Assembly (NCBI RefSeq): GCF_001194135.2
Contig: NC_068985.1
Location: 36,582,305 to 36,640,350 of the forward strand
Direction of reading: 5' to 3'
Source: Octopus bimaculoides
Lineage: Eukaryota
DNA length: 58,046 nucleotides
The notes beneath the pieces were generated by a model that saw only the letters and a program-made list of their open reading frames with translations, was not told the DNA's origin and did no database searches. Numbering within the stretch: the stretch's first letter is position 1; each line of letters opens with the position of its first letter. Shown in pieces: positions 1 to 58,046 of the stretch. The translations under genes were made by a program, and so were the position numbers.

Positions 1-450
1 AATATGCTGTGCGTGAGAAGTCCCGGCAAGCCAAGTGAGACCTAAATCTATGGCCTCAGTCAGTCCACTTATGCGTACCTTCCTTCATTGGACACCAAAC
101 TCCACTTGCGAAGACCTGTTGAGACAAGTGAAATCGAAATCAAGTTAAATTGGACACTAAACTCTACTTGCGAAGGCCTGTTGAGGCAAGTGAAATCGAA
201 ATCGACTTAAATTGGACACTAAACTCCACTTGCAAAGACCTGTGGAGGCAAGTGAAATCGAAATCAAGTTAAATTGGAAACTAAACCCCACTTGCGAAGA
301 CCTGTTGAGGCAAGTGAAATAGAAATTCGAGTTAAGTTGGACACTAAACTCCACTTGCGAAGACCTGTTGAGGCAAGTGAAATCGAAATCGAGTTAAGTT
401 AAATTCGACGACTGGCACCCATGCCAACGCCGTCTCCTTCATTGGACACG
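1..450 (+). mobile_element. 3' end/3' UTR of an RTE LINE copy
   Basis: Similar to 54650..54790 (gagaagacccg.caagccaagtgagacc...cattgga...gaagacct.ttgaggcaagtgaaatc). Confidence 0.8.
87..400 (+). repeat. Tandem array, five copies of a 62-63 bp unit inside the LINE 3' UTR
   Basis: Unit attggacactaaactccacttgcgaagacctgttgaggcaagtgaaatcgaaatcaagttaa starts at 87, 149, 211, 273 and 336. Confidence 0.92.
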
Positions 451-520
451 AAAGTGTCTTATGCTATAGCTCCAGGTTGACCAATGCCTTGTGAGTGAAT
501 TTGGTGAACAGAAACTGGAA

Positions 521-762
521 GTGTATGTGTGTGTGTGTGTGTGTGTGTGTATGTATATATGTGTGTGTGTATATGTATATATGTGTGTGTGTGTGTATGT
601 GTGTGTGTATGTATATATGTGTGTGTGTGTATATATATGTGTGTGTGTATATATATGTGTGTGTGTGTGTGTATATATATATGTGTGTGTGTGTGTGTAT
701 GTATATATATATGTGTGTGTGTGTGTGTGTATGTATATATATATGTGTGTGTGTGTGTGTGT
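521..762. repeat. Compound (TG)n/(TA)n microsatellite
   Basis: Direct inspection. Confidence 0.95.
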
Positions 763-1092
763 TTACATCTGCAATCACTTGTACAAAAGTGCAATGGGTA
801 GTGGTGTCAGTTTTCTTGTAAACAAATCTTCTGAGCACTTTTTGCCTTCAAAGCAATGTGAAATAAGTGATCCCTTACTTGAAAAACAAGTAAGAATTAG
901 TCTCAGAAAGGGTATCTGACTGTAAAGCAATGCCTCGGATAGCATATTCATCCAGCTCTTGCAAGTATGGAAAAATGAAGGGTTTAGTTAATTAAATCAC
1001 TGCATACTTCTCCTTTTGACGAACAGCTAAGTTACGGAGACATATACAAACCCACATTGTTGAGACAACCATGAATGCATGTATACACACAT

Positions 1093-1192
<100 letters not shown>

Positions 1193-2334
1193 TGTGCACC
1201 ATTCCTTAAATCACGTACACACTCATATAAATATTGTGTCTCAATGTTTGTCCTTAAGGCTGCAAGGAACATAAACCTTGATGTCCTTACTGTCTACAGT
1301 GCTGTGTGATTGGTGTGTAGTAATCTCAGATGGCTTGTTTATAAGTTGAGCTGAAATGACAGGGTAAATGTATGTATGTCAGGGTCACAATGCAGTGTGG
1401 TGACAGGAGACCAACCTTTTAATTTGTCACTCATCAGGTTAATGGTGTAACAAATCATCAAGCAGAAACTTTTCATTTCAAAGTAGAAATATTTTCGTTA
1501 GTGACATGTGTTGTTTACTTAATGCTGCTAATAAACTGGAGAAATATTTTATCTCTCTGTGAGAGATTAGTGGTATTTACATTGTACTGCTTGATAAATC
1601 ATGTTTGCTTGCTTTATGGGTGTGAGTTCTTACAAATGAAAAATCAATCCATTTATTTGATTAAACATATTAACAATTGAGCTGTCATTGCTAACAGTAG
1701 CTTTGAAAATTTAAAATAGAACATTCACCCAAAAAGCATTTGGACATTAGAAGATATTCACTAATATGTGCTGAAGAGGTGGGTATGTCAAAAGGTTGAG
1801 CAAATGGTAGTGTGCTAAGAGTTGCTTGTTTTTAGTATTAAGTTAGTCCTCGTCATGGATGTTTCAGTCATGATCTTCCTATCTTTTTCTCTGGCTAATA
1901 ATAATCCAGTCTGTCCCTTTTTCTTTTTAGCTCTATTTCCATTAGATTGAATAGCCATGCAGAGGTTCTCTCAGTAAAAGGTATCTGTGTAAGGGGAAAG
2001 ACCACAGATTTAGTGGTGTGAGATATTATTAAGATATTGGATTTCTTTAAGCAAGATGACACGACTGACAGGAGCGCTTATATGCCATACTGCAGATCCA
2101 TCCAACCTATTCTAGCATGGAAAAACAAATGTTCAAATTGTGGTGATGATATAAAAAAACCCAAAAAAACAATGAGCTTGGAATTAAGCTAGTGCCAACA
2201 GGTTTAGTACTAAACAAAAATTATGGTGCCATCGTCGACCACGTCAGCAATTTTGATTTTGATTTCACTTGCCTCAATAGGTCTTCACAAGCAAGGTTTA
2301 TTGTACAATGAATGAGGGGTATTCATAAATGGGC

Positions 2335-2500
2335 TGGTTACACCCACTGGCATAGACCATAAGCTATGGTCTCACTTAGCTTATCGGGTTTTCTCAGGCA
2401 CAGCATATCTCCAAAGGCCCTAGTCACTACTAGTCATTGCCTTGGTAAGGCCCAATGTTCGAAGGTTGTGCTTCACCACCTCATTGCAAGTTTTCCTGGG
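2335..2500 (-). mobile_element. Short RTE LINE fragment (ORF C-terminus)
   Basis: Reverse complement encodes CGRCRPRKTCNEVVKHNLRTLGLTKAMTS, matching 54545..54680. Confidence 0.8.
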
Positions 2501-2518
2501 TCTACATCTTCCACAGGT

Positions 2519-2756
2519 TATATATATATATATATATATATATATATNNNNNNNNNNNNNNNNNNNNNNNNNNNNNNNNNNNNNNNNNNNNNNNNNNNNN
2601 NNNNNNNNNNNNNNNNNNNNNNNNNNNNNNNNNNNNNNNNNNNNNNNNNNNNNNNNNNNNNNNNNNNNNNNNNNNNNNNNNNNNNNNNNNNNNNNNNNNN
2701 NNNNNNNNNNNNNNNNNNNNNNNNNNNNNNNNNNNNNNNNNNNNNNNNNNNNNNNN

Positions 2757-2808
<52 letters not shown>

Positions 2809-2918
2809 CATAGATACATATATGTATATATATATATATATGTATGTATATATGTGTACACAAACACACATAAATACATACACATATAGACATACACATG
2901 CGCACACACATATACATA

Positions 2919-2960
<42 letters not shown>
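2519..2960. repeat. (TA)n/(TG)n/(CA)n microsatellites around N-gap 2548..2756
   Basis: Direct inspection. Confidence 0.9.
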
Positions 2961-2961
<1 letters not shown>

Positions 2962-3743
2962 TTGTGTATTTGTCTTTGTATTTGTCCTAAACCACCACTT
3001 GACAATTATTGTTGGTTTGCTTATGTCCCCATAACTTAGCATTTCAGCATAAGAGACCAATAGAATAAGTACCAGGCTTAACAAAGATAAGTAATGGGAT
3101 TGATTCATTCGACTTAGAAAAAAAAAAAAAACCCATTCAAGGTAGTGCTCCAGCATGGCCATTACCCAACGACTGAAATAAGTTAAAGATAAATTGACAA
3201 ATATCCTGCAAGTAAAACAGAACAATGTTAGAAACTATGGCTCTAAATCCTGAGAGAAAAGATTGTATCAGACCTTCAATGAGCTTCACTCATACTTTGT
3301 ACCTTTCCTCATGATTCAGACGTCTACCATTCTTTTGTTGGTAAACACTTCCTTTATTGTTTATATTCCAATTAAGGTCCCAGTAACTTATAATCATCAT
3401 CATCGTCATCAATTAATATTCACTTTTCCATGCTTCTAAGGGCTAGACAATCTGTTGAGGCGGATTTTCTATATCTGATGCTCTTCCTGTTGCCAATCCT
3501 CACCTATTTCTGAGCAAGCTAATATTTCCCTTTAGCCAGATATGTTTTCCATGGAAGACTAAAAGCGAACATCACTTTTATGATGGTGATTCTCATTTAG
3601 AACTATGTGAATGTGTATGCACATGTTCGTTAACATTTCTTAGATTGATGAAATCTATGAAATATGTTATCCTTTATTTGGAGAAGGAAATAAGGGCTTT
3701 TGCCAGAAGGGGCAAGCATGGAAAAATGAACTGATACAAAAGA

Positions 3744-3845
3744 ACTATCTATCTATCTATCTATCTATCTACTTATCTACCTATCTATCTATCTATCTAT
3801 CCATCCATCCATCTATCTATCTATCTACAGAGAGAGAGAGAGAGG
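3744..3845. repeat. (TATC)n/(CATC)n/(GA)n microsatellite
   Basis: Direct inspection. Confidence 0.9.
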
Positions 3846-4614
3846 TATATAGATAGATATATATGTTATGTGAATGATGTTTTGTAAACAAAAGAGTTTA
3901 ATATTTAATTTCATATAAATATTTATATATGTATGTGTGAAACTACAGTTCACCTGTCACTCAACTCACTCCAACTGTCACTCATATCAATCTGTTTATT
4001 GTTTTAGTCTTCTACCAGCGTGACTGATGAGACACATTGTGTTTTATTATATGTGACATACACATATGCACACAGTGGGCTTCTTTCAGTTTCTATCAGC
4101 CAAATCCACTTACAAGGCTTTGGCTGATACTGGCTCACAGTAGAAGACACTTGCCCAAGGTGATGTCCTGTGAGACTGAACTTGAAACCACATGGCTGGG
4201 AAGCAAATTTCATACTGATTTGAATTAATTTTTTTATAATTGAATAGATTCTTATTTACATGAAAGGTAGAAGTGTTGGATGTTATTCCAATCTCTATTT
4301 GTTTTATGAGTTTTGTAACATATTACAAATAAATTGGTTAATGAGCTTTAGAAACCTCATCTATCATGATTGCCTGTTTCTGTTTTGTGATGACAATTTC
4401 TATCATCAAACTAAAAATTAGCTCCTTTAACATGTCATCCAATATATTTTCCTTTTCAGCCAACACATTTAGACATTTTATTTCTTTTTCTTTTTTTTTT
4501 CATTCTTTTACTTGTTTCATTTGACTGTGGCCATGCTGGAGCACTACCATTTTAGTCGAAAAAATCGACCTCGGAACTTATTTTTTTATGTCTAGCACTT
4601 ACTCTATTAGTCTC

Positions 4615-5385
4615 AGTTCTTCTCTAGTTCTGGTAGTGATTCAGCTATATGAGCAAGGTCATCAGCATAGAGGCTGCCCTGGGAGCTCCTCTCTTAAATT
4701 TCTTTATTGCCTAGAGGATTATGATAAACAAGAGCACCGATCCTTGGTGGACCCCTACTTGTACCCTGAATTGTTTGCTGTACTCATTGCCCCCTCACCT
4801 TACTGGTAGCGTCCCTGTACAGCTTTCACCAATTACTTGTCTATCCCTAGTTTCCATATTGTCTACCAGATAAGGGATCAGGAGACCCTGTCAAAAGCTT
4901 TCTCCAAGTCAACAAAAGCCAAGTATAGAGATTCATCTTTGGCTAGATATTTCTCCTGCAGTTGCCTTACCAGAAATATAGCATCAGTGGTGCTTCTACC
5001 TGATACAAAACCAAACTGCATCTCATCTAGACTAACTCTCTCCCTAATTAGTTGGGCTATGACTCTCTCTAACTCTTATCACCTGATTCAATAATTTGAT
5101 ACCTCTAATTATTTCTATCCAAGCCATCACCTACCTTGGTGCTGTTATACCTGTCATTGGGTATGACTCCTTCGTGAACCACCTGATTTACAATATGGGT
5201 GACTGGACCGTAATCCACACCACCAGATATTTTATGCATCTCAGCAGCGATTCCTGATGGGCCGGGGGTTTTCCCTGTCTTCATATCCTTTGCTTTATCT
5301 ACCAGAGTAGTGTTGATTTGGGTAGTTGGTCCCTCAATTGGATCAATAGACTCCCCTCCTCCCATTCATTCTCCATGTTCAATAT
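4615..5385 (-). mobile_element. Decayed fragment of the same RTE LINE family (RT region)
   Basis: ORF 5105..5365 (KTGKTPGPSGIAAEM...NQVVHEGVIPND) aligns to 52950..53200; continues to an LYADDL motif near 4660. Confidence 0.9.
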
Positions 5386-6067
5386 ATATGCACATGTGCA
5401 TGTGTGTGTATATGCATATATATATATATATATATAAATAAATAGCTATGGTATATTCTGTTAAGAACGTAGTAGAATACAGTATAAAGCTCGCCCACCT
5501 TCAGATTTACCTTGTGCTATCCAGTAGTATTATATGTACTTCCAGGTTTGCATTTGGGAATCTGTCATGTGTGAACAGATAATTGAAAAAAATTGGAGTC
5601 ACTACAATAGTTTCCATGCAATGAAATTCTCCAGGTGTGTAGGTACTTGATGATGCAACTGTTTCCACTGTCTTATGAGATCTGGTTGTATTTCCTTAGG
5701 CGATATGTAAATATTGTCTCTGTAAGTTTAAAATCCTCAGCTTCAAGAATATAAGTAGATAAGGATAAAATATCCAAGCAGGTACCATATGAGCACTTAG
5801 TTATCATCCTGGCTCAGGCTAACTGCATAGAGTTGTAAGGAGCACCTAGAGTTACTTGGGGTTAGTAATCCCACTGTAATTCATCCAATATGTAAATCTT
5901 GTGTTTGCTTCTTTGGATGAAGAGTATTTTATTCAATATATATACAAAACAATTACAATGAATATGGAGATTAATATATTTGCATATTTTTTATTTCAAA
6001 ATTGACTGTAGAAATAAAAAAAAAAAATGCAGATGCATTAATCTCCATGTTCATTGTAATTGTCATA

Positions 6068-6120
<53 letters not shown>

Positions 6121-9100
6121 NNNNNNNNNNNNNNNNNNNNNNNNNNNNNNNNNNNNNNNNNNNNNNNNNNNNNNNNNNNNNNNNNNNNNNNNNNNNNNNN
6201 NNNNNNNNNNNNNNNNNNNNNNNNNNNNNNNNNNNNNNNNNNNNNNNNNNNNNNNNNNNNNNNNNNNNNNNNNNNNNNNNNNNNNNNNNNNNNNNNNNNN
6301 NNNNNNNNNNNNNNNNNNNNNNNNNNNNNNNNNNNNNNNNNNNNNNNNNNNNNNNNNNNNNNNNNNNNNNNNNNNNNNNNNNNNNNNNNNNNNNNNNNNN
6401 NNNNNNNAGCTACTTCATAAATTCTTATAAAAGAATTCATCCTAATATTGAAGTGTATATATATATATATATATATTCATTCCAAGTTGAGGGATAAGAA
6501 AGAATCTTATATCCTAATTCTTTATTTTCCAGTCACTTTCTAATCACTGAGAGGTAATATTTATACCCTCTTAAACGTGGATGCGTTGTTAGAACAGACT
6601 ATACTGCAGTAAATATCATAAGAGAAACTCTTGTATTGGCTTTTGTGCAAAATTCATTCTTGTTTATTTCACCTGTCACCATTTTCATTTATTCCTGACT
6701 GCTCATATTTCTATAATGTTGTTGGTATTCACATCATGTTTTTTTCAGACATAAAATTTTGTTGACCTCTCTCACAGATTATAAGCAAGGTCATACCATT
6801 TTATCTAACCATGCATGTCTTAGGTAGATGTAGGTTTATAGTGGTGATAGAATAACTTTTTTTGCAAAGCAATGTTTTGTGCTGTTTAATTTCTGTTTAT
6901 TATCAGCAGATATATTTATCATGTTTATGTTGATGTGCTAAGAGATTGTCTTAGTAACTCGCATATTATATACTGTGTGAAGTATTGTTTTGGGAATTGA
7001 ATTTCAGTTCTAGGAATGGCAAATACATAAACGTATCAAGTACATTAACATGGCAGATGCATAAACTTGCTAATGAGTGCATAAACATGGTAGTGAGCAC
7101 ATAAATAGGGTGGCAGACACATAATCACTGTGAAACCATAATCATGGTGTATACATAAACACAACAAACCTCAAGTCATTGAGGAAGCCTCTATGTGGTT
7201 GCTCAGCCTACAAGAATAGCAGCAAAATCCTTTTCAAATCACAGCTTAGTTTTCTCTATGCCATGAGGTTACATCACAATCTCTCCATCCAGCCCCGTTT
7301 TCTGCCACTGTCCTGATCTCATTCCAGCTTCTCCACCTTTCTCATCTTTCCTTGTCAATGATCCTTTACTATGTGGTTTTAGGGTGCCCTGCTGCTCTTT
7401 TCTCCTCAGTCTTCCACTTTAGTGCCACCATGCAATCACTTTCTTCATCTTGTCTGAAGATGTCTGATCTATTTCTAGCATTTGCATACTTACCATCTAA
7501 AAAAATAGACATTATAGTCCTAGACATACTATGGGTAACAAGATACACTTCTGAAGAAAATCAAAAGACCGCATGATTACTGTAATCATACGTTTGATCA
7601 TGGATTTACTCAATCAGGGTTGGCCCATGGTTAAACAACAATATCTAAAATGTGATAGCTGGGGATGAATGGTACTAAAACTACTGGAATCACAGTATTA
7701 TAGAAAATAGAGAAAATTAAGTTAACAGATTATAAAGGTATTCTATCAGTACTTTATTGTTGTTAGGTAACTAATTTTTAAACTTCACCTGTGGTCAAAT
7801 CTTCTAATCTAAAAGCATAACAAATTCCTTGGTTCCCTTAATAACACTCTCCTGGTAAATAATATCAGCTGAACATGGGTATGTGTTTTTTTAAAGAGAC
7901 AAAGTGAATAAATAATCTAGAACTAATATATTATGATGAGAAAGCTAATCTAAAATGTATCTGAATAATAACATAGCATATTTTCCAGCATACAAACTAA
8001 CATGGCATAAGGTGTAAACATTCAAATATCATTATTTCCAAATCCTGCTGTAGTTTTAGACAGAATTTTTTGTCCCTCAATGTCATCTTGGTGCATAAGT
8101 CATCCCTATATTTTCTTGTCCTAAAAACTTGACTTGTATGCTGGAAAATATTGTATTTGAGTGGTTTATGAGCAGGCTTTTAGGCCACAGCTGGCCACTG
8201 TTTTGTGTTAGTGTCATGGTTGTGTATAAAGAATTTTAGTTCATTTCACACCTATGTGGTTCTATGTTTGATTCCACCGTGTGATATTTTTAGAATCTTA
8301 AAATATAGCTTCATGCTCATCAATACCTTGTCAGTATAATTTCATAAATCAAAACTCTGTGGAAATTTGTGTGTGTGTGTGTGTGTGTGTGTACTTTTTG
8401 CTACTGCATATTGGTGAAAGTTGTGAAGACCAGCAAGAAAACTGATAAAATGGTGTGTTTGAACAAAGATGATATTTGTTCTGCCTGAGTTGTACAGATG
8501 TCTCCTATTCACTGACAACATCATAAATGTAGTAAAGCAGTGATCATCTCATTGGAGACTTGTAACCAATAACACTTCTCTTCACAAAATGAAATATAAA
8601 ATAATTGGAAAAATAAAATAGCCATGTCAAACTTAACTTATATATACCATTGTGAAGCAAGATACTGTTGTTTTCAGCCAAGATAAAATCTCTTATAGAC
8701 ATGCTATATCAAAAATACAATATATGTATTGGAGAAAGACCAAAAAAAAAAAAAAAAAAAAAACCATCTTGGCAGTGGCTTATGAGGACACCAGATGCAT
8801 TTCAGCCTTCTTAGGCCTTGGTGTGTACTTGCAGTCATGCCGAGACAAAACTTGTTGCCTCTGATATGTAGAAAACAGGGAATAATACACATATATTTTA
8901 TTCAGCCTGCGGCTATTCACAATGTCAGTGAATCTGTTATATTTTTTATTCATTTAAGGCTGCTTCAATTGCAAACACTGGATTTTTTTAGAAAAATAAG
9001 TTTTACTTGCTAGAAAGAGACAGTTGTCTTTAATGACCATATCACCATTTTGAGCATAATTCTTATGTGATTTTTTTTTTCTTTTTATATGGTTTGATAG

Positions 9101-9131
9101 CAATTAGTATAATGTTTCTCTTCTTTTTCAG

Positions 9132-9276
9132 CTGCTTGACTACCGTTCTTATACATACTCCTACATCCTTGCTGATGCTTCTAGCAAAGAAGGTGTTCTT
9201 ATTGATCCTGTTTTGGACAATGTCAACCGAGACCTTCAAATCATAAAAGACTTAGGAATTAATCTTACAATTGTTG
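9132..9276 (+). CDS. ETHE1: ETHE1 coding exon (145 nt, phase 0 to 1)
   Basis: ttctttttcag|CTGCTTGAC...ATTGTTG|gtaaga; encodes [48 protein letters not shown]. Confidence 0.93.
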
Positions 9277-9317
9277 GTAAGATGCTAAATTAATCTTACG
9301 ATTGTTGGTAAGATGCT

Positions 9318-9348
<31 letters not shown>

Positions 9349-12300
9349 CATGCGTGTTTGTTTGCGTAAATTTCTGTTGCTGTTTGGTGTCAAGAGAGTT
9401 TGTTGAATTCCTGTTATCAGCAGCTGTAAAAGAAGAATTATCTTTGAGTTATTTATTTCCAGACAAAAGGGTAATCTGTAAAGAAGCATGCAACAAAGAA
9501 TATCTTGAATCTACTTTATTATTCACTCTTCTCACACTCCACTGTTACACTAAACATTATGCCCTATTTTCACAGCACTTTTAAGTCTTCTGCTTTTTCT
9601 AAACAATCAACAAAAACAAGAGATGCCAACTACAACAATCTGTTATAACCATTCCACTCCACCATTATTCCATTATTCCAGTATAGCAAGATTTCTAGGT
9701 TAATCAAAACTAAGACTATAGCTTTTATAACAATACAGCAACAATGGGGATGCACTAGATGGTTGCTTGCCCTGTTAGACAAAGTAGCCAAATGTCCTCA
9801 AATTACACCCTGCTACCTTTAAAAACAAAATGGGCAAGAAAAGGAGTGGGGATAATGTATTTCAACGTACACTATACCTGAAAAAAAAAAGATGAGATGG
9901 TCATGGCTGGGATGCCTTTGATCATAAATCTGTTTGATCAAGATTGATTTGGAGGTTTAACCAACAACAGTTGCCATTGAATGTCACAGAGGTAATCATC
10001 CTAGCTGCTAAAAAGAATTCAAGTGTGTGTATGATGGGCTTTTTTCATGTCTACCAAATCCAAATCCACTCACAAGGCTTTGGTTGGCTTAGGGCTGTAG
10101 TTGCTCAAAGTGTCACACAATGGGACTAAAAAAGAGACCATGTGGTTGGGAACCCAACTTCTTACCACATAACCATGTCTGTGTCTGACACATGATGTAT
10201 ATTCATATTTGGAATTATGAGAAGTTAGATTTGGACTTAAATTTACTGTGTTAATGCTTTATTAAAAACAGAATCTAGTGTTTACATGATTCTTAATCAA
10301 ATTATTTTTTTTGCAGTCAACACCCATGTCCATGCTGACCACATAACTGGATCAGGCCTTCTGAAACAAAGTCTACCAAATTGCAAAAGCTATACTTCTA
10401 TCCAGTCTGGTGCAGTGGCTGATAGAAAGTTTGATCATGGCAACCATTTAACATTTGGAAAATATGCTCTTGAATGTCGTAGTACTCCTGGACACACAAA
10501 CGGTAATTGTTTTAATAGTAAGGTTTCAAGATTCTGTTGTCAGTCGTATTATCTCTTTCAGTCTGTCTCTCTGCTTCTTTCTCTCTTTGTCAGAAGTGTA
10601 CGCATATTTGCAGAAATATTTATTTTTCATTATTATCTTTTAAGAATGTTGGATTTGCAGAATTTTTAGAATGTTGGACAAAGATACCTTACAGTATCTC
10701 TTGTCTCTTTGCATTCTGAGTTCAAATCCCATTGAGGTCAACTTTGCCCAATATCCACCCTCAGGTCATAGAATACCAGTACCAATGAAGTACTAGGATC
10801 AATTTAATCTACTAACCCTTCCCCATAAAATTATCAGCCATGTGCCTAATTTAGAAACAATTATGCTTATAATTGCTAAATATCAAGTTACCTTTAATTT
10901 TCCACTATTTATTTTTGCATTTTTGGATCTCTGCTTTGTAGCTGTCTTGTGTGTGTTTGTTACTGTGTGACTTTGCATTGTTACCAAGCTTGTGGTTCAA
11001 CTTGCCAAGGTCAGTGGAAAAAAAGCAAGGGTAAAAAGTAAAGAAAAAGTAAATTTGATGTCAGGAAGGGAATTCGGTCATAGAAGTTACCTCTCACCCA
11101 TACCAGCATGGAAAAAAAAAAACATATGTAAATAAAATTATATCATCATCATCATCATCATCCTCATCATTTAATGTACATTTTCTGTGCTGGCATGGGT
11201 CGGATTGTTTCATAGGAGTTGGCCAGCTGCAGAGCTGCTCAGGCTCCGATTGTTTGTTTTGGTATGGTTTCTATGGTGGGATGCCCTTCCTAATGCCTAC
11301 CACTTTACAGAGTATAACGTGTGCTTTTTATATGGCATTGACATGGGTGTTTTATATGTAGCACTGACTGACATGGGTGCTTTATACATGGTCCTAGCAC
11401 AGGCACTTTATATGTGGCACCAGCACGGGTACTTTATATGTGGCACCAGCATGGGCACTTTATATGTGGCACTAGCATGAGCACTTTATATGTGACACCA
11501 GCGTGGGCACTTTATATGTGGCACCAGCATAGACACTTTATATGTGGCACCAGCATGGGCTTTTTATATGTGGAACCAGCATGGGCANNNNNNNNNNGCA
11601 CTTTATATGTGGCACCAGCATGGGCACTTTATATGTGGCACCAGCATGGGCACTTTATATGTGACACCAGCATGGGCATTTTATGTGACACCAGCACGGG
11701 TGCTTTTTATGTGACTCCAAAGCGGGTGCTTTTTACGTGGCACTAGCACCTGCAAGCTTGCATAGCACCAGCATTCACAAGCATAATTAGGGTGGCAAAC
11801 TGGCAGAATTATTAGAGTCTCAGACAAAATTCCTAGCATTGTTTCTTCTGACTCTTTACAGTCTGAGTTCAACTTAGCCTGTCATCCCTCCAGGGTCAAT
11901 AAAATAAAGTACCAGTCAAGTACTGGGGTTGATTAAACTGACTTGCTCCATCTCAGAATTGCGATCTCTGTGCCAGACTTCGAAAGAATTATTTTAGGCT
12001 TATCTCCCAATAACATTTTATGCAATATTGCATTTCTAAATAGCATTAACTCCTTTACATTTACATTATTCTTTCAAAAGTAATGCTTATTTATTCACAT
12101 TATTTTCAATGAATCATGCATTATCTTATAGCTATGAGATTTTAATGAGGTAACTGTTAAATTTTAGAATGATATTTTAGGGTTGGTGTGCGAGGTCAGA
12201 TCGGGCCAGTTTGAACATAAAACAGGATATGAATCGATTTAAATTCCAAAGGAGTAAACAAATACTTCCATAATATTGAACGCTTGATTTTAAATTTTAA

Positions 12301-15300
12301 ACTTCCAACTCTACAAACATTTCTGTTTATATTTTCTTTTTTTAACTGCTTTCTCTATTTTTGTAGGATGTTACTCATTTGTCTGGCATGAAAACAGTAT
12401 GGTATTTACTGGAGATGCTGTCTTAATTCGTGGTTGTGGACGAACAGATTTTCAGCAAGGTAATCGAGTTATTCTACACTTAATAACAGTAAAATGTTAA
12501 CAAAGGTTTGTTTCACATATTTTCATCCTAAATATTTATCAATGTCATGATGACCTCAATAACTGAAGTAAAGATACAAATTGTTTTGTTGTTAATTACA
12601 TGTTTGTTGTTGTTCCTTCTTTTAAACCTGTCAGAATCATTAGTGTTGAACAAAATGACTTGTGGTAATTCTTCCAGCTCTTTACATTCTGAGTTCAAAT
12701 CCTGCTGAGATCAACTTCGCCTTTTGTCTTTTGGAGTCAATAATACAGTAGTAGTTAGTAACCTAACCCTTCCTCCCAAATTTTAGGCCTTACACCTGCT
12801 GTATTACAAGCAATTATTTTTGCTGTCAAAGAACGGCAGATAAAAAGAGTGTCAGAAAATATATATTCTGGTGTTTTAGTGACGAGTTTAAATATCACCA
12901 AACTTTCCAGAAATTATTGTGGAAAAAAAGAAAAAGAAAAAAAATCAAGTGAATAAGTGCCACTTATTCTGTTGTTTCAATGCTAGACACTGGGGCTTTG
13001 CACCAGTATAACTGAAACCATGGTTTATAAAGGAACCATTTTCAGAGATATACAACTCAAGAGTTTAATCAGTATCAAAATCAGTAAAGTGTGAATATAA
13101 ATAATGTCTTTGCAGTTCAATACTTCATGTCGGAGTTGTTGGCACTCCGTCGCTAACAACGTTGAGGGTTCCAGTTGATCCGATCAATGGAACAGTCTGC
13201 TCGTGAAATTAACGTGCAAGTGGCTGAGCGTGTACCCTTAACGTAGTTCTCGGGGATATTCAGCGTGACACAGTGTGACAAGGCCGACCTTTTGAATTAC
13301 AGGTAAAACAGAAACAGGAAGTAAGAGTGAGAGAAAGTTGTGGTGAAAGAGTACAGCAGGGTTCACCACCATCCCCTGCCGGAGCCTCGTGGAGCTTTTA
13401 GGTGTTTTTGCTCAATAAACACTCACAACGCCCGGTCTGGGAATTGAAGCCACTATCCTATGACCGCGAGTCCGCTGCCCTAACCACTGGGCCATTGCGC
13501 CTCCATCATATCGGAGTAGTGTGACACAATAGACTACATATGCATTGTCCAATTGCAAAAACGAGTGGAACATAAATACTTTACTTGACAAATAAGAGTT
13601 GGAGTCAGGATGGGCTTTGGCTTGTAGAACATTATCTCAAGGAGTCTCATTCAACCCATGCCATATATGTATGATGATGATGATGATATATCTCGATTGT
13701 GAAGGCATGTGGCTTAGTGGTTTGGGTATTCAGTTCACATTCATAAGGTCAGGGGTGCGATACCTGGCAGTGTGTTATGTCCTTGAGCAAGACACTTTAT
13801 TTCATGTTGCTCCAGTTCACTCAGCTGGTATAAATGAGTAGTACCTGTAATTCAAAGTGTCACCCTCATCACATTCTGTGTAATGCTGAATCTCCCTGAG
13901 AACTATGTCAAGGGCATGCATGTGTGTGGAGTGCTCAGCCACTTGCATGTTACTTTCACGAGCTGGATGTTCTGTTGATCGGATCAACTGGGATTCATTA
14001 CATAACCAACAGAGTGCCAGTTCTATATCTTGATTAATCAATGACGAAAGAAAAGGTGTTATGTTATCAACTTCATTAAGGCGGCGAGCTAGCAGAATCG
14101 TTAGCACACCAGGCGAAATGCTTAGCAGTATTTCGTCTGCCGTTCCATTCTGAGTTCAAATTCCACCGTGATTGACTTTGCCTTTCATCCTTCCGGGGTC
14201 GATTAAATAAGTACCAGATACACACTGGGGTTGATGTAATTCCTTTGTCTGTCCACTCTGTTTAGCCCCTTATGGGCAATAAAGAAACAGTTATCAACTT
14301 CATCAGCTTAGTGCTGTTTTTGCTATAAGAAGCATGCCACTTAGAAGTGAGTGCCTGTGCAGCAGTCTATAAATTCCTCAGAGCTATAAAATGGAAAGAT
14401 ATTGCATAAGCTTTCAGTTCTGAGTTCAACGTTTCTTATAGCAGAAACAGCTGTAAGCTAATGAAGGCGATTACGTAACTCCTTTTGTTTTGTTATTCAT
14501 TGATATTATGCTCTGTATTCTCCTGGCTTTTTACTTTAAAGCATAATACATATTGAATTCTAACAGCTGGTTTTTAATATCACTATGCCTAAGCAAAATC
14601 ATAAAATATAGATCTAACAAAGAATGGTAAACGTCTAGATAAGCAAGGCCCAGTTTATTAGAAATTCTGATATATGATTTTTAACTGTAAATATTATGAG
14701 AGTCAAGACTATTGAAAAGGTTGCAAAACGCAACAAAAATTTTAGGAAAATAAAAATAAGGAATAAGTGGAAATTTTACTGGTGTGTGTGTTAAACTATA
14801 AGGCACAAAAAGAAAATGACTCTCCCCAGACACAACAGATTATGTTCACAGTTTAACCATTTTGCTTTAAATACACCAATACAAACTCTGTAAAGTATGT
14901 ATAAATCTTTTAACTCTATCAACCCTGACAGAGCAGACCAATGATCAAAAGCATTCCAGCTATGATCATCCTCTCTCTCTTTACTGGTTTCAGTCATTTG
15001 ACTGCGGCCATGCTGGGGCACCGCCTTTAGTCGAGCAAATCGACCCCAGGACTTATTCTTTGTAAGCCTAGTACTTATTCTATCGGTCTCTTTTTGCCGA
15101 ACCGCTAAGTTACGGGGACATAAACACACCAACATCGGTTGTCAAGCGAAGTTGGGGGGGACAAACACAGACACACAAACATATATATATATATATATAT
15201 GTACATATATACGTCGGGCTTCTTTCAGTTTCTGTCTACCAAATCCACTCACAAGGCTTTGGTTGGCCTGAGGCTATAGAAGACACTTGCCCAAGGTGCC

Positions 15301-17866
15301 ACGCAGTGGGATTGAACCCGGAACCATGTGGTTGGTAAGCAAGCTAACTTACCACACAGCCACTCCTGCACCTATGTACATTTTGTTTGTCTAGAATAAC
15401 ATTGCACCTTTCCTTTAAGATGTGAGTTAAAGGAATTTGGCTGCTAACTTTGAGGCTCCTTCAAGAGTTAAGAGGCGAACACAGAGCTGTTGTCTTTTAT
15501 CGTGTTCCTTTTAGTGAAATGTAGGCTGTATGAAGCACACATTAGCAGGGTACTACATGATATCAAGGTATAGGTAACTGAATATTGATCTATAGAGGTC
15601 AATTAGGTAAGCATTTTTGCTTTGGATGCATAATATTGATTTCTAACATGGATCTAAAACTTTGAATGTGGAGAGAAAAGTAACTGTTGATTAAAATCCA
15701 ATCTCTGACTGATGCTATATCAAACTCAGAAGGATGAAAGCCAAAATTGGCCTCAGCAGGATTCAAAATCCAAACAAATACCATAAGGCATTTTTGTCCA
15801 AATGCTTTTACCAATTCTTCCCTTTTCGTGGATTGATAATATTAACATGCATAAGAACACTAGTTAGTCTGTCTCAGCTTACTAAATGTTAAAAGAATCC
15901 GTCTGTTTGGAGCAAAGCTTACTGGTATGAGATGTTAAGTGAAAGGACAGTGAGGTGTTCAGTAGAAGACACACACACACTAAGAAAAGATAAAAAATGT
16001 GGTATGGTCAAGTGAGAACTTGAAATTTTGTATCTCATTTATGGATGAAGGACTAGGATGGTTGTCAATATGCTCTAAGACAGACTGAGCAATTTGGGCC
16101 AGCAGGGGGAAAAAAATAAATCACACATTACAGAAAAGTACATTTTAACATATGTATATCATATTTATCAGGCTGTCAAAATTATCAAGCAGGCCAGAAG
16201 TCATTAGCAGATTTAATACAGTTTGGTAACCAAGGTGGTAGCTTCTTAAGGGTTGTCAGTTCATACAGGCATCACCTTTATATCCACATTATCAATTAAT
16301 GTCCACTTTTCCATGCCTCATGAGTCAGACAGAGTTCGAGGCTGAAGTTTCTATGCCATGTCATCAACCCTCACTTGTTTCCAAGTAATATTTTCCCATG
16401 TCCAGACACGTTTTTGGAGTATATTGGAAAACTTTGGACTCATTTACAACTATCACATGATGTCAAGACAAGGAAACTTTCACATTGTTTACCATATCCA
16501 CTGATAAGCATTTCGTTGACCCAGGGCTGTAGCAGAACATTTATGTGCATAAAGTGTCATGCAATGAGATTAAATCCAGAACCATGTGGTTGTGAAGCAA
16601 ACTTCTTACAACACAACTGCACTTAAGCAAAATTCTCAATTCTATAAATTAATCCTGATACCTGTTAATAATTTTCAATGCTGTTTTAATCAGTCAGCAA
16701 TGTTAAGTTCTTACTCCAATTAAAATTTATGTATTGTTTTGTTTTTATATACCTCTAACTTCCTAAGTGCACACACACACACGTTCTTGTTAATTGGAAG
16801 CTATTAAAAGAAATGAATTTATACTCTTTTTTCATTTAGGTTGTTCAGAAACGCTTTATGAATCTGTTCATCGAGAAATATTCAGTCTTCCAAGTCACTA
16901 CCGAATCTATCCAGCACATGATTACACAGGTAAGTTTCGTCATAGCCCCTAGGATACATTAACCTCTTGGGATACCCAGGCTGATTGATTGGCCCAAGTG
17001 ATACAAGCTAAAAAGACTTTGAGGCCGATCCATCGACCTCCTGTGAATGGTTGGTTTTGAAGTGTAATGGCTAATCAATAGATCTCAATAGCAAAAAAAA
17101 TTTGGTCTCTTCGGCTACACATACCAAAACACTATCTCAAAAGGGTTTTAAAAGAGTAAGGATATAAATTCTCATGAATTCACCTTTTTGAAGGAAAAAC
17201 CATCTGTAAATTACTATTTTACATTGTCTATGCTTGCATGGCTCTTAGCACTACATCTTACCATTTGTAAGAACTCTTTATCATCTTTAGGTTCCTTCCA
17301 TATGGATTGCTTAGCACTTTGTCATCTTTCTAGTACACTGCATTACATAATTCCTTTGCCTTGTGCACCCCCCCCTCCCAGCTAATTTGCATTGTTTAAC
17401 AATACATGTTCAATATTGATAAAAATACGCACCTCTCGTGATGGTTTTACAATAACTTATAATTTACTTTTTAGGAAATACAGTTAGTACTATTGCGGAA
17501 GAAAAACAGTTGAACCCTCGTTTAAGACGAACAAAGGAGGAATTTTTGGAAATTATGGCCAATCTGAAACTACCATACCCAAATCAAATTGGTGAGCTCC
17601 ATTTGTATTATACGAATTGTTGAGGTTAAAACTAAATCTATCTTAAATTGTTATAAGTTCTCTTGTAAGTGCAATCTTAGAAACTCAAGTATTGCAATTA
17701 AATCTATTGCTCCAGAAGCAGTTTAAATATGTTAAACCCTTGTGTTGTACTCAAACTTAAATGTCTAATTCAAACATTAGTTTTATTCACTATTCTGTAC
17801 GTTTCTTTTTCAGACAAAGCATTACCTGCTAACTTATTGTGTGGACTTCAACCAGACCTGCCATAA
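9132..17866 (+). CDS. ETHE1: Persulfide dioxygenase ETHE1 (metallo-beta-lactamase fold), spliced CDS join(9132..9276,10317..10502,12367..12459,16840..16929,17475..17591,17814..17866); 5' coding exon not found
   Basis: Manual splicing gives an open 227-aa frame: [27 protein letters not shown]...[14 protein letters not shown]...STPGHTNGC...[19 protein letters not shown]...IYPAHDY...NPRL...[15 protein letters not shown]. The HxHxDH, GHT, TGDA, PAHDY and C-terminal Cys motifs of ETHE1 are present. All introns are GT-AG and phase-compatible. Confidence 0.96.
9258..9319 (+). repeat. 31-bp tandem duplication spanning an ETHE1 5' splice site
   Basis: attaatcttacaattgttggtaagatgctaa followed by attaatcttacgattgttggtaagatgctaa (1 mismatch). 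Confidence 0.9.
10317..10502 (+). CDS. ETHE1: ETHE1 coding exon (186 nt) with metal-binding THVHADH and GHT
   Basis: ttttttttgcag|TCAACACCCAT...ACAAACG|gtaatt; lies within ORF 10286..10669. Confidence 0.96.
11145..11770 (-). mobile_element. RTE-family 3' tail with (ATC)n end and internal 26-bp minisatellite (~11320..11750)
   Basis: catcatcatcatttaa...ccagcatg tail related to 55320..55460; repeated gcactttatatgtggcaccagcatgg unit. Confidence 0.8.
12367..12459 (+). CDS. ETHE1: ETHE1 coding exon (93 nt)
   Basis: ttttgtag|GATGTTAC...CAGCAAG|gtaatc; [30 protein letters not shown]. Confidence 0.96.
13135..13503 (-). mobile_element. Second tRNA-headed SINE family; another copy at 57741..58046 (-) and an older + copy at ~13700..14035
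   Basis: 13165..13460 is near-identical to 57741..58046; the reverse complement starts ggaggcgcaatggcccagtggttagggcagcggactcgcgg (A-box-like). Confidence 0.85.
14080..14290 (+). mobile_element. Third SINE family (ggcggcgagctggcagaa...ttctgagttcaaattcc...); other copies near 34198..34405, 38415..38470, 10700..10870, 11790..11990 and 12630..12810
   Basis: Recurrent head and B-box-like gagttcaaattcc.ccgaggtc.actttgcctttcatcc. Confidence 0.8.
14975..15372 (-). mobile_element. tRNA-derived SINE, full-length copy (dominant family)
   Basis: Reverse complement of ggagtggctgtgtggtaag...ccgggttcaatcccactgcgtggcaccttgggcaag...microsatellite...ggcggtgccccagcatggccgcagtcaaatgactgaaac; same family as 43822, 55467 and 33480. 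Confidence 0.88.
16840..16929 (+). CDS. ETHE1: ETHE1 coding exon (90 nt)
   Basis: ttcatttag|GTTGTTCA...TACACAG|gtaagt; [29 protein letters not shown]. Confidence 0.96.
17475..17591 (+). CDS. ETHE1: ETHE1 coding exon (117 nt)
   Basis: ctttttag|GAAATACA...CAAATTG|gtgagc; [38 protein letters not shown]. Confidence 0.96.
17814..17866 (+). CDS. ETHE1: ETHE1 last coding exon (53 nt incl. TAA)
   Basis: ttctttttcag|ACAAAGCA...CCATAA; [17 protein letters not shown]. Confidence 0.94.
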
Positions 17867-17913
17867 AACAGTCATTATATACATTTATATTTTATTAGTG
17901 TGTGTACTCGAAA

Positions 17914-17919
17914 AATAAA
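17914..17919 (+). terminator. Candidate poly(A) signal of ETHE1 (AATAAA)
   Basis: First AATAAA 48 nt after the ETHE1 stop. Confidence 0.55.
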
Positions 17920-17947
17920 CAAAATCAATTAATTTCTGTGAGTGTAT

Positions 17948-17953
17948 TTTATT
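17948..17953 (-). terminator. Candidate poly(A) signal of U2AF1 (AATAAA; a second copy at 17891..17896)
   Basis: TTTATT on + strand 70 nt beyond the U2AF1 stop. Confidence 0.55.
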
Positions 17954-18022
17954 GACTTCTGAATGAAAATGATGAAAATAGAAAAACATTTTACAGTTGC
18001 ATGGCTATGGTGCATGATAAAG

Positions 18023-18203
18023 TTAAAAACGTCCACTTCGGCCTTCTCTCTCTCTAGAACGAGATCGCCTTTGATTCCTTTCTCGGCTTCTTGAACGGGA
18101 TCGTCTCCTTTCTCGGCTACGACTTCTATTGCCACGACGTGGTTGCTCTTGGCTCCGGCTGCGACTCCTGCTGCGGCGTGTTGGAGGTGAACGGGATCTT
18201 GAC
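18023..18203 (-). CDS. U2AF1: U2AF1 exon 8, RS domain and stop (181 nt)
   Basis: gtttcccacag|GTCAAGATCC...TTTTAA; [17 protein letters not shown]...REGRSGRF*; within ORF 18023..18223. Confidence 0.96.
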
Positions 18204-21200
18204 CTGTGGGAAACACATTCCACAAGAAAAATTAGCTTACAAGTTAAAGTGCTGACATTTTAAACAACAAAATGCTGTGTAAATTTCAACTTACTTTCGC
18301 CGGCGCCGAGTTCTACCATATAATTCTCTACGAAGTTCACGAGAAATAGGTTTCAAATGCATGAAATTGCAAAATCCTCCACGAGTGCACTCTCTGAAAA
18401 GATAAAACCACTTGATTAAAACCAGCTAATGAGCAAAATAACGAATATTAAATATGAAGATATTTAAGTTACCTTACCCCATTTCATATTGACGGCAACA
18501 AGCTTCCCTAAAGTCAGTGACTGGTGATAATTCTGCATGAATTGGGCGGCCATTAAACCAACGATTATTTAAGTCCTTAACAGCCTTTTCAGCATCTTCT
18601 TCATAACGAAACTGAAATGAAATGATTAAGAAGTATAGCACTAACTTTCTCAAATAGTGACTGGATTAATGAATAGATCTGTATATTTACAAATTTTCAC
18701 ATAACCAGAAATTAGGGAAAATGATTATCAAGTAACTAGATCGATAACTCCAAATTCTGTTCATTTGCATGATTAATTATTTATTAAATTGTCCAGCAGC
18801 ATGAAAAAGATGAATTTTGTAAAGTTGTTTAGTGATGCTAGATTTGGTCAAATGATTAAAGGGAGATGTAAAATGCATCTAATTCAAGGTAAATCTAGGT
18901 GTTGGCAACCAGCTAAGAAAAGATGCTCAGCTCATGAACACCTGTTCAGAACTTTATAACTTTTTGTTAGCTCATGTTACTGTGTCACGCCACACAATGT
19001 CATGGCAAGAGCAATATAAAATGCTTTACTTGTATTAATCTTTTTTATACCAGTTGAAATATGCTTAATTTTGGTAGCCTGGCCACATGTTTACATTGAA
19101 CACCAACATTTTCCAGTAACTGAAGCATTACTGAACTGACTTTTATTGTATTTATATGGTAACTGACAAGCGAGATAAAACAGCATTAACCAAAAACATT
19201 CATGAACTCCTTATTTTTAACTTCCTCTAACAATATATAATTAAACAGGGAAAAAATTCTATGGCAAGAGTACATGAATGGTAGGGAGAAATCCAGTATA
19301 AGTTATTGACATTATTCTGATATCATTGTCACATGTTCAGGAACATCAATAAGATATATTTACATTTTGATAGTTCATTGAAACAGTCCAGCAAACAGAT
19401 GAACTATTACAATTTTTACTTTTGTTTCAATATACAGAAGCTTTATATATTAGAGGCAGGTCAAAATAGTGGAGTTGGTAACATGTACAGTTTAATTGAA
19501 ATGAACTTATTTTTGACTTCTGGAAAAAAGTGTGATTGGTTTTAAATACACTCAACATTTATTAATATTGTGTATCTACTACCACCACTGTTTCTGTAAT
19601 ATTTGCTTGAATGTTAACACTGGTACCCTAAAAACTGCTATAAACTAAGAAGTAAATTTTTTTAATTGAATCAATAAAAAAAAAAAAAGGGGGTTTAATA
19701 ACTGAGATATGCAGCTCACATGCTAGGTGTGCTATTGGTTAGATGAAGAACTAAACTAAAGTAATGGTTTCACAAAGCTACATCATCATTTAATGTCCAT
19801 GTTCCATGCTAGGATGTATGGGAGGGTACCACAAGAGCCAGCCAGGCTGAAGCCTGCACCAGACTTGTTATTGTTTTGGCAGGATTTTTACAGCTGGATC
19901 CCCTTCCTAACACCAACCACTCAGCAGAATGGACTTAGTGCTTTTTACATTGCACAAATACAGGCGAGGTCAGTATTGGAAAGGTTTTTACAGCTGGATA
20001 GTAACACAATTTCTTTCAAATACTGGATGCAGCAAATAAGGCAAACTAAACACATAGAAATATTTCCTCCAGAAAACTTTATGCTTGATATTAAATCAAA
20101 TATGAGGCCTGATCAATAAATATCCGGACTGTTGCCATAGTAATGCACACATTTCAAGTAGCCCTATTTGCCTTAAGCTTAAAAAAAAAATTTTTTTTTA
20201 AAATCTAGTTTATTTCCAAAATATTCCATTCTCCATTTCATAAAACTCCTTGCACTGATAGGAACTTGCAAGAATGATATGCAAAAAGAGGTGGAACTAA
20301 AAACATACATGGTTGGTTAAAACCTTACTTTGCAATCTCTTTATCAAAACCATTAAAAAGGCTGGTCTAGAGAGAATTAACATTTTGCTAGAATGTAAAT
20401 AAAACATTTTAGATTGCATGAATGGATATAGGTTATGTGATATCCAAAGCAAATATTAAAACTACAAAACTAAAATTCTTATGGAAAAAAAAAAAGCTTA
20501 CCTTAACATATACATTGCCAACAAGATGATCACCCAGATTATCGCATACATTCATCTCTTCTATTTCACCATACTATAAAAAAGGGGGAATATGTTCATT
20601 AATAAACACACAAGACATTACATTATAGTCAACAATTTAAATATCAAAAAAGAAAGAAAGACACTATATGAAACCAAACTTCTTAATGTCATTAACTTGA
20701 GACTTTCTTACATATCAAAATGTACAGATTGACATAATTTACAATTGCTTCTTACAAGTTTTAATGCTTAATGAAATTAACTCAAATGGTTATTATCATG
20801 AGAGTATTCCAATATTTTTTTTAATTGGTTGCATACAATTACTTTACAGTATTGATGGATAAAAACAGTTAAGGAAATAGACTAAAGGGAACAAAATGCC
20901 AATATATATATTGATAAATTTATATATGAACATTAGCAGAACCAACTAAATCTTGTATATGTAGCATGTTGATTGAGCAAGCCTACTTTAAACATTTGCT
21001 CATTTTATGTTTGACATCAGTTCATGCACTAAAATTTGAATTTTACTTGAATAATATTTGCTATAAAATCACAACAGCACATTTAGTAGCTGAATTGACA
21101 GAAGAAAAATATTCCAAGAATTAGAACATAAGTGAAGCATAATAAGTACTCCTTTGTGGTCAAAAGTCTGGCACATAAAGACTTCAATCAATCAATAAAA

Positions 21201-24200
21201 GTTTGAACACAAAAATTTTCTGGTGAAATATATTTAAGTACATCAAAGCAATTTTTTCTAGATTAGTCTTTTGCATGCTGATACTTTCAACATGATTTCA
21301 AAGGTTTTTTGTTTTCCAATTAAAATAACTGTAAAAGATATTTGGAAAAACAAAAAAAATATTTGTTTCATCATGGATGACTGACAATGATATTTTTACA
21401 CAATTCTTTAGTTTGTTTTAGCAACCAGAACAACACCTTTTAAAGTATAGTCGATTACATCAATTCCAGTATGTATTCCATCAACACTGAAAGGATGGGC
21501 AAAGTGATATTGGACAGGGTTTCCACTATAAAGAGTTGTAACCAAGTACCACAGAGTAGTTATATATGCCAAAAACGCACTCAAAAGTGGTTTGATTTGA
21601 GCAGGAGACTTTGAGGTGCTACATTATGATAGAAAACTTCAATATTTTTTGATTTCTACTTCACTAGAAATAACTATTTCTAAATATATTTGAAAATAAA
21701 TTTTCAAAAGGTCCTATATATTTTAGGACAAATTTACATTCTTATGACATCTTCATATAATTCTGAAAACAATCCTAAGTATGATGGGCATCTATGTCTG
21801 AAGTAACAATTTGAAGCAAAATCATCTTTCAGAAAATGTAAGTTTAGGTAAAAATTGCCTCAGTAGGAAATTTAAATTAGAAATCAAAATAGTAAAAAAT
21901 TTTGTGATTCCATAAGCTAGAAATTTTTAAATGCTTATATATATGATTGAAACTGGAGTATAATAATCAGGAAATTGGCATTTTGAGTTCCCTTAGATGT
22001 CTAAATATCAACAACAAAGTGCCCAGTCTAAACAGTTTAGGAAAACTTGGCACTAATGTTCAGGAATATTTTAAGAAAACATTGTTGAGGAAATTATGAA
22101 CTGGAAAATGGAAACTGATTCCAAGTACACAATACAGTGCTTCAAAACAGAAAGAAGACACGTATCAGGTAACAGAATGGCAAAAATTAGCAAAAGAGAA
22201 AATTATTTGAAAATGATAAGACATGGAGAATAGGACTAATCTTGTCTGTTACTGCAACATGCTTGATAAAGAATCAATATATTGGCAGTAATTGAACCAA
22301 ACTCATCTTTAACAGAATGCCATGAGATGTATATCAAAATAAAATTATTGCATGACTTATTCATAATGAAATTGCAGCTTTGCAACTATGACAAAATACT
22401 GATTGTACATTTGTCTAGCAGATACAAGCAAGAATAGTCCAGCTAATGTTGGTTACATTCAACAGTTACACCTTTCATAATAAAGTCATGAAAGAGACGT
22501 TCTCATAAGAAAGAAAATTATCTAGAACATCCTCTGTATGAATTTAAGATAAATTTCTGAATTTATTCCTATGGCTTATAATTCAAATAAACATATACAA
22601 AAGTGAAAATATTTATAAATATAAATACAAAAGTTACAGGAAATGAGAAGTTAAGAATATGCAAAGCCCTGGTCCAACAGCAACAGTATATTTAATTTTT
22701 TTTTTTAGTTTGTTTTTAGATATTAAGAAAGTCATTATTGATACAAGCAGAAATGAAGCAATAAAAAAAATTAGATTCAATACAAAGTAAATAGAACTAT
22801 TTCTTTATTAAAATCTATCAAAAGCATGACATTTTAATTATTGATGCTTAAAAATCAAGCATTTTGAGTTAAGTGTTACTTAGAACACAATCTGAATGCC
22901 ATCATTTTTAAGCATTGCCCTTGCGCTTCAGTTAGAAAACAAAATATTTATAATCAAAACTGTATCATTATACATCAACTATACAAAATAAGCTAACAGA
23001 AAGTATCATTTTTAAGAAAAGTGCCATTCTAATTAAACAGACATTTTGATTCTATTAACTTATGTGATAAGAACTTGTCTTTCATTTTAATAGGCATTTA
23101 TCCACTGTTTCACACACATTGGTGTACTCATATATGCTAGAACAGGTCAACAATATTGCTTAAGCATTGACTAAATAGAATTGTGAGTAATGAAGAAAAA
23201 GAATGTTAAAAAAACTGCTTTTAGATAAATAAAACTTCAAAGTAATAATCAACATTTAGGGTGGACATTTGTAAATTATAAACTACCACAAAACCAATAA
23301 TGTTGTCTTTATTTACAGATTATTTATCTTTAGATCATAAAAATGGCAGTACTAATCAATAACTTAATATCTTATTTCCAAATAAACAAAGTTTGACCGA
23401 AATACTATTCAGAAATAATAGAGCAATATACACATATATAAGACTATAACTTTACATTTGAAATAACAAGTGAATTCTTATGTCCTCAATACATTATGGA
23501 ACAATGTACTAGCAGACAAAACTATAAACTAACAGTAGAGACAATGTTAATATTTAGAAATGAACAAAGACTTTGTAACCATTGAGTAAAATAATAAGCC
23601 TTGTCCTGAGAAAACATGAAAAACTTAAAGAAAAAAATATACTGACAAAAGAAAAGATAAATTTAGTGTTATAAACACTAAATATTAAGGAAGAATTTTC
23701 AAAGAATACATAGTCATAAATATACACAAACAGTAATAAACCAAAAAATAACAAAGCTAAGTAAGAGTTGGAGCCCATCTGGCTCTCTCAATATTTTATT
23801 TTTATACTTGCTTATTTATGAAGATTGACATGTGCACACACAAGCTATGACCAAATTTTTATTTAGACTTGAAAAGAATCTTAATTTTTAACATTAACCT
23901 TACATAATTGTCAAATTTCTTCCGTTTAAAATTTTTAAACATCCATTTTCCTCTTTGTAGCATGGATTTACAAATTTGAACATTTTCACACTGTTGGACT
24001 AGTTTCTATTACAGCTAAACATCAGTCCTAATAAAGTAGGAACGGAGCTTTTCAACTCAGCTGAAGCACACATACTTGCCCAGGGGGACACAATATGATG
24101 GCTAAAATAAGGTTTGAATTTGATATCGTGTGCTTCATAATTATTAATAGAAGTTACTACAGAAAAAGAAACATTCATACAGCTTTATACAGATTAGTAC

Positions 24201-27200
24201 AAATCAGAACTTAAATAGCATATGTACTAGTGCTTAGTTTAACAGTAATTAAATGGTATAAATATTAAAGAAGTTTTAGTGAAGCTGTTAGTAGAAGTCA
24301 CCAGCATCAAAGATTAGTCAAGATCAAAAACAAAATACAATAGTATTTTTTTTTGGATTAATTTTGAAAACAAACTTAAATTTATTAGTAATTATTGTTT
24401 GTGGCAGCAACATCAAAGCTTAATATTGCAACAGAAAAACAAGGTTACCTTTTCCATTTCTACATAAACCTCTTCAAAGAATTCATCATAGTGCTGTTGG
24501 ATCTCAAGCTCTCCCATTTGGACTAAACGAAAACAGAGCACCAGCAGATATAGAATAGTGGGATAACAATTATAATACCTATAACCAACAGGCTAGGAGG
24601 AGCACTACACTAGGAATTAGAGTACAAAATAACTATTTTAACAGCTTCAAGTCAACAAACTGAAAAATAATGTATGAAGGAAACAAAAGCTGTAAAATGA
24701 AGTGCATTAGTTTGGGCTGAAAAATGTATGCTAGATGAGTGGAAATGGTATTTTGAATTGTTTAAGTATTTTTATTACAAAAATAATGTGAAACAAGTGC
24801 TTTATTGTAATCTTTAGAAAAATTACAATAAGAAATATCATTTCCACTCAAACTGATCAAATAATCCAACGTTTATCTGCAAATGAAAATAAAAATTAGT
24901 TATTTGAAAAATATTTTTACCAGAGAATGGTGAAAATGACGTACTGGCTGTAAAAGTTGTAAAGCATGATTTGAAAGGTTATTAATTAGAAAACAGAAGA
25001 AAAAAAAAAAAAATCTTTATATCAGCCAAAAGTACTTAACCACCAGCATTCTCTGGTAATAGAAATCCCAAAATTTACAACATGGAAACAATAAGGAAAG
25101 GAAGGAAANNNNNNNNNNGGAAACAATAAGGAAAGGAAGGAAATGAATGATACATATTTCATTTAAATATTTTTGCAAAGAATATCTTGTTTCCATGATA
25201 CAAATTCTGGACTGAAATATTTAGAGCAAGAACAATGAGGAAAAAAAAAAAAAAAAATTGCAAAATAATTGTTTGTTTGTCCTGTGCTAGCGCTGAAAGG
25301 AAAGCAAGAAAGGAGGGTTACCTTGTCCTCTATTTCACAAAATACCTCCTCGAAAAAATCATCAAAATCCTGTTGCGCTTCAACATCGTCCATTGTCACT
25401 GAAAAGAAGTAACAAACATGAAGATATTCCTTCATGGCACAACAGGGAAGGAATGTCATAGTGGCAGTTAAAATTTAGATAGAATAATGGGACAAGAAGC
25501 TTGTAGTTGATTTATAGTGACTAAAGTAACAGGAGGATAACTTGGGACTTGTGAAGATTTCCCCTCGTTTATACAATCCTTGCAGCGTCATGTTAGTGCA
25601 CAGAATTTAATTAATAACTCAAGATCCAAGCAGCGTTAAGGAATTACAGATTATTAAATTTATCGAGATCCACTGTGCAGCATTAATGGAATATGTATAA
25701 TATGTATTTATACAGAATGGAAATAGGAAGGTATTTATCACAACATCTTAAAGTCCAGTTAAAATACTAATTCAACTTAGATTCCTCTGCAGTGCTCAAG
25801 AAGAGAGGTTCATTAGGTATGTCGAGTAATAACAAAACAAAAATAGTGAACCACTAAAAGATTTTTTCTAGACTTTATACCTTAGCTTAACATGCATTTC
25901 AACTATATACATTGCCAAACACATTTTGAGGTTTTAAACAGGTAGAAATGTTTAGTATAATTCTTTTAAAAAATCCACACTATTTGCATGATAAAAAAAA
26001 AAAAGGAATAAAATGAAAACTAAGAATAAAAAAAAAAACCGATTGATGAGGTGAAGATATATTCATGAATATTGAAGTGATTTTTCTCAAAAGAGAATGA
26101 AAATCAGTTTTCAATTTCGTATTGTCACAACGACAAAACTTGTCAAAGTAAATGAAGATTAGAAATAGTAATATATATATATATTTAAATGGTTGCATTT
26201 AAGAGGGGTCAAATTAGTCATAGATATTATAATATATAAAAAACAAGAGTTTGCTTTTGAATCAGTTCTGATCAAGGTTACCTTAATATTTTTGTACTAA
26301 TTATTTTAATATTCCATTGACGAGAACAAGCTGCTAAAATAAGTGCTACTGGCTGCAAGATATTTTTCTTGTTGCCCCAGAGCTAACTTGAATGAATGTG
26401 TTCAAGGATTACAATAGTGAAGAAATCTTAAGTTAAGGAGACAGCTAAGCTAAGTTGATAAAATACCAGAAGAAAAGCTGCTTTAGGGAGCAGTGAACAT
26501 TTACCTTGCTGTCAATCACTGAGCAAGTTAAGCATACAAAGAAAAATGACAAATTGATGATTTTTTAATACAAAAAATGAAAACATTGTATTATGGACAA
26601 TTGTACTATTTTAAAAAATAAATAAATAAATAAAGGAAAGCATAAAAATCAACAAAATACAAGAAGCAAATAATATAAGGATTATATGTAATATGATTTC
26701 ATAACAGCATGGCAATCTTAAGATTTGGCTGTCTAAGAAAGAAAATGGTCAAAACCATTTTATAGATTATAGTTATATGTTTAAAATAATTTTCAATTGA
26801 GTTAGGAAGGAGTGTGTGTGCACGTAAGTATGTGTTTTAGAAACTTCAATTTGATTAGAAATTAGTTGCTGGTACTCCTTCCAAAGGATCACATTGTAAC
26901 TTAAATAATGATATTGCAACAAATCTGGTATTGGTGGTCTTCAAGTAATGAATTCAATGATTCTGAATATAAAATTACAAATCAAATGAAATGATTGCCA
27001 GGCTTTTATGAACACTGCTAAAGCAATAAAAAGAATAAGGCTAATGATAAAGAACACCATGTGGACAAATACAACAATGAAGAATAACAAATAGAAAGTG
27101 ACAGATCCAAAGACATGGAGACAAAGAAGCTGTGTGAAAGTGTTGAAATGGTCACAACAACTAGTAAAACACAAAGACACAGCTTCAAAATTTAGAAGCC

Positions 27201-28465
27201 ATTAATGTACACAAACATGTGGAAAGATAAATGGATAGATCATCTAACAATTTGAAATAAACAGAAGAAAACACAAAATACAATTTAAACAAATTAAAAT
27301 CACAACAATAAAAGTGACAACTCAATATATAATTATTTTGGCTCAGAGAAATTATTATGTAGTTTATTTTTAACAATTGGATAACTTAGATTTCAATATT
27401 CTGTCAACTGGAATAATCAAATTGGTTAATAAAATACCAAACAAGTTGATATATTGTTTTGTCACTGTGAAAAACATTCGAAAGGGTTAGTATACTGTGC
27501 TTAAATGAGATATATACAGAAAACTTTTGAAACAAAAATTTTAAATAACAATTTAATAAGTAGCATGATTTCTTAAATAAGCTGAATTAAAAGTATTAAT
27601 ATACTCTACAAGTAGTTTTTCTTTTAATGTGATAGGTTAATGATTTTCAAATTTTTGCATATAATATTGTTTTTAACAAGTGAATATCATTAGAAATAAA
27701 GAATCAATATTGTATAATTGATCTACATAACATAGCGAGAATAAAGTATTTAATACTGATTTTTTATACTGACACAGGGCCACAAGTTAGTAAGAGAGAG
27801 ACATGGGTCATTTAATTTATAGGATTTGAACTTAGAATATAGAAACAATAAACATATTTTGTTTTGGTACTTCAGAATTTCTATCACTCTCCTTCCTAAT
27901 AATAATTTGAAAGGGAATGAGGCAGGAAGTGGCCCAGCAATGCTAATGAAGATGCTCACCAGTACACAAAGGACAGTTTTATGAGCATGGTATGGTAACA
28001 ATTCATCATTTAAGCAGGTAGTGAAATCTGTTAAAAAATTTATTTTAAAAACTGCAGACATAAGATTTAGTAAGACTACAGTCAGTGGAGAGCACACAGC
28101 ATCATGATTAACAGTCAACTTAAGTGGTAGGTGTTACAAATGTAGTTAGACCTACTTTCTTCTATCACCGGAACTATGCATGTATATGGCTATCTAGCTG
28201 CACTTTAAGATAAATCAAATTCTTGAATATCATTCATAACATTCCAGCAATTCAAAGACGATATATATATATATATTCATTTGCAATTATGATTTCTTAT
28301 AATTCAACAACTCCTTTATTCATATGACCAATTTATACCTAATTCTTAGTCTTGCATTTTGTTTTTAAGATTATGATGTTTAAATAAAAAAGAAAACAGA
28401 CTATATTCATATTTCTTTGTCATTATGTAAAACCTTGAGCACTTCTCATTTATCACAGTATAAAC

Positions 28466-28515
<50 letters not shown>

Positions 28516-30625
28516 TATATATAACCCCACACAAAATTCTCTCTTAAATACAAACACAGCATGCAAGAAGACAATATTGCAAACAAAAATAGAAACCAAT
28601 GAAAAATCCCCCAAAAGTTNNNNNNNNNNNNNNNNNNNNNNNNNNNNNNNNNNNNNNNNNNNNNNNNNNNNNNNNNNNNNNNNNNNNNNNNNNNNNNNNN
28701 NNNNNNNNNNNNNNNNNNNNNNNNNNNNNNNNNNNNNNNNNNNNNNNNNNNNNNNNNNNNNNNNNNNNNNNNNNNNNNNNNNNNNNNNNNNNNNNNNNNN
28801 NNNNNNNNNNNNNNNNNNNNNNNNNNNNNNNNNNNNNNNNNNNNNNNNNNNNNNNNNNNNNNNNNNNNNNNNNNNNNNNNNNNNNNNNNNNNNNNNNNNN
28901 NNNNNNNNNNNNNNNNNNNNNNNNNNNNNNNNNNNNNNNNNNNNNNNNNNNNNNNNNNNNNNNNNNNNNNNNNNNNNNNNNNNNNNNNNNNNNNNNNNNN
29001 NNNNNNNNNNNNNNNNNNNNNNNNNNNNNNNNNNNNNNNNNNNNNNNNNNNNNNNNNNNNNNNNNNNNNNNNNNNNNNNNNNNNNNNNNNNNNNNNNNNN
29101 NNNNNNNNNNNNNNNNNNNNNNNNNNNNNNNNNNNNNNNNNNNNNNNNNNNNNNNNNNNNNNNNNNNNNNNNNNNNNNNNNNNNNNNNNNNNNNNNNNNN
29201 NCTTCTAAAAATGATTTTTCTAGTTAATTTCTTTCAAAATGACATAACACTAAGCAACCGCTAAAAGTTATGGAATAAAAAAAAAAAATCAATTAAAAAA
29301 ATGTCAACTAAACAAAAATTTGCTATACAAATTCTTGCTAGATGAACTAAAGTATAAAATTTTCATATACACATCCACTAATATCAAATTAATTTGACCC
29401 AAATTGTACTGTTTACATTTAAAGAGGTTTTTAGATCTTTCAATATTTCAATCATAAACAGTCTATAAATAATCGAAATATCTGCTTAGCTTCCAACACT
29501 GGAATTTTATAGTTTGATATTACATGTGTTCTATGATTTAAGACAGAACATACTTCAATTATAGGTACCCCTTTGTCTCAATATGTCATGCAAACAGCAC
29601 AAATTGGTCTGGCTGGCAGAGAGATAGTGGATCACCTAATTATTGGAATAATCAAGAGTAGATAAATACAACCAGCACAAAATGTCTTGTCAAAAGACAC
29701 ATTTTCAGTAAAAGTTTAATTTACATTCCCTGAGTGTACTAATGTATTAATTTATGTATTATTGACTAAATGTCCAAAACACTGTAAAACGAGTGAAGTG
29801 ATTTGGACATTGAGTCCCTCGTCTTTCCTGGACACTCTCCCTTAATGTGGTATTTTGACCCTTTTTTAAAAGATGGAGTTAAAAAATCATGTTAGTTCAT
29901 AAGTGAGTGCACCAGCCATTTGAAACATTAAATGTCCCGGTTCTTTAGTGATTTGCAGAGTGCATGGGCCAAAAGTTGCACATGTAACATAGGGGCCATT
30001 GAAACAAAGTTCTAAAATCCATCCCCCTAGCTTGGTTTCCATTTTGGCATACTGTGAATAAAGCCCCGTTTGTTTCCTTCTTTTTCATAAACTGTGATAA
30101 GGAACTTTTCAGCTTGTCTTCTTTTTGATCTCCAGTTGCTCACCATTTCTATTACTGTCACACCAAACTCATTTGGCTGCACTTTCTTTTCGTATACTTG
30201 ATTACTTTCAGTGTGAATTTCGCATAGTTCTGCTTTCTCTTCTGTGACATGATGTTTGGAATATATTTACAGTTTTATAAACTGATGAGCAGGAATGATT
30301 TTATTTTTATTGACTAACAAAGAACGCTAACTTAAAATGTGTAAAAACTAATTACACAATCTTTTTATTGTATTTTAATTGCCATATTTAATATTAAATT
30401 AACCTATCAGCCAATTAGAACACACCTAAGTTTCACCACACATCCACTTATTGATGCATTGTTATGTCAGCCAATTAACATCAAGGGGATGGGGGGTCTG
30501 AAGCCATATTGTTAGTATGTCCAGTTTGCATTACTCACTAACATCAAACGTTAATCCAAAAAGAGGCAGAGTTTGCTCAATTTAATCAGATAATGAAATA
30601 CAGGAGATTGCAAACTGGAGAGAAA

Positions 30626-30676
<51 letters not shown>

Positions 30677-33600
30677 AAAGAAAAAAAAAGAAACTCATTA
30701 AAACATTTATGTATTCTTTTTAATGTTTATCCGATTTGTCTTGTAATGGATCATAGACTGCCACTTACCTGTTTCTAATTCCGGTCCAAAATTGAATGTT
30801 TAAATGCAGTCGATCAAAAACAAACAAAAATGCCTATTAATTCATTTTATTTCATATTTTCCGCAATAAAATTTTAAAAAATACTAATGTAAGAAAATAT
30901 TAATGTTGGGTATCAATTGAGAGTACATTTCACTAATTAAACAGCTATGATGAGCACTGTCATTTCACCAAGTGACAGTGAATTTAAAGCTCAAATGGCT
31001 GGTGCACTGCTTTATGAACCGACATAATTTTTAAAAAATCCCTTAAAAGATATATCTGATTACTAGGTCTTGTGTATATGACAGCCCCAGTTGATTTTTA
31101 ACCCTCAACCTGATGGAAAAATCAAATGGTAAGGGTTGATGTACTGAATGGAGTACGTAAAATTTTCCTTATAGAAATTTGACTTTTAGTTGGGAAAGAA
31201 AACAAAAACCTAGCAGTAATTGTTAACAACTCTTAAGAAAAGGTAAGATAATTGCAAGAAATAAAAAATAAAAAAAAATAATAATAATAAAAAAAACATG
31301 CTTACAGGAAAATTTTTGTATGTCAAAAGGAATAAGTCAGTAATTTGAAATGTAAAGTATACCTATTTTGGATAAACATACAATTTTAAAATCACTGTAA
31401 AGTGTAAACAGTGGTTTACACCAAAGGCTCTTGTCACCGTGGAAAGAAAACGCAGGATTATCTAACTAGTTTCTAGTCTTCTTAACCTTAATCAGAGAAA
31501 GTATCCATCTGTCCACAAAGCGGATTAGGAGCTTAGAGCTATTTACAGTGTATGGAAAATAGGGATTCAATTAAACTGGTCCTGCTCATTTGCATAACAG
31601 TTCATGACCCGATATGCTTAATATATGATACAGCATTTTAGATAATTTTGTAATGTATGCCATTTTGTTTTGATAACCATAATAGTAAAATAATAACCCT
31701 GTTGTCAGCATATGCTTTATTAACGCAAGTTAAACAAACCAGTCGAACTGACTTCTAGTTTCTATACACTAAAGTTATAAGCAATCACTCTTTACGTGAA
31801 AAGATGAGTATATTTTCTGTTTATGGTCTAAGACTCAAAACTAACCAGATCAATCCCACTTTTTGTCTACAGAAAGATTAAAACCAAATGCAACCACTAT
31901 TTTTTACAGTAATGCTAAAATTGTATGTTTATCAGAAAGAGGTTTGCCATATATTTCAAATTATCCAAAATACTATGCAGTGCATTATTAAATAGTTCAC
32001 CTAGTGGTTTGTCATTAGAAAGTGTCCAATTCTAAACTATTTAAAAACCTCTTAAAGTTCTTGTTTACATTCAACACAACAAACTAGGAAGGGACCTAAC
32101 TTGACATAAAGTAAAAGATCACACATTTCCTATTCCTTTAAAACAAAACTTCCTAAACTGCTAATCTGCCAAAACTTAGAAATAAAGGCCTTTTTAAACT
32201 TCTAAAATTTCTGTAACATCAGTTAAAAGTAATATTTTTTAAATGTTTTAAAAATGATTCTAAACTTTATTTCTAATTAAGGATTTTTATCAAATATACT
32301 ATGAAGAATAATGTAATTTCCAAAAGAAAATAATTTTGAATATTATTTAAAACACTTTATTCAAATTTTCATCGTTCTGCAATATTTTGATAATTTTTAG
32401 ATTTACAAAAATAAAATAATGCATTTGCCATATTACTTAAGCTGCATTTTAACGAAAATAAGTTAAATTGTAGTCATAAATAGAAAAAAAAAAAATACAA
32501 ATCAAATATTTCAAAAAAATAATTTGATAGTTTCAGTTTAAGACAGAAAGAAACCTAATTTTACACACTATTATTATTATATACCTATCATTAGGTCTAC
32601 TAAGCCCCTGTAAAATGATAGTATTTACACTAACTGTGCTTATCAGATTAAAGAAAAAAAAAAAAAGGGCTATTTACTAATTGGCACAAACTTCCATAGG
32701 CTTCCAGGATAGGATGATGAATGACTTACCAGGAACTGCAAACAAAAAAAAAATCACTATATGAGGGGGCTCGCAATTTTGATTTCTTACACAGAAATGA
32801 TACAATATTAAAATAACATCCATATATACATTATTCAATATATAAATTTTATATAACAGAGTTGAAGGAATACTCTGAACTGAAATTATTTTAAAACTGT
32901 ATATGGAAATATTTTATCATTAAAGAAACTTGTAGTGTTGCTATCATAAAATGTAACAAAAGGTTTATCACCAATACTTACTATGAGAGCCATCAGCTGT
33001 AAGAGCAGCATTTTGGGGATTTAGGTACAGATTCTGTAGCAGTACTGTCTATATGAAGAAAGAAAAAAAAACAATTGTTATGAAGATGCTTATAACTAAT
33101 TTTTCATTCATAAAACAAATCAACAACACTCATGCTTTAAATTCCTCTTGTACTGCTTTCACTATCACTACATTGAAAATATTCAGCCAGAAAGCAGAGT
33201 AGCTACGAGGTAAAAGTAGTGAACAATACTGGCTGCTTGATCATGAACTTAAATACTCTGCCAATTAAAATGTAATGGCTCTAGTAAAGGCATATAGCCA
33301 TTTGCTAAATATTCATGGTTGATAAATAGCACATCAACTTCATGATAAAATACAAGTAGAATCCAACAAAAATACTTGCTTCATTATGACTTGTGACATA
33401 CAAAGCCACAATGTAAAGTGGGGAGGTAAGACAAGCAGGCAAATATAAGTAAAAGCAAAATATCCGAAACAATCTATAGATGCAGCCGTAGCAGTGTGGT
33501 TAAGAAGTGCAACCACATGGGTTCAGGTAGGTCTCATTGCTTGGCACATTGAGCAAGTGTCTTCTACTCTAGCCATTGTCCAACCAATATCTTGAATATG

Positions 33601-36600
33601 GTAGATGGAAGACTGTATGGAAGCCCATATAAATGTCTATCTTTTGTGTTTGTCCCTCTGACTGCTTGACAACCAGTTACAACCCCATTGGCAAAAGAAG
33701 CAGATAGAGTTAGGAAAGAAAAGAAAAATTTAAAAAAAAAGAAGTACTAGTGTCTATTTGTTTGACTAAACTCTTTGAGGCAGCATCCTTGCATGGCCAG
33801 TTCAATAATGACTAAAACCAGTAAAAGATGAAAGATAACCTAACAATAAAGAACATTGCAAACCTAAGTTTTAAAAGCATTCAAATGTTTAATATTTATT
33901 TCTTCTATAAACATAAAGTTAATAATTGAAAAGGGATTATATATTCAGACAAAATGATGCCAGAGTATTTCAGGTGCTTATTTTAACCTTCAGATCCAGA
34001 ACAAAGAGAAACAGCATTAAATGCTGTAAGTTATCTAATTTGATACCACACTGTTTCTGCCAAATTGCAGTCAGTATATTTTAAACATTACCATATGAAA
34101 TCAGTTTATGATTAATTATTCATGTTTTAATGTCTGTTAATTAGAACCATGTGGAGAGCCAACCATAATAATTGTGGTAATATATTGCAGAATAAAGGCG
34201 GCAAGCTGGTAGAAACGTTAGCATGTCGGGCCATCTTTATGTTCTGAGTTCAAATTCCACCGAGGTCAACATTGCTTTTCATCCTTTCGAGGTTGATAAA
34301 CGAAGTACCAGTTGCATACTAGAGTCATCTAATCACCCCCACCTCACCCCGAAAAAAAAAAAAAAGAAATTCAGGCCTTGCATCTAGAGCAGAGAAGAAT
34401 CTATTGCAGAATAGCCTAAAGTAACTGTCAGGTGGAACAAAGAATTTACAGTGTCACTCACAGTTAATCACAACATAAGGTTCACACACAGACACCAACA
34501 AAATTTACAGAAAATTGAATAAGCTAAATAAAATAAAAAGACATAGGTGTGACTGTGTGGTAAAAGTTTGCTTCCCAAGCACATGGTTCTAAGTTCAGTC
34601 CCACTGCATGACAAAAAGGGCAAGTGTCTTCTTTGATAGCCTTGGGTCAACAAAGACTTTGAGTGACTGAAAGACAACCAAATATATGTGAGTGTTTACG
34701 TCCCCGTAATTTAGCAGTTCAGCAAAAGAGACTGGATAGGATAAGCATTAGGCTTAACCTTTTCGATACTGACCCGGCCGTAGCTGGCTGAAAAATTTTT
34801 TGGTTCATAAGACCAACCCAGCCGTAGCAAGCCGAGAGTACCCATTGTTATTGAAATGTGAATTTAAGCACAAATCTTCTTAGTACATTTGTGAAAATGT
34901 GTGATTTCACTTTGTAAATAGTTGAGTTATAGTATCCATTTGAAAATGGATAGGAGTTACATGCTATCAAGCAGTGATTCCAAATTTAAGGGTTTTTCAA
35001 CGGAAAATATGGAGATATCGAGAAAAAGAATGAATGAGGTACAAAAGCACATGGTGTACGAGAATGAATAGGATATTTTTGTATCCGAAACCAAAAGCAG
35101 CAATAGTGACATCAAAGACGATTTTACATTGGAATAAAGTACAAACTTTAAAAATGTTTTTATTAGCAATTTTTCTGAGATGGGGTCTATCCATAGTCTT
35201 TCTTAGGAAGCAAAACCGTTAGACTTTTTGAAGAGATCACTGCGGAAACAAACAGTATTTGCCAGAAAAGCCCATGAAATGGGGGAATCTAAGTTTGGAA
35301 AATTTGTGAAGCAAATACTGGGTACTGCTGTGGATTTAGTTTTTATACAGGGAAAATAATGTTAGTCAGCTTGGGTACAATGTGGTCTGGAATTTATCAC
35401 TTCCATACCATAACCAGGGCTGTATATTATTTTTTGACTGATTTTTTTTTAGTTCGATGAAACTTGCAGTGGATTTCAGTATTTCAGTTTATTTCACCTT
35501 TATGGGTCACCTGTTCTGTTGTGCATTAAATTTCAACTGATAATCTAGTGATGTGCACAATTCTTCTGTATCAAAATTTAGTTGCATACCCAATTGAATA
35601 TTAGCTGAGGATTCATTTTCAATGGTGATGTTTAAACAAAATTTTAATAATTTTACCTTGTGCTCAGTTTATCTGGATTTACCTGTAATTAGAGTCACTT
35701 TGAGATAAAAGTTATGCAATAGAATTGATTAAGTACCCATTCTTTAATTATGTTCCAAATATCACATATGTTGATAAGTAAAAAAAGTTTCAGTTGCTTA
35801 ATGAAACTAGTCTAAATTCATGATGATTTTAGAATTTAATTGAAACTCATGAGGGGTGTATTTTGGTCAGAAATATAGTAACGAAAGGGTTAAGAAAAAA
35901 AAACTGGGGTTGATTCATTCAACTGACAATGTTTCAAAATGATGTTCATATTGAAATAGTGCAACAGCTTGAGTAGGTTGAAAAAAAATGAGAAAATAGC
36001 AAAATTTACATACCTGACTGAAAGTGGGTTTGTTGTGCAGGCGAGAACATCTTTCTCCATGTCTACAAGCTCCAATTTTGAAGTAAAAGGAACAATTAAC
36101 CCTTGAAAGGAAATTAAACACAAGTAAATTCACTGAAAACGAAATCATATGCCAAATAAAGGAAAGTAAAACAGCTTTCAAATTAGCATAAAAAATAATG
36201 ATTACCACTGAAATTTCTTTTGTGAACATTAAAATCATTCACTACCATTAACATATCTTTACTAAAATTGTATACATGTTAGCACTATGAAAAACAAAAC
36301 AGTTTCATAGCATGATTAAGAAATCATACAATATAGGAACTGCACTCGGCCACAAGAAAATGGTATGTCATTTGGAGTACAACAATGTTATTAAGTGGAG
36401 TCATGGTTTCAGAATAAAGCCATTAAGATTTTATACCAGTGTAATAAGAATGGCTAAAAAGAATGTCAGCTTTTATTTCATGAATGCAAAAAGGGAAAAA
36501 CAATCCTTAATTATAAAACAGTAGCCAATAAGATGGATTGTACATGGAATTCAAAAAGGTATAGCCTTTTCACATAGTTTCATGTAAATTCAACTTGGGA

Positions 36601-39129
36601 ATTATGGCATATATGTCTGTGGGATGCTCAGCTATTTGTATCTAACAAATGAATCCCCATTGGCAAACAACAGAAATTCACCACTGCTCCTGTACACTGT
36701 AACCGTGATGGACTAAGTAGCCTTCTGACCGGGGAGAATGTTGGCCAGCAGGATGGCATCATTTGAGAGCTAAAACAATGCAAAGCACATATGACCAGTG
36801 ACATATAAACGACACCCAAGAGTTTGGTTAATACTGTATTTAGAGGTCACACTAAAGTAAGAGCAATAATAAATCTGAAGTGAAGAGTACGTGGATTTAA
36901 ATGGCAAAAAAGGAAGACCATCCAGAAATATAACAATATCTAGGAGAGTATTGTAGCTCGCTTGAAGCATTGTCTGTTTCAACACACGATTTCACATCGG
37001 GAATATTGTATTATCTATAAAACAAATTCATAAAAATAAAAAAAAATTGGGGAGGAGAGGAAGTCTTTCCCTCTATACTTCTGCCGAGTACAAATTTATT
37101 CTTATACAAGAATGTTGTTGACAGTAACTTTGAAGAGTTGGCTAGCTAAGCCATTGTCACAGATTTCGAAGAATAACAGATAATGAATGATATCAATCAA
37201 AATAATGGCTCACCTTTCTGAAACGAGCTTTCAGAGTAATTTCCCGCAGTAATATGACAAAGTGAAATTAAAGTGTTCATTCATATCGTGTGTGCAAATA
37301 AATACACGCTTTACTTGTGGCAATAATGCCGTTTGTTTTTAAAAAATCCATTATTTTCTCTGGAGCAAGCTGCTTCAATATTTCCTCAAATGAACACTTT
37401 AATTTCACTTTGTCATACCACTGCGGGAAATTACTCTGAAAGAAATCTTTTCCGAAATGCGAATAGATTGATTACATATTTCTTTCATTATATGATTGCA
37501 GTTTTGTGAGATTTGGCTGTTATTTCTAGCATGTGAATAGCCTGCTTGAAGGCCAAGGCCGTAGAATCGGGGGGGAGAGGAGCAATTGAAATTTTGAAAA
37601 ATTTTGGTAAATTTTCAAATTANNNNNNNNNNNNNNNNNNNNNNNNNNNNNNNNNNNNNNNNNNNNNNNNNNNNNNNNNNNNNNNNNNNNNNNNNNNNNN
37701 NNNNNNNNNNNNNNNNNNNNNNNNNNNNNNNNNNNNNNNNNNNNNNNNNNNNNNNNNNNNNNNNNNNNNNNNNNNNNNNNNNNNNNNNNNNNNNNNNNNN
37801 NNNNNNNNNNNNNNNNNNNNNNNNNNNNNNNNNNNNNNNNNNNNNNNNNNNNNNNNNNNNNNNNNNNNNNNNNNNNNNNNNNNNNNNNNNNNNNNNNNNN
37901 NNNNNNNNNNNNNNNNNNNNNNNNNNNNNNNNNNNNNNNNNNNNNNNNNNNNNNNNNNNNNNNNNNNNNNNNNNNNNNNNNNNNNNNNNNNNNNNNNNNN
38001 NNNNNNNNNNNNNNNNNNNNNNNNNNNNNNNNNNNNNNNNNNNNNNNNNNNNNNNNNNNNNNNNNNNNNNNNNNNNNNNNNNNNNNNTTTTTTTTCATAT
38101 TCGTTTTCCACACACTTGTTAACCCCCCCCTCTCCCCAGGGTGGCTTATTATTATTATTATTTTTTGTTTCCGGGTGAAAGCCTTTATATTGACCATCTA
38201 TTTCTGCCAGCCGAATGAATAAAATAGCATTTAACATTTTTATTCTTGCAAGTGGTGCCCTAGATATTACCTCATAAAAATCCAAAATTTACACTGCGCC
38301 ATCCCACAAATATATAAATATACTGCATTTTAGGTTGTTTGGAAAATATTCTTCTAGAATAGATATTTAGTAAATCAAAAATAATCTAGGGTTTTGTTGT
38401 TATTATTATTAAAGCGGCGAGCTGGCAGAATTGTTAACACACCAGGCAAAATGCATAGCATTTCGTCTACACACACACATATATGAAAGCTAATCGCAAT
38501 TAATTCAAATATCTAATACTAATAAATTTTTAACTTAGTAACAAAATCATTTCCCCCTATCTCCCTCTAAACTTAGCAAGCTACTGTGACGAACATTGAA
38601 AATAACTTGTAATTAAATTATCATAATTTATGTCATTTCATTTCATTCCTTATCACTTTAATCCTATACGAATGTCGCTATGTTCCTTGTGACTGACTGA
38701 AAAGAAGTCAATATTAACCGACATAATTTATTCACATTATCATCGATTATTTTCATGAAATGACTTTAACACATGAAAAACTAATATTTAAAAAAATAAA
38801 ACGTAATGCTTTTAATTAAAGGATTCCATACAACATAAAGGGAATCATCTTCATTCAATATTTATAACAAAGAGATTTTTTTTTCCCGTGAAAATATTTC
38901 TCGACAGAATATCAAATAAATCTGATAAATGGAAGCGGTAAACTGTTACACAGCATACGACGAAAGAAATATGAACAAAGCTCCTTCCATATAAGTCAAT
39001 AACAAATAGAGAGTGGTATAAATAACAGAAAGATACATAAGAATAAACATATGAGATATAAAATAAATTTGTATAAATGAATTACTTGTCCTTTTCTGTG
39101 CCAAAAATTGATGCAAGATACTCAGCCAT
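18023..39129 (-). CDS. U2AF1: Splicing factor U2AF small subunit (U2AF35): complement(join 39129..39086, 36101..36014, 33048..32982, [optional 32735..32730], 25398..25322 OR 24522..24449, 20573..20502, 18611..18478, 18393..18295, 18203..18023); 252-255 aa depending on isoform
   Basis: The spliced product reads [44 protein letters not shown]...[35 protein letters not shown]...[55 protein letters not shown]...RS domain...RSGRF*. It has two CCCH fingers, a UHM and an RS tail. All junctions are GT-AG and in frame. Confidence 0.97.
18295..18393 (-). CDS. U2AF1: U2AF1 exon 7 (99 nt), ZnF2 end
   Basis: tcttttcag|AGAGTGCACT...CGAAA|gtaagt; [32 protein letters not shown]. Confidence 0.96.
18478..18611 (-). 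CDS. U2AF1: U2AF1 exon 6 (134 nt)
   Basis: catttcatttcag|TTTCGTTAT...ATGGG|gtaagg; [44 protein letters not shown]. Confidence 0.96.
20502..20573 (-). CDS. U2AF1: U2AF1 exon 5 (72 nt)
   Basis: cccttttttatag|TATGGTGAA...GTTAAG|gtaagc; [24 protein letters not shown]. Confidence 0.96.
24449..24522 (-). CDS. U2AF1: U2AF1 alternative exon 4b (74 nt, phase 1 to 0), paralog of 4a
   Basis: ctctgttttcgtttag|TCCAAATGGGA...GAAAAG|gtaacc; [24 protein letters not shown]. Confidence 0.9.
25322..25398 (-). CDS. U2AF1: U2AF1 alternative exon 4a (77 nt, phase 1 to 0)
   Basis: ttcttttcag|TGACAATGGAC...GACAAG|gtaacc; [25 protein letters not shown]. Confidence 0.92.
29880..30250 (-). mobile_element. Pogo/Tigger-like transposase remnant (CENP-B/Tc5 HTH region)
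   Basis: Frameshifted translation [63 protein letters not shown] resembles the pogo N-terminus ending in FKASxGWxxxF. Confidence 0.65.
32730..32735 (-). CDS. U2AF1: Predicted 6-nt in-frame U2AF1 microexon (TTCCTG)
   Basis: Minus strand gtgattttttttttgtttgcag|TTCCTG|gtaagtc; near-consensus acceptor and donor only 6 nt apart; frame-preserving (GSH-IPV-TM / GSH-IPV-QM). Confidence 0.7.
32982..33048 (-). CDS. U2AF1: U2AF1 exon 3 (67 nt)
   Basis: ttcttcatatag|ACAGTACTG...TCTCATA|gtaagt; [22 protein letters not shown]. Confidence 0.95.
33480..33830 (+). mobile_element. Older diverged copy of the same SINE family
   Basis: Degenerate head and tail matching 43822..44460. Confidence 0.7.
34758..35889 (+). 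mobile_element. Internally deleted piggyBac-family DNA transposon (1132 bp) with TTAA TSDs
   Basis: TTAA at 34754..57 and 35890..93; termini CCTTTTCGATACTG / CCCTTTCGTTACTA (11/14); remnant [55 protein letters not shown] at ~35250..35470. Confidence 0.88.
36014..36101 (-). CDS. U2AF1: U2AF1 exon 2 (88 nt), ZnF1
   Basis: cctttcaag|GGTTAATTGT...AGTCAG|gtatgt; [29 protein letters not shown]. Confidence 0.96.
37228..37442. repeat. Near-perfect inverted repeat, 54-bp arms, 107-nt spacer (U2AF1 intron 1)
   Basis: 37228..37281 vs reverse complement of 37389..37442 match 52/54. Confidence 0.92.
39086..39129 (-). CDS. U2AF1: U2AF1 exon 1 coding part (44 nt)
   Basis: aagATGGCTGAGTATCTTGCATCAATTTTTGGCACAGAAAAGGACAA|gtaatt = [14 protein letters not shown](K). 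Confidence 0.96.
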
Positions 39130-40000
39130 CTTTCCAACGTCTTCAGATTAGCTGAATTGTATTATGGGAAAATATTTTGACAATTTTTTTGTTATGTCTT
39201 TTCTCAAACAAACATTTTACTTTAATATAAACGGGATTAAATTTAGAATCAAAAGTCAGATAAAGAATAATTTTCTAAAACATACTTTTATGAAATAAAT
39301 ATCATCGGCTGAACCCGTAAATTAATGTTGATTAGCAAAGGGAGATAATCCGCTAGCTTTTAGTAACAATTTTATGTTAATTAAAAAAAAGTCATTTACG
39401 AACGATGTCACTTCAAGATCGTTAGATTAATTACTTTGATATATTACTACTTTTTGATTAAATCCTGATGCTGTTAACCTTGCCTTGCTTTGCCTTCATT
39501 CGGGCGCAATAAATAATTTTAGTACTATAGTGAGTTTGTGATAACGTTTTCATATTTCGGCAAAAAAATTTCATCGAACTTACTTTAACTACTATTAACC
39601 CTTGAACGGCGGGAAAGGGTTGCATGAATGTGTGTGCTAAACGGGCAAAAAAGAAAAATAAATAAAAGAATATTTTAATCAAAATTTAAAAAGTATTTAT
39701 TTTCACTTTAAAAGAGTACAAAAGCTATAATTATTAATCTCTTGTACAATAAAATTTACAATCTCCATATCGAAAAGTGCCTTAAAATATTCAATTTCTT
39801 TTGGTGATTGCTGTATCCATGTACAATTTTTGAAACATTCGCCGTGCTAGGGTTAAGAAGAGCCAGAAGAGAGCTAAATAGGATCTCGCTAAATAAAATA
39901 CTTTCGGTAATATACCAATTGGATTGACATAGTGGCAAGGTCTTCATATTTTTGTGAGGAATCGAGAACAGCTTTCTCCAAACGTGCACCTACTGCCTTT
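39130..40000. promoter_or_regulatory. Probable U2AF1 promoter, possibly bidirectional toward PEN-2
   Basis: Immediately upstream of the U2AF1 ATG; CpG dinucleotides look locally enriched (cgggcgc, cggcggg, cggctgaacccg) compared with the CpG-poor introns. Judged by eye only. Confidence 0.4.
39599..39852. mobile_element. TTAA-flanked MITE (piggyBac-type), 254 bp
   Basis: TTAA both sides; TIR CCCTTGAACGGCG / CCCTAGCACGGCG (11/13). Confidence 0.7.
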
Positions 40001-40194
40001 AAGAAAAAAAACATGAAGAGAAAAATTTAGTAACTTCAATTCGCACAAACAAATTTTATCTTCGATGTCACAGGTCTGGTAATAATACAACAAAATCCCT
40101 CAAATCTCTACGAATGCAATGACATGCAATATCTGAAGATTTCTTATAGCGACCTCACGCACTCACCCACATCCATATGCTTAACTACAAAGTA

Positions 40195-41300
40195 TATTTG
40201 TCACCCTCGACTTCAGCAAAACTTTCGATGTATGGCATGCGAATCTCTTATCTAAATCAATGAGCCCTATCCGTCTCTCATCTCTCGGATCAGTAGCATC
40301 TCTATCATATCGCAATACTGTCGCATGTGTTTTTTACGTTTCAAGTTTAAATTCCGTCGAGGTCACCTTGGCCTTTCATCCTTTCAGGGTTGAGCACTGG
40401 GTTCATGTAATCGACTTACTCCCGCCCACTAAATTACTGGTCTTGTTCCAAAATGTGAAACCAATATCACCGTATGGTATCTCCCTCATTCTATCAATTC
40501 TGGTGTGTCCCTGAATTTTATACCCACTATATTCTCTCTATACATTAATGATCTTCTGCACGCCCTACAACACTCACTCTTGCAAAGATGACAATACTTC
40601 ATCCCTCCCTAACATTCTCCAACTATACATCACCTCACGCTTGCAACCAAGGAAAATTCACGCCAAACTCACAACGACACTTTGAACAGAGATCTCGAAA
40701 GCAACCCTCCAGTGAGGATACAGCAATCTTGTCTTTTTCAACAAGAAAATACAAACGCTAGTCGTATTAAGAGAGCATCATTACACCACATCCTCTCAGT
40801 CATGAGTAACACTCAAATAGAACTTTCGAAGACTACTTGAATGTTTCTTATGACTGAGACCCAACAGTTAGGTGTCTCATTACCATTGGGGGGTCTCTTT
40901 TGTTAAAACCACTCCTTAACAGCGCAGAAGATACTTCAATCCCCAAACAGCAGTCAATATGCGACAAAGTTGATATTAGGCCTACAATAGATTCCTGCAC
41001 TCACATGCACACATCCTTGACCATATCTAGAAAAGGGTCACCCGACTGACTGGCATAAAATCACTTAGAAACACACTCCTATCACTAGGTCACAGGCGCT
41101 CTTACCATCGTTCTTTCTGTTTTTCTACCTTTACTACTCTCCTGAGTTGGGTGGGATCCACTCCAGCACTCTCATTCTACTCGTCATTTTCCCTCTCATC
41201 ACCCTTGTTATGTCTAATCCCCATCTCACGCACTAAACACAAGGTTCAGTCTTTCTTTCCAGAACGTCGGTCTTTCTGGATCCTTTCCAGCAGGTGTTGT
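40195..41300 (+). mobile_element. Decayed non-LTR retrotransposon RT (Jockey/CR1-like), interrupted by a SINE at ~40345..40460
   Basis: Translated fragments VTLDFSKTFDVWHANLLSK, INSGV, IFSLYINDLL and DDNT correspond to RT motifs LDxSKAFD / VPQG / LFxLYINDL / ADD. Confidence 0.7.
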
Positions 41301-43360
41301 CTTACTTGAGTTCAAGAGAAACGATAACGACATTTTTTATGTTGTGACTTTATTTCCATTTAGCAAAATTTATAACATAAAGGCATTATATAAAGGAGTC
41401 CATGATATGAAACCTCGACTATGTAATGTTATTTCCTTCCCTTTTTCTTTTACGTGATACTCATACCGTTGTATTATAATTTATTGTTCAGGAATGGCAA
41501 GCATACTTGACACACACCAAACAATCCCTTTCTTAATTTCCCTCTACTAAGAAATAAGCACAGCGAATAAGATACACAGAAAAAAAAACAAACAAAAAAA
41601 AAACGATAAGCTCAAGAATTAAAATGGATTATAATAGATTTGACAGCTACACTTGTGTTCTCTTGCAACTTTTGTTTCCTCGGAACTTCCAAAAAATGCC
41701 CATTTCCTAAAACAATTTTGCCGAGATAAGGGTGTAGATAATGATTATGTGAATAAAATGTAGGAAAAGAGAAAATTTTCATTATTGAACCATTCTTTCC
41801 CCCCAGCATTCGTCAATTAATTTCCGTAACTAGCATTTTTCAGTTTTTAATTTATTTTTTTCAGATATATATGGTTAAAACATACGTTCCCTTTACTTTA
41901 AAAAAATTCATTTGAGAATGTTTTTAAAGAGAGTTACGAGGAAACAAAGTCGAAAGTGGGTGAGAATGATCCCTAATCAACAGCGTCGAAAACATATTTC
42001 TGCAAATTTTCATTAAAAAAATTATGCATTTTTGAGAAAGATATGAAGAAACAAAGTCAGGAGATTAGGGGCACCAAACTATAGTTACGGCACACATTAG
42101 TGATAGTCATGACTATCATAGGTAACTAAAATTATTGATAACTATCGATAAAGAAAATATCAAACTGACACTAACAAGTACATTCGAGAGACAAAGCATT
42201 CCGCAGTAAATAAAGTATAAAAATCGAAATTTCCATAAATATTAACTTCATACAAAATATATATTTATACATTTATATATTTATGATAATAATAGTTCAC
42301 TTTATTTTTCTTGTTTTTCACTTGTTAAGTTGTGCAGAAGAAAATTATGTGCAATTCTAATAAAGTTACTTCCTGTTGTAAGTGTGTGTCATTAATTTAA
42401 AGGGAGTGACGTGACTCCCTACTCAATATTATCGCTAAAACCAAGTACGTACATATTTATTCTATATTATTAATTACTGTTTCAAAGTACATATAATTTT
42501 CTTTGTAATGATGAAGTTTTCCTTCTAAATTTTTAACTGCGACTAATATGAAAACAAAGCTCAAATAATACTGTCGTTTATTTTTTTCTATTCAAGAAAA
42601 AACTCATTGAATTTTAATTTTATTCCTTTTCAGTAATAGGTTGAACAGTAGATATATTTAATCTTTATAAACAGGGCTTAGCCATAAGTCAGTCCTAATT
42701 GTCTCCTTAGTAGTATCTTGGATTCCATTAATCAGCGTGTCCTTTAAAACATCAGGATGTTAATTCAAAGAGATTTGGCTGCCATTTCTAGCAGCTGGAA
42801 CGGTCATGTAGAGACTACCTACTTAACTCATATAAACAGTTTTTTTGTGCTCTACAGGGAATTACACTGGAGCAATGGAAACATGGGTTCAATTCCCCAT
42901 TAAGTTCTCACTTTTTATCAACCAAAAACAAAACAAAACAGAAACGAAAATCAGGCTATTGAAAAAATACGAAAATGTCAACTCAGTTTTATTTTTTCAA
43001 ATGTTATCTTACCTAAAGTTGTGCCTTGTTTTCAGAAACCTAAGATTCTTTTAACATTTCAGTTATAAACTTTTTAATATCGAGTTAATGAGCCTCTACG
43101 CGGCCTTTCAATTTGCTAGAATTAACTGCCAATTATTCCTCATATTACACGTTTACCGACTTCAAAACAATACATTGAACAGTGTAGTTTTGGACAAATA
43201 AAATCACGGTATTTGTCGTGGGTTGAATGTTTTGATTATTAGGTTTGCACGATCAAGATTGCTTTTGTTGCACAACTTGACAGGTACCAGTTACGATTGA
43301 CATACAGTTATTTTTATAAAAATATTTTGGTAATCTTCAAGTTTAGGGGGATAAAAAAAA

Positions 43361-43976
43361 TTTTGTCCACGTTTTCTTGTAATGTCCTGTACCCAGATAT
43401 GCATCTATATATACATAGGTATGTACATATGTATGCATATACTCACATATTATTTGTGAGTATATGCATACATCTCTGTTTATAAATAAATCATTCACGT
43501 GATTTGATTGACGTTAGAGTTAGGATGTGATTTATTTATAAACAGCTAGAAGAAAAGGATAATACTGATAAGCCGTTCAGTTATTTCCCTTGAATATTTT
43601 TATTTATTTTTTTTATTCCCCTAAACTTGAAGATTACCAAAATTTTTTATCATTGTTTTTATTTACATTCTCTGCTTTATCATTCCATGATGATAATGTA
43701 GAAAAAGAAAACATAACAATGGAAAAAAAATTCGGCATATCTACACAAGTGTGCCCCCCATCCGACTTTGTTTCCCTTATAACTTTCCTATAAATGGATA
43801 GTTTTTAATGAAATTTTCTACGAGTGGCTGTGTGGTAAATAGCTTGCTCACGAACCACATGGTTCCGGGTTCAGTTCCACTGCGTGGCACCTTGAGCAAG
43901 TGTCTTCTACTATAGCCTCGGGTCAACCAAAGCCTTGTGAGTGGATTTGGTTGACGGAGACAAAAAGAAGCCCGTC

Positions 43977-44034
<58 letters not shown>

Positions 44035-44138
44035 CAAATAATATGTGAGTATATGCATACATATGTACATACCTACATCTACATGTATATATAGATGCAT
44101 ATCTGGGTACAGGACATTACAAGAAAACGTGGACAAAA
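43361..44138. repeat. Inverted repeat with ~97-bp arms (43361..43457 and 44034..44138)
   Basis: Arms identical apart from one 8-nt indel. Confidence 0.88.
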
Positions 44139-44460
44139 TGAAAAACAGAACATAAACAGAGCACAGAAAACACACAGGCCACATAGAGAACATTTCCTTT
44201 ATCAGCTGTCACCATTCTAAAATTAAGCGTTTCGAAGAGTTAGGGCACATATATATATGTGTGTGTGTCTGTGTTTGTCCCTCCAACATCGCTTGACAAC
44301 CGATGCTGGTGTGTTTACGGTTCGGGAAAAGAGACCGATAGAATAAGTACTAATAAGTACTTGGCTTACGAAGAATAAGTCATGGGGTCGATTTGCTTGA
44401 CTAAAGGTGGTGCTCCAGCATGGCCACAATCAAATGACTGAAACAAGTAAAAGAGTAAAT
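43822..44460 (+). mobile_element. tRNA-derived SINE (same family) with an unrelated ~200-bp insert at ~44031..44235
   Basis: Head gagtggctgtgtggtaaatagcttgc..., (TA)n middle, tail ggtgctccagcatggccacaatcaaatgactgaaacaagtaaaagag. Confidence 0.85.
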
Positions 44461-45230
44461 ACCTTTCAGGTTGTTTAAATTACGACTGTATTTGAATCTG
44501 ATGTAAGAAGAGAAAAGAAAAAAAATTAGTGGGCGCACACACATAATTTTTTTTCAAGTTTCATTTAGTAGATATTTGTTATGTATGTCAGTATGTATGG
44601 GTGCACACCCACCAAATTTATTAGCATTGAATTCCAATATGATCGGAATCTACACTATCTAACAGGTATTTGTGGCTGTATGGTAAAAAAAACTTTATTC
44701 CCAGCCCTATGGTTACTAGTTCAGTCTCACTGTATGACACCTTGTGCAAGTGTCTTTTGACCCAAACCTTGTGAGTGGATTTGGTAGATGGATACTGAAA
44801 GAAGTCTGCTATGGATATATATATAATAATATCACTTAAACGACTCCGTCAGTCATGATTGATCATGAGTGCACCTAAGGGGTTCTCTTCCGGGGTACAA
44901 GTCTGGATGGAAAGTCGCCTCACCAGTGAACGCAGAACCTAGGGTAGTTTTCATGGAAGACCAGTAGTCGCCCATACATACCAGCCTCCCCTCTTCATGC
45001 TACCGATGTTATCCAAGTGACGTCGCAACTCCTTTCTAAAGCTGTGTGAACTGGAACAACGTGAAATAAAGTGTCTTGCTCAAGAACACAACATGCGGCC
45101 TGGTCCAGGAATTGAACTCACAACCTCACGATTGTAAGCTTGACGCTCTAACCACTGAGCCATGTTCCTTCATATATATATATTCATATATGTGGTGAAG
45201 CAACTGTTGCTGATCCCTTAATTATATATA

Positions 45231-45270
<40 letters not shown>

Positions 45271-46746
45271 NNNNNNNNNNNNNNNNNNNNNNNNNNNNNN
45301 NNNNNNNNNNNNNNNNNNNNNNNNNNNNNNNNNNNNNNNNNNNNNNNNNNNNNNNNNNNNNNNNNNNNNNNNNNNNNNNNNNNNNNNNNNNNNNNNNNNN
45401 NNNNNNNNNNNNNNNNNNNNNNNNNNNNNNNNNNNNNNNNNNNNNNNNNNNNNNNNNNNNNNNNNNNNNNNNNNNNNNNNNNNNNNNNNNNNNNNNNNNN
45501 NNNNNNNNNNNNNNNNNNNNNNNNNNNNNNNNNNNNNNNNNNNNNNNNNNNNNNNNNNNNNNNNNNNNNNNNNNNNNNNNNNNNNNNNNNNNNNNNNNNN
45601 NNNNNNNNNNNNNNNNNNNNNNNNNNNNNNNNNNNNNNNNNNNNNNNNNNNNNNNNNNNNNNNNNNNNNNNNNNNNNNNNNNNNNNNNNNNNNNNNNNNN
45701 NNNNNNNNNNNNNNNNNNNNNNNNNNNNNNNNNNNNNNNNNNNNNNNNNNNNNNNNNNNNNNNNNNNNNNNNNNNNNNNNNNNNNNNNNNNNNNNNNNNN
45801 NNNNNNNNNNNNNNNNNNNNNNNNNNNNNNNNNNNNNNNNNNNNNNNNNNNNNNNNNNNNNNNNNNNNNNNNNNNNNNNNNNNNNNNNNNNNNNNNNNNN
45901 NNNNNNNNNNNNNNNNNNNNNNNNNNNNNNNNNNNNNNNNNNNNNNNNNNNNNNNNNNNNNNNNNNNNNNNNNNNNNNNNNNNNNNNNNNNNNNNNNNNN
46001 NNNNNNNNNNNNNNNNNNNNNNNNNNNNNNNNNNNNNNNNNNNNNNNNNNNNNNNNNNNNNNNNNNNNNNNNNNNNNNNNNNNNNNNNNNNNNNNNNNNN
46101 NNNNNNNNNNNNNNNNNNNNNNNNNNNNNNNNNNNGTTAAACGATGATGATGATGATGATGATATATATATATATATATGTAGGAATATCTTTGTGTGTG
46201 TCTTTCTGTTTGTGTCCCCCCACCACCACTTGACAACCAGTGTTGGTGTGTTTGCCTTCTTGTAACTTAGTGGTTCAGGAAAAGAGACCAATAGAATAAG
46301 TACCAGGCTTAAAAAATAAGTACTGGGGTCGATTCATTTGACTAAAATTTCAAGTTAGTGCCTCAGGGTGGCCACAGTCTTATGACTGAAACAAGTAGAA
46401 AAAAAACCCCCCAGTATTTGTTTGTAAGTTACTAAGTTGTTAGTGGGGTGTGGGAGTACCCTTGTGTAGGTATGCCAAAAATTCAGTATACTATTTAGTA
46501 TACTATTCAGTATACTATAAAGATAAGTACCTCTTTGTCTTAGTCTCTGGGAAGATCAGTGTATCCCTTTGTAGCCCCAAAATGTCCATCTAAAGGTGTA
46601 CTCTTATATATTATGAGTTTGATGTTGCTTTACTTCTGTCCTAGTCAGTCCTGATTGATTTATGGTCAAACGCTATCCATATGTAACTATTCTCTCTAAT
46701 TGTATTTTTAGGCGATAGACTTAATCTGCCTCTCTGTTGCCTTTAA

Positions 46747-46963
46747 CTCTTTATCATTTAAACTGACCACATCTGACCCAACTATTGTACTTGTTTTATG
46801 TTCAAACTGGACAGGTCTAACCTTTCAACACCACTCCAGTGTCATTCTACAAATAAACAATCACATCATTGAATCTCAAAGCTACAAGATAATGCATGAT
46901 TAGTTCAAAACAATATGGATAAATAAACATTACATTTGACAATGTAATCTGATTGCTAAAAGG
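46747..46963 (+). mobile_element. MITE-like dispersed repeat; a truncated second copy lies inverted at ~12050..12230
   Basis: Shared ttttatgttcaaactgg...gataatgcatgatt...aataaataa.cattac..ttga between the two loci; starts after TTAA. Confidence 0.65.
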
Positions 46964-47132
46964 TTAGCAGAATCCAATTTGTTGTGAGCATTTGAGCCTG
47001 GATTCTGGCCTAAGAATAAACCTTTCTCCTATCAGTTTTGTGATCTTGAAAGGATCTGGGTGTTTACCTTTCATTCTCTGACTGTGTTATTAAACCAAAA
47101 ACAAACTGAAGTGCCTTTTTAGATTGCTAATT

Positions 47133-47165
<33 letters not shown>

Positions 47166-47273
47166 TGCGCACGCATGCTCACATTTGCAAACACTTCTAC
47201 AATATAATATGTATGTGAATATTTTGGCTTATATTGAAAACTATTGACGTATATTTAAAATTATCTTCTAGAC

Positions 47274-50200
47274 ATGGATCTCCGAAGAGTGAAAGATGAT
47301 GTCAAGTTAGATTTATGCCGGACATATTACAAAGGTAATGTTAATGGAGAAGAAACAGGGTGTATGAATAAAATAGATAATGTAACTAGCAGATAATAAG
47401 CAATTAAAGAAGAAACCACGAAGATAATGAGGCATAACAGTTGTCAGTTAATCCCCATGTCAGGTCTGTTCAAAGTTGTTTCAGCTGTGACTAATATGTC
47501 ATTTTGTATGTGAATGTCTACACTGTCAAGTATCTCCTTCCTTTTGAAAAGTGAGAGAAATATGGTTACTATAACTAGCAGGTTAAGTGATCATATAGAA
47601 GCTTTTGAAGTTTTGACTGGAAGGGTATCCAAGTATAAGAGTCTCTTGCTTTACAAGACAAAGTGTCCAGATTTATGAAAACTAATCCATTCACGTGACA
47701 CGTGTGTAAATAGAGAGATCTACAAAGAGTTATACTTGAGGCATTTTTGAACCTGTAAGAAGGCCATTCACTAGATTTTGCCCTGGAGAGAAATTCTTGT
47801 AGACAAAAAGGTGTAATTTAGGTAGAAAATAATGAATGAGTGTGGTAGCAGTGAAATAATGATTTTGAAAATAGACACTTTGATGACAGCAATATTTTAT
47901 TATAGTGTTTATTGTCTTTCAGGTGGTTTTGCACTCCTGCCATTCTTATGGTTTATTAACTTCCTGTGGTTCTTCAGAGAAGCTTACCGCCGGCCAGAGT
48001 TTGAACAACAGAAACAAATCCGTACATGTAAGCAGCTATTTCGATTTGCTTTCTTCACTTCATTACTGAGTTGATATGTCTTCATGTATTTTTCTTTGAA
48101 ATAACAGAATCAATGAGGACTTATAATGATTGAAAATTAGAATAGTGATTATGTTAACAATAATAGTGATAAGTAATAGTTTCAACTATCATTTTAAACA
48201 TAAACCATCATCACCATTTAACATCTGTTTTCCATGCTGGCATTGGTTGGGCAGTTTAACAGGAGCTGGTGAGCTAATGGACTGCATGAAGCTTCAGTGT
48301 CTGCTCTGGTACAGTATCTATGGCTGGATGCCCTTGCTAATGCCAACCATTTTATAGGGTGTACTGGGTGCTTTTTACATAACCTTGGCACTAGTGATGT
48401 CACCGAGTAACTCACAAGACCTCTCAACTGAGTGGAGGGAGTGATACTATGCCAAGTGGTGAGAAGTTAGAGTATGATAAAGGGGCAAGAACAGGTCTCT
48501 TAGTGGTACTTGGAGATCCATCTACTTTCATCTCAAATACCCAAATATATATGCACATAACACGTATAAATTACTCAGCATTAACAAAATATCTCTGTTG
48601 CAAATGACTCACACTGAGTTACTAGTTTAATATTGCTTATTCTCAAGTTATTGGCCTACAGGAATAAGAGTCACTGGAACCATTTAGCTGACACTAATTC
48701 TTTTGACAACTTGCATAAAACTGTAACTGGTTCTGAAGCAAAGCCTATTTTTAAAGCATTCATATCTAAATTAAATACTTTGAAGATTATTGCTTGTTCT
48801 CTTTTTTTTTTTACTTTATTTTTCACTATTTCACAATAATTCTTCCATGTTCACATAGATGGGATGGTTTTAGTTTTTCTTGGTGCAGTTAACAGCTGGT
48901 TGCTTTTCTTACTACCAACCACTTTATCATTAACCTTTAGGAGACGGCAGGGCTGATCTATTGGCCAAAAAGTTGAATAACGAAGAAGATTGCATTTGTT
49001 CAATTTCATACAAGAATATATATAGTTTTATATATGTAAATGGATTACTTTATTTTTTTAATAATTTTTTTTGAAAAATAAGTGCATGCCCTCTGTAGGG
49101 CTTGTGAAAAGGGCTGTATCTTCTTGGCACTGAGACTCCAGATGAGGCTCCATCTCCAAAGGGTTAAATAGGTGTGGAACCTGTTAGAAAACTAACAGTG
49201 TTTAGGCATTGAAGTTGAAGGTGTGATGAGTTTAGGCAAACTATCATGGGATTTTAATCTTTTTTTTACCATATTTCTAATGAAATGCACTGCTTTGTGT
49301 GTTTCACTTAATATGGTAAATAATGAAGTTGTTGAAATTGAGTAAAGTAACTTTTTCCTTTCAAGATTATGAATGAAATATTTAGTTTAGATATGAATGC
49401 TTTGAAAACAGGTTTTGTTTCAGGACTGGTTACAGTTTTATGCAAGTTGTCAAAAGGATTAGTATCAGCTAGTAGCTCCAGTGACTCATACTCTTGTAGG
49501 CCTATAACTTGAGAATAAGCAATCAAATGTCCAGGCTGTTTTACAGCCATAATATTGTATTCCTGATTCTTCTTTTTTTTTCTGAAGAACAAAGCTTCTT
49601 TTGTAAAAGGAAGGAACTAACTTGATCTCAATATAATATTGTTACCTATTTTAAATTGTAAATGGTAGTATATCGGTAATAAAAAATGCTGTAACAGTAA
49701 ATCTACTTGGCTCAGTTTATCTGGTTAACACCAGATTTCACCTCTAGCTGAAGTGTGTAAGGCTATCCAGCTGTAAAAACTATTGCTGAATGTGCTTCTT
49801 CAAGTTCACCATCCCCCAGACAACATATTATACAGTCTGTTAAGTGTATGTAAATTTACTAGGTCTTATTGTGAATATTATACTGGAGTAATAAGATCTT
49901 CCTTGGCTGTATTAAGAAATGTGCTTTTCAACTACATGGTTTCAATCCTACTGCATGGCATCTTGGACCAGTGTCTTCTACCATTACTTCAGAATGTTCA
50001 AAACCTTTTGTTTGAAATTTAGTAGATGAAGCCATATGGAAGCCCACCAGAAGGATCATTTCTATTTTTGATTGGTAAACATAATTTGTCATTTGTTTTA
50101 GCACCACCACCTGGCCTTTGGAAACCTTTAACTGTGACCATAGTGGTTGCTGCAAGTTTTCAGACTAGATCTCTGGTTTGAGGATAACTTCCTCTCTTTC

Positions 50201-51216
50201 TCCTACCAGTTTCAGAGGCCCTGAAGAGAACCATTGGTGCTGCACTTCCTCCTCTGACCAAACAGAAAATAAGAAGCCTGGCTGTTGTCTGATTCATTAG
50301 TTTCAAATATCTTTGTATATTTACTTTATTTGATGGCATAAAAGATGCATGAGCATATTAGACACCCCAATTTCAGCAGTGCATCATCATCAACATCATT
50401 TAACATCCATTTTTCCAGTGCTGGCATGGGTTGGACAGTTTGATAGGTGGCTAACTGAAAAGCTGCACTAGGCCCCAATTGTCTGTTTTTGGTATGGCTT
50501 CTACAAGTGGATGACCTTCCTAATGCCAACCTTTTACAGAGTATACTGGGTGCTTTTTATGTGGTGCTAGCATAGGTACTTTTTCATGTGGCACTGGCAT
50601 GGGTGATTTTTACCTGGTGCCAGCATGGATGCTTTATACATGGCACCAGCATGAGTGGTTTGTACTGCCTTTTATGTGGTGCCAGTGTGGGTGTTTTGTA
50701 CGTGCTCTGTATGTGGTACTGGCACAGGTACTTTTTACATGGCACCATTCAAGGAAAAATGGTTTTAGTGCATTAAAACTTAAAAGAAGCCCAACTGCAC
50801 ATAGGACCAGAGGTGATTTCTTTTGAAACAGTCTTTTGAAGACAAGTGCATCTTACATGCCATCAAATACAGTATGTTTAGATTTGTATCTAAAGATTAG
50901 GATTGAGCTTTTCTCTGTCCTCTTTACACTTTTGGATATACTTTCTTAATTGACAAAAATGAAAGTACAGATTAAGGAAAGTTCCTAATTAAAAAGGAGT
51001 TGTGCTTATTGAAATTTAACTGCTAAGGTGGAAAAATTTACTTATTTGTTTCTTCTCTTTTTCTTTTTCTTTTCAGATGTTACTCGTTCATTGATTGGGT
51101 CTTTGATCTGGTTCAGCATCATGATTATATGGATTATAATTTTTCAGATGAAACGAGCTGAATGGGGAGCTGTGGCTGATTACATGTCTTTCATCATTCC
51201 TACAGGCAGAGCATAA
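47274..51216 (+). CDS. PSENEN: Gamma-secretase subunit PEN-2, join(47274..47334,47923..48027,51077..51216), 101 aa
   Basis: [101 protein letters not shown]. Exons are 61/105/140 nt with GT-AG junctions, and the PEN-2 [10 protein letters not shown] and C-terminal DYxSFxIPxG motifs are present. An acceptor (ttcttctag) 2 nt before the ATG implies an upstream non-coding exon. Confidence 0.96.
48633..49522. repeat. Diverged inverted repeat with ~145-bp arms in PEN-2 intron (48633..48778 and 49377..49522)
   Basis: ORF-track translations of both arms share [31 protein letters not shown] on opposite strands. Confidence 0.85.
48934..49163. mobile_element. TTAA-flanked MITE (piggyBac-type), 230 bp
   Basis: TTAA both sides; TIR CCTTTAGGAGACGG / CCCTTTGGAGATGG (11/14). 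Confidence 0.7.
50385..50745 (-). mobile_element. RTE-family 3' tail with degenerate 26-bp minisatellite (PEN-2 intron)
   Basis: Same tail and ttttatgtggtgc.agcatggg repeats as 11145..11770. Confidence 0.75.
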
Positions 51217-51303
51217 CTTTCTACAAGTGACTTAATAACTCATATAGAAGTATGGTTGTCAGTCAATAACTGCCAAATGACCTTCTTGCTCTGTGGCCTC
51301 TGT

Positions 51304-51309
51304 AATAAA
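51304..51309 (+). terminator. Candidate poly(A) signal of PEN-2
   Basis: AATAAA 88 nt after the stop. Confidence 0.45.
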
Positions 51310-51435
51310 CCTGAACTTGTTCTGAGAGAGAGAGAGAGTGTGTGTGTGTGTGTGTGTATGTGTGTGTATGTTACAAAGTAAAAGAGTGAAACCTGTAAAA
51401 TATCTGCGAATGACTTTTTTTTAACATCCCACATG

Positions 51436-51594
51436 AATTGGCGTTAGGAAGGGCATCCAGCTGTAGAAACTCTGCCAAATCAGATTGGAGCCTGGTGTTG
51501 CCATCCGGTTTCACCAGTCCTCAGTCAAATCGTCCAACCCATGCTAGCATGGAAAGCGGACGTTAAACGATGATGATGATGATGATGATGATGA
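51436..51594 (+). mobile_element. Young, very short RTE-family 3' tail copy ending in (GAT)n
   Basis: ttggcgttaggaagggcatccagctgtagaaactctgccaaatcagattggagcctgg...ggacgttaaacgatgatgatg, near-identical to 55318..55460. Confidence 0.85.
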
Positions 51595-52910
51595 GGGTTC
51601 CTATTTACTTAAATCGAACTGGAGACTATTTTACCTATATGGTCTTTTCATAAAATAACATCACATATAACTTGAATAATTGTCCTTATTGTAATTAAAG
51701 TCCCTCAAATAACTTATTTATGTGTTTAATCAACAAACTTTATTCATGTCCACATAGATGTTGCATGAGGATTATGGGTCATATCAGTGTCGACACCAGG
51801 TCATCAGTGTTACTTGGGCTCATCACAGATTTTGCATGAGACACATGCCTGCTCAAAAAATTTCATGTTTTTCTGCTTTATTTCTAACCCCAAATGACTT
51901 ATTTTTTAATATCTAGCACTATGTATTTCTCCATTTCTAAGTTAAGGATAAAATAAAGCAACCCTGCAAAACACAACTGATCTTTACACATAGGCTCACA
52001 GAATAACAGCAGTCAAATAATGACAGCGGAGTGTGCAACAAACAGCGATTTGACTGTCGCCTGTACTCTTGACAAGAGAAGTCAGTTAGTTTTTTACACC
52101 TACTAGGCTCATTCGTATTAACCTGAGTTGCTGGATTAATTTTTGTTCTTTTAAGAACATTGTAGAACGGAAACTTTTCATTGATTGGAATTTAAATACT
52201 AATCTCTATAGAAATTTATTGTTTCAAGAAAACATTGGATTTGAATTACTCTTAATTTTTACAATTATTGATAACAACTCTGACTGTAACATCTGAGCCT
52301 GAGTCAGGCATGTGTGAATAATGTTGAGAGAATGTCTGCTACAAATAATATTTTTTGACATGGTACTTCTAAGACACTGCCAGACGCTGAACGAAAATAA
52401 ATGAACTGCAACCAGGCTCAATAAAAGGAGCCCAAGTTATTGGCTGAAATTACATACTTGAAGTCAGTGTTGGTAGAAATTAAATCAGCTTGCAAATACT
52501 CGTTCACTTTATGAAATTTATATTTGGACTAGGGTTCAACAGCCTGAGTGCCAGAGTTGCCACTGGCTCATATATATTTATTTGAAAGTCTTTGTGAAAA
52601 TTACTTAACACAGTTTTTAAGTATAAAAAGGTATTTAAAAAAAACAACTTTTTTTTCAAAAGTTATAAACTCTTTTTGGAAGAAGTTTTTTCCTAGCTTT
52701 TTTTTTGTGTGTGTGTATATATATATTGCAAAGATAATCTGGAACTCAACTGAGGATAGAAAACTCCGAATGATCCGTCCTTGTTTTCTTTTATCGTCTG
52801 TCTGGATGTTTTGTTGTCCCTTTTTTGTATCACCTAACTGTCTGGATGTTTTGCATTCTTGTCCCATTTTTGTATTTATATATATGTATATATATAAATA
52901 TATATATATA

Positions 52911-55461
52911 TAAAAGGTTGCTTAATAAAGAGAATGAATGGGAGAAAGAGAGTCTGCTGAATGTCGACCCAACAGAGGGACCAGCTATCCAAATTGACAG
53001 TACCTTGGTAGATAAAGTGATCAAGAGTATGAAGACAGGGAAAGCCCCCGGCCCATCAGGAATCACCGCAGAGATGCTCAAAACATCTGGCAGTGTCAGC
53101 TATAGTCTAGTCACCCGTATAGTTAATCAGGTGATACACGAAGGAGCTATACCCAATGACTGGTGTAGCAGCACCATAGTCAACTGCTACAAAGGTAAAG
53201 GTGACGCTTTAGACACAAACAATTACAGAGGTATCAAATNNNNNNNNNNAGACACAAACAATTACAGAGGTATCAAATTGTTGGACCAGGTAATGAAAGT
53301 CACTGAGAGGGTCATAGCCCAACTAATTAGGGAGAGAGTCAATCTAGATGAGATATAGTTTGGGTTCGTGCCAGGGAAAAGCACCACTGATGCTATATTT
53401 CTGGTAAAACAGCTGGAAGAGAAATACCTGGTTTTCGTTGACATGGAGAAAGCCTTTGACAGGGCCCCCCGATCCCTTATCTGGTGGTCAATGAGGAAAC
53501 TAGGGATAGATGAATGGTTAGTGAGAGTTGTGCAAGCCATGTACCGGGATGCTGTCAGTAAGGTGAGGGTTGGCAACGAGTACAGTGAAGAATTTCGAGT
53601 AGGGATAGAGGTTCACCAAAGATCAGTCCTCAGTCCCCTCTTATTCATCATTGTCCTCCAGGCAATAACACAGGAATTCAAGACAGGATTTCCCTGGGAG
53701 CTCCTCTATGCTGATGACTTTGCACAAATTGCTGAGTTACTATCAGAACTAGAGAAGTTTCAGGTGTGGAAGTAAGGATTAGAATCGAAGGGCCTTAGAG
53801 TCAACCTAGCTAAAACCAAAGTCTTAATAAGTAGGAAGGCAGACAAACCTCAAATCCCTTCAGGTAGATGGCCCTGCTCGATTTGTAGAAAAGGCGTAGA
53901 TAGAAACTCCATAAGATGTACCCAGTGTAAGCTATGGACACAAGAGGTGCAGCAATATCAAAGGGAAGCTAACTGAGAAGATAGATTTTGTATGTAGCAA
54001 ATGCTCAGGTGCTATAAACACAGAAAATGTGCAGAGAACAGTTTCTGTCATATTGTAGGGAGGAAAGCTAGAAGTAGTCGATAGTTTTCGTTACCTAAGG
54101 GACCAAGTCAGTAGCATGGGTGGATGCTCTGAAAGTGTAACTGCTAGAATAAGTATAGCCTGGACAAAGTTCAGAGAGCTCCTACCTCTGCTGGTGACAA
54201 AGGGCCTCTTGCTCAGAGTAAAAGGTAGTCTGTATGACGCATGTGTACGAACAGTCATGCTACATGGCAGTGAAACATGGGCCGTGACTGCTGAGGACAT
54301 GCTGAGGAATGAAGCCAGTATGCCGTGATTGCTGAGGAATGAAGCCAGTATGCTCCACTGGATGTGTAATGTCACTGTTCATACATGACTGTGTAAGCAC
54401 CCTCAGGGAAAAGTTGGATTTAAGAAGCATCAGATGTGGTGTGCAAGAGAGACGGCTGCGCTGGTATGGTCATATGTTGCATATGGATGAGGACAGCTGG
54501 TTGGAAAAGTGTCACACCCTAGCAGTTGACAGAACGTGTGAAAGAGGTAGACCCAGGAAAACCTGGGATGGGGTTGTGAAGCACGACCTTCGAACATTGG
54601 GCCTTACCGAGGCAATGACTAGTGACCGAGACCTTTGGACATATGATGTGCTTGAGAAGACCCGACAAGCCAAGTGAGACCATAGTCCATGGCCTATGCC
54701 AGTGGGTGTAACCAGCTCACTTATGAATACCCCTCATTCATTGGATAATAAACCTTGCTTGTGAAGACCTATTGAGGCAAGTGAAATCAAAATCAAAATT
54801 GCTGACGTGGCCGATGACAGTACCGCCTGATTGGCACTTGTGCCAATGGAACGTTAAAAGCACATCCGAACGTGGGGTGTAACTGGCCCACTTATGAATA
54901 TCCCTCATTCATTGGACAATGAACTTTACTTGCGAAGACCTATTGAGGCAAGTGTAAACAAATCAAAATCGCTGACGTGGCTGATAACAGTACCATCTGA
55001 TTGGCACTCATGCCAGTGGAACATCAGAAGAAGCATATCCGAGCGTGATCGTTGCCCGGGTCACGGATGGCTCCCATGCCGGTGACGCGTGAAAAGCACC
55101 ATTCGAGTGTGATCATTGCCAGCGTTGCCTTACGGGAACATGTGCCGGTGGCACGTGAAAAACAACATTCGAGCGAGTTCATTGTTAGTTCTGCTGGACT
55201 GGCTCCCATGCAAGTAGCACGTAAAAACACCTTTTGGGTGTGGTTGTTGCCAGAACCGCTTGACTGACCCTCGTGCCTGTGGCACGTAAAAGCACCCACT
55301 ACACTCTCGGAATGGTTGGTGTTAGGAAGGGTATCCAGCTGTAGAAACTTTGCCAGATCAGATTGAGCCTGGTGCAGCCTCTGGCTCACCAGTCCTCATT
55401 CAAACCGTCGAACCCATGCCAGCATAGAAAGCGGACGTTAAACGATGATGATGATGATGAT
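52911..55461 (+). mobile_element. 5'-truncated, disabled RTE-clade LINE (RT, C-terminal region, 3' UTR with tandem repeats, (GAT)n tail)
   Basis: ORF pieces 52825..53358, 53368..53775, 54116..54328 and 54339..54677 encode KAPGPSGI, LVFVDMEKAFDR, LLYADD, RRLRWYGH and RGRPRKTW. In-frame stops and frameshifts are present, and the element ends in aaacgatgatgatgatg. Confidence 0.92.
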
Positions 55462-55466
55462 ATATA

Positions 55467-55617
55467 TAGGTGCAGGAGTGGCTGTGTGCTAAGTAGCTTG
55501 CTTACCAACCACATGGTCCCGGGTACAGTCCCACTGCGTTGCACCTTCTACTATAGCCTCGAACTGACTGAAGCCTTTTGTGTGGATTTGGTAGACGGAA
55601 ACTGAAAGAAGTCGTAT

Positions 55618-55648
<31 letters not shown>

Positions 55649-55827
55649 GTTTGTGTGTCTGTGTTTGTCCCCCCAACATCGCTTGAAAACCGATGCTGGG
55701 TTATTCGGCAAAAGAGACCGATAGCATAAGTTCTAGGCTTACAAAGAATAAGTGCTGGGGGCGATTTGCTAGACTAAATGCGGTGCTGCAGCATGGCCGC
55801 ACTCAAATGACTGAAACAAATAAAAGA
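55467..55827 (+). mobile_element. tRNA-derived SINE (same family), directly after the RTE tail
   Basis: aggtgcaggagtggctgtgtgctaagtagcttgc...atgactgaaacaaataaaag. Confidence 0.85.
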
Positions 55828-57740
55828 ATGTGTGTGTGTGTGTGTATGTGTGTTTCTTTGTCTGCCAATACTTACAGATTGACAACTGCAGTCAGTTTGT
55901 TTATATCCCTGTAAGGTAGCGGTTCGGCAAAAATCAACGATAGAGTAAGTACCAGGTTTAAAATCCTTCAAGGTGGTGTCCTAACATAGTCATAGTCCAA
56001 TGGCTGAAAAAAAGTAAATGGTGAAAGATAATCCGTTGCTCAGTTTAGCACCACTCCGTGCCTTGGATGCTTCCAGTGGGATCTAATGTGGCAAGTATTC
56101 TGACCAGACTTCTACGTTTGATGATGACACCATACCTTGAAGCACTCTTCCTATCATCGTATCCCTCCCCTCTCATCCAAAAGTCTCATGAATCTTGCAA
56201 AAAGGTCATAGATGCTGCCCTACTTCTAGTGACTTGAAAAAGTTAAGCCTCAACGTCTCGTTTGTGTACTAATTTTTGTTAGCAAGAACAGTAACTACAA
56301 TAAATATTAGCTGAGTTACGTCCCTTAAAAGATTTTTTTTTTTCCAGGTGTAATAATTTCTTTCAAGTCGCTTAGGTTAGCTACAACCGTTTCTGTAAAT
56401 GAAACCAAACGACTGCTCTATGTATTAAAGATACGATAAATTTGATGGCCAGTACTTTATTGTATGTACACTTTAATGTTTTGCGTTGGCTCTCTCGTGT
56501 GTATGTACGTGTGGTATATACAGTTACAAGGGAGATAACTCATGCTATATGTTATGCATTAGTGTGTAAACATGCGAGCCGACGATTATTAACCCGTCGA
56601 TTCGATTCCGGAAACAGACGACGCGTTGTGTCCTTCAGCAAGGTACTTCATACTTCCTTGATTCAGTTCACTCACCTGAAAATTTGAAGCAGCAACAGTT
56701 AATGTGTGAGTTAACACTGCGACCCAATGTTGTACCGTTCAAAGGAAAGTCATTTACTCTGAGCTTAATCATAAAAGTTTTTGGCCTAATAGGACTGCAA
56801 ACTCGGAACAAGTGACTGAGAAGTTCACCCCAAAACGTGATCTTGGTTCGATTCCACTGTACAGCAAGTGGTCTAGCGTCTTTTACCGTAGCTTCAGGTT
56901 TGCCAAAACATTTTGAGTAGAAGTTCTTAAACGCAAACTGCCCGTGAGGTATCACACCCCTTAGGTGGTGGATTTAATCAATCGCCAAGTTGAATAACAC
57001 CATCAGGAATTTTCGTGATTTAATAGCGAACACTACCTAAAAATTTTAAATATCATCCCCAGCCTCTTTAACGCCAAAAGAGGTATAGCTGGTAAAAAAA
57101 AAAAAAATATGGGAGGGCTTCATTTTCCTTCATAAGTAACTTCTTAATATAGTGAATAAATTCTGACATAAGTACATGGCTCAAAACTTAGAGAAGAGGA
57201 GTTACTCATTTCACCCGACTCTAGTGCCTGACTAGTACATTTGCTTTATCAACTCGAAGTTGGTCCCTGAAAATCATTGTGCCCGTTGTTTATGTTCATT
57301 GAAATTTGTTTTGGATAACATTTTCCACTAACATATTTATCATGGTGTCATAAAATCGTACACGGATCAATATGAATTAATTTACAGACAGATATTTTGT
57401 TAATACTAACCACACAACTTGATCCAGTGAAATATCTGCTGTGATACTCAATTATTAAGAGAAATTACTCAATCTGCATTACTTGAGTAATCTTTGTATT
57501 AGAAAGTGAGCATTAAATTAACAACTTTTACTTAATATGCCTGTTATCATCAGAAAATGGAATGAAAAAAAAAAGGAAAATATAATAACTAGATTCAACA
57601 CAATATTTTTAAATATCAAGAAAAATTTATGAAAATTTGAAGTGAAAAGAGTTTATCTTCTATACGTATATATGTGTATATATAATGTATATATATAATG
57701 TATATATATAATGTATATATATGTATATATATGTATACCT

Positions 57741-58046
57741 TGGTTCCAGTTGATCCGATCAACGGAACAGCCTGCTCGTGAAATTAACGTGCAAGTGGCT
57801 GAGCACTCCACAGACACGTGTACCCTTAACGTAGTTCTCGGGGATATTCAGCGTGATACAGTGTGACAAGGCTGACCCTTTGAATTTCAGGCACAGCAGA
57901 AACAGGAAGTAAGAGTGAGAGAAAGTTGTGGTGAAAGAGTACAGCAGGGTCCGTCACCATCCCCTGCTGGAGCCTCGTGGAGCTTTAGGTGTTTTCGCTC
58001 AATAAACACTCACAACGCTCGGTCTGGGAATCGAAACCGCGATCCT
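57741..58046 (-). mobile_element. SINE, same family as 13135..13503, runs off the window end
   Basis: High identity to 13165..13460. Confidence 0.85.

Follow-up and report, generated by a model that had tools for sequence, protein, structure and literature searches.

Does the U2AF1 gene of Octopus bimaculoides carry two alternative versions of one exon of U2AF35, the protein that recognises the AG of almost all 3′ splice sites, and, if it does, are the two versions an assembly error, a recent invention of one lineage, a device for lowering gene output, or an old pair that encodes two proteins? An earlier sequence-only reading of this locus had proposed a tandem pair of mutually exclusive exons. 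We have followed up that proposal by combining the anatomy of the octopus gene with a comparison of genomic loci, annotated isoforms and transcripts from other animals. The reading that we prefer, with a probability of roughly 85%, is an ancient tandem duplication of the 77-nt exon 4 in the mollusc stem, kept as a mutually exclusive pair that swaps the whole acidic helix A of the U2AF35 UHM.

The octopus U2AF1 gene and its two versions of exon 4

The window (the whole stretch of O. bimaculoides DNA that was analysed, 58,046 nt) holds a complete U2AF1 (U2AF35) gene on its minus strand, as established by tblastn with human U2AF1 and by reading of the splice sites. All of its exons lie on that strand. 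The coding part of exon 1, with the start codon, is at 39086-39129, exon 2, which encodes zinc finger 1, is at 36014-36101, and exon 3 (67 nt, ending in phase 1) is at 32982-33048. Exon 5, a 72-nt exon of 24 residues that is the common downstream partner of the two versions of exon 4, is at 20502-20573. Exons 6 (18478-18611), 7 (18295-18393) and 8 (18023-18203, ending with the stop codon) encode what remains of the UHM, together with zinc finger 2 and the RS domain. The domain order is that of U2AF1, namely a CCCH zinc finger, the UHM (RRM-like), a second CCCH zinc finger and an RS tail, the RS-rich C-terminus being seen in the translation. Both isoforms pass the Pfam cut-offs for zf-CCCH (two stretches) and RRM_1, and the octopus protein matches PDB 4YH8 (S. 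pombe U2AF23) with E = 1e-78 and 1JMT (human U2AF35 UHM) with E = 5e-49. The product that contains 4b only is exactly XP_052824283.1 (splicing factor U2AF 35 kDa subunit isoform X1, Octopus bimaculoides).

Exon 4a (25322-25398, minus strand) is 77 nt long, the ancestral length, and encodes the more acidic version of helix A; it is defined by its sequence, splice sites, frame, orthologues and RefSeq entries. Exon 4b (24449-24522, minus strand) is 74 nt long, one codon shorter, and encodes the alternative version of the helix; it is defined by its sequence, splice sites, frame, transcripts and orthologues. In a tblastn search of the 58-kb window each exon matches human U2AF1 residues 67-92, with E = 6e-5 and 1e-4, and the two octopus exons are 66% identical to each other in DNA and 52% in protein. 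The 4a acceptor is ttcttttcAG and its product is (M) plus 25 residues; the 4b acceptor is ttcgtttAG and its product is (I) plus 24 residues. Both exons end in the donor AAG|GTAACC, and both begin in phase 1 and end in phase 0. The earlier description of two paralogous minus-strand exons about 800 nt apart, with these lengths, pyrimidine-rich acceptors, a shared donor and phase 1 to 0, is borne out in each of these respects, coordinates included; the intron between them is 799 nt as assembled.

The lengths of the two exons, 77 and 74 nt, are both 2 modulo 3, and the frame is kept by single inclusion only. When exon 3 is joined to 4a alone or to 4b alone and then to exon 5, the frame stays open to the normal stop. 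Inclusion of 4a and 4b together leads to a TAG within 4b (window 24460-24462), and skipping of both leads to a TGA at the start of exon 5. The sequence-only reading had this frame logic right, for single inclusion, double inclusion and double skipping alike. The early stops produced by double inclusion or double skipping lie several exon junctions upstream of the last exon. In octopus and in the other mollusc loci described below, the exons are homologous, adjacent and of equal phase, and each has its own acceptor and donor. Exons 4a and 4b are truly alternatives, and the reading frame enforces the choice of one or the other.

Exon 3, which is the duplicated exon of the vertebrate gene (see the last section), is present here as a single copy, as had been claimed for this locus. 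It is the lone tblastn match of its kind in the window and is also single in the five mollusc loci that cover it. No second exon-3-like segment was found in the window by tblastn, where a 582-N gap in intron 3 (28620-29201) might hide one; this larger gap touches no known exon.

A second, smaller gap lies between the two versions of exon 4. It consists of 10 N (25109-25118) inside the 4a-4b intron, about 200 nt past the 4a donor, with about 590 nt left before the 4b acceptor, and within the segment 25084-25143 it is flanked by a perfect 25-nt direct repeat (25084-25108 and 25119-25143; 100% identical, 35 nt from start to start). This pattern fits overlapping contig ends that were joined by a scaffolder. 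Such a gap, with duplicated flanks and placed exactly between 4a and 4b, also invites the explanation that the second exon copy is itself an artefact of a mis-joined or duplicated contig. The duplicated flank, however, is 25 nt of intron and holds no exon, whereas 4a and 4b differ at 34% of their bases and by one codon. Moreover, both exons are found in five independent mollusc assemblies and one mytilid contig, and both are present in RefSeq proteins. The cross-species loci already refute an assembly artefact, and we assign it a negligible probability. No exon or reading frame spans the 10-N gap, and what it leaves uncertain is the length of the intron alone. Nothing coding is missing there, because the proteins built from the exons on either side equal RefSeq entries residue for residue.

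These RefSeq entries also include two 6-nt microexons, mu1 and mu2, on the minus strand between exon 3 and exon 4a. The first, mu1 (TTCCTG, 32730-32735), lies in the context tttgcAG|TTCCTG|GTAAGT and changes GSH-I/M to GSH-IPV; it is defined by splice sites, by a transcript junction and by exact RefSeq isoforms. The second, mu2 (AAACAG, 30769-30774), lies in the context AG|AAACAG|GTAAGT and, together with mu1, gives GSH-IPETV; it is defined by splice sites and exact RefSeq isoforms. In the O. sinensis entries, two or four additional residues (IPV, IPETV) appear where exons 3 and 4 join. The mu1 junction CATA|TTCCTG|TCCAAATGG occurs exactly in two marine metatranscriptome contigs (L001 and L002) from another cephalopod. 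The choice between 4a and 4b is combined with that of the two microexons just upstream, which add residues to the loop that precedes the helix.

Isoforms built from the window match database entries exactly in four combinations. The protein with 4a and mu1 is XP_029636792.1 (O. sinensis X3) and XP_014773175.1 (O. bimaculoides, earlier release), and that with 4a, mu1 and mu2 is XP_036359212.1. The protein with 4b and mu1 is XP_029636793.1 and XP_014773176.1, and that with 4b, mu1 and mu2 is XP_029636791.1 and XP_014773174.1. An a-isoform spliced straight from exon 3, with neither microexon, was absent from the protein collection searched. Because the a and b isoforms built from the window are exact database entries, the 4a/4b choice is already annotated for the octopus gene. 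The idea of an unannotated switch thus falls away, both choices being RefSeq isoforms of this same gene.

Distribution and age of the pair in molluscs

Both exons, a followed by b, lie between exon 3 and exon 5 in the genomic loci of Pecten maximus, Gigantopelta aegis, the chiton Liolophura sinensis and Crassostrea virginica, and a mytilid genomic contig carries both in the same order. The pair is accordingly found in a chiton, bivalves, a vent snail and octopus, that is, in Polyplacophora, Bivalvia, Gastropoda and Cephalopoda, the cephalopod sampling beyond Octopus being made up of anonymous transcripts only. We date the duplication to the mollusc stem because it is present in these four classes. 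The novelty for octopus or cephalopods that the sequence-only reading had implied does not survive the finding of the pair in chiton, bivalve and gastropod loci. In every mollusc locus with the pair, 4a is 77 nt and 4b is 74 nt long, and the 4a-4b intron measures 458-1249 nt across these loci. Inclusion of both exons or of neither leads to an early stop in Pecten, Gigantopelta, Liolophura and Crassostrea as well, the four loci that hold exons 3 and 5.

Automated annotation reflects the same arrangement. The a-type and b-type exons are alternative RefSeq isoforms in Crassostrea, Pecten, Mercenaria, Gigantopelta and Sinanodonta, the a-type ending in [TC]ELEDK, and among the closest homologues isoforms with a and with b are annotated in at least six species. 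In gene models of Mytilus and Nucella, and in the C. gigas entry K1QZ58, both exons are wrongly fused into one protein.

The copies group by type. Protein identity is 81% among a copies, 84% among b copies and 56% between a and b, seven diagnostic alignment columns have non-overlapping residue sets in a and b, and a one-codon deletion is common to all b copies. These patterns bear on the possibility that the pair is recent and lineage-specific, confined to octopus or to cephalopods, or that each lineage has repeatedly re-created it or evened out its copies by gene conversion. The donor AAG|GTAACC common to both octopus exons could hint at local conversion of this kind. Against it, the copies cluster by a or b type and not by species, all b copies have the same deletion and the same tAG acceptor, the DNA identity of octopus 4a and 4b is as low as 66%, and the a-then-b order is the same in six loci. 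On this comparison of sequences a recent or converted origin is effectively refuted already, and we regard it as very improbable.

The same set of sequences allows the selection on each copy to be estimated. Over ten orthologous species pairs, the proportion of non-synonymous differences (pN) is 0.084 for a and 0.089 for b, against synonymous proportions (pS) of 0.80 for a and 0.75 for b, which are saturated. The suggestion that both exons are under selection is upheld by these values; judged from them, strong purifying selection has maintained each copy as a sequence type of its own across four mollusc classes. Both exons have been kept as coding sequence since the classes separated, which speaks against a pseudo-exon and against an exon that only triggers decay.

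Outside the molluscs, a lone 77-nt exon 4 is found in Capitella (annelid), Lingula (brachiopod) and Lineus (nemertean), and the amphioxus and vertebrate genes have one exon 4 each. The pair is absent from the annelid, the brachiopod and the nemertean. The proposed independence from the vertebrate pair gains support from the single exon 4 of annelid, brachiopod, nemertean, amphioxus and vertebrates, and from the single exon 3 of molluscs. Within the molluscs, two heterobranch snails, Lymnaea and Elysia, possess just one 77-nt exon of the a-like kind, and nothing resembling 4b was found in either before exon 5. The most economical account is a single duplication in the mollusc stem, after which 4b lost one codon and, later, was itself lost in Heterobranchia.

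What the swap changes and how the exons are used

Exon 4 encodes the acidic helix A of the UHM, the first helix of its RRM-like fold. The encoded segment aligns with human residues 67-92, and the octopus query aligns to PDB 1JMT and 4YH8. In an AF2 model of the b isoform a helix is placed at residues 71-89, within the exon-4b residues 67-91, with a local pLDDT of 66-76; the model is poor overall (mean pLDDT 51) and was used for helix boundaries only. Published work indicates that the acidic UHM helix meets the basic tail of the U2AF65 ligand motif and supplies the glutamate that closes the tryptophan pocket (PMC5113200), and that helix A runs beside helix alpha6 and the zinc fingers (PMC5224494). 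The assignment of this exon to helix A, made at first from the letters of the sequence, agrees with the human alignment, the PDB matches, the modelled helix and both of these papers.

The a and b versions differ by about 12 substitutions and a one-residue deletion. Version 4a contains 10-11 acidic residues and 4b contains 8-9, out of 24-25, and the excess of 1-3 acidic residues in 4a holds in six of six species. Relative to the outgroups, 4a is derived at column 7, with Ala/Gly for a large hydrophobic residue, and at column 10, with Asp/Glu for His. Version 4b is derived at column 19, with Tyr for Phe, and at column 24, where one residue is missing at the C-terminal end of the helix. A helical wheel places columns 10 and 24 on the stripe of conserved glutamates. 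By this geometry one position of the acidic stripe holds Asp/Glu in 4a but His/Phe in 4b, and the hydrophobic face has Ile/Leu in 4b versus Ala/Gly in 4a. We take Glu88 to be the glutamate of the pocket. From the wheel geometry and this residue, we infer that a and b may differ in their electrostatic grip on U2AF65 and in the loop from helix to strand. Both proteins would be functional U2AF small subunits that differ in the contact of helix A with the U2AF65 ligand motif, with the flanking zinc fingers, or with both. The two forms may also be largely interchangeable, since heterobranchs live with an a-like exon alone.

Every transcript-derived cephalopod sequence found, including all Logan and JGI cluster transcripts, carries 4b with mu1, and the single-isoform models of many molluscs are also b-type. 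For these two reasons 4b is probably the default or major form; the same observations suggest that 4a is a minor, restricted or condition-specific form. A search for independent 4a transcripts with the exon 3-4a-5 peptide yielded short pieces from a wide range of phyla, with no cephalopod transcript carrying 4a among them, and a scan of metagenomes with a degenerate a-type pattern returned one mytilid genomic contig and no spliced message. RefSeq (Gnomon) models and conservation are what point to the use of 4a in octopus.

Autoregulation through nonsense-mediated decay (NMD) is common for splicing factors. This raises the question of whether 4a could be a minor poison or decoy exon that lowers U2AF1 output through unproductive 4a+4b splicing, as an autoregulatory NMD switch, and yields no second protein. 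The uniform use of 4b in the transcript-derived cephalopod sequences would be expected of such an exon, double inclusion leads to a stop in every species examined, and the vertebrate U2AF1 exons Ab and 3 offer a case in the same gene (PMC5224494). A pure NMD trigger, however, does not need a protein sequence that is 81% identical across classes while its synonymous sites are saturated. Furthermore, the a-like exon is the sole exon 4 kept in heterobranchs, and annotation lists productive isoforms with a alone in Octopus, Pecten, Crassostrea, Mercenaria, Gigantopelta and Sinanodonta. We consider a poison exon unlikely, and favour a mutually exclusive pair in which 4a encodes a second version of the protein.

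How one exon is chosen over the other was approached through the introns and splice sites. Steric exclusion of 4a-4b splicing is ruled out by the lengths of the intervening introns (564-1249 nt). No convincing docking or selector RNA complementarity was found, the inverted repeats recovered being AT-rich, low-complexity or transposon-like only. A search of six species for conserved intronic k-mers and (U)GCAUG gave nothing beyond shuffled controls, and no Rbfox-type motif was found in the octopus introns searched. In three of the six species, octopus not among them, GCATG does occur at a distance of 100-150 nt downstream from 4b. The acceptor of 4b is tAG in all six species and that of 4a is cAG in five of the six; the mytilid 4a has tAG, and we rejected the cAG (4a) versus tAG (4b) difference as a systematic self-recognition signal, taking it as a tendency only. 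Exclusivity appears to be imposed through the reading frame and NMD, by analogy with the vertebrate exons Ab and 3, and transcripts with double inclusion or double skipping would be removed by nonsense-mediated decay.

Related exon pairs and the meaning of the mollusc switch

The closest known counterpart is in the vertebrate gene. Vertebrate U2AF1 exons Ab and 3 (encoding U2AF35b and U2AF35a) are tandem, homologous and of equal phase, their lengths are not multiples of 3, and inclusion of both or neither leads to stops and NMD (PMC5224494). The vertebrate and mollusc pairs are alike in gene, domain (UHM) and frame logic, and in both the variants fall in or beside helix A (alpha2). They differ in the exon concerned, as the sequence-only reading had noted. 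The vertebrate pair duplicates the 67-nt exon 3, which encodes RNP2, the loop and the start of the helix, with 7 residue differences; the mollusc pair, by contrast, duplicates the 77/74-nt exon 4, which encodes the body of helix A, with about 12 differences and the one-residue deletion. All mollusc loci examined have one exon 3, and vertebrates have one exon 4. No vertebrate-type tandem copies of the 67-nt exon 3 were found in the five mollusc loci covering exon 3, and no annotated isoform differs there. The mollusc pair dates to the mollusc stem, versus the vertebrate stem for Ab/3, and the two origins are independent.

The nemertean Lineus longissimus, observed in this analysis and not drawn from published work, provides a third independent case of tandem exon duplication within the N-terminal half of the UHM of U2AF35. 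Here U2AF1 has tandem copies of exon 3, 39 nt apart, and RefSeq isoforms X1 and X2 differ at this exon. Lineus, unlike the molluscs, has duplicated the same exon as vertebrates, and the 39-nt spacing would sterically bar the joining of the two copies, a different mechanism of exclusion.

Mutually exclusive exons that arise from tandem duplication form a wider class (Kondrashov and Koonin 2001 and Letunic et al. 2002, as cited in PMC5224494). Like members of this class generally, the mollusc exons are adjacent homologous copies of the same phase, have their own splice sites and encode variants of one structural element. The mollusc pair stands apart in the basis of its exclusivity: with steric exclusion out and no docking or selector pairing found, frame and NMD are the apparent basis. 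Full-text literature searches on mutually exclusive or duplicated exons, molluscs, cephalopods, invertebrates and Lophotrochozoa found no description of the mollusc U2AF1 exon pair. A Pinctada paper on U2AF and mutually exclusive exons concerns U2AF2 and not this pair. As far as searched, the mollusc pair has been captured by automated annotation, yet it is without discussion in the literature.

Taken together, the mollusc exons form a second either-or switch, evolved independently, in which the entire partner-binding helix is exchanged; four mollusc classes have retained it since their common ancestor, and in this sense it amounts to a natural replicate experiment. The case is of moderate interest, being convergent and phylum-wide and affecting the core of the helix. 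Mollusc a and b are sharper variants for binding and splicing assays than the vertebrate pair, given their roughly 12 substitutions, charge difference and one-residue deletion, and the loss of 4b in heterobranchs provides a natural control. It is tempting to go further. We conjecture, tentatively and with more doubt than confidence, that tandem exon duplication has made the helix A region two-state on at least three independent occasions (through exon 3 in vertebrates and again in the nemertean, and through exon 4 in molluscs), and that mollusc a and b would form two biochemically distinct U2AF heterodimers, differing in U2AF65 affinity or stability or in zinc-finger positioning, which would steer different sets of 3′ splice sites together with neural-type microexons in the adjoining loop. 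The mollusc pair argues for the two-state U2AF interface being itself selected.

Microexons and donor variants at the exon 3/4 junction

Intron 3 of octopus U2AF1 contains two 6-nt microexons on the minus strand, mu1 (TTCCTG, window 32730–32735) and mu2 (AAACAG, window 30769–30774), which add PV or PETV to the loop immediately N-terminal to helix A. Combined with the mutually exclusive helix-A exons 4a and 4b, they yield at least five annotated U2AF1 isoforms. In front of mu1, an extended run of U leads into a UGC that abuts the acceptor AG (uuugcAG), a context similar to the motif reported upstream of neural microexons.

The same intron harbors two long inverted-repeat pairs, one of 45 nt with 84% complementarity (window 29879–29923 and 30991–31035) and one of 61 nt with 82% complementarity (window 31341–31401 and 31903–31963). 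The 45-nt pair flanks mu2 on both sides. These repeats may represent small-transposon termini, or they may fold the RNA or DNA into a loop. Further downstream, a minus-strand pyrimidine tract with a terminal AG (GTAACCCTCCTTTCTTGCTTTCCTTTCAG, window 25292–25321) lies immediately 3′ of the 4a donor; it looks like an acceptor ∼29 nt inside the 4a–4b intron.

Crassostrea virginica varies at the exon 3/4 junction by other means. Its U2AF1 locus (L007, ∼3661–3667) carries a second exon-3 donor 6 nt downstream of the first (CATA/GTAAGT/GTATGT, with slashes marking the donors). Use of this donor inserts Ser-Lys at the point where the octopus microexons are inserted, and the resulting isoforms (GSH-SK-L/F...) occur with 4a and with 4b. 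A comparable SK variant is seen in a hemichordate (Glandiceps proteins P0046 and P0043).

Exon duplication, loss and fusion in other lineages

The nemertean Lineus longissimus has a tandemly duplicated U2AF1 exon 3, with 67-nt copies at 3773–3839 and 3879–3945 of its locus (L008), and a single-copy exon 4 fused to exon 5. RefSeq isoforms X1 and X2 diverge at exon 3 (NLYI versus QLYM). The copies are separated by only 39 nt, an intron too short for splicing. This arrangement resembles the vertebrate exon-3 duplication and is independent in origin.

Heterobranch snails encode a single a-like exon 4 (Lymnaea stagnalis, L009 10443–11517; Elysia chlorotica, L012 7126–9682), and their absence of 4b is a secondary loss. 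This sole exon shows some b-like or ancestral states in the exon-4 peptide alignment (Tyr, Glu and Val at columns 11, 13 and 20, respectively).

Several database proteins of 259–280 aa join 4a and 4b: P0005 and P0007 (Mytilus), P0011 (C. gigas K1QZ58) and P0036 (Nucella). These fusions are very likely annotation errors because genuine double inclusion breaks the reading frame.

The PEN-2 neighbor

The three-exon gene for the gamma-secretase subunit PEN-2 (PSENEN) occupies window 47274–51207 on the plus strand, head-to-head with U2AF1. PEN-2 is also called on the strand opposite U2AF1 at the Pecten, Crassostrea and Lineus loci; the pairing of the two genes is therefore an old microsynteny.

Follow-up and report, generated by a model that had tools for sequence, protein, structure and literature searches.

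The window analyzed here, the whole 58,046-nucleotide stretch of Octopus bimaculoides DNA, is 100% identical to CM046605.1 of that species. Its minus strand carries U2AF1 (U2AF35) in full, and the exons of the gene were located by tblastn with human U2AF1 and exact exon mapping. Exon 1 (39129-39086), exon 2 (36101-36014), and the 67-nt coding exon 3 (33048-32982) are followed by two versions of the fourth exon, 4a (25398-25322, 77 nt) and 4b (24522-24449, 74 nt), and then by exons 5 (20573-20502), 6 (18611-18478), 7 (18393-18295), and 8 (18203-18023), all on the same strand. Exons 4a and 4b are mutually exclusive, and use of both shifts the reading frame. Exon 3 ends with ...TADGSH plus the first base of the following codon, at the donor ATA/GTAAGT. 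Two 6-nt elements lie on the minus strand in the intron that separates exon 3 from exon 4a. The first, microexon 1 (TTCCTG, 32730..32735), is present in RefSeq isoforms and in spliced transcript contigs; the second, microexon 2 (AAACAG, 30769..30774), was found by pattern search and in RefSeq isoforms. Self-BLAST showed the flanks of the microexons to be single-copy within the window, a tandem-repeat scan of 24000-34000 returned only simple A/T-rich repeats distant from both elements, and a comparison with Rfam gave no match anywhere in the window.

An intron of exactly 246 nt (32736..32981, minus strand) separates exon 3 from microexon 1. The minus strand between 32757 and 32724 reads gtgaTTTTTTTTTTgtttgcag, then TTCCTG, then gtaagt, which confirms the pattern given in the preliminary description of this DNA, namely a U10 tract with a UGCAG acceptor and a near-consensus donor on either side of six nucleotides, 246 nt after exon 3. 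The acceptor has the form U10-GUUUGCAG, in which T10 (32753-32744) is followed by G, by UUUGC (UGC at 32740-32738), and by the AG at 32737-32736, and the donor CUG/GUAAGU has its GTAAGT at 32729-32724 (GT at 32729-32728). Together with the exonic CTG, this donor matches the consensus CAG/GTAAGT at 8 of 9 positions; within U2AF1, it ranks below the donor of microexon 2 alone and equal to that of exon 2. Pyrimidines occupy 13 of 17 acceptor positions, 6 nt separate the end of the U10 tract from the AG, the AG-free zone is 19 nt, and UGC occurs at -5 and -40. These signals rank with the best of any exon in U2AF1. Being 6 nt long, the element is a multiple of three, keeps the frame, and creates no stop codon. 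It is a separate exon bounded by AG and GT and lies 7.3 kb from exon 4a. That the insert might arise from an alternative 5' or 3' splice site was considered and rejected, since the six bases are distant from both adjacent exons.

To evaluate how frequent such patterns are, both strands were searched for a pyrimidine-rich tract followed by YAG, 3-27 nt, and GTRAGT, and the count was compared with that in Markov-simulated sequence. Five microexon-like patterns were observed in the window against 2.26 ± 1.5 expected from the simulation, and a pattern of exactly 6 nt was expected 0.085 times per window. Pattern statistics by themselves are weak evidence for microexon 1 and are not enough to establish an exon. 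The case consequently stands on gene models and transcripts, which are decisive.

Inclusion of microexon 1 changes the peptide at the junction from GSH-M-TM to GSH-IPV-TM with exon 4a and from GSH-I-QM to GSH-IPV-QM with exon 4b. The in-frame microexon and both IPV peptides had been proposed from the DNA, and both are matched exactly by public isoforms. The isoform predicted from microexon 1 and exon 4a is 100% identical over 255 amino acids to XP_029636792.1 (O. sinensis isoform X3) and XP_014773175.1 (O. bimaculoides isoform X2, 2015 annotation), and the IPV isoform containing exon 4b is that of XP_029636793.1 and XP_014773176.1. Microexon 1 is also included in the original O. bimaculoides gene model (A0A0L8HDI9 in UniProt/UniRef, which reads GSHIPVQMGEL), in the O. 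vulgaris model (GSHIP-), and in all seven older Octopus RefSeq isoforms (three of three in O. bimaculoides from 2015 and four of four in O. sinensis). Microexon 1 is accordingly not a new candidate: it is already annotated and has been in O. bimaculoides RefSeq since 2015. No U2AF1 microexon, and no cephalopod microexons in U2AF1, were described in the papers searched.

The sole skipped form recovered is the RefSeq model XP_052824283.1 (P0003), from the newer O. bimaculoides annotation, in which exon 3 is joined directly to exon 4b. It is the only product on record for the locus (L003, 3001-24107) in an index that holds only the longest product per gene, and from this single product the newer annotation appears to be without any microexon-containing isoform. 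It looks as though microexon 1 was dropped between annotation releases. The skip is what would be expected if read aligners had missed a 6-nt exon, and the model may represent either a real isoform or such an artifact. Automated annotation is thus unstable for exons of 6 nt, the 2015 and original models including microexon 1 and the newer model dropping it, and a reading of the sequence by itself can spot a true exon of this size.

The junctions diagnostic of microexon 1 inclusion are CATATTCCTGTG with exon 4a and CATATTCCTGTC with exon 4b; those diagnostic of skipping are CTCATATGACAATGG and CTCATATCCAAATGG, respectively, and those diagnostic of the joining of microexons 1 and 2 are TTCCTGAAACAGTG and TTCCTGAAACAGTC. 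Seven RNA-seq runs, independent of one another, yielded spliced contigs (L005-L011) encoding a protein that contains GSH-IPV-QM (P0123). A related protein (P0004), which also contains GSH-IPV-QM, is encoded by contigs of two Tara Oceans metatranscriptome assemblies (L001 and L002), and the IPV insert is found in four further variants (P0125, P0126, P0127, and P0082). The contigs L001, L002, and L005-L011 read from exon 3 through TTCCTG or TCCCTG into exon 4b, which places microexon 1 in mature mRNA. The preliminary description had named junction-spanning reads as the evidence on which the exon would stand or fall, and the CATATTCCTGTC junction is present in the Tara contigs. Tissue or species metadata were found for two of the seven runs, namely SRR19578102, sequenced from Sepia esculenta juveniles (PMC9538352) where companion papers using this run describe larvae, and SRR1386223, likewise from S. 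esculenta (PMC6906322). The non-octopus contigs with microexon 1 comprise at least four distinct nucleotide sequences, and the carriers in all are Octopus species, S. esculenta, and three or more other cephalopod sequences.

Exon 4b follows microexon 1 in all of the transcript contigs recovered, and no transcript-derived 4a form was recovered among the cephalopod clusters or by two short-query protein searches. Skipped forms were likewise absent from the transcript-derived cephalopod protein clusters recovered, in which all full-length members include IPV, and the two short-query searches for fragments returned no cephalopod skipped junction; assembled contigs report the dominant path only, such that a minority skipped isoform would be invisible in them.

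The contigs are ∼85% identical to the octopus sequence overall and ∼60% identical at third codon positions. Microexon 1 reads TTCCTG in most of the contigs and TCCCTG in two, the difference being a synonymous change of the Ile codon from ATT to ATC. That third-position identity is low and yet the only change in the microexon is synonymous shows purifying selection on the peptide between octopus and the cuttlefish-type animals. In O. sinensis, both microexons and their splice signals are identical to those of O. bimaculoides, but the intron is 91% identical overall, and this comparison is therefore uninformative on conservation. Of the conservation in squid and cuttlefish that had been put forward as a check on the hexamer and its flanks, the part concerning the hexamer stood, as TTCCTG or TCCCTG in cuttlefish-type mRNAs; identity of the splice signals was seen for O. 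sinensis, within that 91%-identical intron. The introns of scallop and abalone, which were searched after exon 3, contain no comparable microexon, although the 4a/4b pair is present in both. Within the molluscs examined, these sequence comparisons make microexon 1 look like a cephalopod addition.

Microexon 2 lies 1.96 kb downstream of microexon 1 and reads ag/AAACAG/gtaagt (30774-30769, minus strand). It adds Glu-Thr and, together with microexon 1, gives GSH-IPETV, a peptide found in O. sinensis isoforms X1 and X2 and in isoform X1 of the 2015 O. bimaculoides annotation. Its donor, CAG/GTAAGT, matches the consensus at all nine positions. Its acceptor has only 8 pyrimidines in the 17 local positions, and a distal pyrimidine tract is found at 30830-30816, with UGC at 30808-30806 (-34) and an AG-free zone of more than 58 nt. 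Microexon 2 is absent from every cuttlefish-type (decapodiform-type) transcript contig recovered, and it is a truly optional element. Its existence bears on the isoform count: the figure of up to four isoforms, given for microexon 1 in combination with 4a/4b, is an undercount because the IPETV forms add more. The rest of the isoform diversity comes from the choice between exons 4a and 4b.

A candidate cassette exon was also noted at ∼30144-30241 (minus strand), with 91% amino acid identity to an exon in an O. vulgaris RefSeq model (P0231) that reads GSHIP-EEKAEL...IEMQ-VTMDD. In this window, the donor ATG/GTGAGC gives the exon a length of 98 nt, which would shift the frame and lead to a TGA at the start of exon 4a; judged from the sequence, it is possibly a poison exon.

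U2AF35 recognizes the AG of the 3' splice site. The microexon 1 insert corresponds to residues 67-69 of the protein, where Ile-Pro-Val replaces Met or Ile and lengthens the loop by two residues. In the AlphaFold2 model, which is of low confidence (mean pLDDT 53.7, with the loop below 50), a strand at 42-49 and a helix at 73-94 enclose this segment, so that the insert falls in the loop joining strand beta1 of the UHM domain to helix A. The segment is an indel region relative to the Schizosaccharomyces pombe U2AF23 structures 4YH8 and 7C06 and lies within the human UHM structure 1JMT; the model and the comparison with U2AF23 thus agree with the earlier placement of the insert before helix A. The length of this loop is naturally variable across animals: between ADG and DVE, vertebrates have six residues, as does the octopus form that skips the microexon, and arthropods have eight, as does the octopus form that includes it. 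The insert, the optional two further residues, and the 4a/4b alternatives all fall on one loop-and-helix surface of the UHM domain, which suggests that cephalopods tune this surface.

Small inserts at the same exon 3/4 junction were also seen elsewhere (P0008, P0018, and P0039, from oyster and hemichordate, and P0017 and P0019). An alternative 5' splice site farther downstream (A/GTAAAT...) would fit an SK(F/L/I) insert, and a NAGNAG acceptor would fit an IV insert in oyster. Small differences in length seem to arise repeatedly at the exon 3/4 junction.

Human U2AF1 exon 3 is 67 nt long, and the octopus exon resembles that of vertebrates both in this length and in intron phase. In vertebrate U2AF1, exons Ab and 3 form a mutually exclusive pair that yields U2AF35a and U2AF35b (PMC5224494). 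The octopus and vertebrate genes are alike in that isoform diversity resides in the same N-terminal part of the U2AF35 UHM domain, but the Ab/3 pair is a duplication of the 67-nt exon 3, whereas molluscs have instead duplicated the next exon, giving 4a and 4b. A further difference from vertebrates is that in cephalopods the intron between exons 3 and 4 contains one 6-nt microexon or two. The 4a/4b pair was located in the scallop and abalone loci (L025, 7594-7665 and 8917-8988; L026, 12520-12594 and 13011-13082). Isoforms from bivalves, gastropods, and a chiton likewise show the pair. Four gene models from mussel, oyster, and dog-whelk (P0006, P0007, P0012, and P0036) carry 4a-type and 4b-type segments in tandem and are probably annotation errors at the mutually exclusive pair.

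Taken together, the gene models and transcripts are best explained, in our judgment with fair though not full confidence, by a genuine coding 6-nt microexon of U2AF1 that predates the split between octopus-type and cuttlefish-type animals and is included in most or all mature mRNAs, not in neural ones only. Inclusion dominates in the contigs assembled from whole juveniles or larvae, and in those from plankton metatranscriptomes as well, larvae being neural-rich and the evidence consisting of contigs only. Because contigs report the dominant isoform, this leans against strict neural restriction, and on these sequences microexon 1 appears to be broadly included in transcripts rather than confined to nerve cells.

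Constitutive or broadly included coding microexons are defined with help from a short flanking intron. Microexon 1 resembles them in its strong sites on both sides, in its short neighboring intron of 246 nt, in its presence in every transcript assembly recovered, and in its deeply conserved peptide. One gene model skips it, in contrast to that class, and its constitutive status is here a reading. On balance, our comparison would place microexon 1 nearer to the broadly included microexons than to the neural eMIC class.

A normal exon-definition complex has U2AF at the acceptor and U1 at the donor, and a 6-nt exon has no room for both. As the exon is too small to be defined across itself, recognition through strong signals and the short intron is proposed. 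The signals, a U10 tract immediately ahead of UGCAG and a donor that agrees with the consensus at 8 of 9 positions, are unusually strong and probably account for recognition of microexon 1. The 246-nt upstream intron would be removed first, by intron definition, fusing microexon 1 to exon 3 into a 73-nt exon with a consensus donor. That donor would then pair with exon 4a or 4b across an intron of 7-8 kb. The eMIC domain might contribute through UGCAG but would not be required.

The principal alternative, which we consider rather unlikely, is that microexon 1 is alternative and neural-enriched and that its inclusion is driven by the eMIC domain of a cephalopod Srrm234 protein binding the upstream UGC. 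The eMIC programme has been described as dating back to the bilaterian ancestor and as working through U2AF1/2 and SF1 (PMC8797185), and the system for comparison is the set of SRRM4/eMIC neuronal microexons, such as the 6-nt exon 34' of TAF1 (PMC6948980; PMC8797185; bioRxiv 10.1101/2024.09.17.613571). Microexon 1 is like these in being a frame-preserving 6-nt exon in a core gene-expression factor, in having UGC just before the AG (with a second UGC at -40) and a very strong, near-consensus donor, and in inserting two residues in a surface loop; the one RefSeq model that lacks it (P0003) also fits this alternative. The layout of the acceptor is, however, a different one. SRRM3/4-dependent microexons typically have a pyrimidine tract and branch point that are displaced upstream, with UGC between (bioRxiv 10.1101/2024.09.17.613571). 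The UGC elements and the strong 5' splice site (8/9) of microexon 1 agree with this layout, but its pyrimidine tract adjoins the AG and its AG-free zone is a short 19 nt. Inclusion, moreover, seems to be general: microexon 1 is present in all whole-larva and plankton transcript assemblies and in seven of seven older Octopus RefSeq isoforms. The neural-specific axis raised as a possibility in the preliminary description is thus unsupported, inclusion being found in all transcript-derived full-length cephalopod sequences and in those seven isoforms, with a strong acceptor besides.

It is distinctly improbable that microexon 1 is instead alternative under some non-neural form of control, for instance by developmental stage or through a link with the choice between 4a and 4b. 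The constant 4b partner and the lack of a 4a form among the transcript-derived sequences recovered are in keeping with such coupling, and a model that skips microexon 1 and uses 4b exists (P0003), but RefSeq models pair microexon 1 with both 4a and 4b, and the transcripts recovered show no skipping. A chance splice-site-like pattern (a pseudo-exon) or annotation artifact absent from mRNA has a negligible probability: some two such patterns are expected per 58 kb and the O. sinensis intron is too similar to be informative, but this reading is already refuted by spliced contigs: at least nine independent assemblies from several species show the hexamer exactly where exon 3 meets exon 4b, with a synonymous change in one contig group.

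With microexon 1 read here as genuine and broadly included, microexon 2 is, on sequence grounds, the stronger candidate for regulated or neural inclusion. Microexon 2 has the displaced tract and long AG-free zone that microexon 1 does not, and matches the SRRM4/eMIC cis-architecture much better; with this classic SRRM/eMIC acceptor layout, it would be the likelier eMIC target of the two. That the tandem U2AF1 microexons, and microexon 2 in particular, are targets of an eMIC/Srrm234 neural programme is nevertheless a conjecture that we regard as doubtful. If it were true, the machinery that splices microexons would, in the nervous system of cephalopods, be reshaping a protein that is at once its partner and its antagonist, since U2AF35 both binds the eMIC domain and represses the microexons that depend on it (PMC8797185). 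Such a feedback loop is not known to have been described in any animal. A regulated microexon inside U2AF1, if shown, would be of interest because the eMIC domain binds U2AF1/2, together with SF1, and U2AF1 represses eMIC-dependent exons (PMC8797185). As microexon 1 is already in public models and tissue regulation is only hypothetical, the immediate significance is modest.

Directly downstream of U2AF1, a Lactamase_B-domain gene lies at ∼15023-17866 on the plus strand, in convergent orientation. Sepia contigs L006 (1033-1758) and L007 (1004-1972) join the 3' ends of U2AF1 and the Lactamase_B-domain gene, indicating that the tail-to-tail arrangement is kept in octopus and cuttlefish; the 3' UTRs of the two genes probably overlap in both.

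What the first reader, a model, noticed from the sequence alone, without database searches (positions are those of the whole stretch)
39086..47334. Head-to-head U2AF35-PEN-2 pair mirrors human U2AF1L4-PSENEN; ETHE1 neighbour is also on human 19q13
Seen: U2AF1 starts at 39129 (-) and PEN-2 at 47274 (+), divergently with no gene found between them. The PEN-2 ATG exon has an acceptor, so its non-coding first exon lies closer to U2AF1. Established: human U2AF1L4 (a U2AF1 paralog) and PSENEN are divergent neighbours sharing a bidirectional promoter at 19q13.12, human PSENEN has a non-coding first exon, and ETHE1 is at 19q13.31. Inference: this is an ancient bilaterian microsyntenic unit that survived the extensive genome rearrangement of coleoids, implying the vertebrate U2AF1L4 locus retains the ancestral neighbourhood and that co-regulation may be constrained.
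Basis: partly seen in the sequence, partly recalled or inferred. Interest (0 to 1): 0.7.

Follow-up and report, generated by a model that had tools for sequence, protein, structure and literature searches.

The report
Ancient U2AF1–PEN-2 head-to-head gene pair
In the octopus genome the splicing-factor gene U2AF1 and the gamma-secretase gene PEN-2 sit head to head exactly as U2AF1L4 and PSENEN do in mammals, and the same neighbourhood turns up in abalone, a whelk, a mussel, an annelid, a ribbon worm, acorn worms and (in a different orientation) a coral, so it is an inherited gene pair more than half a billion years old rather than a coincidence.

Summary
The window is Octopus bimaculoides chromosome CM046605.1. 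U2AF1 starts at 39129 (-) and PEN-2 at 47274 (+). They are 8,145 bp apart, with no gene, tRNA or Rfam RNA between them.

The core interpretation holds. The same head-to-head pair was read directly in two Haliotis assemblies, the nemertean Lineus (788 bp), the hemichordate Ptychodera and echidna, where the partner is U2AF1L4. Immediate adjacency is also indicated in Capitella, Nucella, Sinanodonta and Saccoglossus. In the coral Pocillopora the genes are adjacent but in tandem. The pair is missing locally in zebrafish, a shark, Owenia, Antedon and Mercenaria.

A shared promoter in octopus is not shown. The spacer is inflated by SINE-like and microsatellite repeats. It also holds the 865-N gap, which lies in non-coding DNA bounded by (TA)n. 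CpG depletion typical of gene bodies starts abruptly on the PEN-2 side of the gap. That suggests the PEN-2 leader exon lies in or near the gap, about 5-6 kb from U2AF1. The two proposed donor hexamers are at chance level, and the ETHE1 argument is weak.

This is a new, well-supported member of a known class: conserved ancestral microsyntenic pairs. Side finding: molluscan U2AF1 carries a duplicated exon 4 whose two copies appear mutually exclusive.

The parts
39086..39129 (-). U2AF1 (U2AF35) coding exon 1; ATG at 39129, donor GTAATT after 39086
18023..39129 (-). Whole U2AF1 coding span. Exons: 39129-39086, 36101-36014, 33048-32982, 25398-25322 (4a) or 24522-24449 (4b), 20573-20502, 18611-18478, 18393-18295, 18203-18023 (includes the stop).
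   Evidence: All junctions are AG/GT and the ORF is open. Pfam zf-CCCH/RRM_1. NCBI model of 252 aa.
39130..47273 (.). Spacer between the two start codons: 8,144 bp, of which 865 are N
   Evidence: No annotated gene, no tRNA, no Rfam family and no significant Pfam hit for the six spacer ORFs tested.
38001..45270 (.). CpG-undepleted domain. CpG o/e is about 1.0 at 38.0-40.0 kb and 0.5-0.9 up to the gap. It covers the U2AF1 5' end and most of the spacer and is inferred to be unmethylated promoter/intergenic DNA.
   Evidence: octopus methylation is on gene bodies, not on TEs or intergenic DNA (PMC9476566)
43316..45270 (.). Cluster of interspersed repeats. These are SINE-like copies with relatives at about 15.0-15.4 kb, 55.5-55.8 kb, 4.0-4.2 kb and 34.5 kb of the window, plus a tRNA-derived SINE-like element at 45028-45172, ending in a (TA)n run.
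45271..46135 (.). Assembly gap (865 N) in non-coding spacer; candidate hiding place of the PEN-2 leader exon and promoter
46136..47271 (+). CpG-depleted (o/e 0.14-0.35), gene-body-like DNA upstream of the PEN-2 ATG exon. It starts with (GAT)n(TA)n plus a repeat copy (46163-46403) and ends with the acceptor AG at 47270-47271. Inferred to be a 5'-UTR intron of PEN-2.
47274..47334 (+). PEN-2 coding exon 1 ([20 protein letters not shown], phase 1)
47923..48027 (+). PEN-2 coding exon 2
51077..51216 (+). PEN-2 coding exon 3 with stop codon
9132..17866 (+). ETHE1 mapped coding exons (the N-terminal exon(s) were not located). The stop is at 17864-17866, 156 bp from the U2AF1 stop on the other strand.

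Best explanation
The octopus U2AF1(-)/PEN-2(+) pair is inherited, not convergent. It is a conserved ancestral microsyntenic pair. [quoted passage not shown]

The ancestral architecture, inferred from the compact species, has three parts. One short unmethylated (CpG-normal) promoter region sits at the U2AF1 5' end. A non-coding PEN-2 leader exon lies in or beside that region. A 5'-UTR intron ends a few bases before the PEN-2 ATG. This is the layout of a bidirectional promoter, as shown experimentally for human PSENEN/U2AF1L4.

After the vertebrate duplication of U2AF1, the copy that stayed beside PSENEN became U2AF1L4 (tetrapods). The canonical U2AF1 sits in a different neighbourhood, next to CBS.

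In octopus the spacer has been inflated to 8.1 kb by SINE-like and microsatellite insertions. The PEN-2 leader exon most likely lies in or next to the assembly gap (45.3-46.1 kb). On that reading the two promoters are now probably about 5-6 kb apart rather than shared.

What is shown: gene identities, gene order, orientation and cross-phylum conservation. What is inferred: the bidirectional promoter in invertebrates, selection for co-regulation, and the position of the octopus PEN-2 TSS.
For: Gene models and identity.

Head-to-head loci, read as DNA and annotation, with ATG-to-ATG distances:
- Octopus 8,145 bp
- Haliotis 4,303 and 2,332 bp
- Lineus 788 bp
- Ptychodera 2,281 bp
- echidna 2,566 bp, with KMT2B, LIN37 and HSPB6 around it
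U2AF1 exons were confirmed by tblastn in each locus.

Further adjacency:
- Coral Pocillopora: PEN-2(+) followed 1.5 kb later by U2AF1(+).
- Capitella ELU01671/ELU01672 on one 200-kb scaffold; Nucella KAL8572026/27; Sinanodonta locus tags _025353/_025354; Saccoglossus both on a 21,236-bp scaffold.

Chance: the probability of two given genes being neighbours is about 2/20,000 per genome, and the pair is seen in six phyla.

Vertebrate history:
- The echidna partner carries U2AF1L4-type residues.
- Proteins named U2AF 26 kDa occur in mammals, turtles, caecilians and frogs.
- A percomorph U2AF1-CBS fused model (P0220) indicates that the U2AF1-CBS linkage is shared by fish and human.

Leader exon and intron:
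- A candidate acceptor lies within about 32 nt upstream of the PEN-2 ATG in all 12 species read.
- A zebrafish transcript proves a non-coding exon 1 about 420-540 bp upstream of the ATG.

CpG pattern:
- Haliotis_a, Ptychodera and Lineus each have a single CpG-normal island at the U2AF1 5' end, followed in Haliotis_a and Ptychodera by 1.3-2.8 kb of CpG-depleted DNA in front of the PEN-2 ATG.
- The two Haliotis spacers conserve only the U2AF1-proximal ~0.8 kb and the PEN-2-proximal ~0.3 kb.
- In octopus, CpG o/e steps from 0.5-0.8 left of the gap to 0.14 right of it.
- Octopus methylation marks the bodies of constitutively expressed genes and spares TEs and intergenic DNA (PMC9476566).

Human pair: a validated bidirectional promoter (Didych et al. 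2013, as cited in PMC6121907 and PMC6642334).
Against: The pair is not universal.
- No U2AF1 lies within 10 kb of PEN-2 in Mercenaria, Owenia, Antedon or the shark Heterodontus.
- In zebrafish kmt2b takes the place of U2AF1.
- In Priapulus, Lingula and Lamellibrachia the two genes are on different scaffolds.
- The orientation differs in the one cnidarian read.
Together these show the constraint is breakable.

There are no transcript, CAGE or ATAC data for octopus, so no TSS is mapped.

CpG depletion is an indirect proxy. [quoted passage not shown]

No shared transcription-factor motif or conserved spacer sequence was found between phyla.

Orientation was not read for Capitella, Nucella, Sinanodonta or Saccoglossus.
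Confidence: 0.85

Rival explanations
1. Octopus still uses one shared bidirectional promoter. On this reading the PEN-2 leader exon lies within a few hundred bp of the U2AF1 start (about 39.2-40 kb) and is spliced across a ~7-8 kb, repeat-filled 5'-UTR intron to the ATG exon.
For: The strongest CpG-normal block (o/e 0.95-1.2) is at 38.0-40.2 kb, right at the U2AF1 start. In Haliotis_a and Ptychodera the only CpG island abuts U2AF1. Octopus introns of 3-9 kb are normal in this window. TEs are unmethylated in octopus, so a TE-rich intron could stay CpG-rich. Methylation class MP3 leaves the 5' third of a gene unmethylated.
Against: CpG density stays at intergenic levels for 5 kb beyond the island and drops sharply only across the gap. 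Intronic repeat-rich stretches of ETHE1 and U2AF1 in the same window are more depleted (o/e 0.4-0.6). The candidate donors are chance-level. There is no transcript evidence.
Confidence: 0.3
2. The pair is ancient but is retained passively. A short spacer offers a tiny target for breakpoints, so the pair survives by inertia and there is no selection for co-regulation.
For: The pair was lost repeatedly: zebrafish, Owenia, Antedon, and probably Priapulus, Lingula and Lamellibrachia. The orientation was flipped in coral. The two gene functions are unrelated. The octopus spacer tolerated about 6 kb of insertions.
Against: The pair survives in six phyla, including coleoids, whose local gene order is heavily scrambled (PMC9023564). 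The 5'-5' orientation is kept in all six bilaterian loci read. Conserved pairs as a class are enriched for 5'-5' orientation, short spacers and co-expression (PMC3514665). In human, promoter mutations affect both genes.
Confidence: 0.3
3. Chance convergence: the octopus and mammalian arrangements arose independently.
For: None beyond the patchy distribution.
Against: Adjacency is seen in at least 11 species of six phyla, with the same orientation in all bilaterians read. The expected chance of adjacency is about 1e-4 per genome.
Confidence: 0.01
4. Scaffolding artefact: the 865-N gap hides a mis-join, and U2AF1 and PEN-2 are not really neighbours in octopus.
For: The gap lies between the genes. 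Its flanks are repeats and cannot be overlapped. CpG character changes across it.
Against: The order and orientation across the gap are exactly those found in ungapped loci of Haliotis, Lineus and Ptychodera, and the same adjacency is implied in Nucella and Sinanodonta. A random mis-join would not recreate that arrangement.
Confidence: 0.03

Closest known systems
Human PSENEN / U2AF1L4 bidirectional gene pair at 19q13.12 (Didych et al. 2013, Gene 515:34; cited in PMC6121907 and PMC6642334)
   Same: The same two gene families in the same 5'-5' orientation. PEN-2 has an upstream non-coding leader (acceptor just before the ATG). The echidna locus read here shows the mammalian arrangement, with KMT2B, LIN37 and HSPB6 around it.
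   Different: In octopus the partner is the single-copy U2AF1, not a paralogue. The start codons are 8.1 kb apart, against 2.6 kb in echidna and a short common promoter in human. The spacer is filled with repeats and a gap. Promoter sharing is unproven and the CpG pattern leans against it.
Conserved ancestral microsyntenic pairs (CAMPs) of Irimia et al. 2012 (PMC3514665), e.g. HSPD1-HSPE1
   Same: Two non-paralogous housekeeping-type genes, 5'-5', with short spacers in most species, conserved across phyla. The proposed cause is a shared promoter or cis-regulatory constraint.
   Different: I could not establish whether this particular pair is in their list, because the supplement is not held. 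Unlike HSPD1-HSPE1, the two products have no common pathway. The pair has also been lost in several lineages.
Metazoan microsyntenic blocks retained in coleoids (Schmidbaur et al. 2022, PMC9023564)
   Same: Ancient linkage that survived the coleoid genome reorganisation. Larger intergenic regions than in other animals are typical of such retained blocks.
   Different: This is a two-gene pair rather than a multi-gene block, and none of the searched gene names appears in the supplementary files held.

Membership tests
Conserved ancestral microsyntenic pair (CAMP, Irimia et al. 2012) | Two non-paralogous genes that are immediate neighbours | tested here: met
   No gene lies between U2AF1 and PEN-2 in octopus. 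The same holds in Haliotis, Lineus, Ptychodera and echidna.
Conserved ancestral microsyntenic pair (CAMP, Irimia et al. 2012) | Adjacency shared by several distantly related metazoan lineages | tested here: met
   Seen in Mollusca (3 classes), Annelida, Nemertea, Hemichordata, Chordata and Cnidaria. Absent locally in 5 species read.
Conserved ancestral microsyntenic pair (CAMP, Irimia et al. 2012) | Conserved relative orientation (5'-5' subclass) | tested here: met
   5'-5' in all six bilaterian loci read. Tandem in the one coral read. Not read for Capitella, Nucella, Sinanodonta or Saccoglossus.
Bidirectional-promoter gene pair | Divergent transcription | tested here: met
   U2AF1 is on the - strand and PEN-2 on the + strand, with start codons facing away from each other.
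Bidirectional-promoter gene pair | Transcription start sites less than about 1 kb apart | not testable with these tools
   No transcript or CAGE data are available. The start codons are 8,145 bp apart. CpG depletion starts only at the gap, which suggests about 5-6 kb between the TSSs in octopus. In Lineus the whole spacer is 787 bp, so the criterion is almost certainly met there.
Bidirectional-promoter gene pair | One fragment drives both genes, and the genes are co-expressed | not tested
   Shown only for human (Didych 2013). No expression data were available here.
U2AF small subunit (U2AF35/U2AF1) | zf-CCCH / UHM (RRM-like) / zf-CCCH / RS-rich tail, with the conserved N-terminus [15 protein letters not shown] | tested here: met
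   Pfam zf-CCCH E=4e-14 (2 stretches) and RRM_1 E=2e-7. The RS tail is visible in the translation.
PEN-2 (gamma-secretase subunit, PF10251) | A ~101-aa protein matching PF10251 over its full length | tested here: met
   E=7.8e-39, residues 8-99 against profile positions 2-93 of 93. 100% identical to the NCBI O. bimaculoides PEN-2.
ETHE1 (persulfide dioxygenase, metallo-beta-lactamase fold) | Lactamase_B domain with the HxHxDH motif | tested here: met
   PF00753 E=2e-17 on the mapped exons. THVHADH is visible. The N-terminal exon was not located.
Genomic regulatory block (developmental gene plus bystander) | A trans-dev target gene with conserved non-coding elements spread into the neighbouring gene | tested here: not met
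   Neither gene is a developmental regulator. There is no spacer similarity between phyla.

The most novel reading that the evidence does not exclude
The U2AF1-PEN-2 pair is a selectively maintained co-regulated unit more than 600 Myr old. A single bidirectional promoter has coupled the dosage of a core 3'-splice-site factor and a gamma-secretase/Notch-pathway subunit since before the protostome-deuterostome split. On this reading vertebrate U2AF1L4, usually treated as the derived 'like' gene, is the positional heir of the ancestral U2AF1, and canonical U2AF1 is the relocated copy. Octopus would be a natural experiment in which repeat insertion has pulled the two promoters apart.
Probability: 0.3. 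Interest if true: 0.55.

Novelty: new member of a known kind. Interest (0 to 1): 0.4.

Why it matters
It gives deep evolutionary depth to one of the few experimentally validated human bidirectional promoters. The PSENEN/U2AF1L4 arrangement is not a mammalian peculiarity. It is the relic of a pairing present in the bilaterian ancestor, with adjacency already present in the cnidarian-bilaterian ancestor.

It reassigns positional orthology among the vertebrate U2AF1 paralogues.

It offers a clean comparative series, from a 0.8-kb spacer in Lineus to 8.1 kb in octopus, plus independent losses in zebrafish and others. That series can be used to test whether conserved 5'-5' pairs are kept by shared promoters or by inertia.

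It is still one more example of a class with hundreds of members, so the conceptual gain is modest.

Tried and rejected
1. Scan of six spacers for promoter motifs typical of bidirectional promoters (NRF1, ETS/GABP, YY1, ZBED/DRE, CRE, SP1, E2F, ZNF143). Nothing was shared.
2. blastn of the octopus spacer against the other spacers. Only two hits, both at E=0.81.
3. Candidate PEN-2 leader donors. GTRAGT is at or below chance in the window, so no leader exon can be called from sequence.
4. My first impression that 40185-40511 (+) is a decayed reverse-transcriptase fragment was not supported by Pfam. Only the fragment downstream of PEN-2 (53359-53772) is RVT_1.
5. Closing the gap with the public assembly. 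The window comes from that same assembly, which has the same N run.
7. The supplements of Irimia 2012 and Simakov 2022 are not held. The Schmidbaur 2022 supplements contain none of the searched gene names. I could therefore not check whether the pair is already in a published catalogue.
8. Full-text searches for PSENEN + microsynteny found 0 papers, and U2AF1L4 + synteny found 1 irrelevant paper.
9. ETHE1 was not found in any fetched locus.
Full report
**Source and gene map**

PEN-2 assembled from the window is 100% identical to NCBI's Octopus bimaculoides PEN-2. The locus returned for it, GCA_001194135.2 chromosome CM046605.1, is base-for-base identical to window 37274-58046, N runs included.

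- ETHE1 (+): mapped exons 9132-17866.
- U2AF1 (-): nine exons from ATG 39129 to the stop at 18023-18025.
- PEN-2 (+): 47274-47334, 47923-48027 and 51077-51216.

Every junction is AG/GT and the ORFs are open. Pfam confirms zf-CCCH/RRM_1, PEN-2 (E=8e-39) and Lactamase_B.

**The observation**

39086 is the last base of U2AF1 exon 1, 39129 is its ATG, 47274 is the PEN-2 ATG and 47334 is the end of that exon. The start codons are 8,145 bp apart and face away from each other.

Nothing else is detectable between them:
- no NCBI gene
- no tRNA
- no Rfam family
- no significant Pfam hit for the spacer ORFs tested, six of the thirteen of 70 aa or more

An acceptor-like ttatcttctAG ends two bases before the PEN-2 ATG.

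**The assembly gap**

The 865-N run (45271-46135) lies in non-coding spacer, so no frame crosses it. Its left flank ends in (TA)n after a tRNA-derived SINE-like element at 45028-45172; its reverse complement shows box A- and box B-like motifs. Its right flank begins with (GAT)n(TA)n and another interspersed repeat at 46163-46403, which has relatives at 14982-15211 and 55621-55828.

The two flanks share only a 69%-identical, co-oriented repeat copy and do not overlap. The public assembly has the same gap, so continuity cannot be proven. The order and orientation across the gap are, however, exactly those of ungapped loci in other animals (next section). That makes a mis-join very unlikely.

**Is the pairing older than octopus?**

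I looked up PEN-2 homologues in their genomes with 10-kb flanks and checked each locus by tblastn.

Head-to-head U2AF1(-)/PEN-2(+), with ATG-to-ATG distance:

| Species | Distance |
|---|---|
| Haliotis, two assemblies | 4,303 and 2,332 bp |
| Lineus longissimus (nemertean) | 788 bp |
| Ptychodera flava (hemichordate) | 2,281 bp |
| Tachyglossus (echidna) | 2,566 bp |

The echidna order is KMT2B - U2AF-like(-) - PSENEN(+) - LIN37 - HSPB6.

In the coral Pocillopora verrucosa the genes are adjacent but tandem: PEN-2(+) is followed 1.5 kb later by U2AF1(+).

Without spending further look-ups, names and accessions returned by the protein searches show immediate adjacency in four more species:
- Capitella: ELU01671/ELU01672 on the same 200,737-bp scaffold
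- Nucella: KAL8572026/27
- Sinanodonta: locus tags ACJMK2_025353/_025354
- Saccoglossus: both genes on one 21,236-bp scaffold

Negatives:
- No U2AF1 lies within 10 kb in Mercenaria, Owenia, Antedon or the shark Heterodontus. In Owenia and Antedon the two genes are at least on contigs of identical length.
- In zebrafish, kmt2b(-) sits directly upstream of psenen(+) with no U2AF relic.
- In Priapulus, Lingula and Lamellibrachia the two genes are on different scaffolds.

With roughly 2/20,000 odds per genome for two given genes to be neighbours, adjacency in six phyla cannot be chance. The 5'-5' state is reconstructed for the protostome-deuterostome ancestor, and adjacency for the cnidarian-bilaterian ancestor.

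**Which vertebrate paralogue kept the ancestral neighbourhood?**

The echidna neighbour of PSENEN carries the U2AF1L4-type residues TIVLLNLYRNPQNTAQTADGSHC, HVSDVEVQEHYDSFFEEVFTELQEK and LRPIS (the comparison sequence is from memory). Its closest database relatives are named 'splicing factor U2AF 26 kDa subunit'. They occur in monotremes, marsupials, placentals, turtles, caecilians and frogs at 89-100% identity. Fish and shark entries in the list are all '35 kDa'.

A percomorph model fuses U2AF1 with cystathionine beta-synthase (P0220). This indicates that the U2AF1-CBS neighbourhood known from human 21q22.3 (established knowledge) already existed in bony fish.

By parsimony, the duplication predates the teleost-tetrapod split. 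U2AF1L4 is the copy that stayed next to PSENEN, and zebrafish lost it. The human pair and its validated common promoter are documented in the literature (Didych et al. 2013, as cited in PMC6121907 and PMC6642334).

**How it probably works**

All 12 species read have a candidate acceptor within about 32 nt upstream of the PEN-2 ATG. A zebrafish transcript proves a non-coding exon 1 about 420-540 bp upstream of the ATG, with exon 2 starting 32 nt before the ATG.

In Haliotis_a, Ptychodera and Lineus there is one CpG-normal island (o/e 0.8-1.2) over the U2AF1 5' end. In Haliotis_a and Ptychodera it is followed by 1.3-2.8 kb of CpG-depleted, gene-body-like DNA in front of the PEN-2 ATG. Between the two Haliotis species only the U2AF1-proximal ~0.8 kb and the PEN-2-proximal ~0.3 kb of the spacer are conserved.

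This is the footprint expected of one unmethylated bidirectional promoter next to U2AF1, with the PEN-2 leader spliced over a 5'-UTR intron. In Lineus the entire spacer is 787 bp. This part is inference; no TSS was mapped.

**The octopus spacer**

Gene bodies in the window are strongly CpG-depleted, with a window-wide median o/e of 0.27. This fits published octopus methylomes, in which 5mC marks the bodies of constitutively expressed genes and spares TEs and intergenic DNA (PMC9476566).

The profile across the spacer is:
- 38.0-40.2 kb: CpG-normal, o/e about 1.0
- up to the gap at 45.27 kb: o/e 0.5-0.9
- 46.136 kb onwards: an abrupt fall to 0.14-0.35

In raw counts that is 6-7 CpGs per 200 bp left of the gap against 0-2 right of it.

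The depleted stretch therefore starts 1.1-2.0 kb upstream of the PEN-2 ATG, a distance like that in Ptychodera and Haliotis. The extra ~5 kb between it and the U2AF1 island includes SINE-like and microsatellite repeats at 43.3-45.3 kb.

My reading (about 55-60%) is that repeat insertion has pushed the two promoters about 5-6 kb apart and that the PEN-2 leader exon sits in or beside the gap. The alternative (about 30%) is a leader near U2AF1 with a long, TE-rich and therefore weakly depleted intron. It cannot be excluded, because one octopus methylation class leaves the first third of a gene unmethylated.

**ETHE1**

ETHE1 converges on U2AF1, with 156 bp between the stop codons and facing AATAAA signals about 30 nt apart. 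It was not found beside U2AF1 in the 3-3.7 kb of flank available in Lineus, Ptychodera or echidna.

Its location on human 19q13 (from memory), about 8 Mb from PSENEN, is roughly a 1-in-20 coincidence on its own. A somewhat better hint of wider 19q13.12 linkage is HAUS5, which lies 6 kb from PEN-2 in the crinoid Antedon, and KMT2B beside PSENEN in echidna and zebrafish.

**Novelty**

The class is known. Conserved ancestral microsyntenic pairs are enriched for 5'-5' orientation and short spacers (PMC3514665), and coleoids retain a few hundred ancient blocks (PMC9023564). The human pair is also known.

I found no text naming the deep conservation of this pair. I could not read the Irimia or Simakov supplements. 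I therefore rate it a new member of a known kind, solidly supported and of moderate interest.

**Side finding**

Octopus U2AF1 has two tandem homologous copies of exon 4: 25398-25322 (77 nt) and 24522-24449 (74 nt). Each keeps the reading frame when included alone; including both shifts the frame.

The same two exon types (...[23 protein letters not shown] and ...[19 protein letters not shown]) occur in Mytilus, Magallana/Crassostrea and Nucella. They appear either in separate isoform models or wrongly concatenated in one model. This points to a mollusc-wide pair of mutually exclusive exons.

It affects a different exon from the vertebrate exon 3/Ab pair (PMC5224494). Lineus shows two tandem exon-3-like copies.

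Noticed in passing
window 25322-25398 (-) and 24449-24522 (-): U2AF1 has two tandem homologous copies of exon 4 (77 and 74 nt), both with AG/GT sites. Either one alone keeps the frame, and both together shift it. Both exon types are present in Mytilus, Magallana/Crassostrea and Nucella protein models. This points to a mollusc-wide pair of mutually exclusive exons, distinct from the vertebrate exon 3/Ab pair. The NCBI octopus model (252 aa) matches the 4b form in length.
   Followed up: partly
L005 7270-7344 and 7376-7444 (Lineus longissimus U2AF1): Two tandem copies of an exon-3-like segment (aa 42-66). This is reminiscent of the vertebrate exon 3/Ab duplication, but in a nemertean.
   Followed up: no
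window 17864-18025: ETHE1 (+) and U2AF1 (-) converge with only 156 bp between their stop codons. Candidate AATAAA signals at 17914-17919 (+) and 17948-17953 (-) face each other about 30 nt apart, so the 3' ends probably abut or overlap.
   Followed up: partly
window 38001-46200: Sharp compartment boundary in CpG content. Gene bodies have o/e 0.03-0.5, the U2AF1 5' end and spacer have 0.5-1.2, and the step down coincides with the assembly gap. A local CpG spike at 17.5-18.5 kb is caused by the Arg/Ser-rich last exon of U2AF1.
   Followed up: yes
window 53359-53772 (+), with further ORF fragments to 54674; also 5108-5365 (-): Reverse-transcriptase fragment (RVT_1, E=3e-11) downstream of PEN-2, probably a decayed LINE. 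A second RT-like ORF in the ETHE1 upstream region gave no Pfam hit.
   Followed up: partly
window 37623-38087, 28620-29201, 25109-25118 (and 2548-2756, 6121-6407, 11588-11597, 53240-53249): Further assembly gaps. Three lie in U2AF1 introns, and one of these (37623-38087) is in intron 1 close to the promoter. None interrupts a mapped exon.
   Followed up: no
L007 (Antedon mediterranea) 11167-20743: The crinoid PEN-2 is not next to U2AF1 but is followed by CFAP126, a JAB/MPN-domain gene and HAUS5. HAUS5 is a near neighbour of PSENEN on human 19q13.12 (from memory), which hints at wider conserved linkage.
   Followed up: no
L008 (Pocillopora verrucosa) 1-9864 (-): In the coral, PEN-2 has a different head-to-head partner: a 488-aa gene without Pfam hits that ends 137 bp from the PEN-2 ATG. 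U2AF1 lies downstream in tandem.
   Followed up: no
L013 / L014 (Danio rerio): Zebrafish psenen has kmt2b(-) as its upstream neighbour and no U2AF1-like gene or relic. A Logan transcript shows a 116-nt non-coding exon 1 at L013 9463-9578.
   Followed up: yes
L010 (Lycaon pictus) 10001-10306: An intronless, full-length 'PEN-2-like' ORF with no neighbours within 10 kb. It is a processed retrocopy of PSENEN in a canid genome.
   Followed up: no
protein P0220 (Percomorphaceae): A UniRef model named cystathionine beta-synthase carries U2AF1 zinc-finger and RRM domains plus a PALP domain. It is a read-through or fusion annotation that betrays U2AF1-CBS adjacency in fish, as on human 21q22.3.
   Followed up: no
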